This document shows positions 1 through 26,253 of a DNA stretch of 26,253 nucleotides, in pieces. A program made the translations under genes and the position numbers. The notes under the pieces are model-generated. The model had not been told where the DNA came from, ran no database searches, and was given only the letters and a program-made list of their open reading frames with translations. Within the stretch, counting starts at the first letter, position 1, and every line of letters begins with the position of its first letter. Source of the stretch: a virus; IMG/VR virus record IMGVR_UViG_3300031472_000015, positions 80,574 through 106,826 of that record; one strand, 5' to 3'.

Positions 1-221
1 TTGCCGCTCCGCCCCGGGCCGATCACGAACCAGACTTTTGGACGCCCGGCCAATTCAGGGGCGACGAGCGCGGCCAGACCATCGGCCTTCCGCCCCGCAA
101 AGGACGGGGTGGGCGACGGCAGGCCCACGGCGATCTCGTCTTCATCATCGGTGACGCGCGGGCCGAATAGCTGGACGACGGACGGTGCTGACGCGGGCGT
201 GGACGTGGGCTTGGCTGCCAT
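1..221 (-). CDS. P-loop NTPase, partial (runs off the window); StbB/MobD/TraL-like leading-region protein
   Basis: Not in the ORF track because it has no stop in the window. Translated by hand from ATG at 221, with RBS CAGGAG just upstream: MAAKPTSTPASAPSVVQLFGPRVTDDEDEIAVGLPSPTPSFAGRKADGLAALVAPELAGRPKVWFVIGPGRSG(K). It ends in a hydrophobic strand plus a Walker A start, and lies immediately downstream of 237..674. Confidence 0.75.
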   Translation of the reverse strand, partial: MAAKPTSTPASAPSVVQLFGPRVTDDEDEIAVGLPSPTPSFAGRKADGLAALVAPELAGRPKVWFVIGPGRSG

Positions 222-236
222 GGCGTTCTCCTGTTG

Positions 237-674
237 TTAATCCCGTCGCAGCTTCGAGATGCCGAAGCTGGGAGTTGCAGGGGCTTCATCTGCCCCTTCC
301 GTAGCGTCGAAAGCGGGGACCAGGCGGCCGAGCTGGACCGGAGCTGGGATCAGCGGCGCTGGGCGCGGAGGCGCTTCGATTGCAGGAGCAGGTTGAGGGG
401 ACGGCTTCACCCCTTGCCGAGCTTTGCCGCCAAGGTCCTTCTTGACCCGCGCCCAAGTGTTCTGCGCGCCCCGCAGCGTCGGCGGCTTGCCGTCGCCGTC
501 CAGGATGCCGAGTTCATTGAAGCCGGCAACCAGCACGGACCAGTCTGGCCGCTTGCTCTCAAAGGCACGGATCATCGCGTCGTAATGGTCGCGCATGGCG
601 ATGTAGAGCGGGCTGTGCCGGTCCGCGACGGCCTGGATCAGCAGCCCCTCCAGCGATAGCTTCTTACCCGCCAT
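237..674 (-). CDS. Small oriT-proximal protein, probably DNA-binding (StbA/MobC/TraK slot)
   Basis: 145-aa ORF with an RBS-like AGGATAGGG, a compact N-terminal domain (HSPLY...RPDW...GKPPT...TWARVKKD) and a Pro-rich tail. It is the first gene divergent from the relaxase across the oriT. The function is inferred from position. Confidence 0.6.
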   Translation of the reverse strand: MAGKKLSLEGLLIQAVADRHSPLYIAMRDHYDAMIRAFESKRPDWSVLVAGFNELGILDGDGKPPTLRGAQNTWARVKKDLGGKARQGVKPSPQPAPAIEAPPRPAPLIPAPVQLGRLVPAFDATEGADEAPATPSFGISKLRRD

Positions 675-768
675 CCCTATCCTGTCTCCGCGTCGTGCGT
701 GGCAATCTGCTCACGCAGCCCATAGCCGTGTCAACGAACGACGCACAACCATCTTCACACCTATCTGC

Positions 769-810
769 ACATATTGAGTCATATGTCTCACATAGGGACA
801 ACATATGTCT
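769..810. repeat. Four helically phased CATA repeats, including two copies of CATATGTCT; candidate protein-binding site
   Basis: CATA starts at 770, 780, 791 and 802 (10-11 bp period). CATATGTCT is exact at 780-788 and 802-810. The patch is AT-rich and lies between the leading-region gene and the nic-like site. Confidence 0.6.
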
Positions 811-824
811 TTCACAGGAAGAAG

Positions 825-857
825 GGAGATACACACCATTGCACCCTCAGCGGGTGC
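825..857 (-). promoter_or_regulatory. oriT: Putative MOBF oriT core (inverted repeat plus nic site)
   Basis: The minus strand reads GCACCC-GCTGA-GGGTGC-AATGGTGTGTATC: a perfect 6-bp hairpin (841-846/852-857) followed by a TGC...GGTGT motif. This resembles MOBF nic regions (R388 GCACC-GAAA-GGTGC-GTATTGTCT/AT; F TGCGTGGGGTGT/GG). It sits upstream of a MOBF relaxase. Confidence 0.7.
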
Positions 858-921
858 CAGTCCTTGCGGCAGTGGGGTAGGGTGCGCTACGCCTTGCAGG
901 CAACCCTGCGAGGCCGACGCC

Positions 922-1257
922 ATGCCAGCCCCCACACTTGAAGCCATCGCCGCCGCGCAGGACCGCATTGAGCAGCGCCAGGCGGCCTATGAAATCGTTG
1001 CCCACCGCATCCTGGGGTGCCTCGAAGTCCACAACGAGAAGCTGGACGCGCTGCTTGCCGCCGCCAAGCCGCCGACCGGTCCCAGCCCGGTGCAGGAGCT
1101 GCTGGCCGGCATCTTGGCCGCCATGCAACAGCAGGCGGCGGCGCTGGAGGCCCTGCCGGACGGCATCGTGCAGGCTCTGCGCGAGGACGCCGCGGCCGAC
1201 CTGACCGACGAGGACATGGACATCGAGGGCGCAGGCGCGTGGGGCCAGAAAGGGTAG
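922..1257 (+). CDS. Small acidic helical protein, probable relaxosome accessory factor
   Basis: ATG at 922 with GAGG upstream is preferred over the ORF-track start at 805, which runs through the oriT. 111 aa with GC-rich codon usage; it ends 10 nt before the relaxase start. Confidence 0.65.
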   Translation: MPAPTLEAIAAAQDRIEQRQAAYEIVAHRILGCLEVHNEKLDALLAAAKPPTGPSPVQELLAGILAAMQQQAAALEALPDGIVQALREDAAADLTDEDMDIEGAGAWGQKG

Positions 1258-1267
1258 AGCCGGGGTA

Positions 1268-4200
1268 GTGCTGACATTCAGCAAGGGGGTTGGACGCGCT
1301 CCCAGCGCCGCAAGGGCGATGGCCGAGTACCTCGCGGAAAGCACGGTCCCCGACGAGGCGATGGCGCTGGCCGACTACTACGTTCGCGGCATTGAGCGGG
1401 TGGAGGCCGAGGGGACGGCGGCGATCCCCCGAGCTGACATGGCGCCCGCGGTCGCCGCAGCATTGGGCTTGGACATGGGCCGGACAGCCAAGGTGTCCGA
1501 GGTGGCAAACCTGCTGCAAGGGCTGCGCGCGGACGGCGAGGCCATCGAGGGCCGACAGTCCTACAAGGTGGGGGCCGGGCAGGATCGGGTCAGCTACATC
1601 GACCTGACATTCTCCGCCCCCAAGTCGGTCAGCGTGGCGATGGCGTTGGCCCCGACAGAGGCCGAGCGACACATCATCGTCGGCGCGCACCGCGATGCCT
1701 GGATGGCCGGCATGGCGCACCTTGAGACGATCATCGCGCACGCCCGCAAAGGAGCGGCCGGCAGCAAGGGTAGCGTGCCGGGCAAGCTGGGATGGGTCAG
1801 CTTCGACCACTACACCGCCCGCCCCACGATCCAGGTCCCGCATACAGAGGACGACGGCACCAAAACGACGCTGATCCAGAGCGTGCGCAACCCGGCGGTG
1901 CCGGCGGACATGCAGCTCCACACGCACGTCACTGTCCCCAACGTCGTCTTTGCCGATGACGGCACGGTGGGCAGCATCGACACGTTGGCGATGCACGACC
2001 GGGTCCACGAGGTCGGCGCCTACTACCAGGCCCACCTGGCAACCAACTTGCGGGCGCAGGGCATCGACGTGGTGCTGGACGACCGGACGGAAGCGGCCCG
2101 GATGCCGGCAGTCCCGGAGGCTATTTCCGACCTGTTCAGCAAGCGGAGCCACGACGGCGAGGCGGCGGCGCGGGAGTTCGTGCAATCGCTTGGACGGGAT
2201 TGGGACTCGCTGCACCCGCGTGAGTTGGTCGGAATAATGCGCTACGGCACCCGGAGCGCGCGGCAGGGCAAGGAGACAGCGGCGGCGCCGGCCGAGGGAT
2301 CGAACGTCGCCGGCTGGCGGGCGCAGGCGGCGGCGGCGGGCTACACGCACCGGAGCGTCATCGACCCGGAAGCGAAGGCCCGGCTGCCGGCGACCGAGCA
2401 GGACCGGCTGCGGCGAGGCTACACGGCAGCACTGCCGCTGCTGGCGCGGCAGTTCGAGCGGCGGGCGACCATGTATGCCAGCGTCGCCCGGACGTCGGCA
2501 GCGCGCGGCTTGATCGCGTCCGGCGTGGAGTCTGCCGCCGACATCGACCGGATCACGGCGGCTATGCGCGAGCATGGGGTGCAGCACGACGGCAGCACCG
2601 TCCCCTTGATGTGGGCCAGCATGCCCAGCGAGGGCGAAGGGGAAGGCCGGCGCCCGAAGGTCAAGATCACCACCACCCTGCATGTCGCTCAGGAGCGGGA
2701 GGCGATGGCGCTGGCGGAAACCGCGGCGGCTGACCGCAGCGGGGCGCTATCTCCTGGACAGATCGACCGCGCAGTACGGGACGTGTCCGAGCGCGATGGC
2801 CTGGACTTTACCGGTGCCCATGGGCTTGAGCAGCGGCGGGTGCTGGAAACGCTTGGCACGTCGGGGCGGCTGGCGGTCGCGGTCGGCGTGGCCGGGTCGG
2901 GAAAGTCCACGCTGCTGCGTCCGCTGGTTGCGGCATGGTCGGCACCTCCCGAACGGGAGGGCGACGAGCGCGCGATCTACGGGACGGCGTTGGCGACCCG
3001 GCAGGCCAACCAGCTTGCCGACGCCGGCATAGACCCCCGCAACACCCTGCCCATCGCCGGGCTGCTCGCACGGGCGCACAGCGGCGACCTGGTGCTGAAT
3101 GAGCGCAGCGTTATCGTGGTGGACGAGCTGGGGCAGGTGGGCACCGCCCAGGCCCTCGCCTTGCTGCGGCTACGGGCGGAACACGGCTTTTCCATCGTCG
3201 CCATCGGTGATGACCGGCAGGGCCAGGCGATTGATGCCGGCAATTCCATCGGCTTGATGCGAAAGGCGCTGGGGGCCAAGGCGGTGCCCGAACTTGAAGG
3301 ATCGGTGCGCCAGGCGCGGGAACGCGACCGCGAAACGTCCGCGATGTTCCGGCAAGGGGACGCGGCAGGCGGCATCGGGCGGCTGCAAGAGGATGGCCAT
3401 GCGGTGCTGATCCAGGGTGGGCATCGGCGGGCCGTCGAGGCAGTGGCGGACCTATGGCAGGCGCGGCACGCCGCCAACGCCGACCGTGCCGGCTACACGC
3501 TGACGGCCAGCGCGCCGACAAACGCCGACGCCCGGTCGATCGGCGCCGCCATCCGCGAGCGGCGGCGGGCAGCGGGGCAGGTAGGGCCTGATCAGGTGAC
3601 GCTGCAAGCGACCGACCAGAACGGGCAGCACTACGTCCTGCCGCTGGCGGAGGGCGACCGGGTGCGCCTGTTCGCTACCACCCGGGCCAACTTCGGCGGG
3701 CGCGGCGGCGTGATGGGAAACAACGGGTCAGTCGTGGAGGTGGAGCGCATCAAGGATGCCGGCGTCCAGCTCCGCACCTCGGCAGGCAAGTCCGGCTTCG
3801 TCGCCTGGGACACCTTGCGCGACCCTGCCAGCGGGCGGGTCAAGCTGACCTATGGCGACGTGCTGTCCATCGACGCCATCCAGGGGGCGACCAGCACGGA
3901 GCATATCAACGCCCTGCCCAGCGGCTCCCAGGCGGTGACGGGGTTCAAGGCATACGTCGCGCAGTCCCGGTCCCGCGAAACGACCTGGCTTGTGATCGCG
4001 GACGGGATGGAACGCGGGGAGATACTGGCCCGGCGTGCGCTGGGAGCTGACCAGGCCATCACGGAAGCTGAGGTGTGGGCCAACGTGGCGCGCAACCTGT
4101 CCCGCCAGCCCGAGAAGGGGCTTGCGACCGACCTGCTGGCGGATGCGGAGCGGACCTACACCGGCACCGTCCGGTCCCTGGCGACAGCCTTCCAGCCGCA

Positions 4201-5560
4201 CCAGCAGCGCCAGGCTGCGGGCGGGCCGGGGCCGGACCTGCGCTCCGCCTTCACCAGGCAGTGGGCTGAGCGCGACGTTGCCGCGGCGGCCGACACGGTA
4301 GGACGGGCCGCGGCGCAGGCTGCGGAGGCAACCCGGCTTTTGCCCGGTCCCAAGGCGCGGGAGGCCCGCAAGGCAGTCCAGGCCGCAAGGCGGTCCATGC
4401 GCGCGCCATCGCAGCGCCCGAAGCGCCAGAGGGCGCAGCAGCCGATGACCAGCACCCAGGCGCAAGCCGAGTTTGCGGACGCGCTGCACAGGGCGGGGCT
4501 GCGGCCCAAGGGGGCGCCCGTGATGGACGGCCAACGGCACCGGGTTCCGGTTGAGGGCGACAAGCGCGGGCGCATGTCCGGCAGCTACGTGGGCCACCTG
4601 GACGGCTTGCCCGCCGGCTCTATCCAGAACTTCAAGACCGGCGAGACAACCACTTGGCGGGCGTCGCGGGCCTATCAGGCGAGGTCGCCCGAGGATCAGG
4701 CCCGAGAGCGCGCACGCATCGCGGCCGACCAGGCGGCGCGGGAAGCATCCCGGCGGCAGGGAGAGGTGGCGGCGTCCAGCAAGGCGCAGGCGATGTGGGC
4801 GAAGGCCCGCCCGGCAGCAGCCTCGCATCCTTACCTTACGCGCAAGGACGTGGCGCCCCACGGTTTGCGGCAGGACCGGCGGGGAAGCTTGCTGGTGCCC
4901 ATGCGGGACGTTGAGGGCCAACTATGGGGCGTGCAGACGATCACGCCGGACGGGGGCAAGCTGTATATGGCGGGCGGCAAGAAGCAGGGCACGCACGCCC
5001 TGTTAGGCGAGCTGCGGCCGGGCCAGCCCTTGGTGATAGCAGAAGGCTTTGCGACCGCGGCGACGATGCGGGAAGTGACCGGCCTGGCAGTCGCCGTCGC
5101 GTTCGACAGCGGCAACTTGGTGGAAGTGGCCCGAGCCTACCGCGCGCGCGACCCGGTCCTGCCTATCGCGATCGCAGCCGACAACGACCATCACCTGCCG
5201 CGCAGGGAGGTGCCGTTGCCCAACGTGGGGGAGGTCAAGGCCGCCGCGGCGGCGCAGGAGGTCGGCGGAGTGGTTCTGCAGCCTGCGTTCGCGCCCACCG
5301 ACGTCGGGACGGATTGGAACGACTACGCGGCGCAGCACGGCAAGGCCGCGGCGCGGCAACTGGTGCAGGTCGAGCTAAGCAAGCATGGGTTCGAGTTGCC
5401 GGCCACGGTGGCGAAGCAGGCCACGACCGCGCCCGCCGTCACGCAGGCCATGCGCGACGCAGCGCGGCAACGGGCCGGGCAGGCGGCGCAAACCCCGGAT
5501 CAAGCAGCCCGAGAAGCTGCCCGCCGCGCCCAGCAGCGTCCGGTAGGGCCGAGGCTATGA
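1268..5560 (+). CDS. MOBF (TrwC/TraI-type) relaxase-SF1 helicase fused to a C-terminal TraC-like TOPRIM primase
   Basis: Relaxase motifs: Y21, DYY(36-38), DLTFSAPKSVS, FDHYTARP, HUH motif DMQLHTH, FSKR. Helicase motifs: GVAGSGKST, VVDELGQV, IGDDRQ, QGAT, YVAQSRSR. Primase motifs from about aa 1060: DGQRHRVPVEGD, HPYLTRK, LLVPMRD, IAEGFATA, VAFDSGNL, IAADND, TDWND. Confidence 0.95.
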   Translation: MLTFSKGVGRAPSAARAMAEYLAESTVPDEAMALADYYVRGIERVEAEGTAAIPRADMAPAVAAALGLDMGRTAKVSEVANLLQGLRADGEAIEGRQSYKVGAGQDRVSYIDLTFSAPKSVSVAMALAPTEAERHIIVGAHRDAWMAGMAHLETIIAHARKGAAGSKGSVPGKLGWVSFDHYTARPTIQVPHTEDDGTKTTLIQSVRNPAVPADMQLHTHVTVPNVVFADDGTVGSIDTLAMHDRVHEVGAYYQAHLATNLRAQGIDVVLDDRTEAARMPAVPEAISDLFSKRSHDGEAAAREFVQSLGRDWDSLHPRELVGIMRYGTRSARQGKETAAAPAEGSNVAGWRAQAAAAGYTHRSVIDPEAKARLPATEQDRLRRGYTAALPLLARQFERRATMYASVARTSAARGLIASGVESAADIDRITAAMREHGVQHDGSTVPLMWASMPSEGEGEGRRPKVKITTTLHVAQEREAMALAETAAADRSGALSPGQIDRAVRDVSERDGLDFTGAHGLEQRRVLETLGTSGRLAVAVGVAGSGKSTLLRPLVAAWSAPPEREGDERAIYGTALATRQANQLADAGIDPRNTLPIAGLLARAHSGDLVLNERSVIVVDELGQVGTAQALALLRLRAEHGFSIVAIGDDRQGQAIDAGNSIGLMRKALGAKAVPELEGSVRQARERDRETSAMFRQGDAAGGIGRLQEDGHAVLIQGGHRRAVEAVADLWQARHAANADRAGYTLTASAPTNADARSIGAAIRERRRAAGQVGPDQVTLQATDQNGQHYVLPLAEGDRVRLFATTRANFGGRGGVMGNNGSVVEVERIKDAGVQLRTSAGKSGFVAWDTLRDPASGRVKLTYGDVLSIDAIQGATSTEHINALPSGSQAVTGFKAYVAQSRSRETTWLVIADGMERGEILARRALGADQAITEAEVWANVARNLSRQPEKGLATDLLADAERTYTGTVRSLATAFQPHQQRQAAGGPGPDLRSAFTRQWAERDVAAAADTVGRAAAQAAEATRLLPGPKAREARKAVQAARRSMRAPSQRPKRQRAQQPMTSTQAQAEFADALHRAGLRPKGAPVMDGQRHRVPVEGDKRGRMSGSYVGHLDGLPAGSIQNFKTGETTTWRASRAYQARSPEDQARERARIAADQAAREASRRQGEVAASSKAQAMWAKARPAAASHPYLTRKDVAPHGLRQDRRGSLLVPMRDVEGQLWGVQTITPDGGKLYMAGGKKQGTHALLGELRPGQPLVIAEGFATAATMREVTGLAVAVAFDSGNLVEVARAYRARDPVLPIAIAADNDHHLPRREVPLPNVGEVKAAAAAQEVGGVVLQPAFAPTDVGTDWNDYAAQHGKAAARQLVQVELSKHGFELPATVAKQATTAPAVTQAMRDAARQRAGQAAQTPDQAAREAARRAQQRPVGPRL

Positions 5561-5945
5561 AGCGGGCATACTCCACTGGATCGGTAGGCTGCATACGCAC
5601 GCAAAGGTTTTAGGCGCCATCCAACAAAAGATCGGCAGACTGACCTGAGATGGCTTCTAGAACTTATTCCAGTAGAAGCATATTGAAAGACCGGTTTAGT
5701 TGGCACAGATTAGAGTAGACTTAATTTGTAGTGTTCAACTTGTTTGATATAGTCTTGTATCCGACCTTAATAAGCATTGCATCAACATCAACAGTGTTCT
5801 CATATACCGCAACAGATTTCTCCACACCTGCTATCACTAACATTGGCTGATGGGTCAGTATGACAGAGCGATTGGCCCAGGATTGACCCAGGGTATCCGG
5901 GATAGTAAGACACCTCAGCATCATATTAAGACCTGGAGGACCGGC

Positions 5946-6266
5946 TTGGCTCAGCTCGACTTCAAGAACCTGCTCAATCTGGATGCGGCGTTCACACCAA
6001 GGAATGAGGCTGATTGGAACTTTTTGCGAGCCGCTTCGCAAAACCTATTCAAGCCTAGAACACCAATTGAAGATGACAAGCTTTTTCAAGGTCGTCTAAA
6101 GCAAGTGAGCGATGTCCTAGATGTTATCTATGAAGATGGAGGCCATGCCGTCATTTTCGGAGAGCGTGGTGTGGGAAAAACCTCTCTGACTAATATCCTT
6201 GAGAAGAAAGTCATACCCCTAATAACTACCTATTTTTATCATGTGTGTGGGGCGAGTAGGAGGTGA
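5946..6266 (+). pseudogene. Truncated AAA+/STAND-like ATPase (N-terminus and Walker A only)
   Basis: GGAGGA at 5935-5940 is followed by TTG at 5946. The protein contains F-K-P-x-x-P-I...LFQGRLKQV...HAVIFGERGVGKTSL, typical of the start of ORC/CDC6-like AAA+ ATPases. It stops about 28 codons after Walker A with no Walker B. The DNA is AT-richer than the flanks. Confidence 0.65.
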
Positions 6267-6420
6267 GATGATCGGCATTCACCCGAAGCGATTGACCATC
6301 TTTCTTAGTATCGATACGAAAGAATAGGATTGCAGGCATGACATTCCTCCCAAAACGCCCTGGAACAGGCAGTCGGCATCCTATCCAACTCTGAATTAGA
6401 ACCCAACCAGGCGTCAGTCA

Positions 6421-6873
6421 TCATGACGCAGCTTCTTCCAACGCTGGCACTTTATTATCACTGGTGTCCATAGTGTCCACCTCCACCTGTGCGCCATCAC
6501 CGCAACTGTCAGCAGCGTGCGTCACCGGCCAACAGACCTTGCGATCATCTTCCGCCGCAGGTGACGGTGCGCGCCGCGTGCAATAGCCACTGGCAGCCCA
6601 CCACTCGACTGGCAACCCCTTGCGATAGTCCGGCCTGACCGGCTGCCCGTCCGGCTGGTGCCAGTGGATGCAGGACAAGCAGGCGACCACGCCCGGTCCC
6701 GTTCCGTCCCCGATGGCCGCGCCGTCACCGCATCGGTCGCCAGGCCGCACCTTGGGCCAGTGCACCAACTCGAACTCGTCCTGCCCGGGTGATGGCGCGT
6801 GCCGCCGGCACATGCCCCCAGGCGGGTAATAAACACAGAGGCGACACGACGGCGCGAGGGTCGGCTTATCCAT
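6421..6873 (-). CDS. Cys-rich protein with a tandemly duplicated Cys4 metal-binding-like module
   Basis: Two copies of CxxC...C(R/T)RxAPSP...WPxx...DxCGDGA. The ATG at 6873 overlaps the upstream stop (TGATG). Confidence 0.75.
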   Translation of the reverse strand: MDKPTLAPSCRLCVYYPPGGMCRRHAPSPGQDEFELVHWPKVRPGDRCGDGAAIGDGTGPGVVACLSCIHWHQPDGQPVRPDYRKGLPVEWWAASGYCTRRAPSPAAEDDRKVCWPVTHAADSCGDGAQVEVDTMDTSDNKVPALEEAAS

Positions 6874-7097
6874 CACAACGTGGACCGCGACGGCCGCGCT
6901 GCCTCCGATTGACGACGGGATGCGTCGGCAGCGGACGACGGGGTTGCGGTGGCCCGCGCCCGCGAGGCGTCGCGTTGCGCCTGGGTTATGGTGCTGGACG
7001 CTGGCGAGACAGGGGCCGCTGGACCTTGGGCCGGCGCAGGAGCCGGCGCGGGGGTCACAGGAGCATCCCGGCGGGGAGCGGTGGGGCGATCCGACAT
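6873..7097 (-). CDS. 74-aa Pro/Ala/Arg-rich protein homologous to the relaxase-primase C-terminal tail
   Basis: ATG at 7097 with RBS AGGGGA. The stop is coupled to the next gene. It contains TQAQRDASRARA, matching the relaxase TQAMRDAARQRA. Confidence 0.65.
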   Translation of the reverse strand: MSDRPTAPRRDAPVTPAPAPAPAQGPAAPVSPASSTITQAQRDASRARATATPSSAADASRRQSEAARPSRSTL

Positions 7098-7111
7098 GCT
7101 GGTTTCCCCTC

Positions 7112-7384
7112 TTACTGCCGCGAGCACTGCGGCGAGTTGGTCATACCAAGCGCCATGACGCTGCCGCCGTTGATCGTGCAGGCGAAGGTCCCGCGTGGGG
7201 TGTTGGCCGTGTAATAGGTGTTGGTCGCGCCGTCATAACGCCGACCCGAGATGGTGACGGCGGAGATCGGTTGGTTGAGCGCCATGGCGGTGTTCTCCCT
7301 GATCCTGTCGTCCGACAGCAGCTTATCCGCGCAGCCGCCGAGGGCCAGCGACGCGGCGAGGAAGGCGAGGGTTGTCCGGTTCAT
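7112..7384 (-). CDS. Small lipoprotein (90 aa), candidate exclusion protein
   Basis: ATG at 7384 with GGAG RBS. Signal peptide MNRTTLAFLAASLALGG-C has a lipobox, and there are two further Cys in the mature part. Confidence 0.8.
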   Translation of the reverse strand: MNRTTLAFLAASLALGGCADKLLSDDRIRENTAMALNQPISAVTISGRRYDGATNTYYTANTPRGTFACTINGGSVMALGMTNSPQCSRQ

Positions 7385-7422
7385 GGTGTGTTGCTCCGAA
7401 AGGGTGAGGACGTGTCTGATTG

Positions 7423-7632
7423 TCAGCCTGTGCGGGCAGTGCCGTCCCAGGGGTCGGCTGCAACGGGGCATACGTTTGCGGCCAGGCGCGTCGCGTCGGC
7501 GTGACTGCTTCTTCGCAGCATGTCGCGAGCTGCCGGGGTCGCCGTAACTGCAAGCCCGAAGCGGCGAGCAACGGCCAGAAAATCCCCAATCTTCGCGAGC
7601 TGCTCAACAGCCCATTCCTCATTTGTGTCCAT
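7423..7632 (-). CDS. Hypothetical protein (69 aa)
   Basis: ATG at 7632 with strong RBS GGGAGG; sequence MDTNEEWAVEQLAKIGDFLAVARRFG...; fills the gap directly downstream of virD4. Confidence 0.55.
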   Translation of the reverse strand: MDTNEEWAVEQLAKIGDFLAVARRFGLAVTATPAARDMLRRSSHADATRLAANVCPVAADPWDGTARTG

Positions 7633-7658
7633 CAGACTGCCTCCCAAAAAGTTGCCAG

Positions 7659-10538
7659 CTACTCGGCAGCGGAGCGGTAGCGGTCCGCCTCGACCCGAGC
7701 TTTCAGCTCCGGGCGTCGGAAGAAGATCGGGCGACCGCACCGGAGCGGGGCGGCGCCGCGGCGGAAGATGATCGCCTCGTCGGCGCGCATCCGGGTCCGC
7801 ACCTCGTCGGGCTTGATCAGTTCGCGGGCCTGCTCAGACAGGCCCTCGTTCATGCCCCTGTTCCGGGACCCGGCCACGCCGCCGCTTTGCGTGCTGCTCG
7901 ATTGCCCTTGGGTGCGGGCGAGCACGGTGTACTTGCCGGCGGTCCGAGAAACTTCCTCCGCCGTGCCGTCATCGTCCACCGCGGCGAACAGGCGCCAGGA
8001 GCACGAGTTGAACCAGGAGCCTTTGCCTTCCTTGCCCCAGGTATCCGTGAGCTGGCCCAAGGACTGCCACATGCAGAGCAGGGTGATGCCATACTTGCGC
8101 CCAGCGTCCCGCGCATCCTCCAGCACTTTGAGCTTGCCGAGGAAGTTCACCTCGTCCAGCAGGAACAGCACCCGCCCGGATAACCTACCGTCTGCCCGAT
8201 AGGCCGCGCCCAGCAGCGAGCCGACGATCACGCGCGCCACCTCCGGCGTCGCGCGCAGCGACTCCATCGGCACCTGGATGAACACCGTCAGCTTGCCGCC
8301 GGCCAGCTCACCCGTCCCGAACGAGCCATCGGACAGCATGTCGGCATACACCTTGATCGACAGCCATTGCGTGTCGGCGTTGGCGTTTGAGTAGATGCCC
8401 GAGAAGGTTTCGTGGAACACGTCCACCAACGTTCCGGCCAAGTCCCGGGCAAGCGGGCTTTCGGAGCCAACCTGGATGTCCGCCAGCAGGCCCTTCATCT
8501 TCTTCTCAGGGGTGCGGACTCGTGCGCGCAGCTCACGCAGCGTCTTTTGGCTGGCCGGCACCTTGCTGTCCCACAGCAGATCGGCCAGCAGGCACGTCAG
8601 CAACTCCTTGCCGCGCACCTTGAAGATTGAGTTTTCGCCGGCCTGGTTGGGCGGTGTCTCCCCCGCCACGCGCTCGATCACCGCTTGCACGTAGGTTTCG
8701 GCCAGGGGGTCGCGCGGGTCTATCCAGTCCAGCACGTTCACGCCGCCCAGGCCGGGGCCGATCATGACGACCTTGTGCCCCATGTCCCGGCGCATGGGCG
8801 CAGTCATCGGCCCGACCTGGCATGAGGGGTCCAGCACCACCGCAGATCCCGTCCAGTAGGCCAGGGTGGGGATCGCGACCGCCGTCGTATTGTGAGTGAC
8901 GACGTAGTTGTCTGTAACATACAGTCCATCGTCGGATGTCAGTGATATACAAATGGCCGGCTTCATTCCCACGGATTCGATTGAGACGATATTTAAGCGA
9001 TGCCGCATGATTTTCGGTTGGCAACTTTCGACTTTACGCGGGACCGAGAACAGCGACGCAATGTCTGGATGCACGATACTGACACGCCAGGACGGGCGAC
9101 CATCCTTTATGATGCCTAGGTAGGTGTAGTTGGTCTGCTGTGGGCGAATGGTTGCTATGGCACCGAGCGACCATGCCAGTTCCTGCACGTCACGCGCGAG
9201 CCTTTCGCTCGTGGTTACGAAAATGGCATAGGTTGAGCGCCCGCCTTGAACCGCCCCATCGGTATCAAGCAATCCCTGTAGCAGGGCCAGTCTTTGCGCT
9301 GCACTGCCAATTTTGTACATATCCGGCACGAATTTCTCATGCGACCGGCAGCCCCATAGGTTTAGACTTTCTAGCGACAGACGGAGCGGCGAGTGCTTGC
9401 GCAGCACCTTCATCGCTAGGGCATGATCATACGTCCCCGGATTGTTTCTGGCTCTGTAATCTGGAAGGTCGTACAGCATCCGATCAAGAATGGGCTGATC
9501 GGCGGTAGAGAGCATGACGGTGCTTCCAGACGAGAAATTCCCATCACCCAGCAGCGTTCCAAGGGCGTATGGCGGAATGGGCAGGGTTTGCTGCGGCATC
9601 TCTACCGCAAACGGCTCAACCAACGGGACAGCCAGCGCCTTCCATGCGCTCCGCTTGTTGTGGAGGCGGTCGCGTATCTTGGATAGGGAGTAAACGCACC
9701 ATCCGACGCTGCGCTTACCCCTGACGCCGCACTCTCCAGAGCTTTCCCACGTTCTCGTCCACACCTTCCACAGGTGATCGTCACAGCACTCAACCGTGCG
9801 TCCATCTTTGAACGTTACGCGCCATATCTCCTTCACCCCTTGGGGATGCACACCCGCAATACACACTGGATGGCCTCCCGGCGATTGCACCAAGTCCCTG
9901 ACACGGAGATCACCGATCTGACGAAATCCAGTAGGCGTAAGCACTTTGGCGTCCAGTGGTTGCGCCTTGTAGCCGCCGCTGCCGGCGAACACGGCGCCAT
10001 GCGTCGCGTCGGAGGTGCAGGGGTCGATCAGCAAGGGCGCCTTGCCGCCCTGGCCCCACGTCTTGGGATCGTCGGGGTTCAGGCGGACGGCAGCCACGCT
10101 GTCCTGATCGACGCGGTAAGCCTCTCCAACCACGACACCGCCATAGCCAGGTGCCGGGCCGGGGAATAGCTCACGGGCAGCCTTGATGGTCAGCCAGTCT
10201 GCGTTGCCGTGCGTGTCCGACAAGGCCCGTTGCGGTTTGGGCGGCGTCTCACCCTGGCGCGCGGCGCGCAGTGGGTGGCGGGAGGGACGGAACAGCATGA
10301 TGGCGGCCGGCAAGGCGGCGAGGATGCCGGCGCCCGCGGCGCAGATCGGCAGCCACTTAGCGACTGCCGGCAACCCGCTGTAGTCGCGCCAGTAGAAGTA
10401 GGCGGAAACCGGCGCGACCCAGGGGCTCAGGCTGTTCCAGGTGTGCAGGGCGGTGCCGAGTGCGAATGAGGTCAACGGCAGCCACAGGGCCGCGCCGATG
10501 CCGAGGGCGGCGGTGGTCGCCAGCAACCGGCGCTTCAT
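7659..10538 (-). CDS. virD4: Type IV coupling protein (Ti TraG/VirD4 type), intein-containing precursor: 959 aa, about 600 aa after splicing
   Basis: ATG at 10538 overlaps the upstream stop (ATGA). Two N-terminal hydrophobic segments, HGNADW, VVVGEAYRVD, Walker A AGSGGYK|TT split by the intein, VVLDPS, NVLDWID, Walker B LFLLDEV, GRKYGITL..WQSLGQL, RELIKPDEV. Confidence 0.93.
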   Translation of the reverse strand: MKRRLLATTAALGIGAALWLPLTSFALGTALHTWNSLSPWVAPVSAYFYWRDYSGLPAVAKWLPICAAGAGILAALPAAIMLFRPSRHPLRAARQGETPPKPQRALSDTHGNADWLTIKAARELFPGPAPGYGGVVVGEAYRVDQDSVAAVRLNPDDPKTWGQGGKAPLLIDPCTSDATHGAVFAGSGGYKAQPLDAKVLTPTGFRQIGDLRVRDLVQSPGGHPVCIAGVHPQGVKEIWRVTFKDGRTVECCDDHLWKVWTRTWESSGECGVRGKRSVGWCVYSLSKIRDRLHNKRSAWKALAVPLVEPFAVEMPQQTLPIPPYALGTLLGDGNFSSGSTVMLSTADQPILDRMLYDLPDYRARNNPGTYDHALAMKVLRKHSPLRLSLESLNLWGCRSHEKFVPDMYKIGSAAQRLALLQGLLDTDGAVQGGRSTYAIFVTTSERLARDVQELAWSLGAIATIRPQQTNYTYLGIIKDGRPSWRVSIVHPDIASLFSVPRKVESCQPKIMRHRLNIVSIESVGMKPAICISLTSDDGLYVTDNYVVTHNTTAVAIPTLAYWTGSAVVLDPSCQVGPMTAPMRRDMGHKVVMIGPGLGGVNVLDWIDPRDPLAETYVQAVIERVAGETPPNQAGENSIFKVRGKELLTCLLADLLWDSKVPASQKTLRELRARVRTPEKKMKGLLADIQVGSESPLARDLAGTLVDVFHETFSGIYSNANADTQWLSIKVYADMLSDGSFGTGELAGGKLTVFIQVPMESLRATPEVARVIVGSLLGAAYRADGRLSGRVLFLLDEVNFLGKLKVLEDARDAGRKYGITLLCMWQSLGQLTDTWGKEGKGSWFNSCSWRLFAAVDDDGTAEEVSRTAGKYTVLARTQGQSSSTQSGGVAGSRNRGMNEGLSEQARELIKPDEVRTRMRADEAIIFRRGAAPLRCGRPIFFRRPELKARVEADRYRSAAE
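8889..9965 (-). mobile_element. Class 3 intein (359 aa) with LAGLIDADG homing endonuclease, inserted in VirD4 Walker A
   Basis: Block A AQPLDAKVLTPTG (Ala1), block B VECCDDHLW, blocks C/D/E/H LGTLLGDG, KFVP, LLQGLLDTDG, SERLARDVQELAWSLG, block F PAICISL, block G YVVTHN|T. Removing it restores GSGGYK-TTAV. GC is visibly lower than in the exteins. Confidence 0.95.
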
Positions 10539-10702
10539 CGCCGGGCTCCGGGGAGGTTGGCCAAGACCCTTGAGATGCGGACGAGCGCCACCGCGGGAGC
10601 GGCCAGCCACAGCGCGAAGGCGGCGGCCATCAGGGCAGGGAGGAGGCATCCGGCATAGGCAAAAGCGAGGACGAGGAACACGACGACATAGGAGGGGCGC
10701 AT
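10535..10702 (-). CDS. Small hydrophobic membrane protein (55 aa) between virB11 and virD4
   Basis: ATG at 10702, 4 nt after the virB11 stop, with RBS AAGGA. Sequence MRPSYVVVFLVLAFAYAGCLLPALMAAAFALWLAAPAVALVR. Its stop overlaps the virD4 start (ATGA). Confidence 0.6.
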   Translation of the reverse strand: MRPSYVVVFLVLAFAYAGCLLPALMAAAFALWLAAPAVALVRISRVLANLPGARR

Positions 10703-10706
10703 AGGG

Positions 10707-11756
10707 CTATTCCTTTGCCATCGGCAGGACCTTGGCGTCGCCATACCTGTCCCTGGCCTCTGGGTCGTACAGAACCTGCTCGATATACCGGTGGCCGGTT
10801 TCAGGGTCGCGCACGCAGTGAACCACCACGTCGATGGACCGCTGGAGCGAGGCGCGCACGTCGGCGTCGTCCAGGTGCCGGCCGGACGGGTGCGACTTGA
10901 TCAGCTTGCGGATGCGGTCGCGGGCGTCGTCGGCGGTATCGGCATGGACTGTCGTCATGCCCCAATGGCCGCTGTCCAGCACGTTCATGTAGGCCAGGGC
11001 CGCCTCGTCGCGCAGCTCCTGGTTGAGCATCCCGTCCATGCCCATGCGTAGCGCAGCGGCGACCAGGTCCTCTGCATTGTGCTTGGACACGGACTGGCCA
11101 CCCTTGGAGTAGAGCAGATGGACGACGTTGTGCAGCGGCAGGCCGATCAGCTCCTGCAGGTCCTCGATGGTGACCAAGCGCATGAGCTTGGGCACCCGAT
11201 GGATGAACGCGCGCATGTTGTGGGTCTTGCCTGTCCCCATCTTACCCGACCAGACGATGTTGAGGCCGGACACGATGGCCAGCGACAAGAACGCCTCCCA
11301 CTGCTGGCCGCGGTGCAGATCAGCCAGCTCCGCCTCCCGGTTGCGCGGGCGACGGCTGCCGGATGCCCGCGCGAAGACCCCGGAGGCCGCCAAGTCGTCT
11401 GGGGTGCCAGCCTGCGCCTTGGGCCGGCGGATGGAGATGGCGATGGTCCCTTCGGGTACGGCAGGCGGACGGGCGATCTGCACGCGCTGCCCATCAGGGA
11501 GCCGGGTGCTGACCAAGGGCACGTCTTCGGCGATGTCCTGCCGGGTCAAGGCGGCGGCATTGATGGCGATGTCGTCCAGGTCATTGAACGAGAAGGGCAG
11601 GGTGATGCGCTCGACGCCCCGCCCGCGGGTGACGTAGGCGTTGTCCTCGCCGGGTCCGTTGATGTGCAGGTCGGTCATGTTCGCGTCATCGAGCAAGTGC
11701 TGCGCCGGCTGTAGCAGCCAGCGCAGGTTGGTCGCGGCGGTGATTGCCATGTCCAT
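10707..11756 (-). CDS. virB11: VirB11 traffic ATPase
   Basis: DLHINGPG, LPDGQRVQIARPPA, ISIRRP, Walker A GKMGTGKT, Asp box TIEDLQEL, ALRM..D....ELRD, His box SGHWGMTTVHA; position after virB10. Confidence 0.93.
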   Translation of the reverse strand: MDMAITAATNLRWLLQPAQHLLDDANMTDLHINGPGEDNAYVTRGRGVERITLPFSFNDLDDIAINAAALTRQDIAEDVPLVSTRLPDGQRVQIARPPAVPEGTIAISIRRPKAQAGTPDDLAASGVFARASGSRRPRNREAELADLHRGQQWEAFLSLAIVSGLNIVWSGKMGTGKTHNMRAFIHRVPKLMRLVTIEDLQELIGLPLHNVVHLLYSKGGQSVSKHNAEDLVAAALRMGMDGMLNQELRDEAALAYMNVLDSGHWGMTTVHADTADDARDRIRKLIKSHPSGRHLDDADVRASLQRSIDVVVHCVRDPETGHRYIEQVLYDPEARDRYGDAKVLPMAKE

Positions 11757-11759
11757 CGG

Positions 11760-12866
11760 TCAGTGCTTCCTGGGGCGGTTTTCATAGAAGCGGAACAGGT
11801 CGATGTACTTGTTGACCTTGACGATCAGCGGCTGGCCGGGCCCGCGGTAGAGGGTCGGCGGGATGTTGAGGTCGTGCCCAAACGCCTGGGACGCCAGCGA
11901 GGTCGCCTGACCGTTCAGGCCGCCGAGGTTGAGGTTGGTGTTGCCGTTGCCGCGTTGCGCCAGCCCGGTGGCGACGTTGCCCGATGTGTCGATCAGGCTG
12001 ACCAGCAGCGCGGCCCTGATCTTCTTCCACAGGTGGTCGTTGACATCGCCGGGCACGCCGGGAAGGCCAAGCTCGTCGGCAGCCGGGGCGTCCAGCGGAA
12101 TGGCAAGCAGGTCCGGCGCAGGTGTTAGGGCATCGGTCCAGACAAGGAACGCCCGCTCCTCGCCGGTGCCAAGCCCGCGCTCGATGGTGCCGTTCACCTG
12201 GGTTCCGCGAGGCAGCAGGATCGTGTTCCCGTCCATGCTCCACACGTTGTCATCCACCGTGCATTCGACGGGGCCGGGCAGGGCGGTGCTGATCGCGCCG
12301 TCAGGTGTGCAGCCGAAGGTCTGGCCCTTCTTGATCGTGTATTGGACGTGGAAGCGCTGGGGGACCGGCGCCGTATCGGCAAAGTGGGTGGTCTGCATCC
12401 GCTGCGCATATTCGCTGCCGCCCGGCGCTGCCACGTCGGGATCAGCCCGTGTCGGCGCTGCCTGCGCCTGCGCACGGGTTGCCGCCCGCTGCGCCGCCTC
12501 CTGCATCCCGGCGGTGTCCTCCCAGAAGCCCATGACGCGCAGGGGTGGGGTAACTGCTGCCGTGGTTGGGGGCGGGACGGTGAAGGCTGCTGCGGCCGGC
12601 GGCGGCACGATTGGATGTGCCGCGGCAGGCTCGGGCGGCGGTGCCACGCGGAACAACTGCTCGGGCATCTGCTGGCCGATTGACCACGCGGCACGGGATT
12701 GGGCGGAAGGCGTCTCTTCCCGGGGAGCCCTGGGCCACAAGACCCAGGTCAGGCCGCCGGCTGCGGCCAAGGCGCACGCGATGGCGCCCGCTGCCCGAAC
12801 GCTGCCGGGCAGGTAGGTGCGTCCCCGGGCGACAGGAGAGGCACCGGGCGACGCGAGGCCGCTCAC
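11760..12866 (-). CDS. virB10: VirB10/TrbI core-complex protein
   Basis: GTG at 12866 overlaps the virB9 stop (GTGA). TM segment, Pro-rich linker, then IKKGQTFGC...ISTALPGPVEC...VWSMDGNTILLPRGT...DELGLPGVPGDVNDH...NIPPTLY. Confidence 0.92.
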   Translation of the reverse strand: MSGLASPGASPVARGRTYLPGSVRAAGAIACALAAAGGLTWVLWPRAPREETPSAQSRAAWSIGQQMPEQLFRVAPPPEPAAAHPIVPPPAAAAFTVPPPTTAAVTPPLRVMGFWEDTAGMQEAAQRAATRAQAQAAPTRADPDVAAPGGSEYAQRMQTTHFADTAPVPQRFHVQYTIKKGQTFGCTPDGAISTALPGPVECTVDDNVWSMDGNTILLPRGTQVNGTIERGLGTGEERAFLVWTDALTPAPDLLAIPLDAPAADELGLPGVPGDVNDHLWKKIRAALLVSLIDTSGNVATGLAQRGNGNTNLNLGGLNGQATSLASQAFGHDLNIPPTLYRGPGQPLIVKVNKYIDLFRFYENRPRKH

Positions 12867-13765
12867 GGTGCGCGCACGCCGCGGACGACATCGGGCGAGC
12901 TGGTGCCGGTGCCGCCGCCCGGCTCCGTGCCGATGGGGTCGAAGCGGTTGTTGCGGAGCGCGCACACCTTGCCGCCGCGGCGCAGGCGCAGCTCCCGGTG
13001 GACGCTGGGCAGGACGACCTGCAAGCCGTTCGGCATGGTCGCGTTGACCGTGGAGACGATGGCCTCCTTGTTGTCCTGGTTGATGATGTAAACCTCCGGC
13101 AGCACCGCATGGGGCGGGAAGACCATGGTGGTCCGGTTGCCGTCGTCGGTGACGAACGAAGGGGCGAGCAGCGGACAGCCCACCGGATCGCGCTTGGAGT
13201 AGTCCTCGTTCTGGGTGGGCAGGGAGGCGGCGAAGCGGACCTTGACCGCTTGGTTGGCCGCCGCGGCTGCGGCCTGCTCCCGCCTGGCCCGCCACGCTGC
13301 GACCGCTTCCGGCGAGGGGGTTGCCTTGTAGGCGACCTGGACGGTCATGTAGGCCGCCCGATCATCGGTGCTGGCGACGTTGCCTTCCCTGGTGTGCAGC
13401 TCGAACGAGTAGTGGCGGTCGCGGCCATCGGCGGTCGCGGTGCGGACGAACAGCATCGACGGCTCCATCTGGTGCATCGGCTGGAGGATCAGCACGTTGC
13501 CCGACGAGCGCGCGAGCCAGTCCTTCGCCTCCTTCGGATCGGTGAATACCAAGGCCCCGGCGATGGTCAGCGGCTTTTCCCCGGCCTCCAGGATCAGCTC
13601 CAAAGGCGACAACCCGGTGCTGGTCAGCCGCGTGACTTGCTGGGGGTCATAAGCGACGCTGCGGACCCTGGGGTCCTTGGGGCCTGGCGCGGGATCAACG
13701 ACGGCCAGCGCAGGGACCGGGGCCAGCAAGGCAGCGGCGAGAAGCAGCGGGCGCAGGTGGGTCAT
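12863..13765 (-). CDS. virB9: VirB9/TrbG core-complex protein
   Basis: Signal peptide, DPRVRSVAYDPQQV, GNVLILQP, RHYSFEL, P..VTDDGNRT, LPEVY, LRLRRGGKVCALRN. Confidence 0.9.
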   Translation of the reverse strand: MTHLRPLLLAAALLAPVPALAVVDPAPGPKDPRVRSVAYDPQQVTRLTSTGLSPLELILEAGEKPLTIAGALVFTDPKEAKDWLARSSGNVLILQPMHQMEPSMLFVRTATADGRDRHYSFELHTREGNVASTDDRAAYMTVQVAYKATPSPEAVAAWRARREQAAAAAANQAVKVRFAASLPTQNEDYSKRDPVGCPLLAPSFVTDDGNRTTMVFPPHAVLPEVYIINQDNKEAIVSTVNATMPNGLQVVLPSVHRELRLRRGGKVCALRNNRFDPIGTEPGGGTGTSSPDVVRGVRAP

Positions 13766-14496
13766 CGGGGGGCTTCCGGATCGAGGTCTGCTTGATAGTG
13801 GGAAAAGGCGATGCCCAGCGGGTCGTAAGCCTGCTGGATGTCGGGGGGGATGACGTCCGCCGCGGCCAGCCAGGTGATGCTCGCGGTCTTGCGCAGCGTC
13901 CGGGGCGGCAGGCCGGGGGCGGTAATCTTGAGCACGAAGGCGGCAGACACGGCGTAGGGCGTTGCGGGATCGGTGCGGACCTGGATGCCGACCACATCGA
14001 CCACGGCAGCGTTCAGTCCGTCGCCGTAGAGCGCGGCGGGGTTGTCCGGGTTCTTGCGGTCAAGCATCACGGCCTGGTAGCGGGCCATCTCAGCCGACGT
14101 GCTCATGGCCGACACCCGGCGGTAGTTGCCGTTCACGCTCTCCCAGACGTAGTTCTCCCGGTCGCGCACATACTGGATGACCGTGTGCCGGAACACTGCG
14201 TCATGCAGGCTGCGGGGCAGGTCATCGCGGACCTGGGGTGCATCAAAGGTGCCGTCGTCGTGGACGATGGAGACGTAAACTCGGTCATGCACGGTCGGCC
14301 GGTTCCACATGATGGCCAAGCACGCGGCGGCGACGGTGGTCATCATGCCGGCGACGATCCAGCCCCCGCCGATGGTGACGAGGCGGCGCAGGCGGCGTTC
14401 CCGAACCAGGCCATCGACAACGGCGTAGCTCTGCTTCGCCTCCGCCAGGGCATCACCGCGCAGGGCGAAGCCCGGCTCGCTGGCGATCTGGTTCAT
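13762..14496 (-). CDS. virB8: VirB8
   Basis: ATG at 14496 (TGATG overlap with virB7). Single TM, then VIQYVRDRENY...YRRVSAMS...NP...YG and a C-terminal DPLGIAFSHYQAD equivalent to NPLGF.V..Y. Confidence 0.9.
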   Translation of the reverse strand: MNQIASEPGFALRGDALAEAKQSYAVVDGLVRERRLRRLVTIGGGWIVAGMMTTVAAACLAIMWNRPTVHDRVYVSIVHDDGTFDAPQVRDDLPRSLHDAVFRHTVIQYVRDRENYVWESVNGNYRRVSAMSTSAEMARYQAVMLDRKNPDNPAALYGDGLNAAVVDVVGIQVRTDPATPYAVSAAFVLKITAPGLPPRTLRKTASITWLAAADVIPPDIQQAYDPLGIAFSHYQADLDPEAPR

Positions 14497-14675
14497 CAGC
14501 CATGCTCCCGGCTTGCGCTGATCATGCGGCCTGGCGCGGGGCTGAGCGGACTGGTGGCCAAGCTGGGGCGGTTGGCGGGCACCCACTCGCCGGTCGGCTC
14601 GGGCACGGTCGAGTACTCGTTGGAGGAGCAGCCAGCCAAGGCGAGGATGACGGCCAGGGAGAACAGCGGACGCAT
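14496..14675 (-). CDS. virB7: VirB7 lipoprotein (59 aa)
   Basis: MRPLFSLAVILALAG-CSS lipobox and P..G.W.P.N motif; lies between virB6 and virB8. Confidence 0.85.
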   Translation of the reverse strand: MRPLFSLAVILALAGCSSNEYSTVPEPTGEWVPANRPSLATSPLSPAPGRMISASREHG

Positions 14676-14680
14676 AGGGA

Positions 14681-15727
14681 TCAGCTCCGTGTGGAGTGCG
14701 TGATGGCAGGCGGCGGTGCGGGCGGCAGCGCGGCGGGGGCTTGCGAGCCAAGCTCCGGCCTGGCCAGGGACAGGCTGAGCGGCGGGGACGGCGGGCCAGG
14801 CGCCGGGATGGACGGGGCGGACCAGCCGCCGCCGCCGCGACCGAGAAAGGACAGGGCGTAGAGGGACGGCCCTGACAGCGCGATGCCGGTGCCGATGGAG
14901 TAGGCGAGGGGCTGGACGTTCCACATCACGTAGGCGCCGGCCAGGAACCATACGGCGATGGCGAGCATGACCTGGATCGCTTCGGCAAAGACGGCGGTGT
15001 TGGTCGAGGCGGTGATGATCGCGTTGGTCGCCTGGACCATGAACCACTGGTTGCCCAGCATGACCATCTGCAAGATCACGAAACCGATGACCTGCAGGAT
15101 GACCAGTGCGATCATCTTGCCGACCGCACGCTCGAAGATCGGCCGCGTCGCATCGAAGATGGCGCACCCGATGATGGCCGGGAACACGCAGACGATGGCG
15201 GCCAGGGTCATGCGCGCGACGATGTAGACCAGGGCAAGGAACCCAAGGCCGAGGCCGCCGACGAAGCCTGTCACGATGCCGGAGATGCCGGAGATCACGC
15301 CGGTGACGCTGAACCCGATTTGCATCCAGGCGGTGCCGATGATGACCCACATCTGGTTCCAGACGTTGTCGAAGATCGCGGCGGTGCTGGCGACGCTGTT
15401 GGCGGTCGGGCCGGTGCTGCTGGAGATGGCAGCCGCAAGGGCATTGGGAATGCCGGTGAAGAATACGTCCCGGACCCAATAGTTGAACGTGGCCAGGTTG
15501 GTCGAAAGGTAAAGGACCAAGCCGACCCGCACGAGCTGGGGGACGAAATTGTTCAGCGGCGAAGCGTCGCCGTTGGCCAACTTGACGCCTTGCATCGTGT
15601 AGTAGAGCGCGGCGCACAGGGCGAGCGGGGTGGACACATAGTTGACCATCGCGCTGACGATCCCATCCATGCCGGCGGACATCGCACCGTCGAAGCGGGT
15701 CACGAAGGTGCCGATCGGCGCGAACAT
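14681..15727 (-). CDS. virB6: VirB6/TrbL polytopic membrane protein
   Basis: ATG at 15727 (TGATG overlap). Multiple TM segments, FNYWVRDVFFTGIP, PAIIGCAIFDATRPIFERAV, Pro-rich C-tail. Confidence 0.9.
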   Translation of the reverse strand: MFAPIGTFVTRFDGAMSAGMDGIVSAMVNYVSTPLALCAALYYTMQGVKLANGDASPLNNFVPQLVRVGLVLYLSTNLATFNYWVRDVFFTGIPNALAAAISSSTGPTANSVASTAAIFDNVWNQMWVIIGTAWMQIGFSVTGVISGISGIVTGFVGGLGLGFLALVYIVARMTLAAIVCVFPAIIGCAIFDATRPIFERAVGKMIALVILQVIGFVILQMVMLGNQWFMVQATNAIITASTNTAVFAEAIQVMLAIAVWFLAGAYVMWNVQPLAYSIGTGIALSGPSLYALSFLGRGGGGWSAPSIPAPGPPSPPLSLSLARPELGSQAPAALPPAPPPAITHSTRS

Positions 15728-16098
15728 CAGCCGGCCCCGACCCGGCCGTTGCTCATGAGGGACGGCACGCACCGGGCCAGAGGATCGAACGGCCTGATCT
15801 TGTCGGCGGCGATCCAGCCTGGCCGGTTGTCGAGAGTGACGACCTCGGCGTAGCCGTTGACGACATGGCGGGGCGTCTTGGCGAACACGATGTTGGACGC
15901 GGTGACCAGCGTCGCCGCATCAGGGCGCGGATCAGCCAGGATCGGCACGCCCGGCCCGTGGCGATCAGCCAGTTGTGCCTCGGGCACATTCAGGACGGTG
16001 CAGGCCACCCCATCAAGAGGATGGACGACCTGCGGCTCTGCAGCCATGGCGGATACGGCGCACAGCACGGAGGCGGCGGCCAGGGTGATCCTGGTCAT
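15727..16098 (-). CDS. Secreted SH3b-like protein (123 aa) in the virB5-virB6 (eex) slot
   Basis: ATG at 16098 overlaps the virB5 stop (ATGA). Signal peptide ending SAMA-AE. SH3b-like pattern PILADPRPDA...VNGYAEV....RPGWIAADKIRPF, with a Cys pair. It is the C-terminal part of ORF-track 15727..17664. Confidence 0.75.
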   Translation of the reverse strand: MTRITLAAASVLCAVSAMAAEPQVVHPLDGVACTVLNVPEAQLADRHGPGVPILADPRPDAATLVTASNIVFAKTPRHVVNGYAEVVTLDNRPGWIAADKIRPFDPLARCVPSLMSNGRVGAG

Positions 16099-17567
16099 GT
16101 GTTCATCCCGAGCAGCACGGGTTGGCTGGCTGCGCTGGCACCGATCTTGTTGGTGATCGATGTCCGCCACTGGCCGACGGTCATGTTCGCCGAGATGCCG
16201 TTGGCGACGAGGGTGGAGCTGGACATGCCGGCCAGCGCGGTGGTCATGAGCTGGTTGCTGGGCGCGCTGGCCAGGCTTCCGGCATAGCCGGGTCCATAGT
16301 TGTAGTAGCCGCGGACATCGAGGACCGTGGGGTTGGCGATGCCGGCGGCCTGCAGGGCGGTGGCGCCGTCCTTGAGGTAGGCCGCGGCGGCGATGGACTG
16401 GCTTGCAGGGTCGTTCTTGGTGGTGATCTGGGACGCCAGGTCCGGATTGTTCTTTTGGACCTCGCTCACGGTCTGGGCGTAGGTGCCGTTCGACATCTGG
16501 AACGCGCCGCTGATGGTGCCGGTGCCACCGGGGTTGGCGGTGCAGTTGGACTCCAGCGAGCATGTTGCCGCCAGCGCGGTTGGATTGACGCCAAGGGCGG
16601 CGGCATTGCGGGCCGCCGCCTGGCCCCAGGGCTGGCTGGTCATCTTCGACAGCGTGGAGCCGTCGTCGGCGATCCCGCTGCCGCCTGTCGCGCTGACCAG
16701 CGTGCCGGTGGTCCCGCCGGCAACCATATCGGGGGACGCTGCCGGTGCGACGTTGCAACTGCTGGTGGCGGCGCTGCTGGCCAGGATGACGGCGCCGCCG
16801 GCCGCCGAGCTTGCGCTGCTGCCCGCCTGCCGCACCAACGCCTCGGCCGAGCAGCGCCACGCCTGCAGCTCGCGCGCGGCGTCCGTCGTCGCCTGGGCGT
16901 GCTGCATGATGCCGACCGCGGCGAGCTGGTTGCCTTGGGTCTGCGCCATCGCTTGCTCGCCGGCAAAGCGGGCGGATGCGTCGGTCGATGCCTTGATGTC
17001 GGTGGTGTTGCTCAGGCTGGAGCGCAGGCTGGTCAGCTCGGTCAGCCGCTTGCCGCTGCTGTCCAGCGCGGCCTGGGCGATCACCTTCTGGTAGGCGGCG
17101 GACGACGCGGTCTGGTTGATCGCCGCGGCCCGGAAGTCCGAGCCGGTCGGCGCATAGAACATATCGCTCCGCATCACGTTCTGCGCCAAGGAGGCAGTCT
17201 GCGTCATGCTGGATGACAAAGTGCCTGTCGCGCTCGCGAGGCCGCTGAGCGCCTCCCCCAGCCCCGCCGTGTCGGCGCCGAAGGGGTTGGTCAGGCCCAT
17301 TGAGCTGAGTTGCGGGCCAAGCTCGGAAACGGCGGCCAGGTTGCCATGACTGACCGCGGCAAGCGTATCGCGCAGGTGGACGATCTGAGTGATCTGGTTG
17401 TCGATGATCGTCATCTGGTTGGCGATCTTGACCGCATCCTTGGCCACCGTCTGGCCGAACTGGCTCAAGGTGGCCGCCTCGGTCGCCGGGTCCGAGACGA
17501 TCCATTGCGCGCGGGCGCCGCCGGCGTGCAGGCACAGGGCGGTGCAGGCGGCGAGGGTCTTCTTCAT
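16095..17567 (-). CDS. virB5: VirB5-like pilus-tip protein fused to a C-terminal lytic transglycosylase (SLT/lysozyme-like) domain
   Basis: Signal peptide ARA-QWIVSDP, helical NQMTIIDNQITQI, and RLTELTSLRSSLSNTTDIKASTDASARFAGEQA (VirB5 signature) over about the first 250 aa. After a G/S/T/A linker come LGVNPTALAATCSLES (Glu339), GAFQM, NDPASQSIAAAAYL and YYNYGPG. Confidence 0.85.
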   Translation of the reverse strand: MKKTLAACTALCLHAGGARAQWIVSDPATEAATLSQFGQTVAKDAVKIANQMTIIDNQITQIVHLRDTLAAVSHGNLAAVSELGPQLSSMGLTNPFGADTAGLGEALSGLASATGTLSSSMTQTASLAQNVMRSDMFYAPTGSDFRAAAINQTASSAAYQKVIAQAALDSSGKRLTELTSLRSSLSNTTDIKASTDASARFAGEQAMAQTQGNQLAAVGIMQHAQATTDAARELQAWRCSAEALVRQAGSSASSAAGGAVILASSAATSSCNVAPAASPDMVAGGTTGTLVSATGGSGIADDGSTLSKMTSQPWGQAAARNAAALGVNPTALAATCSLESNCTANPGGTGTISGAFQMSNGTYAQTVSEVQKNNPDLASQITTKNDPASQSIAAAAYLKDGATALQAAGIANPTVLDVRGYYNYGPGYAGSLASAPSNQLMTTALAGMSSSTLVANGISANMTVGQWRTSITNKIGASAASQPVLLGMNT

Positions 17568-19972
17568 TCGGCGGCGCTCCTGAATTGCAAGGTCGAGGGT
17601 TCGTCAACGACGCCGGGGGCCATGCGCTCGTAATGCGGCACCCACGCTTGCGGGTCTTCGCCATGCCGCGCGATCAGCCGGTTCATCAGGTCGTAGGTTG
17701 CGCGGCGCCCGGAGATGACGGCGATCTTGTCGGCCGCAGCGCTCAGGTCGAAACGGCACAGCACGGACCCGCTGGGCCGCTTGATGAGGAAGGTGTGCTT
17801 GAGGCTCGGCAATTGCTGGGTGACGGCCAGGAACTCCGCCTCGGTCAACCCCATGCCGTCGCACAGGTCGGCCCGGTTGCCAGTCTCGTCGCCGAAGAAA
17901 ATCTTGGTGGGGATCTGCTGCATGAGCGTGTGCGCGTTGGGACTGTTCAGCGCATCGCGGGCGCTTTGTGTCGCCAGCAGCACGACACCCTCGTTCTTGC
18001 GGATCGTCTTCAACTGGTCGTTGTTCTCGTCGCGGAACGCAGGGACCTGGTCGGTCTGCCAGAACTCGTCGATTGCGAGGACGATGGGGAGGCCGTCGAT
18101 CAACTTGCGGGTGCGGTAGAACAGGTAGGACAGGGTCGGCGAGCACACCGTGTCGTCGCGGAGCAGGGCGGTGGTGTCGAACCCAACCACGCGCGCATCC
18201 ATGCAGATCAGGTCGCGTTCGTTGTCGAACGCCCAGCCAAGCTCCTCACCGTGGCACCAGCGTTGAAGCCGAGCGCCAGCGCCGTTCTTCTGCCGCTGGC
18301 CCAGCATGACGACGATGCCGCCGATGCTGCGCTCGCCGGAGGGCATCCGCATCTGCATCTCGACGGCGCGGACCAGCCGGCGACCCTCGTCAGGTGACAG
18401 GTCGCCCTTGCCGTCCGACAGGATCAGGCTGCGGTGGAACTTGACCAGGAAGGCAACATCCTGCCCGTTGTTGCCTAAGCCCCGCAACGGCGCCGACCCG
18501 GACGACACCCCCGATTGCAGCGGCAGGTAGGACCCACCAACAGCGCGCACCATCGCGCTCAGGCCATAGTCCTTGTCGATAATGACAACCCGCACGGTGG
18601 CGTTGCGCAGCGCCAGCATCGAAATGCTGCCGAGGAGGGATGTCTTGCCGCTCCCGGCACCGCCGATCAGGAGACAGCTTCCAAGGTCCTCCTTGGGGAT
18701 GGATACCGCGCCCTGGACGTGGAAGTGGAAGGCATACTCGGTGTCCGAAGTCGTCCGGAGCATGACGATGGGAGCGCCCCAGCGGCCCTTGTAGATACCC
18801 CGGGGCACGTTGTGCCGGGCCGCCAAGCCAACGGCGTTGATGCTTTTGACCAGGCCGGGCCGAGGACGCCAGCGCATGTTGCCCGGGACTTGCGCGTAGA
18901 AGGCGGCCTTGAGCGCATCGGTTTCGCGAACGCTGGTGATGCCGGCTTCCGACAGGACGGTCTGGCACTTGGAGATGCGGCGGTCCAGCTCCTGCAAGTT
19001 AGACGCATGGACGGCCACCGAGAAATGGTGGGTGACGTAAACGCTGCGCCCGCTTTGCACGTCGTCTTCGTCCTGGACCAGCTCCTCGACTTGGGACCGG
19101 GCGGCGTCGTTGCCGCTTTGCATCTGCTTGACGCGCAGGCTGATGCTGGCCAGCGCGTCAGCCTTCTGCTTGCACCGGGTGGAGTTGGTGATGGTGATCG
19201 GGAACGGCACCGAGCGGAGTGGGGTGAACAAGGTCGGCCGGGTGCGGGCCGGGTAGTCCTTGAACGACAGCAGGCCGATGAACAGCGGCTCGCCCTCGCA
19301 CATCACCTGCAAGTCCTGGTGCCCGAACACAACGCGGTCCGGCACGACCAGGGCGCCCAGCCGTCCCAGGGTCAGTCCCATCGGCCGGAACCGGCCGTTG
19401 ACGATCAGGTGGAGGGCTTCGGCAATCTCCGAGAAGACGACGCCATCTGCTTCGCGGGTGCCCAACCGGCGCGCGCCGTAGCGGACCAGGCTAGCGCCGA
19501 TCTTGTCCAGCACCGTCTCGAAGTCCTGCAGCTCGATGTCCGCAACCTGCGGGTGGTCGCTGACGGTTCCGCCGAACAGGGACCGCAGGCCGGTCGCCAG
19601 GCTGTCCTCGGGGTGCATGATGACGGTAACGAACAGGTCGTTGCGGTAGAGCGTGCCGTCGCCCTGGGCGTCGCGGTAAGCGTCATCGAAGCGGGCGGCA
19701 AACCAGTTGTCGATAGGGGGCAGCGTCGCCATGCGCTGCCGGTCCTGCCGGACGAAATGGTCCCACACCTCAATGCGAGGGTGGGAGATGTTGCGGACCG
19801 ACTGGTTGTCGCGCGTGTTCGCGGAAACGATGGCCTGAGCGCCAGACAGCTCCGCAGCCAACCCGGCAAGGTGGAACATCGCGCTCAGCGAGCCGTCCTG
19901 GTTGACGACGACGCCAGGCGTCCAATGCCCAATCTGCGGCTGGAAACGCCGGGCGTTGCGGTCAGTCGGCAC
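17564..19972 (-). CDS. virB4: VirB4 ATPase
   Basis: GTG at 19972 with RBS GGGAG. RNDLFVTV, FKDYP, AAFYAQVPGN, FHFH, Walker A GGAGSGKT, IIDKDYG, Walker B AIDEFW, LKTIRKNEG, ATQS. Confidence 0.95.
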   Translation of the reverse strand: MPTDRNARRFQPQIGHWTPGVVVNQDGSLSAMFHLAGLAAELSGAQAIVSANTRDNQSVRNISHPRIEVWDHFVRQDRQRMATLPPIDNWFAARFDDAYRDAQGDGTLYRNDLFVTVIMHPEDSLATGLRSLFGGTVSDHPQVADIELQDFETVLDKIGASLVRYGARRLGTREADGVVFSEIAEALHLIVNGRFRPMGLTLGRLGALVVPDRVVFGHQDLQVMCEGEPLFIGLLSFKDYPARTRPTLFTPLRSVPFPITITNSTRCKQKADALASISLRVKQMQSGNDAARSQVEELVQDEDDVQSGRSVYVTHHFSVAVHASNLQELDRRISKCQTVLSEAGITSVRETDALKAAFYAQVPGNMRWRPRPGLVKSINAVGLAARHNVPRGIYKGRWGAPIVMLRTTSDTEYAFHFHVQGAVSIPKEDLGSCLLIGGAGSGKTSLLGSISMLALRNATVRVVIIDKDYGLSAMVRAVGGSYLPLQSGVSSGSAPLRGLGNNGQDVAFLVKFHRSLILSDGKGDLSPDEGRRLVRAVEMQMRMPSGERSIGGIVVMLGQRQKNGAGARLQRWCHGEELGWAFDNERDLICMDARVVGFDTTALLRDDTVCSPTLSYLFYRTRKLIDGLPIVLAIDEFWQTDQVPAFRDENNDQLKTIRKNEGVVLLATQSARDALNSPNAHTLMQQIPTKIFFGDETGNRADLCDGMGLTEAEFLAVTQQLPSLKHTFLIKRPSGSVLCRFDLSAAADKIAVISGRRATYDLMNRLIARHGEDPQAWVPHYERMAPGVVDEPSTLQFRSAAE

Positions 19973-20291
19973 GCTGGGTTGCTCCCAAGGGGTCGGTGCT
20001 GTCGCCGCCCCAGCGGCCCCGGTCAGCGAACAGCGAGCCGGACAGCATGGCGAGCAGCAGCACGCGCGGGCGGTTGTGATCGGTGGCGACCAGCCAGCGG
20101 CCAAGGGCCGTCAAGACAACCATCAAGGACAGCCACAGCGGGTTGCTGGTGACGACGACGATCAGGGCTGGCAGGCCGGTGATCGGCAAGATGAACCAAA
20201 ATGGGATGTTGAACCCCTTGATGACGGCCGGCCGGGTTGCCCCAACCGACAAGCCATCCCAGGGCACGTCCTCGTTGCCCCGGGCCGTCAT
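19962..20291 (-). CDS. virB3: VirB3
   Basis: L.VGATRPAVIKGFNIP motif and two TM segments; between virB2 and virB4 with overlapping ends. Confidence 0.9.
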   Translation of the reverse strand: MTARGNEDVPWDGLSVGATRPAVIKGFNIPFWFILPITGLPALIVVVTSNPLWLSLMVVLTALGRWLVATDHNRPRVLLLAMLSGSLFADRGRWGGDSTDPLGATQRAD

Positions 20292-20587
20292 CAGACGATG
20301 CCGTACGCGGTCAGCAGGTAAGAAGCGCCGAAACTCAGGGCGAGGCCGCCCACAGCCGCGCCGAGGTAGGGCACGAAACGGCGGCCTTCACCGACCGCCA
20401 TCACGCCGTGCACCGCGCAGATGAGGCAGATGACGATGCCAGCGAGCTTGAGCGCGTAGGGCAGCAGAACCGTCAGACCGGCGACGGGATCAACCCCGCC
20501 AGTGACGTTGATGGCATAGGCGGGCGTGCCTGCCGTAGCCAGAACGCCGGCGGCGAACAGGAACAAGGGTGCTGAGTGGGACTTCAT
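20291..20587 (-). CDS. virB2: VirB2/TrbC pilin
   Basis: 98 aa with a signal peptide ending PAYA, two hydrophobic helices and an LSFGA motif; coupled to virB1 (ATGA) and virB3 (TGATG). Confidence 0.85.
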   Translation of the reverse strand: MKSHSAPLFLFAAGVLATAGTPAYAINVTGGVDPVAGLTVLLPYALKLAGIVICLICAVHGVMAVGEGRRFVPYLGAAVGGLALSFGASYLLTAYGIV

Positions 20588-21231
20588 GGGTTGTCCTTTC
20601 GGGTATTGTGGTTGAAGGCGTCACCCAGCCCGTCCTGGTCGTCTTGGACGGCTGAGCTGGCATGGAGAGCATCCTCCAAGCCGGGAGGAGGGCGGCGCGG
20701 CGATGGCGCAGCGATGTCCTCGGGTGTGGCCGGGGCCTGGATGGCGCCGGCGATCTGGATGGCGGGGATGACTAGCGCGGCTGCACGCCACACGCGGGCG
20801 GCGTAAGCGGCGCCACGGTCAAGAGTGCCGGTGTTATAACAGGAAGCCATCGCACGGAGACGCTGCTGCTCAGCGCCGACAGTGCGGGCGTAGCAGCCGG
20901 CTAGAACCTCGGCGCTGACGCGAAAGCTAGTGCAGGCGTCAAATGACGCAGAGAGAGCAAGCCCGCGGGCCTGCAGGTGTCCCGCACGCCAAGAGATTTG
21001 CGCGGCACCTAGATCGACAGAGTGCCCGGCTGCGATAAGAGACGCAGCGGTTGCTACCGCATCTGGCAACGTGGCAGGCGCATAGCTGCGTCGATCCGTA
21101 TTGTCGCCAATGGCAAAGGCATTAAGGTTGCTTTCGGCCTTAGCAAACGACAGCAGCGTTTCAGGGGCAACGCCACCCGCGCAGGTCTGGGCCAACTGTA
21201 AGGCTACGAGGAGGGACAGGGTGCCGGACAT
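20584..21231 (-). CDS. virB1: VirB1 lytic transglycosylase
   Basis: ATG at 21231 with RBS GGAGAGG. CAGGVAPETL...AES.LNAFAIGDN, SVDLGAAQI, FDACTS, SCYNTG, Y..RV. Confidence 0.92.
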   Translation of the reverse strand: MSGTLSLLVALQLAQTCAGGVAPETLLSFAKAESNLNAFAIGDNTDRRSYAPATLPDAVATAASLIAAGHSVDLGAAQISWRAGHLQARGLALSASFDACTSFRVSAEVLAGCYARTVGAEQQRLRAMASCYNTGTLDRGAAYAARVWRAAALVIPAIQIAGAIQAPATPEDIAAPSPRRPPPGLEDALHASSAVQDDQDGLGDAFNHNTRKDNP

Positions 21232-21277
21232 GCGCCTCTCCAGCGGAGGCACGCTTCACTGCTACTCCCGCTCTAGC

Positions 21278-21307
21278 ACCATATGAGGCGCAAGAACGAG
21301 ACGCAAG
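21278..21307 (-). promoter_or_regulatory. Putative sigma70 promoter of the virB operon with an overlapping direct repeat
   Basis: Minus strand TTGCGT-17 nt-TATGGT (21306..21278), 46 nt upstream of virB1. The plus strand has GAGGCGCAAG (21285-21294) and GAGACGCAAG (21298-21307), a 9/10 match. Confidence 0.5.
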
Positions 21308-21329
21308 CGCTAATCAGCGATAATGCAAC

Positions 21330-21605
21330 CTATCCGGGTACCTTGGGGTCCGGCACACGGAGCAACGAGGGCACGTCCTGACCGACTGCGGCAGCCAGCC
21401 GGCGCATCGTATCCAGCGTAAGGTTAATCCGTCCAGCCTCAACGCGGCTGATGTACTGCCTGTTGAAGCCCGCCCTGTCCGCAAACTCCTGCTGCCTGAG
21501 CCCAAGCGCAACCCGAGCCGCCCGCAGGTTGCGGCCGAACAGCGTCCGCAGGCCGTTTGGGACAGGCTCGCCGTCTTCTAATGGGGGCTGGTCCGATCCG
21601 ATCAT
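21330..21605 (-). CDS. XRE-family helix-turn-helix regulator (91 aa)
   Basis: FGRNLRAARVALGLRQQEFADRAGFNRQYISRVEAGRINLTLDTMRRLAAAVG is a canonical HTH_3 domain. ATG at 21605 was chosen; the start is uncertain. Confidence 0.88.
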   Translation of the reverse strand: MIGSDQPPLEDGEPVPNGLRTLFGRNLRAARVALGLRQQEFADRAGFNRQYISRVEAGRINLTLDTMRRLAAAVGQDVPSLLRVPDPKVPG

Positions 21606-21888
21606 GGCGACACCATGCCAGGATTGTGCGTTGCGCGGCAACCTCAGGGGAGTTGAGTCATTGGGGCATTCTCCCTAAACATGATAGGATTGCCATCTAG
21701 TGCCGTCAGCATGCCACGTACGATGAGGCGCGGACTACTGTAACAGCCGCGTAGCTCGCCCTGCCCCCCGCCGAGCAAGATAAGTGCGCGCGGCCTCAGA
21801 ATATGCCTTGACGCCACAAATTCCGCTAAGGCAACACCCAGGAACGCTGCCGGAACGGCGGTGGGCCCCATCATCGTAGCGTGACCGC

Positions 21889-22296
21889 ATGACCGATGCA
21901 CCCAAGCGCGGAGCCAGGGGGCGATTTCCCAAGGGCAACGGAAACGGCAACGGACCAGGCTGGGGCGGCTCGCTCAAAGGTGCAGGTTCTACTGCACCGG
22001 TTGCACCTCCGTTTATCAAAGGCAACCAAGCCGCCGCCGGCCCTCACGACATGAGCCGCGAGGAGTGGCGCAGGTTCTGCCTGGGTGTCTGGCATTCGGT
22101 GGCGGATGACGTGAGCCAGCCAGGTACAGCCCGCAGCATCGCCGCTGAGAAGGCTTACGACCGGGTGGTTGATGCCCCGAAGTCCCGCATTGAGTTGGGT
22201 GGCCCTAATGGTGGCCCCATCCAGTCGGTCGGCATCACCACTGACGATCCTTTGGAGGCTGCGCGTGTCTATCAGCAGCTTGTGGGCGGAGGTTAG
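21889..22296 (+). CDS. terS: Probable terminase small subunit
   Basis: GRFPKGN and FIKGNQAA N-terminal motifs, and a C-terminal IELGGPNGGPI...DPLEAARVYQQLV typical of small terminases; upstream of terL. Confidence 0.7.
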   Translation: MTDAPKRGARGRFPKGNGNGNGPGWGGSLKGAGSTAPVAPPFIKGNQAAAGPHDMSREEWRRFCLGVWHSVADDVSQPGTARSIAAEKAYDRVVDAPKSRIELGGPNGGPIQSVGITTDDPLEAARVYQQLVGGG

Positions 22297-22359
22297 TTTT
22301 TCTTTCCATTGGCCCAAGTGTCCTGTAATATACCTAGGGACATAAGGCGAGCGGTAGGC

Positions 22360-23016
22360 ATGGGGTTTGTGTATCGGTTGGACTTTACGTCCGGCAAGAG
22401 TTACGTGGGTATCACTACAAAATCTGTTGCCATGCGTTTCAAGGCGCACGCTAGGAATGTAAAGAGCGGGCGCTTAGCGCATGTTTACGCTGCATGGCGC
22501 AAGTATGGTGCTCCTTCTGCTGTATGCCTTGAGGAATTGCCCAATTGTGAATTGCATGCGGCAGAGGTGCGGTGGGTGCTGAGGGAAAAGACCCTGCGTC
22601 CGGGCGGTTATAATATGACGACTGGTGGGGACATTTCACCAGCACTTATGCCAGAAGTTAAACTGAAGATGTCAGCGGCCCAAAAAGCATATGCAAAGAC
22701 ACCAGATGGCATTGCTAGGATAAACCGCAATAAAATTAAGTCGCCTGAAACAGGCGCTAAGATATCAGCCGCACTTAAATTAAGAAACGCTAATCTAGAA
22801 TATAGAAAGAGAATGGGCGAGGCCATTCGTCGGGGCCAATCTACTAATAAGGCTCGTGCGAATATGTCAGCAGGGCAAAGACACAGGGCTCCAATGTCCG
22901 TAGAGACCAAAGGACGACTTGCGGATATAGGCAGAGCTTTCTCTCTTACTCCGGAAGGAAGGGCGATCATATCGCGCGCAGCGGATGCTAGAAGATTGCA
23001 AGCCAAGCCAAAGTAA
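22360..23016 (+). CDS. Free-standing GIY-YIG homing endonuclease with NUMOD3-like basic repeats
   Basis: GFVY...KSYVGIT...RF..H...AWRKYG...E..W...GYNMTTGG, then repeats PEVKLKMS, SPETGAKIS, KARANMS, SVETKGRLA. AT-rich. ATG at 22360. Confidence 0.88.
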   Translation: MGFVYRLDFTSGKSYVGITTKSVAMRFKAHARNVKSGRLAHVYAAWRKYGAPSAVCLEELPNCELHAAEVRWVLREKTLRPGGYNMTTGGDISPALMPEVKLKMSAAQKAYAKTPDGIARINRNKIKSPETGAKISAALKLRNANLEYRKRMGEAIRRGQSTNKARANMSAGQRHRAPMSVETKGRLADIGRAFSLTPEGRAIISRAADARRLQAKPK

Positions 23017-24625
23017 GAAGTTTGTAAGAGAAGACTTCGACTACAAGAATCCAGACTATGTAAGTGTATTCCGCAGTCGCGTTGAAGCCCTGAATAGAAT
23101 TCGGGCTAACCCTGATAAGCTTCAGACTCTGAAAGCTTTTTACCGTGAGAATCCATCAAACTTTATAGATGACTGGGGTTGCACCTCTGACCCTAGGAAT
23201 GCCGCAGTCGGTCGCCCCGTCGTCCTGCCCTTTCTGCTGTTTGAACGTCAGCGCGAGTGGGTGAACTGGTTTATGGAAAGCTGGCGGACCAGCCGCCCTG
23301 GCGTCACGCCCAAGAGCCGCGAGTCTGGTATCTCATGGCTGGCCATCGCTTTGTCATGCACCCTATGCCTGTTCCATGATGGCTTAGTAGCGGGGTTCGG
23401 CAGTAGCAAATCCGAACTTGTGGACAAGCTGGGTAATCCCAACTCGTTGTTCTGGAAAGCGCGCGAGTTCATGGCGCTGCTCCCTCGCGAGTTCCGCGGC
23501 ACTTGGACGCGAGACGACGCTCCAGAGATGCGGATCAAGTTCCCAGATAGCGGCAGCGTCATTGTGGGGGAGGGCGGCGACAACCTAGGACGCGGCGGGC
23601 GCACTGCGTTTTACATCGTAGACGAGGCAGCTTCGTTGGAGCGCCCGCAACTTGTCGAAGCATCTCTGTCCGCAACAACAAACTGCCGGATTGACATCAG
23701 CACGCCGCGTGGAATGGGCAACCCCTTCCACACCAAAGTGACGACTTGGCCCGCTGAACGAGTTTTTTTCTTCCATTGGCGGTCGGACCCCCGCAAGGAC
23801 GAGGCTTGGTATCAGGATCAGCTTAGCAAGCTGGATGCCGTAACAATCGCCCAAGAGGTGGACATAGATTTCGCCGCTTCCATCGAAGGTGTCTTAATCC
23901 CAAGCGCGTGGGTTCAAGCCGCCGTGGACGCGCACCGCAAGCTAGGCATTGTGCCCACAGGCGCACGGCGAGCCGCGCTAGATGTATCTGACCAAGGTCC
24001 CGACACGAATGCCCTTTGCGGCGCACACGGCGTGCTTGTGGACCTGATGGAAGAATGGTCAGGCAAAGGCAGCGACATCTTCCGCACGGCGCAGCGCGCA
24101 TATGATCTGTGCGACACACACGGCTATGACAGCCTTAAATATGACGCCGACGGGCTAGGTTCCAGCATTCGCGGCGCGGCGCGCATCATCAACGAGCAGC
24201 GGGTTAAGCAAGGCATCAAGCCTCTGGCCGCAGACCCGTTCCAGGGGTCAGGCAAGGTGTTTGAACCGACCCGCAAAGACGCGAACAGCGGCCGACTCAA
24301 CCAAGACATGTTCCTCAACTGCAAGGCGCAGTCGTGGTGGGCGGTGCGGACGCGCTTTCAAGCAACATTCCGCGCAGTGACAGAGGGCGTTACGTGTCCG
24401 CCGGACAGCATCATCAGCCTGTCGCCAAGCCTACCGCTGCTGGCACAATTGTGCGGCGAACTGTCGCAGCCAACGTACACGATCAACGGCGTGGGGAAGA
24501 TCGTGGTGGACAAGACTCCCGAGGGCGCACGTTCGCCCAACCTTGCTGACGCGCTCATGATCCGGTTCTCCCAGACCACCCGCGCGCCGCTGACGGTATC
24601 TACTGCCGCCCTGGCCCTGATCTAG
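22985..24625 (+). CDS. terL: Phage terminase large subunit
   Basis: FDYKNPDY...FIDDWGCTSDPRN, PFLLFERQ, Walker A variant KSRESGISW, GRGGR, Walker B IVDEAA, ISTPRG, RNaseH-like LDVSDQGPD, YDADGLG, SPNLADAL. The start is uncertain because it overlaps the endonuclease. Confidence 0.93.
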   Translation: MLEDCKPSQSKKFVREDFDYKNPDYVSVFRSRVEALNRIRANPDKLQTLKAFYRENPSNFIDDWGCTSDPRNAAVGRPVVLPFLLFERQREWVNWFMESWRTSRPGVTPKSRESGISWLAIALSCTLCLFHDGLVAGFGSSKSELVDKLGNPNSLFWKAREFMALLPREFRGTWTRDDAPEMRIKFPDSGSVIVGEGGDNLGRGGRTAFYIVDEAASLERPQLVEASLSATTNCRIDISTPRGMGNPFHTKVTTWPAERVFFFHWRSDPRKDEAWYQDQLSKLDAVTIAQEVDIDFAASIEGVLIPSAWVQAAVDAHRKLGIVPTGARRAALDVSDQGPDTNALCGAHGVLVDLMEEWSGKGSDIFRTAQRAYDLCDTHGYDSLKYDADGLGSSIRGAARIINEQRVKQGIKPLAADPFQGSGKVFEPTRKDANSGRLNQDMFLNCKAQSWWAVRTRFQATFRAVTEGVTCPPDSIISLSPSLPLLAQLCGELSQPTYTINGVGKIVVDKTPEGARSPNLADALMIRFSQTTRAPLTVSTAALALI

Positions 24626-24626
24626 C

Positions 24627-26189
24627 ATGTGGCCGTTCGGGCGCACGCCCGCGCAGCCGCCACCTCGCGTTGAGCCTGTCCTACCTGCGCCGCGCCGCTC
24701 CATACGGGTCACCGACGCTGCCCTCATGCATGCGCCCAGCGCCAGGCTGGAGCGGGCCGCACCAGTTTTCGCGTTCACGCTTCCCACCGCGCTGCCTGGC
24801 GTCAAACCCGCCAACGCCGATGTCATCGCGATGGATCGCGCGATAGGCGATCTGTATGACGCTGCAAACGCGGGCACGCTGGAAAACGGTCTAGCGTTCC
24901 TGGGTTATCCCTTCCTCTCCGAGTTGGCGCAGCGAGCGGAATACAGGGTCGCCAGCGAAATATATGCCAAGGAGCAGACCCGCCGTTGGGTGCGTCTTCA
25001 TGCCAGCGGCGACAAGGCCAAGAACGACAAGCTAACGCAGCTCCGCAGCACGATGGATCGGCTGAACGTTCAGGACGTGTTCCGTGAGGCGGTCGAGCAC
25101 GACGGGCTGTTCGGACGCGGGCAAATCCTGCTGGACACCGGGCGCAGTGACGATCCCGCCGAGATGGCGACGCCTCTCACACTGACGCCAGCCAAGATCA
25201 AGCGCGGCGGCTTCAAGGGTCTCAAGGCAGTGGAGCCGCTGTGGACCTACCCTGGCGGTTATAGTAGCACGCAGCCGTGGCGCAGCGATTTCTACAACCC
25301 GCAGACTTGGTTCATGCAGGGCCAGCCAGTCCATACGACGCGCTTGCTGGGCTTCGTAAGCCGCCAAGTGCCCGACCTCTTGAAGCCCGCCTATATGTTC
25401 GGCGGCCTTTCCTTGTCGCAGATGGCAAAGCCTTACGTTGATAACTGGCTGGTCACGCGGCAGAACGTGTCGGACTTGATCGGCTCCTTCAACACTTGGG
25501 TGCTGAAAACTAATATGTCCGCCGGTATGGACGCGGCGGCCAGCCCCAACGGCATTGACACGGGCACGATGATCGGCTTGGTCAACCGCGCTGAGATGTT
25601 CACCAAGTTCGCCAACAACCGCGGCGTCTTCATGCTGGATAAGGACCAAGAAGACTTTGCCAGCGTATCCGCTCCGTTAGGCGGCCTGGATCACCTCCAG
25701 GCGCAAGCGCAGGAGCACATGGCGGCGATCTACCGCATCCCACTGACGATTTTCCTCGGTATTTCGCCAAGCGGCTTGAATGCATCTAGCGAGGGCGAGA
25801 TAAGAGTCTTTTACGATAATATGGAAGCGCAGCGCGAGCACACGCACCGCCGGCCGTTCCGAACCGTGCTGAACCTGTTGCAGTTGTCAGAGTTCGGGGA
25901 GATTGACCCCGCCATTGGGTTTGACTTTGAGCCGCTGTGGCAGGTGTCTGAGATTGAGCGCTCTACTCTCCGCAAGACGAACGCAGACACTGCGGCGGTT
26001 TATATTGAGGCTGGCGTGTTGACTAACGAGGAGGAGCGGGAACGCTTGGCGCGTGAGGACGGCGGAATCTATGACGGCCTGGACCTGTCCATCGTGCCGG
26101 AGATGCCTGGCATGGAGGATGGCGAGGCCAACGATCCGCTGACCGGGCAGAAGGACACCGAACTGAAGGACGCTATGGCAGGGGCATGA
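24627..26189 (+). CDS. Phage portal protein (DUF1073/HI1409-like)
   Basis: FLGYPFLSELAQRAEYR, DFYNPQTW, VHTTRLL, PDLLKPAYMFGGLSLSQ, PYVDNWL.TR..VSDL, NNRG, IPL...LGISPSGLNASSEGEIRVFYD, FEPLWQ; starts 1 nt after the terL stop. Confidence 0.88.
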   Translation: MWPFGRTPAQPPPRVEPVLPAPRRSIRVTDAALMHAPSARLERAAPVFAFTLPTALPGVKPANADVIAMDRAIGDLYDAANAGTLENGLAFLGYPFLSELAQRAEYRVASEIYAKEQTRRWVRLHASGDKAKNDKLTQLRSTMDRLNVQDVFREAVEHDGLFGRGQILLDTGRSDDPAEMATPLTLTPAKIKRGGFKGLKAVEPLWTYPGGYSSTQPWRSDFYNPQTWFMQGQPVHTTRLLGFVSRQVPDLLKPAYMFGGLSLSQMAKPYVDNWLVTRQNVSDLIGSFNTWVLKTNMSAGMDAAASPNGIDTGTMIGLVNRAEMFTKFANNRGVFMLDKDQEDFASVSAPLGGLDHLQAQAQEHMAAIYRIPLTIFLGISPSGLNASSEGEIRVFYDNMEAQREHTHRRPFRTVLNLLQLSEFGEIDPAIGFDFEPLWQVSEIERSTLRKTNADTAAVYIEAGVLTNEEERERLAREDGGIYDGLDLSIVPEMPGMEDGEANDPLTGQKDTELKDAMAGA

Positions 26190-26253
26190 TGCTGGCCTGA
26201 ACTGCTTTATATCCCCGACCCATGCCGCCTAGTTTTCTGGCATGTAATTCTTG

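Follow-up and report, generated by a model that had tools for sequence, protein, structure and literature searches.

Substrates of the Agrobacterium VirB/D4 system and the MobA protein are recognised through Arg-rich C-terminal stretches of 19-50 residues (PMC10025392). VirF was reported to need its C-terminal 37, and later its C-terminal 19, residues, while VirE2 and VirE3 need 50 and MobA needs 48, and C-terminal signals are also carried by alphaproteobacterial relaxases (PMC10025392). In the tfs3 ICE of Helicobacter pylori, CtkA, PZ39 and Fic have a common basic C-terminal cluster, KRRR, which has been read as a type IV secretion system (T4SS) signal (PMC5536186). As a concept, Arg-rich C-terminal tags shared between proteins are known already. 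A common C-terminus is also found among the products of single genes with internal starts, namely the long and short proteins of MobA/RepB' (RSF1010), Sog (ColIb-P9) and TraC (RP4).

The stretch of DNA analysed here (the window) is the final 26 kb of a 106.8-kb (106,826-bp) IMG/VR record, in which a 74-aa ORF ends in a module that is homologous to the end of a relaxase-primase. The module resembles the signals of Agrobacterium VirF, VirE2, VirE3, VirD5 and VirD2 and of RSF1010 MobA (Vergunst et al. 2005, reviewed in PMC10025392) in lying at the extreme C-terminus, in its length and net positive charge, and in being hydrophilic and dominated by Arg. As in those systems, it is present on a relaxase-primase and on a non-relaxase protein, in the setting of an alphaproteobacterial VirB/D4-type T4SS. 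It differs from the Agrobacterium consensus in adding a sharp Q-A-x-R-D-x-x-R motif, in being limited to two proteins and in having one carrier that is mostly tail. The BID domain with positive tail of Bartonella Beps and alphaproteobacterial relaxases (PMC10025392, PMC6509941) is comparable in its C-terminal role in recruitment and in its presence on relaxases and other proteins, but BID is a folded helical domain whereas the module consists of about 40 residues of low hydrophobicity. Pfam matched no BID domain in the relaxase and nothing in the small ORF, in which about 35 Pro/Ala-rich residues precede the tail. A BID domain is much larger than a module of about 40 residues. The likeness to the tfs3 ICE is that otherwise unrelated proteins of one conjugative element have the same tail; in tfs3, however, this is four residues on three cargo proteins, whereas here it is a homologous 38-aa module on a relaxase and one small protein. 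Like MobA/RepB', Sog and TraC, the locus encodes a large conjugative DNA-processing protein and a smaller protein with the same C-terminal end but, in contrast to these nested primase products, the short form is encoded here by a diverged gene of its own, which lies on the other strand and shows no Toprim similarity. In the literature searched, the 38-aa module, its nearly cargo-less carrier and the coupling of that carrier to an unannotated Cys-rich family were undescribed.

Conjugation genes of the window

The window contains a VirB/D4-type operon on the minus strand, on which a plus-strand relaxase gene converges. The main features are as follows.

1268-5560, plus strand: MOBF relaxase (TrwC) fused to an SF1 helicase (AAA_30) and a Toprim_3 primase, 1430 aa, assigned by Pfam
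6421-6873, minus strand: Cys-rich protein, 150 aa, with two internal repeats of the form C-x2-C...C...C; its ATG overlaps the stop of the small ORF
6873-7097, minus strand: small ORF, 74 aa plus stop; ATG at 7097, stop TGA at 6875-6873
7098-7111, minus strand: 14-nt spacer with the Shine-Dalgarno sequence GAGGGG
7112-7384, minus strand: small lipoprotein gene with lipobox L-G-G-C, between virD4 and the small ORF
7659-10649, minus strand: VirD4/TraG-type coupling protein, 996 aa, with an intein-like insert; candidate reader of the tail
10707-11756, minus strand: VirB11, member of the VirB/D4-type operon
11760-13295, minus strand: VirB10, member of the same operon
12863-13765, minus strand: VirB9, member of the same operon
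13762-14751, minus strand: VirB8, member of the same operon
14681-15772, minus strand: VirB6, member of the same operon
17564-20104, minus strand: VirB4, member of the same operon

Pfam matches in the relaxase were to TrwC, AAA_30, AAA_19 and Toprim_3, with the tail located after the Toprim domain. The VirD4 protein has a LAGLIDADG_3 match at residues 452-513. Its orthologues in three related loci (L003, L005 and L076) are 605-636 aa in length (636 aa in L003) and lack this insert, which indicates that VirD4 of the window carries an intein-like insertion of about 360 aa. On the 3' side of virD4 the order of genes, all on the minus strand, is lipoprotein gene, 74-aa ORF and Cys-rich gene. In the window, L003 and L005 the lipoprotein gene has virD4 on one side and the small ORF on the other; it is missing from L076. 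Searches of Pfam, NCBIfam and PHROGs yielded no credible family for the lipoprotein, a PHROG match to Cor superinfection exclusion being non-significant (E 0.3); it is a candidate entry-exclusion or VirB7-like protein.

Positions 5560-6420, which separate the stop codon of the relaxase from the Cys-rich gene, have a GC content of 47-50%, as compared with about 70% in the flanking DNA. This low-GC stretch holds a 138-aa ORF (5850-6266) with weak matches to the N-terminal part of AAA_16/STAND NTPases, and the content at the same position differs in L003. The stretch looks like a truncated foreign insertion.

The 74-aa ORF as a gene

The position of the ORF and the peptides and codons quoted for it in a sequence-only reading of the window agree with the sequence. 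That reading had also given the ORF its own ribosome-binding site and a coupled stop, and both are present: GAGGGG lies 8 nt 5' of the ATG, immediately 3' of the TAA of the lipoprotein gene, and the stop TGA has one A in common with the ATG of the Cys-rich gene. The peptide consists of a short conserved N-terminus, M-S-D-R-P, a Pro/Ala-rich linker and a C-terminal module of 37 aa. Its composition is dominated by 19 Ala, 12 Pro, 11 Ser, 10 Arg and 7 Thr. With no more than 5 hydrophobic residues among the 74, it lacks a hydrophobic core. The small protein is almost certainly disordered.

The GC content by codon position is 0.71/0.81/0.71, which is atypical and is expected for codons of Ala, Pro, Ser, Thr and Arg; composition alone could therefore not decide whether the ORF is coding. 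Among 15 distinct orthologues, codon positions 1, 2 and 3 were variable in 37, 32 and 57 of 65 columns, respectively, and pairwise dN/dS values were 0.2-0.5 for the N-terminal part and the tail alike. For comparison, dN/dS was 0.24 for the relaxase and 0.11-0.17 for the Cys-rich gene. The protein-level selection that had been suggested from several third-position differences between the two tails is borne out by these values. SD-like GGAG or GAGG sequences are located 5' of the ATG of the orthologues in two different upstream contexts. As judged from sequence comparison, the small ORF is a real gene under purifying selection.

A direct search of 5.8 billion proteins yielded no homologues of the 74-aa ORF, and the family was instead reached through the neighbouring genes. 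There was no match to plasmids for positions 6400-7700 by blastn with distant settings, and no credible family in Pfam, NCBIfam or PHROGs for the small ORF and its longer relatives. A PHROG match to 'head scaffolding' (E 0.011) fell on the Pro/Ala-rich part and was taken as compositional.

Homology of the two tails

The two tail modules of the window are as follows.

6876-6986, minus strand: tail module of the small ORF, 37 aa, starting T-Q-A-Q-R-D-A-S-R; 7 Arg, net charge +4
5441-5557, plus strand: tail module at the extreme C-terminus of the relaxase, 39 aa, starting T-Q-A-M-R-D-A-A-R; 8 Arg, net charge +5

Both begin with [ST]-Q-A-x-R-D-x-x-R, have many Arg and a net positive charge, and contain almost no hydrophobic residues. 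The identity of nine of the first 12 residues that had been noted was confirmed, and identity across the tail is about 38%. With BLASTP and composition adjustment, the small ORF matched the relaxase within the window at E=1.5. In the comparison with shuffled sequences that had been named as a possible refutation, Smith-Waterman scores gave p~4e-4 for the match of tail to tail and p~0.02 for that of the small ORF to the whole relaxase. Taken from the window alone, the similarity would be rated as moderately significant.

A search of all six frames of the 106,826-bp record for a relaxed form of the motif, [STA]-Q-A-x-R-[DE]-x-x-R, gave two occurrences and no more: those of the small ORF and the relaxase, each 37-39 residues before a stop. 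A profile HMM was built from 19 distinct relaxase tails alone and run on 7,522 six-frame ORFs, comprising all loci and the remainder of the record. The highest ranks were taken by 21 relaxases and the next by 16 small ORFs at E values of 6.5e-5 to 0.017, with the ORF of the window at 0.017 and noise starting from 0.33. The motif keeps its Q, A, R, D and R in all of 16 diverse tails of both classes; the net charge of these tails is +2 to +7 with 4-12 Arg and 0-1 Lys, their hydrophobic fraction is at most 0.15 and their length is 37-47 residues. The module starts 37-47 residues before the stop in every carrier. In one locus (L028) the small-ORF tail falls between the two classes, in support of a homology that extends over the entire module. 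The rarity of the motif in the record, the presence of both classes in relatives and the HMM ranking settle the question raised by the window alone: the last 37 residues of the small ORF are homologous to the last 39 residues of the relaxase. The description of the ORF as a stand-alone homologue of the relaxase tail was thus found to be genuine, and the homologue to be conserved, with the motif recovered from both classes in relatives.

Distribution of the module among relatives

Relatives of the relaxase were taken from Acetobacteraceae metagenome-assembled genomes (MAGs), and further loci were fetched via other genes. L009-L012 were rejected as relatives, being unrelated Toprim proteins without the tail. 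L003 contains an orthologue of the small ORF in syntenic position (57% identity, E 8e-17), and orthologues were present in 15 other loci. In L005, L006 and L008, a 96-aa ORF that terminates in the tail module lies directly 3' of the relaxase on the same strand and is followed by the Cys-rich gene. With the Cys-rich protein as the sole bait, 27 metagenome loci were fetched. The ORF immediately 5' of the Cys-rich gene is closed by the module in 22 of these 27 loci, and likewise in the MAG loci; three of the remaining five are cut by a contig end. In these ORFs the module starts 37-39 residues before the stop, or 46 residues in L031 and L032. A convergent relaxase end is present in 12 of the metagenome loci, and in all 12 it has the module 39-47 residues before the stop.

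The tail carrier and Cys-rich gene form a pair that follows the relaxase on the same strand in L005, L006 and L008, and that ends the virD4 operon and converges on the relaxase in the window, L003 and most metagenome loci. The pair is inverted between these element types (L005:14303-15087 as against 6421-7097 of the window). In L031 and L032 the second carrier is absent and the relaxase is directly 5' of the Cys-rich gene, with stop and start overlapping. The relaxase tail of these two loci (L031:1-953 and L032:1477-3905) is longer, at 46 residues, and has a second A-R-D-A-A-R-Q-like piece inside it. These relaxases could be chimeras formed by recombination between two tail repeats; recombination between the direct tail repeats of an L005-like arrangement would explain them. 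Genome G246 (L076:9480-12013) has intact copies of virD4, the small ORF and the Cys-rich gene, but the 19.5 kb fetched for this locus yielded no homologue of the relaxase, the only similarity nearby being a 45-aa fragment like the end of a relaxase tail.

The second carriers, which range from 63 to 212 aa and show no Toprim or primase similarity, have the following forms.

Window type: stubs of 63-74 aa, mostly starting M-S-D-R-P (M-S-D-S in L045)
Further forms: 81-85 aa
L005 and L008: 96 aa
L036-L039: about 105 aa or more, starting M-A-D-R-P
L013-L015: 200-212 aa

Their N-terminal bodies vary by lineage while the tail stays. The most diverged groups have both carriers, which indicates an old duplication of which both copies were maintained.

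A scan of the element and its relatives for other proteins ending in this way had been proposed, and a profile of relaxase tails did recover the small ORFs as described above, but no further class of protein emerged. A profile of 16 tails was run on the longer proteins of the 5.8-billion collection and exhaustively on 1.84 billion representatives. The only carriers detected were relaxases or their C-terminal fragments and the family encoded 5' of the Cys-rich gene, and a third class was found neither in the 106.8-kb record nor in any of the loci nor among the 1.84 billion proteins. In the exhaustive search, nine of ten matches end no more than two residues from the end of the protein; the tenth has the module and a different ending.

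The coupled Cys-rich protein

The coupling of the second carrier to the Cys-rich gene is a point absent from the sequence-only reading. The stop of the tail carrier overlaps the Cys-rich start, and the relatives retain this overlap in the form ATGA, GTGA or TTGA. The two halves of the Cys-rich protein are homologous and have four Cys per repeat; in 90 sequences C10, C13, C22, C48, C65, C68 and C98 are invariant and C124 is nearly so. No credible family was found in Pfam, NCBIfam or PHROGs for this protein, sequence profile searches of the PDB gave no match for either the Cys-rich family or the tail, and a scan of viral contigs for the Cys-rich family found nothing. The family comprises at least 129 clusters, all without annotation.

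An AF2 model of the protein had a pLDDT of 92 with a deep alignment and 40 with a shallow one. Foldseek returned nothing significant for the model, the best match (E 0.32) being the two-cluster gamma subunit of 4-hydroxyphenylacetate decarboxylase (4-HPAD). The best ten rows from VIA-align were all HiPIP or HiPIP-like Fe-S small subunits, with weak Z values of 2.6-3.8. The likeness of the Cys-rich protein to HiPIP and to the HiPIP-like [4Fe-4S] small subunits found in glycyl-radical enzymes (4-HPAD gamma, 2y8n_B; benzylsuccinate synthase beta/gamma) lies in the four Cys of each repeat, in the pattern C-x2-C...C...C, and in these ten best structural matches; the matches are, however, weak, and the protein has no sequence match to a solved structure. 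The best guess from the model is that it is a tandem HiPIP-like metal or iron-sulfur protein, probably with two [4Fe-4S] clusters.

The family was present in 19 of 401 sampled genomes from the family of G001, the Acetobacteraceae MAG holding L003. Distant members (35-40% identity) are not adjacent to a T4SS or relaxase and, in the genome contexts inspected, have no tail-bearing ORF on their 5' side. A tandem pair of such distant paralogues, which are chromosomal, lies directly 5' of cydA-cydB, encoding cytochrome bd oxidase, in three Acetobacteraceae genomes (L068:8482-11944, L069:8809-12226 and L071:9095-12501). This adjacency fits a redox or iron-sulfur role of the family.

The tail as a proposed recruitment tag

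In all probability the two proteins have in common a tag for docking or export. The reading favoured here, as a tentative one, is that the tail marks the relaxase for recognition by the VirB/D4-type machine via VirD4; it is favoured because the tails match the VirB/D4 signals of Agrobacterium and have a precedent in the tails of the H. pylori ICE. Known T4SS signals are matched in the extreme C-terminal location of the module and in its net positive Arg clusters within hydrophilic sequence, and the same reading is supported by the position of the small gene, which follows either virD4 or the relaxase where Mpf and Dtr genes meet. It is supported, too, by the conservation of the module in both carrier classes, by purifying selection on the small ORF at a level similar to that on the relaxase, and by the retention of the tail on differing N-terminal bodies. 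The small protein represents the minimal form of a family in which nothing but a C-terminal module of about 38 residues stays constant. According to this model, the module, with its invariant Q-A-x-R-D-x-x-R start and the 30 or so Arg-rich hydrophilic residues that follow, would act as a portable docking peptide, which VirD4 may read directly or via the Cys-rich protein from the overlapping downstream gene. The small protein, bearing hardly any cargo or none, would display a second copy of the tag and could be a co-substrate or a competitor that tunes recruitment of the relaxase. In assigning the T4SS as partner of the tail, and a role of this kind to the free tail, we infer from these likenesses. 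Several points count against the model. The mapped signals of TrwC- or TraI-type (MOBF) relaxases for their own T4SS are internal and not C-terminal (PMC10025392). An export tag of general use should sit on a wider set of cargo, yet the record, the loci and the 1.84 billion proteins searched yielded two carrier classes only, which weakens this form of the reading; a signal for VirD4 alone does not predict that the second carrier should invariably be coupled to the Cys-rich gene; and a cargo-poor substrate has no obvious use.

The Cys-rich protein is a rival docking partner because the second carrier is always translationally coupled to its gene. In this main rival reading, a serious one though less likely than the first, the tail docks on this HiPIP-like protein and not on VirD4, and both the small protein and the relaxase-primase are bound, perhaps with each repeat taking one tail. 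The relaxase-primase would in that case have the Cys-rich protein as an accessory or redox-sensing subunit, for which the small protein would serve as placeholder or chaperone. Such docking would suit a tail ORF that ends at the Cys-rich start in 22 of the 27 metagenome loci and in the MAG loci, an overlap that persists even when the start codon changes, and a relaxase that itself occupies the position before the Cys-rich gene in L031 and L032. The Cys-rich gene adjoins the relaxase 3' end in all arrangements, its product is built of two homologous halves, the fold matches are to glycyl-radical HiPIP-like small subunits, which are accessory and bound to a large partner, and the paralogues outside conjugative contexts are without an upstream tail ORF. 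The adjacency may, however, be historical, as recombination between direct tail repeats would yield the arrangement of L031 and L032 and keep the coupling, and a strictly terminal Arg-rich tail is more typical of secretion signals. The VirD4 and Cys-rich readings merge if the Cys-rich protein is an adaptor of VirD4, and there is a slight chance that the partners lie outside these readings altogether.

The other explanations have a far lower probability. The small ORF could be a leftover 3' end of the relaxase gene that serves as a leader for coupled translation of the Cys-rich gene, with a functionless peptide. The conserved stop/start overlap, the highly variable N-terminal body (a Pro/Ala-rich stub in the window type) and the absence of the small gene in L031 and L032 agree with a leader, but a functionless tail would not be expected to have a dN/dS of 0.2-0.5 instead of about 1, a Q, A, R, D and R invariant in 16 diverse tails, a module length fixed at 37-39 residues in the small carriers or both copies retained in at least six diverged lineages, and we consider this explanation improbable. 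The sequence-only reading had offered a relic of a once-separate primase gene, the body of which fused into the relaxase, in keeping with the position of the relaxase tail after the Toprim domain. This can largely be set aside: none of the second carriers has a primase-like body, they share an N-terminus (M-[SA]-D-R-P) and a genomic slot that are particular to them, and they are under purifying selection and kept in several diverged lineages, which makes such an origin very improbable. Chance likeness between Ala/Arg-rich low-complexity stretches would accord with the BLASTP E value of 1.5 and the p~0.02 of the small ORF against the whole relaxase; it is refuted, leaving a negligible probability, by the restriction of the motif to two occurrences in the record, the presence of both classes in independently fetched relatives and the selection of the small ORFs by HMM from 7,522 ORFs.

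Implications for conjugation

How coupling proteins choose relaxases and co-transferred proteins is poorly defined for most conjugation systems. The family described here provides a short recognition module whose sequence limits are clear and in which five residues are invariant, a natural protein with little besides that module, a conserved partner gene and several lineages that place the module on different protein bodies. With these four features the question becomes directly testable by simple fusions, deletions and binding assays. Should the tag be able to direct transfer on its own, VirB/D4-type systems would have a compact delivery tag. The Cys-rich proteins are in themselves an unstudied family of probable iron-sulfur proteins. 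A more speculative proposal, which we hold to be improbable, is that the small protein, as a free copy of the relaxase tag without cargo, and the co-translated tandem Fe-S protein gate access of the relaxase-primase to the coupling protein, such that the redox or oxygen state sensed by the clusters switches transfer. If true, this would be a new post-translational control of conjugation through tag mimicry.

What the first reader, a model, noticed from the sequence alone, without database searches (positions are those of the whole stretch)
15727..17567. 'Evolved' VirB5: pilus-tip protein carrying a lytic transglycosylase, coupled to a secreted SH3-like partner in the entry-exclusion slot
Seen: one 490-aa frame has a VirB5-like half, a low-complexity linker of about 55 aa, and an SLT domain with all three motifs (ES at Glu339, 16551-16553; GAFQM; YNYGPG). 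A normal VirB1 is also present, so the domain is not simply replacing the donor-side muramidase. The next gene overlaps by ATGA and encodes a signal-peptide SH3b-like protein. Known: VirB5 is normally about 220-260 aa and sits at the pilus tip; R388 and pKM101 carry eex between virB5 and virB6; T6SS evolved VgrG muramidases are followed by periplasmic immunity genes. Inference: the pilus tip may deliver a muramidase to open or attack the recipient wall. The SH3-like protein could be its inhibitor, giving both immunity and entry exclusion.
Basis: partly seen in the sequence, partly recalled or inferred. Interest (0 to 1): 0.85.

Follow-up and report, generated by a model that had tools for sequence, protein, structure and literature searches.

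The report
VirB5 fused to wall-cutting enzyme
A conjugation system encodes its pilus-tip protein VirB5 fused to a cell-wall-cutting enzyme, always followed by a small secreted SH3-like partner. This unannotated two-gene module is widespread, and it could show how a DNA-transfer machine gets through a cell wall, whether the donor's or the recipient's.

Summary
Window 16095-17567(-) is one intact 490-aa frame. It has a signal peptide and a complete VirB5: Pfam PF07996 at E 4e-18, and a family profile matches R388 TrwJ at E 2e-15. A Cys-bounded segment and an Ala/Ser/Gly linker follow. The last 185 aa form a lytic-transglycosylase fold (pLDDT 91.6; phiKZ gp144 Z 15.4) with Glu339-Ser340 invariant. 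It is not a frameshift artefact, because more than 100 protein clusters down to 37% identity share the architecture.

The next gene (15727-16098, ATGA overlap) encodes a secreted SH3b-like protein (pLDDT 92.4). The new result is that this partner follows the enzyme domain, not the VirB5/VirB6 slot. It lies directly downstream in all 81 loci that have room. In 76 of those the enzyme is not fused to VirB5, and in 47 of them it lies within 5 kb of a MobF relaxase gene, mostly in Acetobacteraceae.

The entry-exclusion reading therefore rests on position only. Whether the partner inhibits or targets the enzyme, and whether the enzyme cuts donor or recipient wall, is unresolved. The complex predictor was unavailable. 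I favour a FlgJ-like tethered cutter for the machine's own passage. I found no description in the papers searched.

The parts
16095..17567 (-). Gene for the 490-aa VirB5-lytic transglycosylase fusion (P0001). Its ATG overlaps the virB4 stop (ATGA).
17508..17567 (-). Signal peptide, aa 1-20 (...GGARA|QW)
   Evidence: Sequence inspection. PF13605 (DUF4141) matches aa 3-28 at E 8e-5, below its cutoff.
16863..17507 (-). Complete VirB5 domain, aa 21-235
   Evidence: PF07996 E 3.9e-18 and TIGR02791 E 3e-16. Profile match to TrwJ 7o3v at E 2.4e-15 and TraC 1r8i at E 4.8e-10.
16755..16862 (-). Conserved segment bounded by two cysteines (WRCSAE...C), aa 236-271. Possibly a disulfide loop at the end of VirB5.
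   Evidence: C239 is nearly invariant and the consensus shows a second Cys. Mean pairwise identity 0.40.
16653..16754 (-). Low-complexity Ala/Ser/Gly/Thr linker, aa 272-305
   Evidence: Mean pairwise identity 0.25. Model residues 1-8 (aa 295-302) have pLDDT below 50.
16098..16652 (-). Lytic-transglycosylase (GH23/SLT-like) domain, aa 306-490. Motifs: C336-x-x-E339-S340-x-C342, G354-A-F-Q-M, Y422-N-Y-G-P-G.
   Evidence: AF2 pLDDT 91.6. gp144 Z 15.4, MltE Z 11. Invariant residues. Alignment to EmtA. Mean pairwise identity 0.65.
16551..16553 (-). Codon of the predicted catalytic Glu339 (GAG)
15727..16098 (-). Gene for the 123-aa secreted SH3b-like partner (P0002). ATGA overlap with the fusion gene, TGATG overlap with virB6. 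Conserved C33 and C110, W95, and a C-terminal C-x-P-x-x-M-S-N-G-R-x-G motif.
20584..21252 (-). Separate canonical VirB1 lytic transglycosylase of the same operon
   Evidence: NF010438 E 9e-23 and PF01464 E 2.5e-4. No similarity to the fused domain.
17564..20104 (-). VirB4 ATPase, directly upstream
   Evidence: NF010427 E 2.5e-191
14681..15727 (-). VirB6/TrbL, directly downstream of the partner
   Evidence: PF04610 E 4e-21. Start read.

Best explanation
Shown: the gene encodes a complete, Sec-exported VirB5 with a family-1 (GH23, SLT-type) lytic transglycosylase domain attached to its C-terminal end through a Cys-bounded segment and a flexible linker. The enzyme domain and the small secreted SH3b-like protein after it form an old, obligate two-gene module. 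That module also exists unfused, in an operon next to MobF relaxase genes.

Inferred mechanism: VirB5 is modelled as a pentamer that sits on VirB6 in the periplasmic stalk and is pushed outward as the pilus grows beneath it. The fusion would then place five tethered wall-cutters at the leading end of the growing structure. They would open peptidoglycan locally for the machine's own passage. This is the logic of the flagellar rod cap FlgJ, which is fused to a wall hydrolase in some lineages and recruits a separate lytic transglycosylase in others.

The partner, made in the same compartment by translational coupling, most likely binds the enzyme domain, the wall, or both, and confines where or when the enzyme acts. 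I cannot say whether it acts as a brake or as a wall-binding targeting subunit.
For: Architecture and folds.

The fusion is real and old:
- 115 of the proteins retrieved carry both halves, down to 37% identity.
- On the SLT-domain tree, the fused/unfused label needs only 3 changes among 131 sequences.

The enzyme is under strong constraint:
- E339, S340, C336, C342, F356 and Q357 are invariant.
- The SLT domain averages 65% pairwise identity against 40% for VirB5.

Strict partnership:
- The partner is directly downstream in 81 of 81 loci with room.
- It is also there in six further contigs, reached either from distant fusion proteins or from distant partners.
- The plasmid record sets are nearly the same: 61 records for the enzyme and 56 for the partner.

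Other support:
- The ATGA and TGATG overlaps place the module in one translational unit, virB4 to virB6.
- The partner is SH3b-like. Its best structural matches are wall-binding domains of endolysins and NlpC/P60 enzymes: Z 7.5, 6.9 and 6.5, Foldseek probability about 1, and Atlas SH3_3/SH3_4 clusters.
- VirB5 starts in the periplasm on top of VirB6 before becoming the tip, and how VirB1-type activity is stopped is described as not fully understood (PMC12624023).
- The FlgJ fused-versus-split precedent is in the abstract of PMC8517470.
Against: - No activity, localisation or binding data exist for this family.
- A canonical VirB1 is kept in the window, and VirB1-like genes are seen in relatives L003, L004, L010, L085, L086 and L088. 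A second donor-side cutter is therefore not obviously needed.
- A stoichiometric partner in the same compartment makes most sense as an inhibitor if the enzyme acts somewhere else. That favours the recipient-directed rival.
- The nearest solved structure is phage phiKZ gp144 (Z 15.4). The hit list also holds the T7 internal core protein domain (Z 10.3) and the phi6 lysin (Z 10.2), though these score no higher than the bacterial housekeeping enzymes MltE, Slt and MltF.
- Five 20-kDa domains would have to pass through the outer-membrane complex with the tip, or be cleaved off.
- I did not establish where the VirB5 C-terminus points in the pentamer (one search gave no answer).
Confidence: 0.45

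Rival explanations
1. The pilus tip carries the enzyme to the recipient, where it opens or attacks the recipient's wall. The partner is a periplasmic inhibitor that keeps the enzyme silent in the donor and gives immunity and entry exclusion to cells that already carry the element.
For: - Both proteins are exported to the same compartment and are translationally coupled, as expected for an enzyme that must be kept silent until it leaves the cell.
- The pair is never separated: 81 of 81 loci.
- Over wide divergence the partner is never convincingly fused to the enzyme. The only single-ORF cases have garbled junctions.
- The closest solved structure is the phage enzyme phiKZ gp144, and the hit list includes the T7 core protein domain and the phi6 lysin.
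- VirB5 is said to be potentially pore-forming at the tip (PMC12624023).
Against: - The partner also accompanies the unfused enzyme, which has its own signal peptide and is not part of a pilus-tip protein.
- I saw no lipobox or membrane anchor of the kind I recall for known exclusion proteins (my own knowledge).
- No orphan partner genes were seen.
- The enzyme domain is highly conserved (65% mean identity), so any exclusion would not be element-specific.
- The partner's fold is that of wall-binding domains. It gave no Pfam match at all, so none to the Ivy, MliC or PliG inhibitor families.
- The tip would have to cross the recipient's outer membrane first.
Confidence: 0.2
2. The enzyme acts on the donor wall as in the best explanation, but the partner is purely a non-covalent wall-binding subunit that raises affinity or processivity, like the separately encoded binding subunit of the streptococcal phage lysin PlyC. 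It is not a brake.
For: The best structural matches are cell-wall-binding SH3b domains of endolysins, amidases and NlpC/P60 hydrolases. Strict adjacency and coupling fit a two-subunit enzyme.
Against: - Wall-binding domains are normally fused in cis. Here the enzyme fused to VirB5 but never convincingly to the partner.
- The most conserved part of the partner is its C-terminal hairpin motif, tied by a conserved cysteine pair. I could not map this motif onto the usual SH3b binding groove.
- The SH3b match is modest (Z below 8).
Confidence: 0.25
3. The pair is a toxin-immunity or addiction module (a plasmid-borne lytic enzyme with a periplasmic antidote) that merely hitch-hikes in transfer operons and has no role in DNA transfer.
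For: Strict enzyme-plus-small-periplasmic-protein pairing on plasmids, including small mobilisable ones without a secretion system of their own.
Against: - The module always sits inside transfer operons. In the fused form it lies between virB4 and virB6. Of the 76 unfused loci, 47 have a MobF relaxase gene within 5 kb. In the two annotated plasmids examined, the enzyme gene follows P-loop and coiled-coil transfer-type genes in an operon divergent from mobF.
- It has been fused in frame to an essential structural protein for a long time.
- No orphan antidotes were seen.
Confidence: 0.07
4. The fusion is an assembly or frameshift artefact, or the enzyme domain is a dead remnant.
For: None found. 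Pfam does not detect the domain.
Against: - More than 100 independent clusters of 475-500 aa from many samples share the frame.
- Catalytic and motif residues are invariant.
- The SLT domain is the best-conserved part of the protein.
Confidence: 0.01

Closest known systems
VirB5 family: TrwJ of R388, TraC of pKM101, VirB5 of Agrobacterium
   Same: Full-length homology of aa 1-235 (PF07996; profile match to TrwJ and TraC). Signal peptide. Position between virB4 and virB6.
   Different: About 255 extra C-terminal residues: a Cys-bounded segment, a linker and an enzyme domain. TrwJ is 229 aa in the solved structure. Neither of the two recent T4SS reviews I keyword-searched for VirB5 (PMC12857230, PMC12624023) showed an enzyme-bearing VirB5.
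VirB1-type specialised lytic transglycosylases of secretion systems (VirB1, TrwN, TrbN, P19/Orf169)
   Same: The same enzyme superfamily and the same kind of task, opening peptidoglycan for a transfer machine. The unfused relatives sit next to relaxase genes, as P19/Orf169 does near oriT in F-like plasmids (my own knowledge).
   Different: No detectable sequence similarity to the element's own VirB1. Not detected by PF01464. Has a Cys-x-x-Glu-Ser-x-Cys signature. Is covalently tethered to VirB5. Has an obligate partner protein, which I do not know of for VirB1 enzymes.
FlgJ rod cap with fused wall hydrolase, versus single-domain FlgJ plus the separate lytic transglycosylase SltF
   Same: The cap protein of a structure that grows from its base carries the wall-cutting enzyme. 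The same function exists in fused and split forms in different lineages (PMC8517470 abstract).
   Different: A different machine and unrelated cap proteins. FlgJ's enzyme domain is a glucosaminidase (abstract of PMC13584718). I know of no dedicated SH3b-like partner there.
Phage lytic transglycosylases: phiKZ gp144, T7 internal core protein domain, phi6 lysin
   Same: phiKZ gp144 is the closest solved fold (Z 15.4). The T7 core protein domain scores Z 10.3 and the phi6 lysin Z 10.2. As I recall, these enzymes cut the target cell's wall during nucleic-acid entry.
   Different: Only 15-20% identity. These are phage proteins. No VirB5 and no partner gene. The T7 and phi6 matches score no higher than the bacterial housekeeping enzymes in the same list.
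'Evolved' VgrG spikes of type VI secretion, and X-Tfe/X-Tfi pairs of bacteria-killing type IV systems
   Same: A tip or secreted component carries a wall-degrading domain, next to a gene for a periplasmic protein (my own knowledge; PMC6536674 is listed).
   Different: Here the enzyme is Sec-exported with its carrier. No orphan immunity genes were seen. The pair also exists without any tip protein. Killing has not been shown.
Pilin-lysozyme-like fusions of Patescibacteria T4SS (Pfam SLT_3, PF18896), noted earlier in this scan
   Same: A wall-cutting domain mounted on a pilus component of a type IV secretion system (earlier notes e1-1018656 and e1-844403).
   Different: The carrier is the VirB2-like pilin, not VirB5. 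The enzyme family and the phylum differ. I did not test those notes.

Membership tests
VirB5 (Pfam PF07996 / TIGR02791) | Sequence match to the family model above its threshold | tested here: met
   PF07996 scores 67 bits against a cutoff of 24.7, E 3.9e-18. TIGR02791 scores only 59.8 bits against an equivalog cutoff of 132, so this is a divergent member.
VirB5 (Pfam PF07996 / TIGR02791) | Homology to structurally solved VirB5 proteins over their whole length | tested here: met
   The family profile matches TrwJ (7o3v) at E 2.4e-15 over chain residues 1-216 of 229, and TraC (1r8i) at E 4.8e-10.
VirB5 (Pfam PF07996 / TIGR02791) | Gene between virB4 and virB6 in a VirB-type operon, with a signal peptide | tested here: met
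   sequence
VirB5 (Pfam PF07996 / TIGR02791) | Pentamer on VirB6 and location at the pilus tip | not testable with these tools
   Needs structure or microscopy. The complex predictor was unavailable.
Family 1 lytic transglycosylase (GH23, Pfam SLT PF01464) | Match to the Pfam SLT model | tested here: not met
   No Pfam hit for aa 290-490, even at E 10.
Family 1 lytic transglycosylase (GH23, Pfam SLT PF01464) | Lysozyme-like SLT fold | tested here: met
   Model pLDDT 91.6. gp144 gives Foldseek E 1.6e-5 and VIA Z 15.4 over 167 residues. MltE, Slt, MltF and MltC give Z 10-11.
Family 1 lytic transglycosylase (GH23, Pfam SLT PF01464) | Catalytic Glu-Ser plus the GLMQ-type and AYNxG-type motifs | tested here: met
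   The alignment to EmtA/MltE puts LESN on IESG, GAFQM on GLMQL, and YNYGPG on SYANG. E339, S340, F356 and Q357 are invariant, and Y422 and G425 are at least 90% conserved.
Family 1 lytic transglycosylase (GH23, Pfam SLT PF01464) | Cleavage of peptidoglycan with 1,6-anhydro-muramyl product | not testable with these tools
   Needs a biochemical assay.
Bacterial SH3 (SH3b; Pfam SH3_3 PF08239, SH3_4 PF06347) | Match to a Pfam SH3b model | tested here: not met
   No Pfam hit for P0002 apart from noise at E 0.93. No significant PDB sequence match for the family profile (best E 0.72).
Bacterial SH3 (SH3b; Pfam SH3_3 PF08239, SH3_4 PF06347) | SH3b-type small beta-barrel fold | tested here: inconclusive
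   The top matches are consistently SH3b wall-binding domains, but the scores are modest: Z 7.5, 6.9 and 6.5, Foldseek E 0.03-0.1 with probability about 1, and Atlas TM 0.55 to an SH3_3/SH3_4 cluster.
Entry-exclusion proteins of VirB-type plasmids (Eex of pKM101/R388, TrbK of RP4) | Small lipoprotein or membrane-anchored protein | tested here: not met
   The signal peptide ends ...SAMA|AE. The only early Cys (C13) is not in a lipobox and is not conserved in the family. The defining feature itself is from my own knowledge.
Entry-exclusion proteins of VirB-type plasmids (Eex of pKM101/R388, TrbK of RP4) | Gene tied to the mating-pair-formation operon | tested here: not met
   76 of 81 partner genes lie next to an unfused enzyme gene with no virB genes within 5 kb.
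Entry-exclusion proteins of VirB-type plasmids (Eex of pKM101/R388, TrbK of RP4) | Reduces transfer when expressed in the recipient | not testable with these tools
   Needs a mating assay.
Effector-immunity pair (evolved VgrG type; X-Tfe/X-Tfi) | Adjacent gene for a periplasmic protein that binds and neutralises the enzyme | tested here: inconclusive
   Adjacency and export are met. Binding and neutralisation are untested. The complex predictor was unavailable.
Proteinaceous lysozyme / transglycosylase inhibitors (Ivy, MliC/PliC, PliG) | Sequence or fold of one of these families | tested here: inconclusive
   No Pfam hit of any kind. The fold lists are filled by SH3 domains, which does not exclude an inhibitor of a new kind.

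The most novel reading that the evidence does not exclude
A conjugative pilus tip delivers an active lytic transglycosylase into the recipient's periplasm to open its wall for DNA entry, as phage T7 does with its ejected core protein. The SH3b-like partner would be a new class of proteinaceous transglycosylase inhibitor that silences the enzyme in the donor and protects or excludes cells that already carry the element.
Probability: 0.18. Interest if true: 0.9.

Novelty: new variant of a known kind. Interest (0 to 1): 0.66.

Why it matters
Two questions about conjugation remain open: how the growing pilus and the transferred DNA cross peptidoglycan, and how the wall-cutting activity of these machines is switched off. 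PMC12624023 says the regulation of VirB1 is not fully understood.

This family offers a natural experiment on both. The cutter is covalently tied to the component that is modelled as leading pilus growth and later touching the recipient. It always comes with one dedicated small protein. The same pair also exists untethered on small mobilisable plasmids.

Neither the enzyme domain nor the partner matched any Pfam, NCBIfam or PHROG model in my scans. Where the source databases name the fusion proteins at all, they call them hypothetical or plain type IV secretion proteins. Well over a hundred sequence clusters have therefore gone unnoticed. The fused form occurs in assemblies labelled Acetobacteraceae, Hyphomicrobiales, Novosphingopyxis, Janthinobacterium and Steroidobacteraceae. 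The unfused form occurs mainly in Acetobacteraceae, including vinegar, kombucha and insect-gut strains and Roseomonas.

One point mutation (E339Q) and one small deletion, each tested in donors and in recipients, would separate the readings.

Tried and rejected
No binding statement is made.
- Pfam at E 10 and PHROGs on the enzyme domain and the partner: no hits.
- NCBIfam on the partner: none.
- Profile of the partner family against PDB sequences: nothing significant.
- The fused domain as a duplicate of the element's VirB1: rejected, BLASTP E above 3.
- The gene upstream of the unfused enzyme as an unrecognised VirB5, which would make the fusion a simple joining of neighbours: rejected. A VirB5 profile gives no hit, and those genes look like a P-loop TraL/MobD-type protein and a coiled-coil membrane protein.
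- Enzyme-partner fusions in one polypeptide (P0119, P0200, P0219): rejected as evidence, because the junctions are garbled and look like frameshifted gene calls.
- Phage genomes: no partner homologue among 50,697 phage records.
- Fetching R388 to compare its eex gene: the record is not in the collections.
- Orientation of the VirB5 C-terminus in the R388 stalk: not recoverable from the text of PMC9259494.
- Literature: searches for VirB5 with 'lytic transglycosylase', 'fusion', 'SLT domain', 'C-terminal extension' and 'peptidoglycan' found no description of this architecture.
- This scan's earlier notes hold no look-alike sequence.

Full report
**What is there.** On the minus strand the window carries a complete VirB-type conjugation operon:
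- VirB1: 20584-21252
- VirB2-like: 20291-20587
- VirB3: 19962-20291
- VirB4: 17564-20104
- the gene in question: 16095-17567
- a small gene: 15727-16098
- VirB6: 14681-15727
- VirB8, VirB9, VirB10 and VirB11
- a coupling protein that carries a LAGLIDADG-type insert
- on the other strand, a TrwC-type (MobF) relaxase

The gene in question translates without interruption to 490 residues. Its start overlaps the virB4 stop (ATGA) and its stop overlaps the start of the small gene (ATGA). The small gene's stop in turn overlaps the virB6 start (TGATG). All four genes are therefore read as one translationally coupled block.

**The N-terminal half is a whole VirB5.**
- Pfam PF07996 matches residues 44-233 at E 3.9e-18, well above its threshold.
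- TIGR02791 covers residues 1-232, though below its equivalog cutoff.
- A profile built from the family matches R388 TrwJ, from the solved secretion-system structure, at E 2.4e-15 over residues 1-216 of its 229. It matches pKM101 TraC at E 4.8e-10.

The extra sequence therefore begins where an ordinary VirB5 ends.

**The C-terminal part is a lytic transglycosylase that the family libraries miss.**
- Pfam and PHROGs give nothing, even at permissive thresholds.
- A plain sequence search of solved structures gives only weak hits. All of them are lytic transglycosylases (E. coli EmtA/MltE, phiKZ gp144). The alignment places LESN, GAFQM and YNYGPG on the three family-1 motifs.
- An AlphaFold2 model of residues 295-490, built on 39 relatives, is confident (mean pLDDT 91.6).
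- Foldseek returns lytic transglycosylases at the top, led by gp144 at E 1.6e-5.
- On re-alignment gp144 scores Z 15.4 over 167 residues, clearly above the rest. MltE, Slt, MltF and MltC give Z 10-11. The T7 internal core protein domain (Z 10.3) and the phi6 lysin (Z 10.2) are in the same range.
- Across 39 relatives, Glu339, Ser340, Phe356, Gln357 and two cysteines flanking the catalytic Glu (Cys336, Cys342) are invariant.
- Among 33 full-length members, this domain averages 65% pairwise identity. VirB5 averages 40% and the low-complexity linker 25%.

This is the pattern of a working enzyme, not a remnant. The domain has no detectable similarity to the element's own VirB1, so it is not a local duplicate.

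**The joint has two parts.** Residues 236-271 form a conserved segment bounded by two cysteines (WRCSAE...C). Residues 272-305 are Ala/Ser/Gly/Thr-rich and variable.

**The fusion is not an artefact.**
- The word-indexed search found 257 relatives. The best 120 are nearly all 475-500 residues long and cover the whole query, down to 37% identity, from many independent samples.
- 115 of the proteins I retrieved carry both halves.
- Three distant members were inspected in their contigs. All sit between virB4 and virB6.

**The partner.** The 123-residue product of 15727-16098 has a signal-peptide-like start (...SAMA|AE) with no lipobox, and no family match.
- An exhaustive HMMER search found 134 representative clusters, almost all 120-135 residues long.
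- The alignment shows two conserved cysteines (33 and 110), a conserved Trp, and a strongly conserved C-terminal motif C-x-P-x-x-M-S-N-G-R-x-G.
- Its model is confident (pLDDT 92.4).
- The best structural matches are consistently bacterial SH3 wall-binding domains of endolysins, amidases and NlpC/P60 enzymes. The scores are modest: Z 7.5, 6.9 and 6.5, and Foldseek E 0.03-0.1. The ESM Atlas look-up points the same way.

I accept 'SH3b-like' as the fold, with moderate confidence.

**The main new result: the partner belongs to the enzyme, not to the VirB5/VirB6 slot.** A scan of one genome per species returned 80 loci that encode the enzyme domain. I called ORFs in these loci and in two annotated plasmids, and searched them with iterated profiles.
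- Of 83 enzyme genes, only 5 carry VirB5. A sixth, L006, is cut by the contig end but begins with the conserved end of VirB5.
- The partner gene lies directly downstream in all 81 cases where the contig continues. The other two end at the enzyme gene.
- The same holds in six more contigs, reached either from distant fusion proteins or from the most distant partner sequences.
- No orphan partner was seen.
- In the plasmid collection the two genes hit nearly the same record sets: 61 and 56 records, with the same genera.

**The unfused enzymes.** They are 267-300 residues long: a signal peptide, a conserved peptide of about 30 residues, a Gly/Ser/Thr linker, then the enzyme domain.
- In the two annotated plasmids I examined, the enzyme gene lies in an operon divergent from a MobF relaxase gene. 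It follows a P-loop protein of TraL/MobD type and a coiled-coil membrane protein, and the partner and a small membrane protein come after it.
- 47 of the 76 unfused loci have the relaxase within the 5-kb flank. None has virB genes there.
- Some of these plasmids are small and typed as mobilisable only.
- A tree of 131 enzyme domains needs only three changes of the fused/unfused label, and well-supported branches force only one. That is consistent with a single fusion or fission event.

The architecture, the intact motifs, the separate VirB1 and the SH3b-like partner are all confirmed.

The 'entry-exclusion slot' argument is weakened, for three reasons:
- The partner is in that slot only because the enzyme it accompanies became part of VirB5.
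- The partner is soluble, not lipid-anchored.
- Some relatives have an additional small gene between the partner and virB6, which is a better exclusion candidate: a 137-aa secreted Cys-rich protein in L085, a 74-aa membrane protein in L086, and a 58-aa product in L091.

The inhibitor idea remains open. In its favour:
- Both proteins go to the same compartment.
- They are coupled.
- They are never separated.
- They are never convincingly fused. The three apparent single-ORF fusions have garbled junctions.

Against it, the fold is that of wall-binding modules. The one tool that could have tested binding was unavailable.

**Mechanism I think most likely (inference).** Current models place a VirB5 pentamer on VirB6 in the periplasmic stalk. 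The pilus then grows beneath it and pushes it through the outer-membrane complex (PMC12624023; PMC12857230). A linker-tethered transglycosylase on each VirB5 would sit at the level of the wall, at the leading end of the growing structure.

This is the arrangement of the flagellar rod cap FlgJ, which is fused to a wall hydrolase in some lineages and works with a separate enzyme in others (PMC8517470). The fused and unfused forms found here parallel it. The conserved N-terminal peptide of the unfused enzyme may be the docking element that the fusion replaces.

The partner would bind the enzyme or the wall and limit where or when cutting happens. I give this reading about 45%.

The recipient-directed reading gets about 20%. 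It is helped by two things: a stoichiometric partner in the same compartment makes most sense if the enzyme acts elsewhere, and the nearest solved structure is the phage enzyme gp144. It is hurt by the unfused form and by the outer-membrane barrier.

A pure targeting-subunit role for the partner (about 25%) is a variant of the donor-side model.

**Comparison with what is known.** This is a member of the VirB5 family by sequence and synteny. Its enzyme domain is a member of the lytic-transglycosylase superfamily by fold and motifs, but not by the Pfam model. It works like known cases in which a wall hydrolase is mounted on a growing or piercing part: FlgJ, evolved VgrG, the T7 core protein, and the pilin-lysozyme fusions of Patescibacteria noted earlier in this scan. 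It is none of these.

I found no description of a VirB5-transglycosylase fusion or of its partner, either in keyword look-ups of two recent comprehensive reviews or in five full-text searches. No look-alike exists in this scan's earlier notes.

**Verdict.** This is a real, widespread and apparently undescribed variant of a core type IV secretion component, together with a new obligate two-gene module. Where the enzyme acts and what the partner does remain unproven.

Noticed in passing
window 7659-10649 (-): The coupling protein (T4SS-DNA_transf, TraG-D_C) carries a LAGLIDADG_3 match at aa 452-513.
   Followed up: partly
window 22985-26189 (+) and whole record G000: The window lies in a 106.8-kb IMG/VR 'virus' record that CheckV rates complete. 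A phage portal gene (PF06381, E 3e-73) and a neighbouring large ORF lie head-to-head with the virB operon. This may be a phage-plasmid or a conjugative element with a packaging module.
   Followed up: partly
L089 1-2440 and L090 1-2113: In a related locus, the region upstream of the VirB5-SLT gene holds a 455-aa product cut by the contig end, a 93-aa gene and a 273-aa GIY-YIG/NUMOD3 gene. If the first product is VirB4, which I did not check, virB4 may be split by a homing endonuclease.
   Followed up: no
L086 1244-2884 and L087 536-2176: In a distant relative the virB1 position holds a 334-aa glycoside hydrolase family 16 protein, followed by a 210-aa VirB1-like protein with HES and GLMQIS motifs. 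That system therefore has three wall- or glycan-active domains.
   Followed up: no
L085 7808-8221; L086 7736-7960; L091 4382-4558: Some relatives have an extra small gene between the partner and virB6: a 137-aa secreted Cys-rich protein, a 74-aa membrane protein, and a 58-aa product. These are better entry-exclusion candidates than the partner. The window has no such gene.
   Followed up: partly
L001 7218-10228; L002 5621-9269: On the two Acetobacteraceae plasmids examined, the unfused module sits in an operon divergent from mobF: a P-loop protein (TraL/MobD-like), a coiled-coil membrane protein, the enzyme, the partner and a small membrane protein. None has a Pfam hit.
   Followed up: partly
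L007 (Terriglobus sp. plasmid 2) and L045 (Acidobacteriaceae MAG): The unfused enzyme-partner module (with a relaxase gene in the flank in both loci) also occurs in records labelled Acidobacteriota. This suggests transfer across phyla, or mis-binning.
   Followed up: no
window 14640-14675 (-): A short ORF starting MRPLFSLAVILA begins just after the virB6 stop. It is probably the VirB7 lipoprotein. Relatives have 55-81-aa lipobox proteins at the same place (L085 9281-9451, L086 8979-9146, L088 8897-9142).
   Followed up: partly

Follow-up and report, generated by a model that had tools for sequence, protein, structure and literature searches.

In textbooks and in recent reviews, viral transfer and conjugation count as alternative lifestyles whose trade-offs in cost, host range and cargo size run in opposite directions (PMC12282955), and a 2025 survey considered phage-plasmids unlikely to gain conjugation modules (10.1101/2025.11.07.687105). 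The locus described here raises the question of whether a single element can both conjugate and package its DNA. In a stretch of 26,253 nt (the window; coordinates refer to it unless marked as genome coordinates), virB1 and an XRE regulator gene point left, a candidate terS, a homing endonuclease gene, terL and a portal gene point right, and only a 283-nt spacer separates the two groups. This gene content and orientation, given in a preliminary description of the window, were confirmed. The window is the final 26 kb of the 106.8-kb IMG/VR contig IMGVR_UViG_3300031472_000015, and both end together.

The contig derives from a contractile-tailed phage, about 110 kb in size, of acetic-acid-type alphaproteobacteria (Acetobacteraceae-type host). 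Its gene order is collinear with that of phage Magia, and its virion and lysis genes, including fibres and lysozyme, form a full myovirus set (packaging, head, tail, lysis). At the 5' end, the end of a cement-type gene is followed by major head, neck, sheath, tape measure and baseplate genes; the 3' end carries terS-terL-portal. The head module interrupted at the portal resumes in the first bases of the contig, the molecule wrapping round with about 3-4 kb missing, and the replicon is most likely circular or circularly permuted. In the alignment with relative L055, base 106772 of the contig corresponds to base 14197, and base 9 to base 17971. MuF, protease and cement protein fall in this assembly gap, and contigs of a sister phage lineage (lineage B, see below) bridge portal-MuF-protease-cement-capsid. 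The bases past 106772 match neither gene arrangement seen 3' of the portal in relatives, in which MuF, or an additional 142-aa gene and then MuF, follows. The frame at the portal stop, which had been said to close with 64 nt remaining, closes because the contig ends there.

Within the phage genome lies a conjugation island of 23-25 kb (genome about 77-79 kb to 102.25 kb), which encodes a MOBF relaxase-helicase-primase, a coupling protein, VirB1-B11 and the XRE regulator. It is flanked on both sides by phage genes, namely a primase (phrog_29234, 7e-166), phrog_25637 (7e-34), lysozyme and GcrA, and a serine recombinase gene (genome 77254-77961) and an H-NS-like gene are located at its left border. 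The island is 2-5 points above the backbone in GC content; its tetranucleotide signature correlates with that of the backbone at 0.85-0.90, the same as backbone with backbone. When the flanks were annotated, as the preliminary description had proposed, capsid and tail genes were found on the contig, and rep, integrase and att were not. The contig lacks tyrosine and large serine integrases throughout, as well as an rve transposase and ParA/ParB (no ParB_N, AAA_31 or CbiA match), and no Rep family was seen among the contig proteins scanned. No tRNA occurs in the window, and the island borders share no direct repeat of at least 12 nt, hence no att-like repeat. The lack of integrase, transposase, tRNA and att noted earlier thus held in tRNA, repeat and contig-wide integrase/transposase checks, and the idea that the spacer marks the border of an inserted ICE finds no att or target-type repeat shared by the island borders. 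Host genes are absent from all 107 kb.

The divergent spacer (21606-21888, 283 nt) forms the right island border. Both of its edges are conserved, and alignment with relatives places an insert of about 110 nt, specific to this contig, at about 21660-21775. The small terminase candidate (21889-22296, + strand, 135 aa) was labelled terS in the preliminary description; its position and a conserved C-terminal part directly upstream of terL in relatives favour the label, whereas no Pfam, PHROG or PDB profile matches it and its AlphaFold2 model is unusable (pLDDT 45). Homologs of the candidate (69-95%) adjoin terL upstream or overlap it. Its look-alikes in the atlas are viral, one set being with DUF5681, which serves as a lead only. 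A GIY-YIG homing endonuclease gene (22309-23016, + strand; phrog_314, 6e-19) lies between terS and terL; its product is 96% identical (aa) in lineage B, and the gene is missing from L050 and L058, whose terS overlaps terL. The large terminase TerL (22985-24625, + strand; phrog_2, 9e-27) is 59-64% identical (aa) to those of Magia-type phages and 98.5-100% identical (aa) to those of lineage B. It is followed by the portal gene (24627-26189, + strand; PF06381, formerly DUF1073, 2.9e-73; phrog_146, 1.3e-97) and by a non-coding stretch (26190-26253), at which both the contig and the head module break off. The statement that terL and portal are as GC-rich as the tra genes is only partly right (56-64% versus 64-72%).

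At the other end of the window, two conjugative-backbone genes lie left of the relaxase gene. The first, of 304 aa (genome 79880-80794, - strand; 5' part at 3-221), has homologs (46-53% aa) adjoining the relaxase gene in the plasmid/ICE-like contigs L065 and L066. The second, of 145 aa (237-674, - strand), has no Pfam or PHROG match and shows weak homologs at the same place in L065, L066 and G001. The upstream spacer 675-804 (palindrome 775-790, repeat 801-810) is a candidate oriT or operator, the oriT role being tentative; of oriT-like features, palindromes upstream of the relaxase operon were found and nothing more. A candidate relaxosome accessory gene (805-1257, + strand; 89% aa identity with the gene that immediately precedes the relaxase in L065) precedes the 1430-aa fusion of MOBF relaxase, SF1 helicase and Toprim primase (1268-5560, + strand; TrwC 1.7e-39, AAA_30 1.9e-29, Toprim_3 1.2e-9), an architecture common among Acetobacteraceae 'MobF family relaxase' proteins. 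An AT-richer insert (5561-6420, about 48% GC) with a 138-aa ORF containing an NTPase fragment follows; L065 and L066 are without it, and a 114-117-aa gene comes after the relaxase there. Two conserved genes of the T4SS module are of 151 aa (6421-6876, - strand; 50-93% aa homologs by VirD4 in L059, L061, L063, L065, L066 and L067) and 119 aa (7112-7471, - strand; 56-97% aa homologs in L059, L061, L063 and L066). The VirD4/TraG coupling protein (7659-10649, - strand; T4SS-DNA_transf 1.5e-74, TraG-D_C) carries a LAGLIDADG intein-like insert (LAGLIDADG_3, 1.3e-9), which is missing from the 598-600-aa homologs of L061, L065, L066 and L067. For VirD4 to function, this insert must splice, and splicing is putative.

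The virB genes, all on the - strand, follow in the order VirB11 to VirB1. VirB11 ATPase (10707-11756; T2SSE 1.6e-14) is 97% identical (aa) to those of L062 and L066, with a dN/dS of 0.08, and VirB10/TrbI (11760-12866; TrbI 3.5e-35) is 89% identical (aa) to that of L062 over 369 residues; its start was set from relatives, the open frame continuing to 13295. VirB9/CagX (12863-13765; CagX 7.6e-22) has a dN/dS of 0.18 against L062. VirB8 (13762-14751; 8.7e-21) probably starts later than annotated, judging from relatives of 244-245 aa. VirB6/TrbL (14681-15772; dN/dS 0.10) is homologous to PF04610 TrbL of L062 and L055. Between VirB6 and VirB5 lies a small conserved gene of about 123 aa (15727-16098), with 123-124-aa equivalents in L055, L062 and L066; apart from it, a 645-aa frame at 15727-17664 was rejected as an alternative-frame artefact. 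The VirB5-like protein (16095-17567, 490 aa) is 95% identical (aa) to that of L062, and relatives have PF07996. VirB4 ATPase (17564-19972, open frame to 20104; CagE_TrbE_VirB 2e-37) is 94% identical (aa) to that of P0006/L062 and 61% to that of lineage B. VirB3 (19962-20291; PF05101, 4.8e-7), VirB2 pilin (20291-20587; weak TrbC/VIRB2 match, 1e-3; position conserved in all relatives) and VirB1 lytic transglycosylase (20584-21252; SLT 2.5e-4) complete the set. All T4SS reading frames are open, in agreement with the intact frames described earlier. The genes required of a self-transmissible MOBF/MPF-T system are present, namely the MOB relaxase, T4CP and VirB4 together with VirB3/B6/B8/B9/B10/B11.

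The XRE gene (21330-21605, - strand; HTH_31 5e-13, HTH_3 6e-13) heads the virB operon. It has an ATG at 21605 and a longer TTG frame to 21641, and its product is 84% identical (aa) to that of lineage B. The preliminary description placed both modules around this regulator. However, non-phage relatives likewise have an HTH_3 gene at the head of the virB operon, and the operator-like motifs by the XRE gene (21614, 21630 and 21680) are limited to the spacer. Since no further copies of these motifs exist in the contig, the XRE protein as a common switch of both modules is not supported.

Close relatives were reached by a protein search with terS. A TerL search of IMG/VR and JGI metagenome contigs gave only relatives of at most 64% identity, none with a T4SS within 10 kb, and a VirB4 search of IMG/VR with the alleles of this contig and of lineage B gave nothing. 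A DNA search of PLSDB and GenBank phages gave distant TerL and portal matches only, and tblastn of VirB4 against 50,697 GenBank phage records gave three uncultured faecal fragments of <30% identity and nothing else. The relatives reached through terS include lineage B, in which the XRE-terS join and the whole conjugation module recur with the order unchanged. Independent assemblies of lineage B come from three JGI samples and one SRA run; the join occurs in L055 and L057 (JGI) and in L056/L067 (Logan, a different assembler), and L067 runs from capsid through relaxase on a single 34-kb contig. Homologous tra regions therefore do adjoin terminase genes, the neighbourhood for which the preliminary description had proposed a search. 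Because the join is reproduced in at least four independent assemblies, it is genuine; the observation is real and assembly error is excluded.

The relatives also show the locus without the island. In L050 (a 114.7-kb contig), homologs of OmpA, g71424 and g72771 are followed by terS after 125 nt, whereas 28.7 kb lie between in the contig studied here. Such an empty site, shown by the T4SS-free relatives L050 and L058, identifies the island as an insertion into a phage backbone. In addition, variant L054 has a deletion of about 19 kb, in which the remnant of the 304-aa gene abuts a truncated VirB4. Judging from the T4SS-free relatives and this deletion, the island is dispensable. The same T4SS clade is also present in ordinary plasmid/ICE contexts with RepC/ParA or ParB/DUF736, and in the 150-kb record G001 this T4SS family is accompanied by an integrase and ParA.

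The two modules have diverged unequally. Between this contig and lineage B, DNA identity is 88-92% in packaging and head genes and 64-70% in T4SS genes; TerL and capsid are 98.5% and 95% identical, VirB4 and relaxase 61% and 71%. Meanwhile, the T4SS core is 92% identical (nt) to that of L062 (plasmid-like) and L066, and the relaxase gene 88% (nt) to that of L065. Within virB1, sliding identity changes from L055-like to L062-like at about 20800-21200, marking a recombination crossover. The unequal divergence and the crossover are read here as a long phage-T4SS association with cassette swapping. Values of dN/dS are 0.07-0.25 between the two phage-borne T4SS copies and 0.08-0.28 for the T4SS genes against L062, indicating that the T4SS genes are under purifying selection; the part measured against L062 may reflect residence in plasmids rather than in phage.

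On sequence evidence, the element is best read as a conjugative phage, and possibly as a phage-plasmid, that may use two ways of spreading, particles and DNA transfer between cells. With moderate confidence, we favour a single phage replicon of about 110 kb that has retained the 23-25 kb island and would act by both routes. The island, which occupies a variable slot just upstream of terS, would stem from the pool of plasmids and ICEs in the host family and still recombine with that pool; at least two diverged phage sub-lineages would have kept it intact in one position, under purifying selection. During extrachromosomal persistence, the XRE-controlled virB operon would yield a mating channel, and the relaxase would nick an oriT, probably near 675-804, on its own molecule. 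Once its intein is spliced out, the coupling protein would feed the strand into the channel; in the recipient, the fused primase would aid second-strand synthesis, so that the entire phage genome would be delivered with no phage receptor required. During the lytic cycle, this genome would be packaged into heads by TerS and TerL together with the island. If the lifestyle were purely lytic, little time would be left for mating; a CI-like repressor gene is located at genome 60754-61188. More tentatively, and in our view doubtfully, conjugation would serve as a second, receptor-independent infection route into cells that the tail fibres miss, followed by settling or, where the recipient lacks the repressor, zygotic induction; host range would then come from the broader MPF-T, and T4SS swaps with resident plasmids would track recipients.

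The island might instead be passive or selfish cargo, a module captured by recombination in a moron slot upstream of terS that uses the capsid to spread itself or is simply tolerated, with the phage genome not mated. The T4SS-free relatives and the deletion variant are in line with a dispensable module, its mosaic alleles and its clade are shared with plasmid/ICE-like contigs, and no rep, par or integrase lies within the island; frequent allele swapping is equally compatible with a selfish module repeatedly re-acquired. However, a relaxase that acts in cis on an oriT within the island would transfer the whole replicon, so a working module would necessarily move the phage. Two lineages have also kept the island at a single site although its proteins have diverged by about 35-40%, and the dN/dS between phage-borne copies is low (0.07-0.25, as above). 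We regard cargo as rather unlikely.

Two adjoining elements, either a prophage by a chromosomal ICE or a prophage inside a conjugative plasmid, would have precedents in documented accretions (PMC13651849, PMC12934698), and the serine recombinase and H-NS-like genes at the left border as well as the integrase and ParA of G001 point in this direction. Yet the 107 kb hold no host genes, integrase, att repeats or tRNA, the head module continues across the contig ends, and non-phage DNA makes up only about 24 kb and lacks rep and par, so that it is no plasmid by itself; this arrangement is distinctly improbable. The preliminary description had also considered a capsid-borrowing satellite and a conjugative element reusing the terminase-portal motor, readings that fit the window alone, where just terS, terL and portal are seen. 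The same contig, though, encodes a whole virion and lysis set, and relatives supply MuF, protease and cement protein; these two readings fall to a negligible likelihood, and of the earlier proposals a single element with complete conjugation and packaging modules stands. The helper-dependent satellite class is ruled out by the phage's own major head, sheath, tape measure and baseplate genes. Nor is a metagenome chimera of a plasmid fragment and a phage credible to any real degree: the higher GC content of the island would suit it, but both island borders recur in independent samples and assemblers, and two mis-joins would be needed.

In several natural populations, the proposed conjugative phage combines a complete tailed-phage gene set with a complete conjugation system that occupies a fixed site and is under apparent purifying selection. 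It offers a natural system for testing whether both routes are open to one element, whether the host range of a phage is broadened by conjugation, and how a 24-kb transfer module squares with capsid size limits. It also bears on virus/plasmid classifiers, which impose a binary call.

Phage-plasmids such as P1, N15 and SSU5 are likewise integrase-free tailed phages with plasmid-type genes and module exchange with plasmids, and their conjugation functions are described as gained following loss of phage genes (PMC7969092, PMC10879196). In contrast, a full virion set and full MPF coexist here; the complete phage gene set of a phage-plasmid is present, and neither plasmid partition genes in the contig nor a Rep family among the proteins scanned were found. 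The E. coli 'conjugative phage-plasmid' p1002-1 also joins phage-plasmid and conjugative-plasmid genes in one replicon; it is described as two entire replicons that have fused and that can still be recognised in related strains (SegMantX preprint, 10.1101/2025.03.14.643293), whereas the present phage holds only the transfer module, without rep/par, at a fixed phage site conserved across diverged lineages. In phage-ICE tandems (Huang et al. 2026, PMC13651849), neighbouring conjugation machinery can likewise move phage DNA; these are site-specific accretions in chromosomes with integrases and att, which the authors do not consider hybrid elements, whereas here the module lies inside the phage genome, and integrase and att were not found. 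The Hodor conjugative megaplasmids (Yuan et al. 2026 preprint, PMC12934698) are alike in that conjugation may decouple lysogenic from infective host range, but they are >300-kb plasmids with their own replication and partition genes and a prophage as passenger, whereas about 80% of the present replicon is phage.

The transfer system itself resembles MOBF/MPF-T systems of the R388 TrwC/Trw type and of Gluconobacter, Acetobacter and Roseomonas plasmids in the TrwC relaxase-helicase, the VirD4-type coupling protein, the VirB1-B11 order and the HTH_3 head. It differs from them in being phage-borne, in the intein-like insert of VirD4 and in having no plasmid backbone. With Burkholderia phage Magia and Bcep1-/PE067-type myoviruses (about 45 kb), the phage shares the order terS-terL-portal-MuF-protease-structural-major head-neck-sheath-tape measure, with TerL 59% and sheath up to 53% identical (aa). 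Its genome is more than twice as large and contains, besides the conjugation island, a fibre region of 19 kb and several homing endonucleases. An objection from capsid size, based on the size of about 45 kb of these structural relatives in the phage database, was dropped, since close relatives without the T4SS occur on contigs of 87 kb and 114.7 kb.

Window genes were called from the ORF listing together with Pfam and PHROG scans, and the coordinates and orientations given in the preliminary description proved right. On the plus strand, the left part of the window carries a 150-aa gene followed by a relaxase of 1430 aa (TrwC, 1.7e-39; AAA_30; Toprim_3), and palindromes at 775-810 provide a candidate position for oriT. 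After the relaxase lies a low-GC (~48%) stretch (5561-6420) with a 138-aa ORF containing a STAND/AAA_16-like fragment (phrog_6841), which has no counterpart at the same place in the plasmid/ICE-like contigs L065 and L066. The minus-strand order starts with two small conserved genes between the relaxase and VirD4 (7659-10649; T4SS-DNA_transf, 1.5e-74) and continues with VirB11, VirB10, VirB9, VirB8, VirB6, a 123-aa gene, a VirB5-like gene, VirB4, VirB3, VirB2, SLT/VirB1 (20584-21252) and XRE (21330-21605). All T4SS frames are open. VirD4 holds a LAGLIDADG intein-like insert (8889-9965) found in this copy only; the VirD4 homologs of L061, L065, L066 and L067 are insert-free and 598-600 aa long. 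In L063, a contig with a related T4SS, it is VirB4 that holds a LAGLIDADG insert, and this VirB4 is also split.

A 283-nt spacer separates the minus-strand XRE from the plus-strand packaging genes, namely a 135-aa terS candidate with no Pfam or PHROG family match, a GIY-YIG homing endonuclease (22309-23016), TerL (phrog_2, 9e-27) and the portal (PF06381, 2.9e-73). The window contains no tRNA. The remark that terL and portal are GC-rich like the tra genes holds only in part, since GC is 56-64% in the packaging genes and 64-72% in the tra genes.

The window corresponds to bases 80574-106826 of the IMG/VR record and thus to its right end. The record (106,826 bp) is classed as linear with a CheckV completeness of 100%, and no terminal repeat was found in it. 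Its bases 1-92 are the 3' part of a gene, directly followed by the major head protein (phrog_264, 2.4e-57), an HNH/EndoVII gene, head and neck proteins, the tail sheath (5e-82), tape measure, baseplate J, a large fibre region, lysozyme, a GcrA-like gene, primase (phrog_29234, 7e-166) and a CI-like repressor. The genes terS-terL-portal-[gap]-major head-neck-sheath-tape measure are arranged as in Burkholderia phage Magia, where the interval corresponding to the gap codes for a MuF-like head protein, a protease and a small structural protein. Contigs of a sister phage lineage with a T4SS, here termed lineage B, align to both the end (106772) and the start (base 9) of the record, and this alignment fills the assembly gap with head genes over ~3.8 kb. 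Because the head module resumes at the opposite contig end, the molecule is probably circular or permuted with a small unassembled gap. The missing head gene after the portal, previously regarded as an anomaly, therefore reflects the break of the contig. The site right after the portal stop (window 26190-26253; 14187-14630 in the lineage B contigs L055 and L056) is variable: L055 has MuF directly there, L056 has an extra 142-aa antisense gene, and our contig has unrelated AT-richer sequence before it breaks off. This is a likely cause of the gap.

Relatives with the XRE-terS join were located by terS protein search. A terS of 95% identity was found on contigs from JGI 3300050312, -321 and -322 and from the Logan assembly of SRR22405825, with VirB..-SLT-XRE on one strand and terS-HEG-terL-portal-MuF-HNH-protease-cement-major head on the other. 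One 34-kb Logan contig spans, in this order, the capsid gene, terS, XRE, VirB1-B11, VirD4 and a convergently oriented relaxase homolog (71% aa) that is truncated by the contig end. Tra regions adjoining terminase genes, for which the preliminary description had proposed a search, thus recur in lineage B. Since the join is the same across samples and two assemblers, a chimeric assembly is ruled out for practical purposes.

T4SS-less contigs of 114.7 kb and 87 kb carry terS genes 80% and 69% identical to ours, and no VirB4 cluster matching these two relatives was found in the protein search. In the 114.7-kb relative, 125 nt separate homologs of our OmpA (69.5 kb), g71424 and g72771 from terS; our contig has 28.7 kb in the corresponding interval, from g72771-73730 to terS. 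By gene order, the conjugation island is an insertion into the phage backbone. Its left border falls between a phage-family gene at 76.5 kb of the record (phrog_25637, 7e-34), on the phage side, and the first conjugative-backbone genes; homologs of the genes at 79.3-81.2 kb adjoin the relaxase in plasmid/ICE-like contigs. The border zone contains a small serine recombinase (77254-77961; Resolvase, 2e-40; phrog_125 DNA invertase) and an H-NS-like gene, which together occupy 77254-79205; both are usual plasmid backbone accessories. The recombinase might serve in multimer resolution, inversion or island capture. ParA and ParB were not found in the contig. Nor does it carry an integrase of the tyrosine or large serine type or an rve transposase, and the island borders share no repeat of at least 12 nt. 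L054 (lineage B, JGI 3300050312) retains XRE, VirB1-3 and a VirB4 cut off after ~234 residues, and at 7100-8060 the truncated VirB4 is joined to the remnant of a g79880-like gene, left of the relaxase. This is a ~19-kb deletion taking out relaxase to VirB4, and its joint independently confirms the left border. A complete T4SS is present in this JGI sample too, on a separate contig (L066).

Between our phage and lineage B, packaging and head DNA is 88-92% identical (TerL, 98.5-100% aa; capsid, 95% aa); the T4SS DNA is 64-70% identical (VirB4, 61% aa; VirB10, 51-54%; VirD4, 72%; relaxase, 71%). The homing endonuclease has a 96% aa copy in lineage B; the T4SS-less relatives lack it, and terS overlaps terL there. 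Our T4SS core is 91-92% identical in nucleotides to that of the plasmid-like L062 and of L066, the latter with a DUF7146/Toprim protein and no phage homologs in its flank, and our relaxase is 88% identical in nucleotides to that of L065, flanked by an integrase and ParA. In a sliding comparison, our sequence follows lineage B at 80-87% identity across the spacer and XRE; a crossover lies within virB1, beyond which it is 81-97% like L062. The identity pattern, the switch within virB1 and the conserved spacer edges argue that the XRE-terS junction is old and that T4SS cassettes have been exchanged with a plasmid/ICE pool. The VirB4 clade spans 46-94% identity, the next matches falling to 37%, and also occurs in ordinary plasmid/ICE contexts (RepC/ParA or ParB/DUF736) and in Acetobacteraceae MAGs. 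Together with GcrA and a relaxase architecture common in Gluconobacter, Acetobacter and Roseomonas, this points to an Acetobacteraceae-type host. Between L055 and L056, the VirB5-like gene (window counterpart 16095-17567) and VirB9 (12863-13765) are 73% and 80% identical in nucleotides, and their neighbours 93-99%, a contrast pointing to recombination at these genes or to pressure to diversify surface-exposed parts.

Both spacer edges are kept between our phage and lineage B, and the XRE allele goes with the phage side of the virB1 crossover. A GTTGC-N3-GCAAC palindrome at 21630 is kept in both. The motif CATG[CA][CT]AGGATTG occurs twice, at 21614 and at 21680, the latter within a ~110-nt insert specific to our phage (21660-21775). 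In non-phage relatives, too, the virB operon begins with an HTH/XRE gene, and within the contig the motifs near XRE occur in the spacer only; thus, we do not see a switch common to the conjugation and packaging modules.

The sequence is best read as a tailed phage into which a conjugation system of functional appearance is built. The phage genes and the module lie on a single contig, the module is complete, the join recurs, and an empty site exists in relatives. The VirB genes are also under selection: dN/dS between two phage-borne lineage B copies is 0.07-0.25 for VirB1, B4, B5, B6, B8 and B9, and the T4SS genes compared between our copy and L062 give 0.08-0.28. Tetranucleotide correlation between island and backbone is 0.85-0.90, and that among backbone parts is equally high. 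A less likely rival reading takes the module for passive cargo, and an unlikely one takes the island and the phage for two adjacent elements. The earlier suggestion of a satellite or a repurposed packaging motor is effectively excluded, as is a chimera. Since a relaxase acts on its oriT in cis, the entire phage genome would move with the module if this works. Such a phage would presumably be extrachromosomal, engage in mating and package its full-length genome.

Reviews present phage-plasmids as an alternative to conjugative plasmids (PMC12282955), and in a 2025 preprint T4SS domains are merely sporadic in putative phage-plasmids and their acquisition is judged unlikely (10.1101/2025.11.07.687105). 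Described composites include the fusion plasmid p1002-1 (10.1101/2025.03.14.643293), chromosomal phage-ICE tandems with integrases (PMC13651849) and prophage-carrying megaplasmids of >300 kb (PMC12934698). Our case differs from phage-plasmids and from these composites: the module lacks rep, par and int, occupies a fixed site within the phage and is kept across lineages. A VirB4 tblastn search of 50,697 GenBank phage records returned only three uncultured faecal fragments with <30% identity.

Another phage-like IMG/VR record, unrelated to ours, is G001. This record (IMGVR_UViG_3300048861_000143; loci L068-L080; 149.8 kb, CheckV 97%), carries phage genes (portal, phrog_146, 1.6e-124; protease; major head; a 1636-aa tail protein) and, ~47-68 kb from them, XRE-VirB1..VirD4 and a homolog of our MOBF relaxase, all belonging to our conjugation family (VirB4 is 46% and the relaxase 36.5% identical in aa). 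Genes for a tyrosine recombinase and a ParA-like protein are present as well. Because its portal is only 22% identical to ours, the link of this conjugation family with phage-like replicons extends beyond one lineage, although G001 may be a cointegrate. A 106.7-kb Logan contig (L060) has a VirB4 identical to that of G001, flanked by DnaB, YqaJ, ERF and a methylase. In addition, L063 (ENA ERZ25039523 contig_3732, 81 kb) carries a lone Sf6-type small terminase gene (1379-1984) with no adjoining terL, ~6 kb from VirB1 and with a resolvase in between; L063 may represent a conjugative element equipped with terS for hijacking phage packaging.
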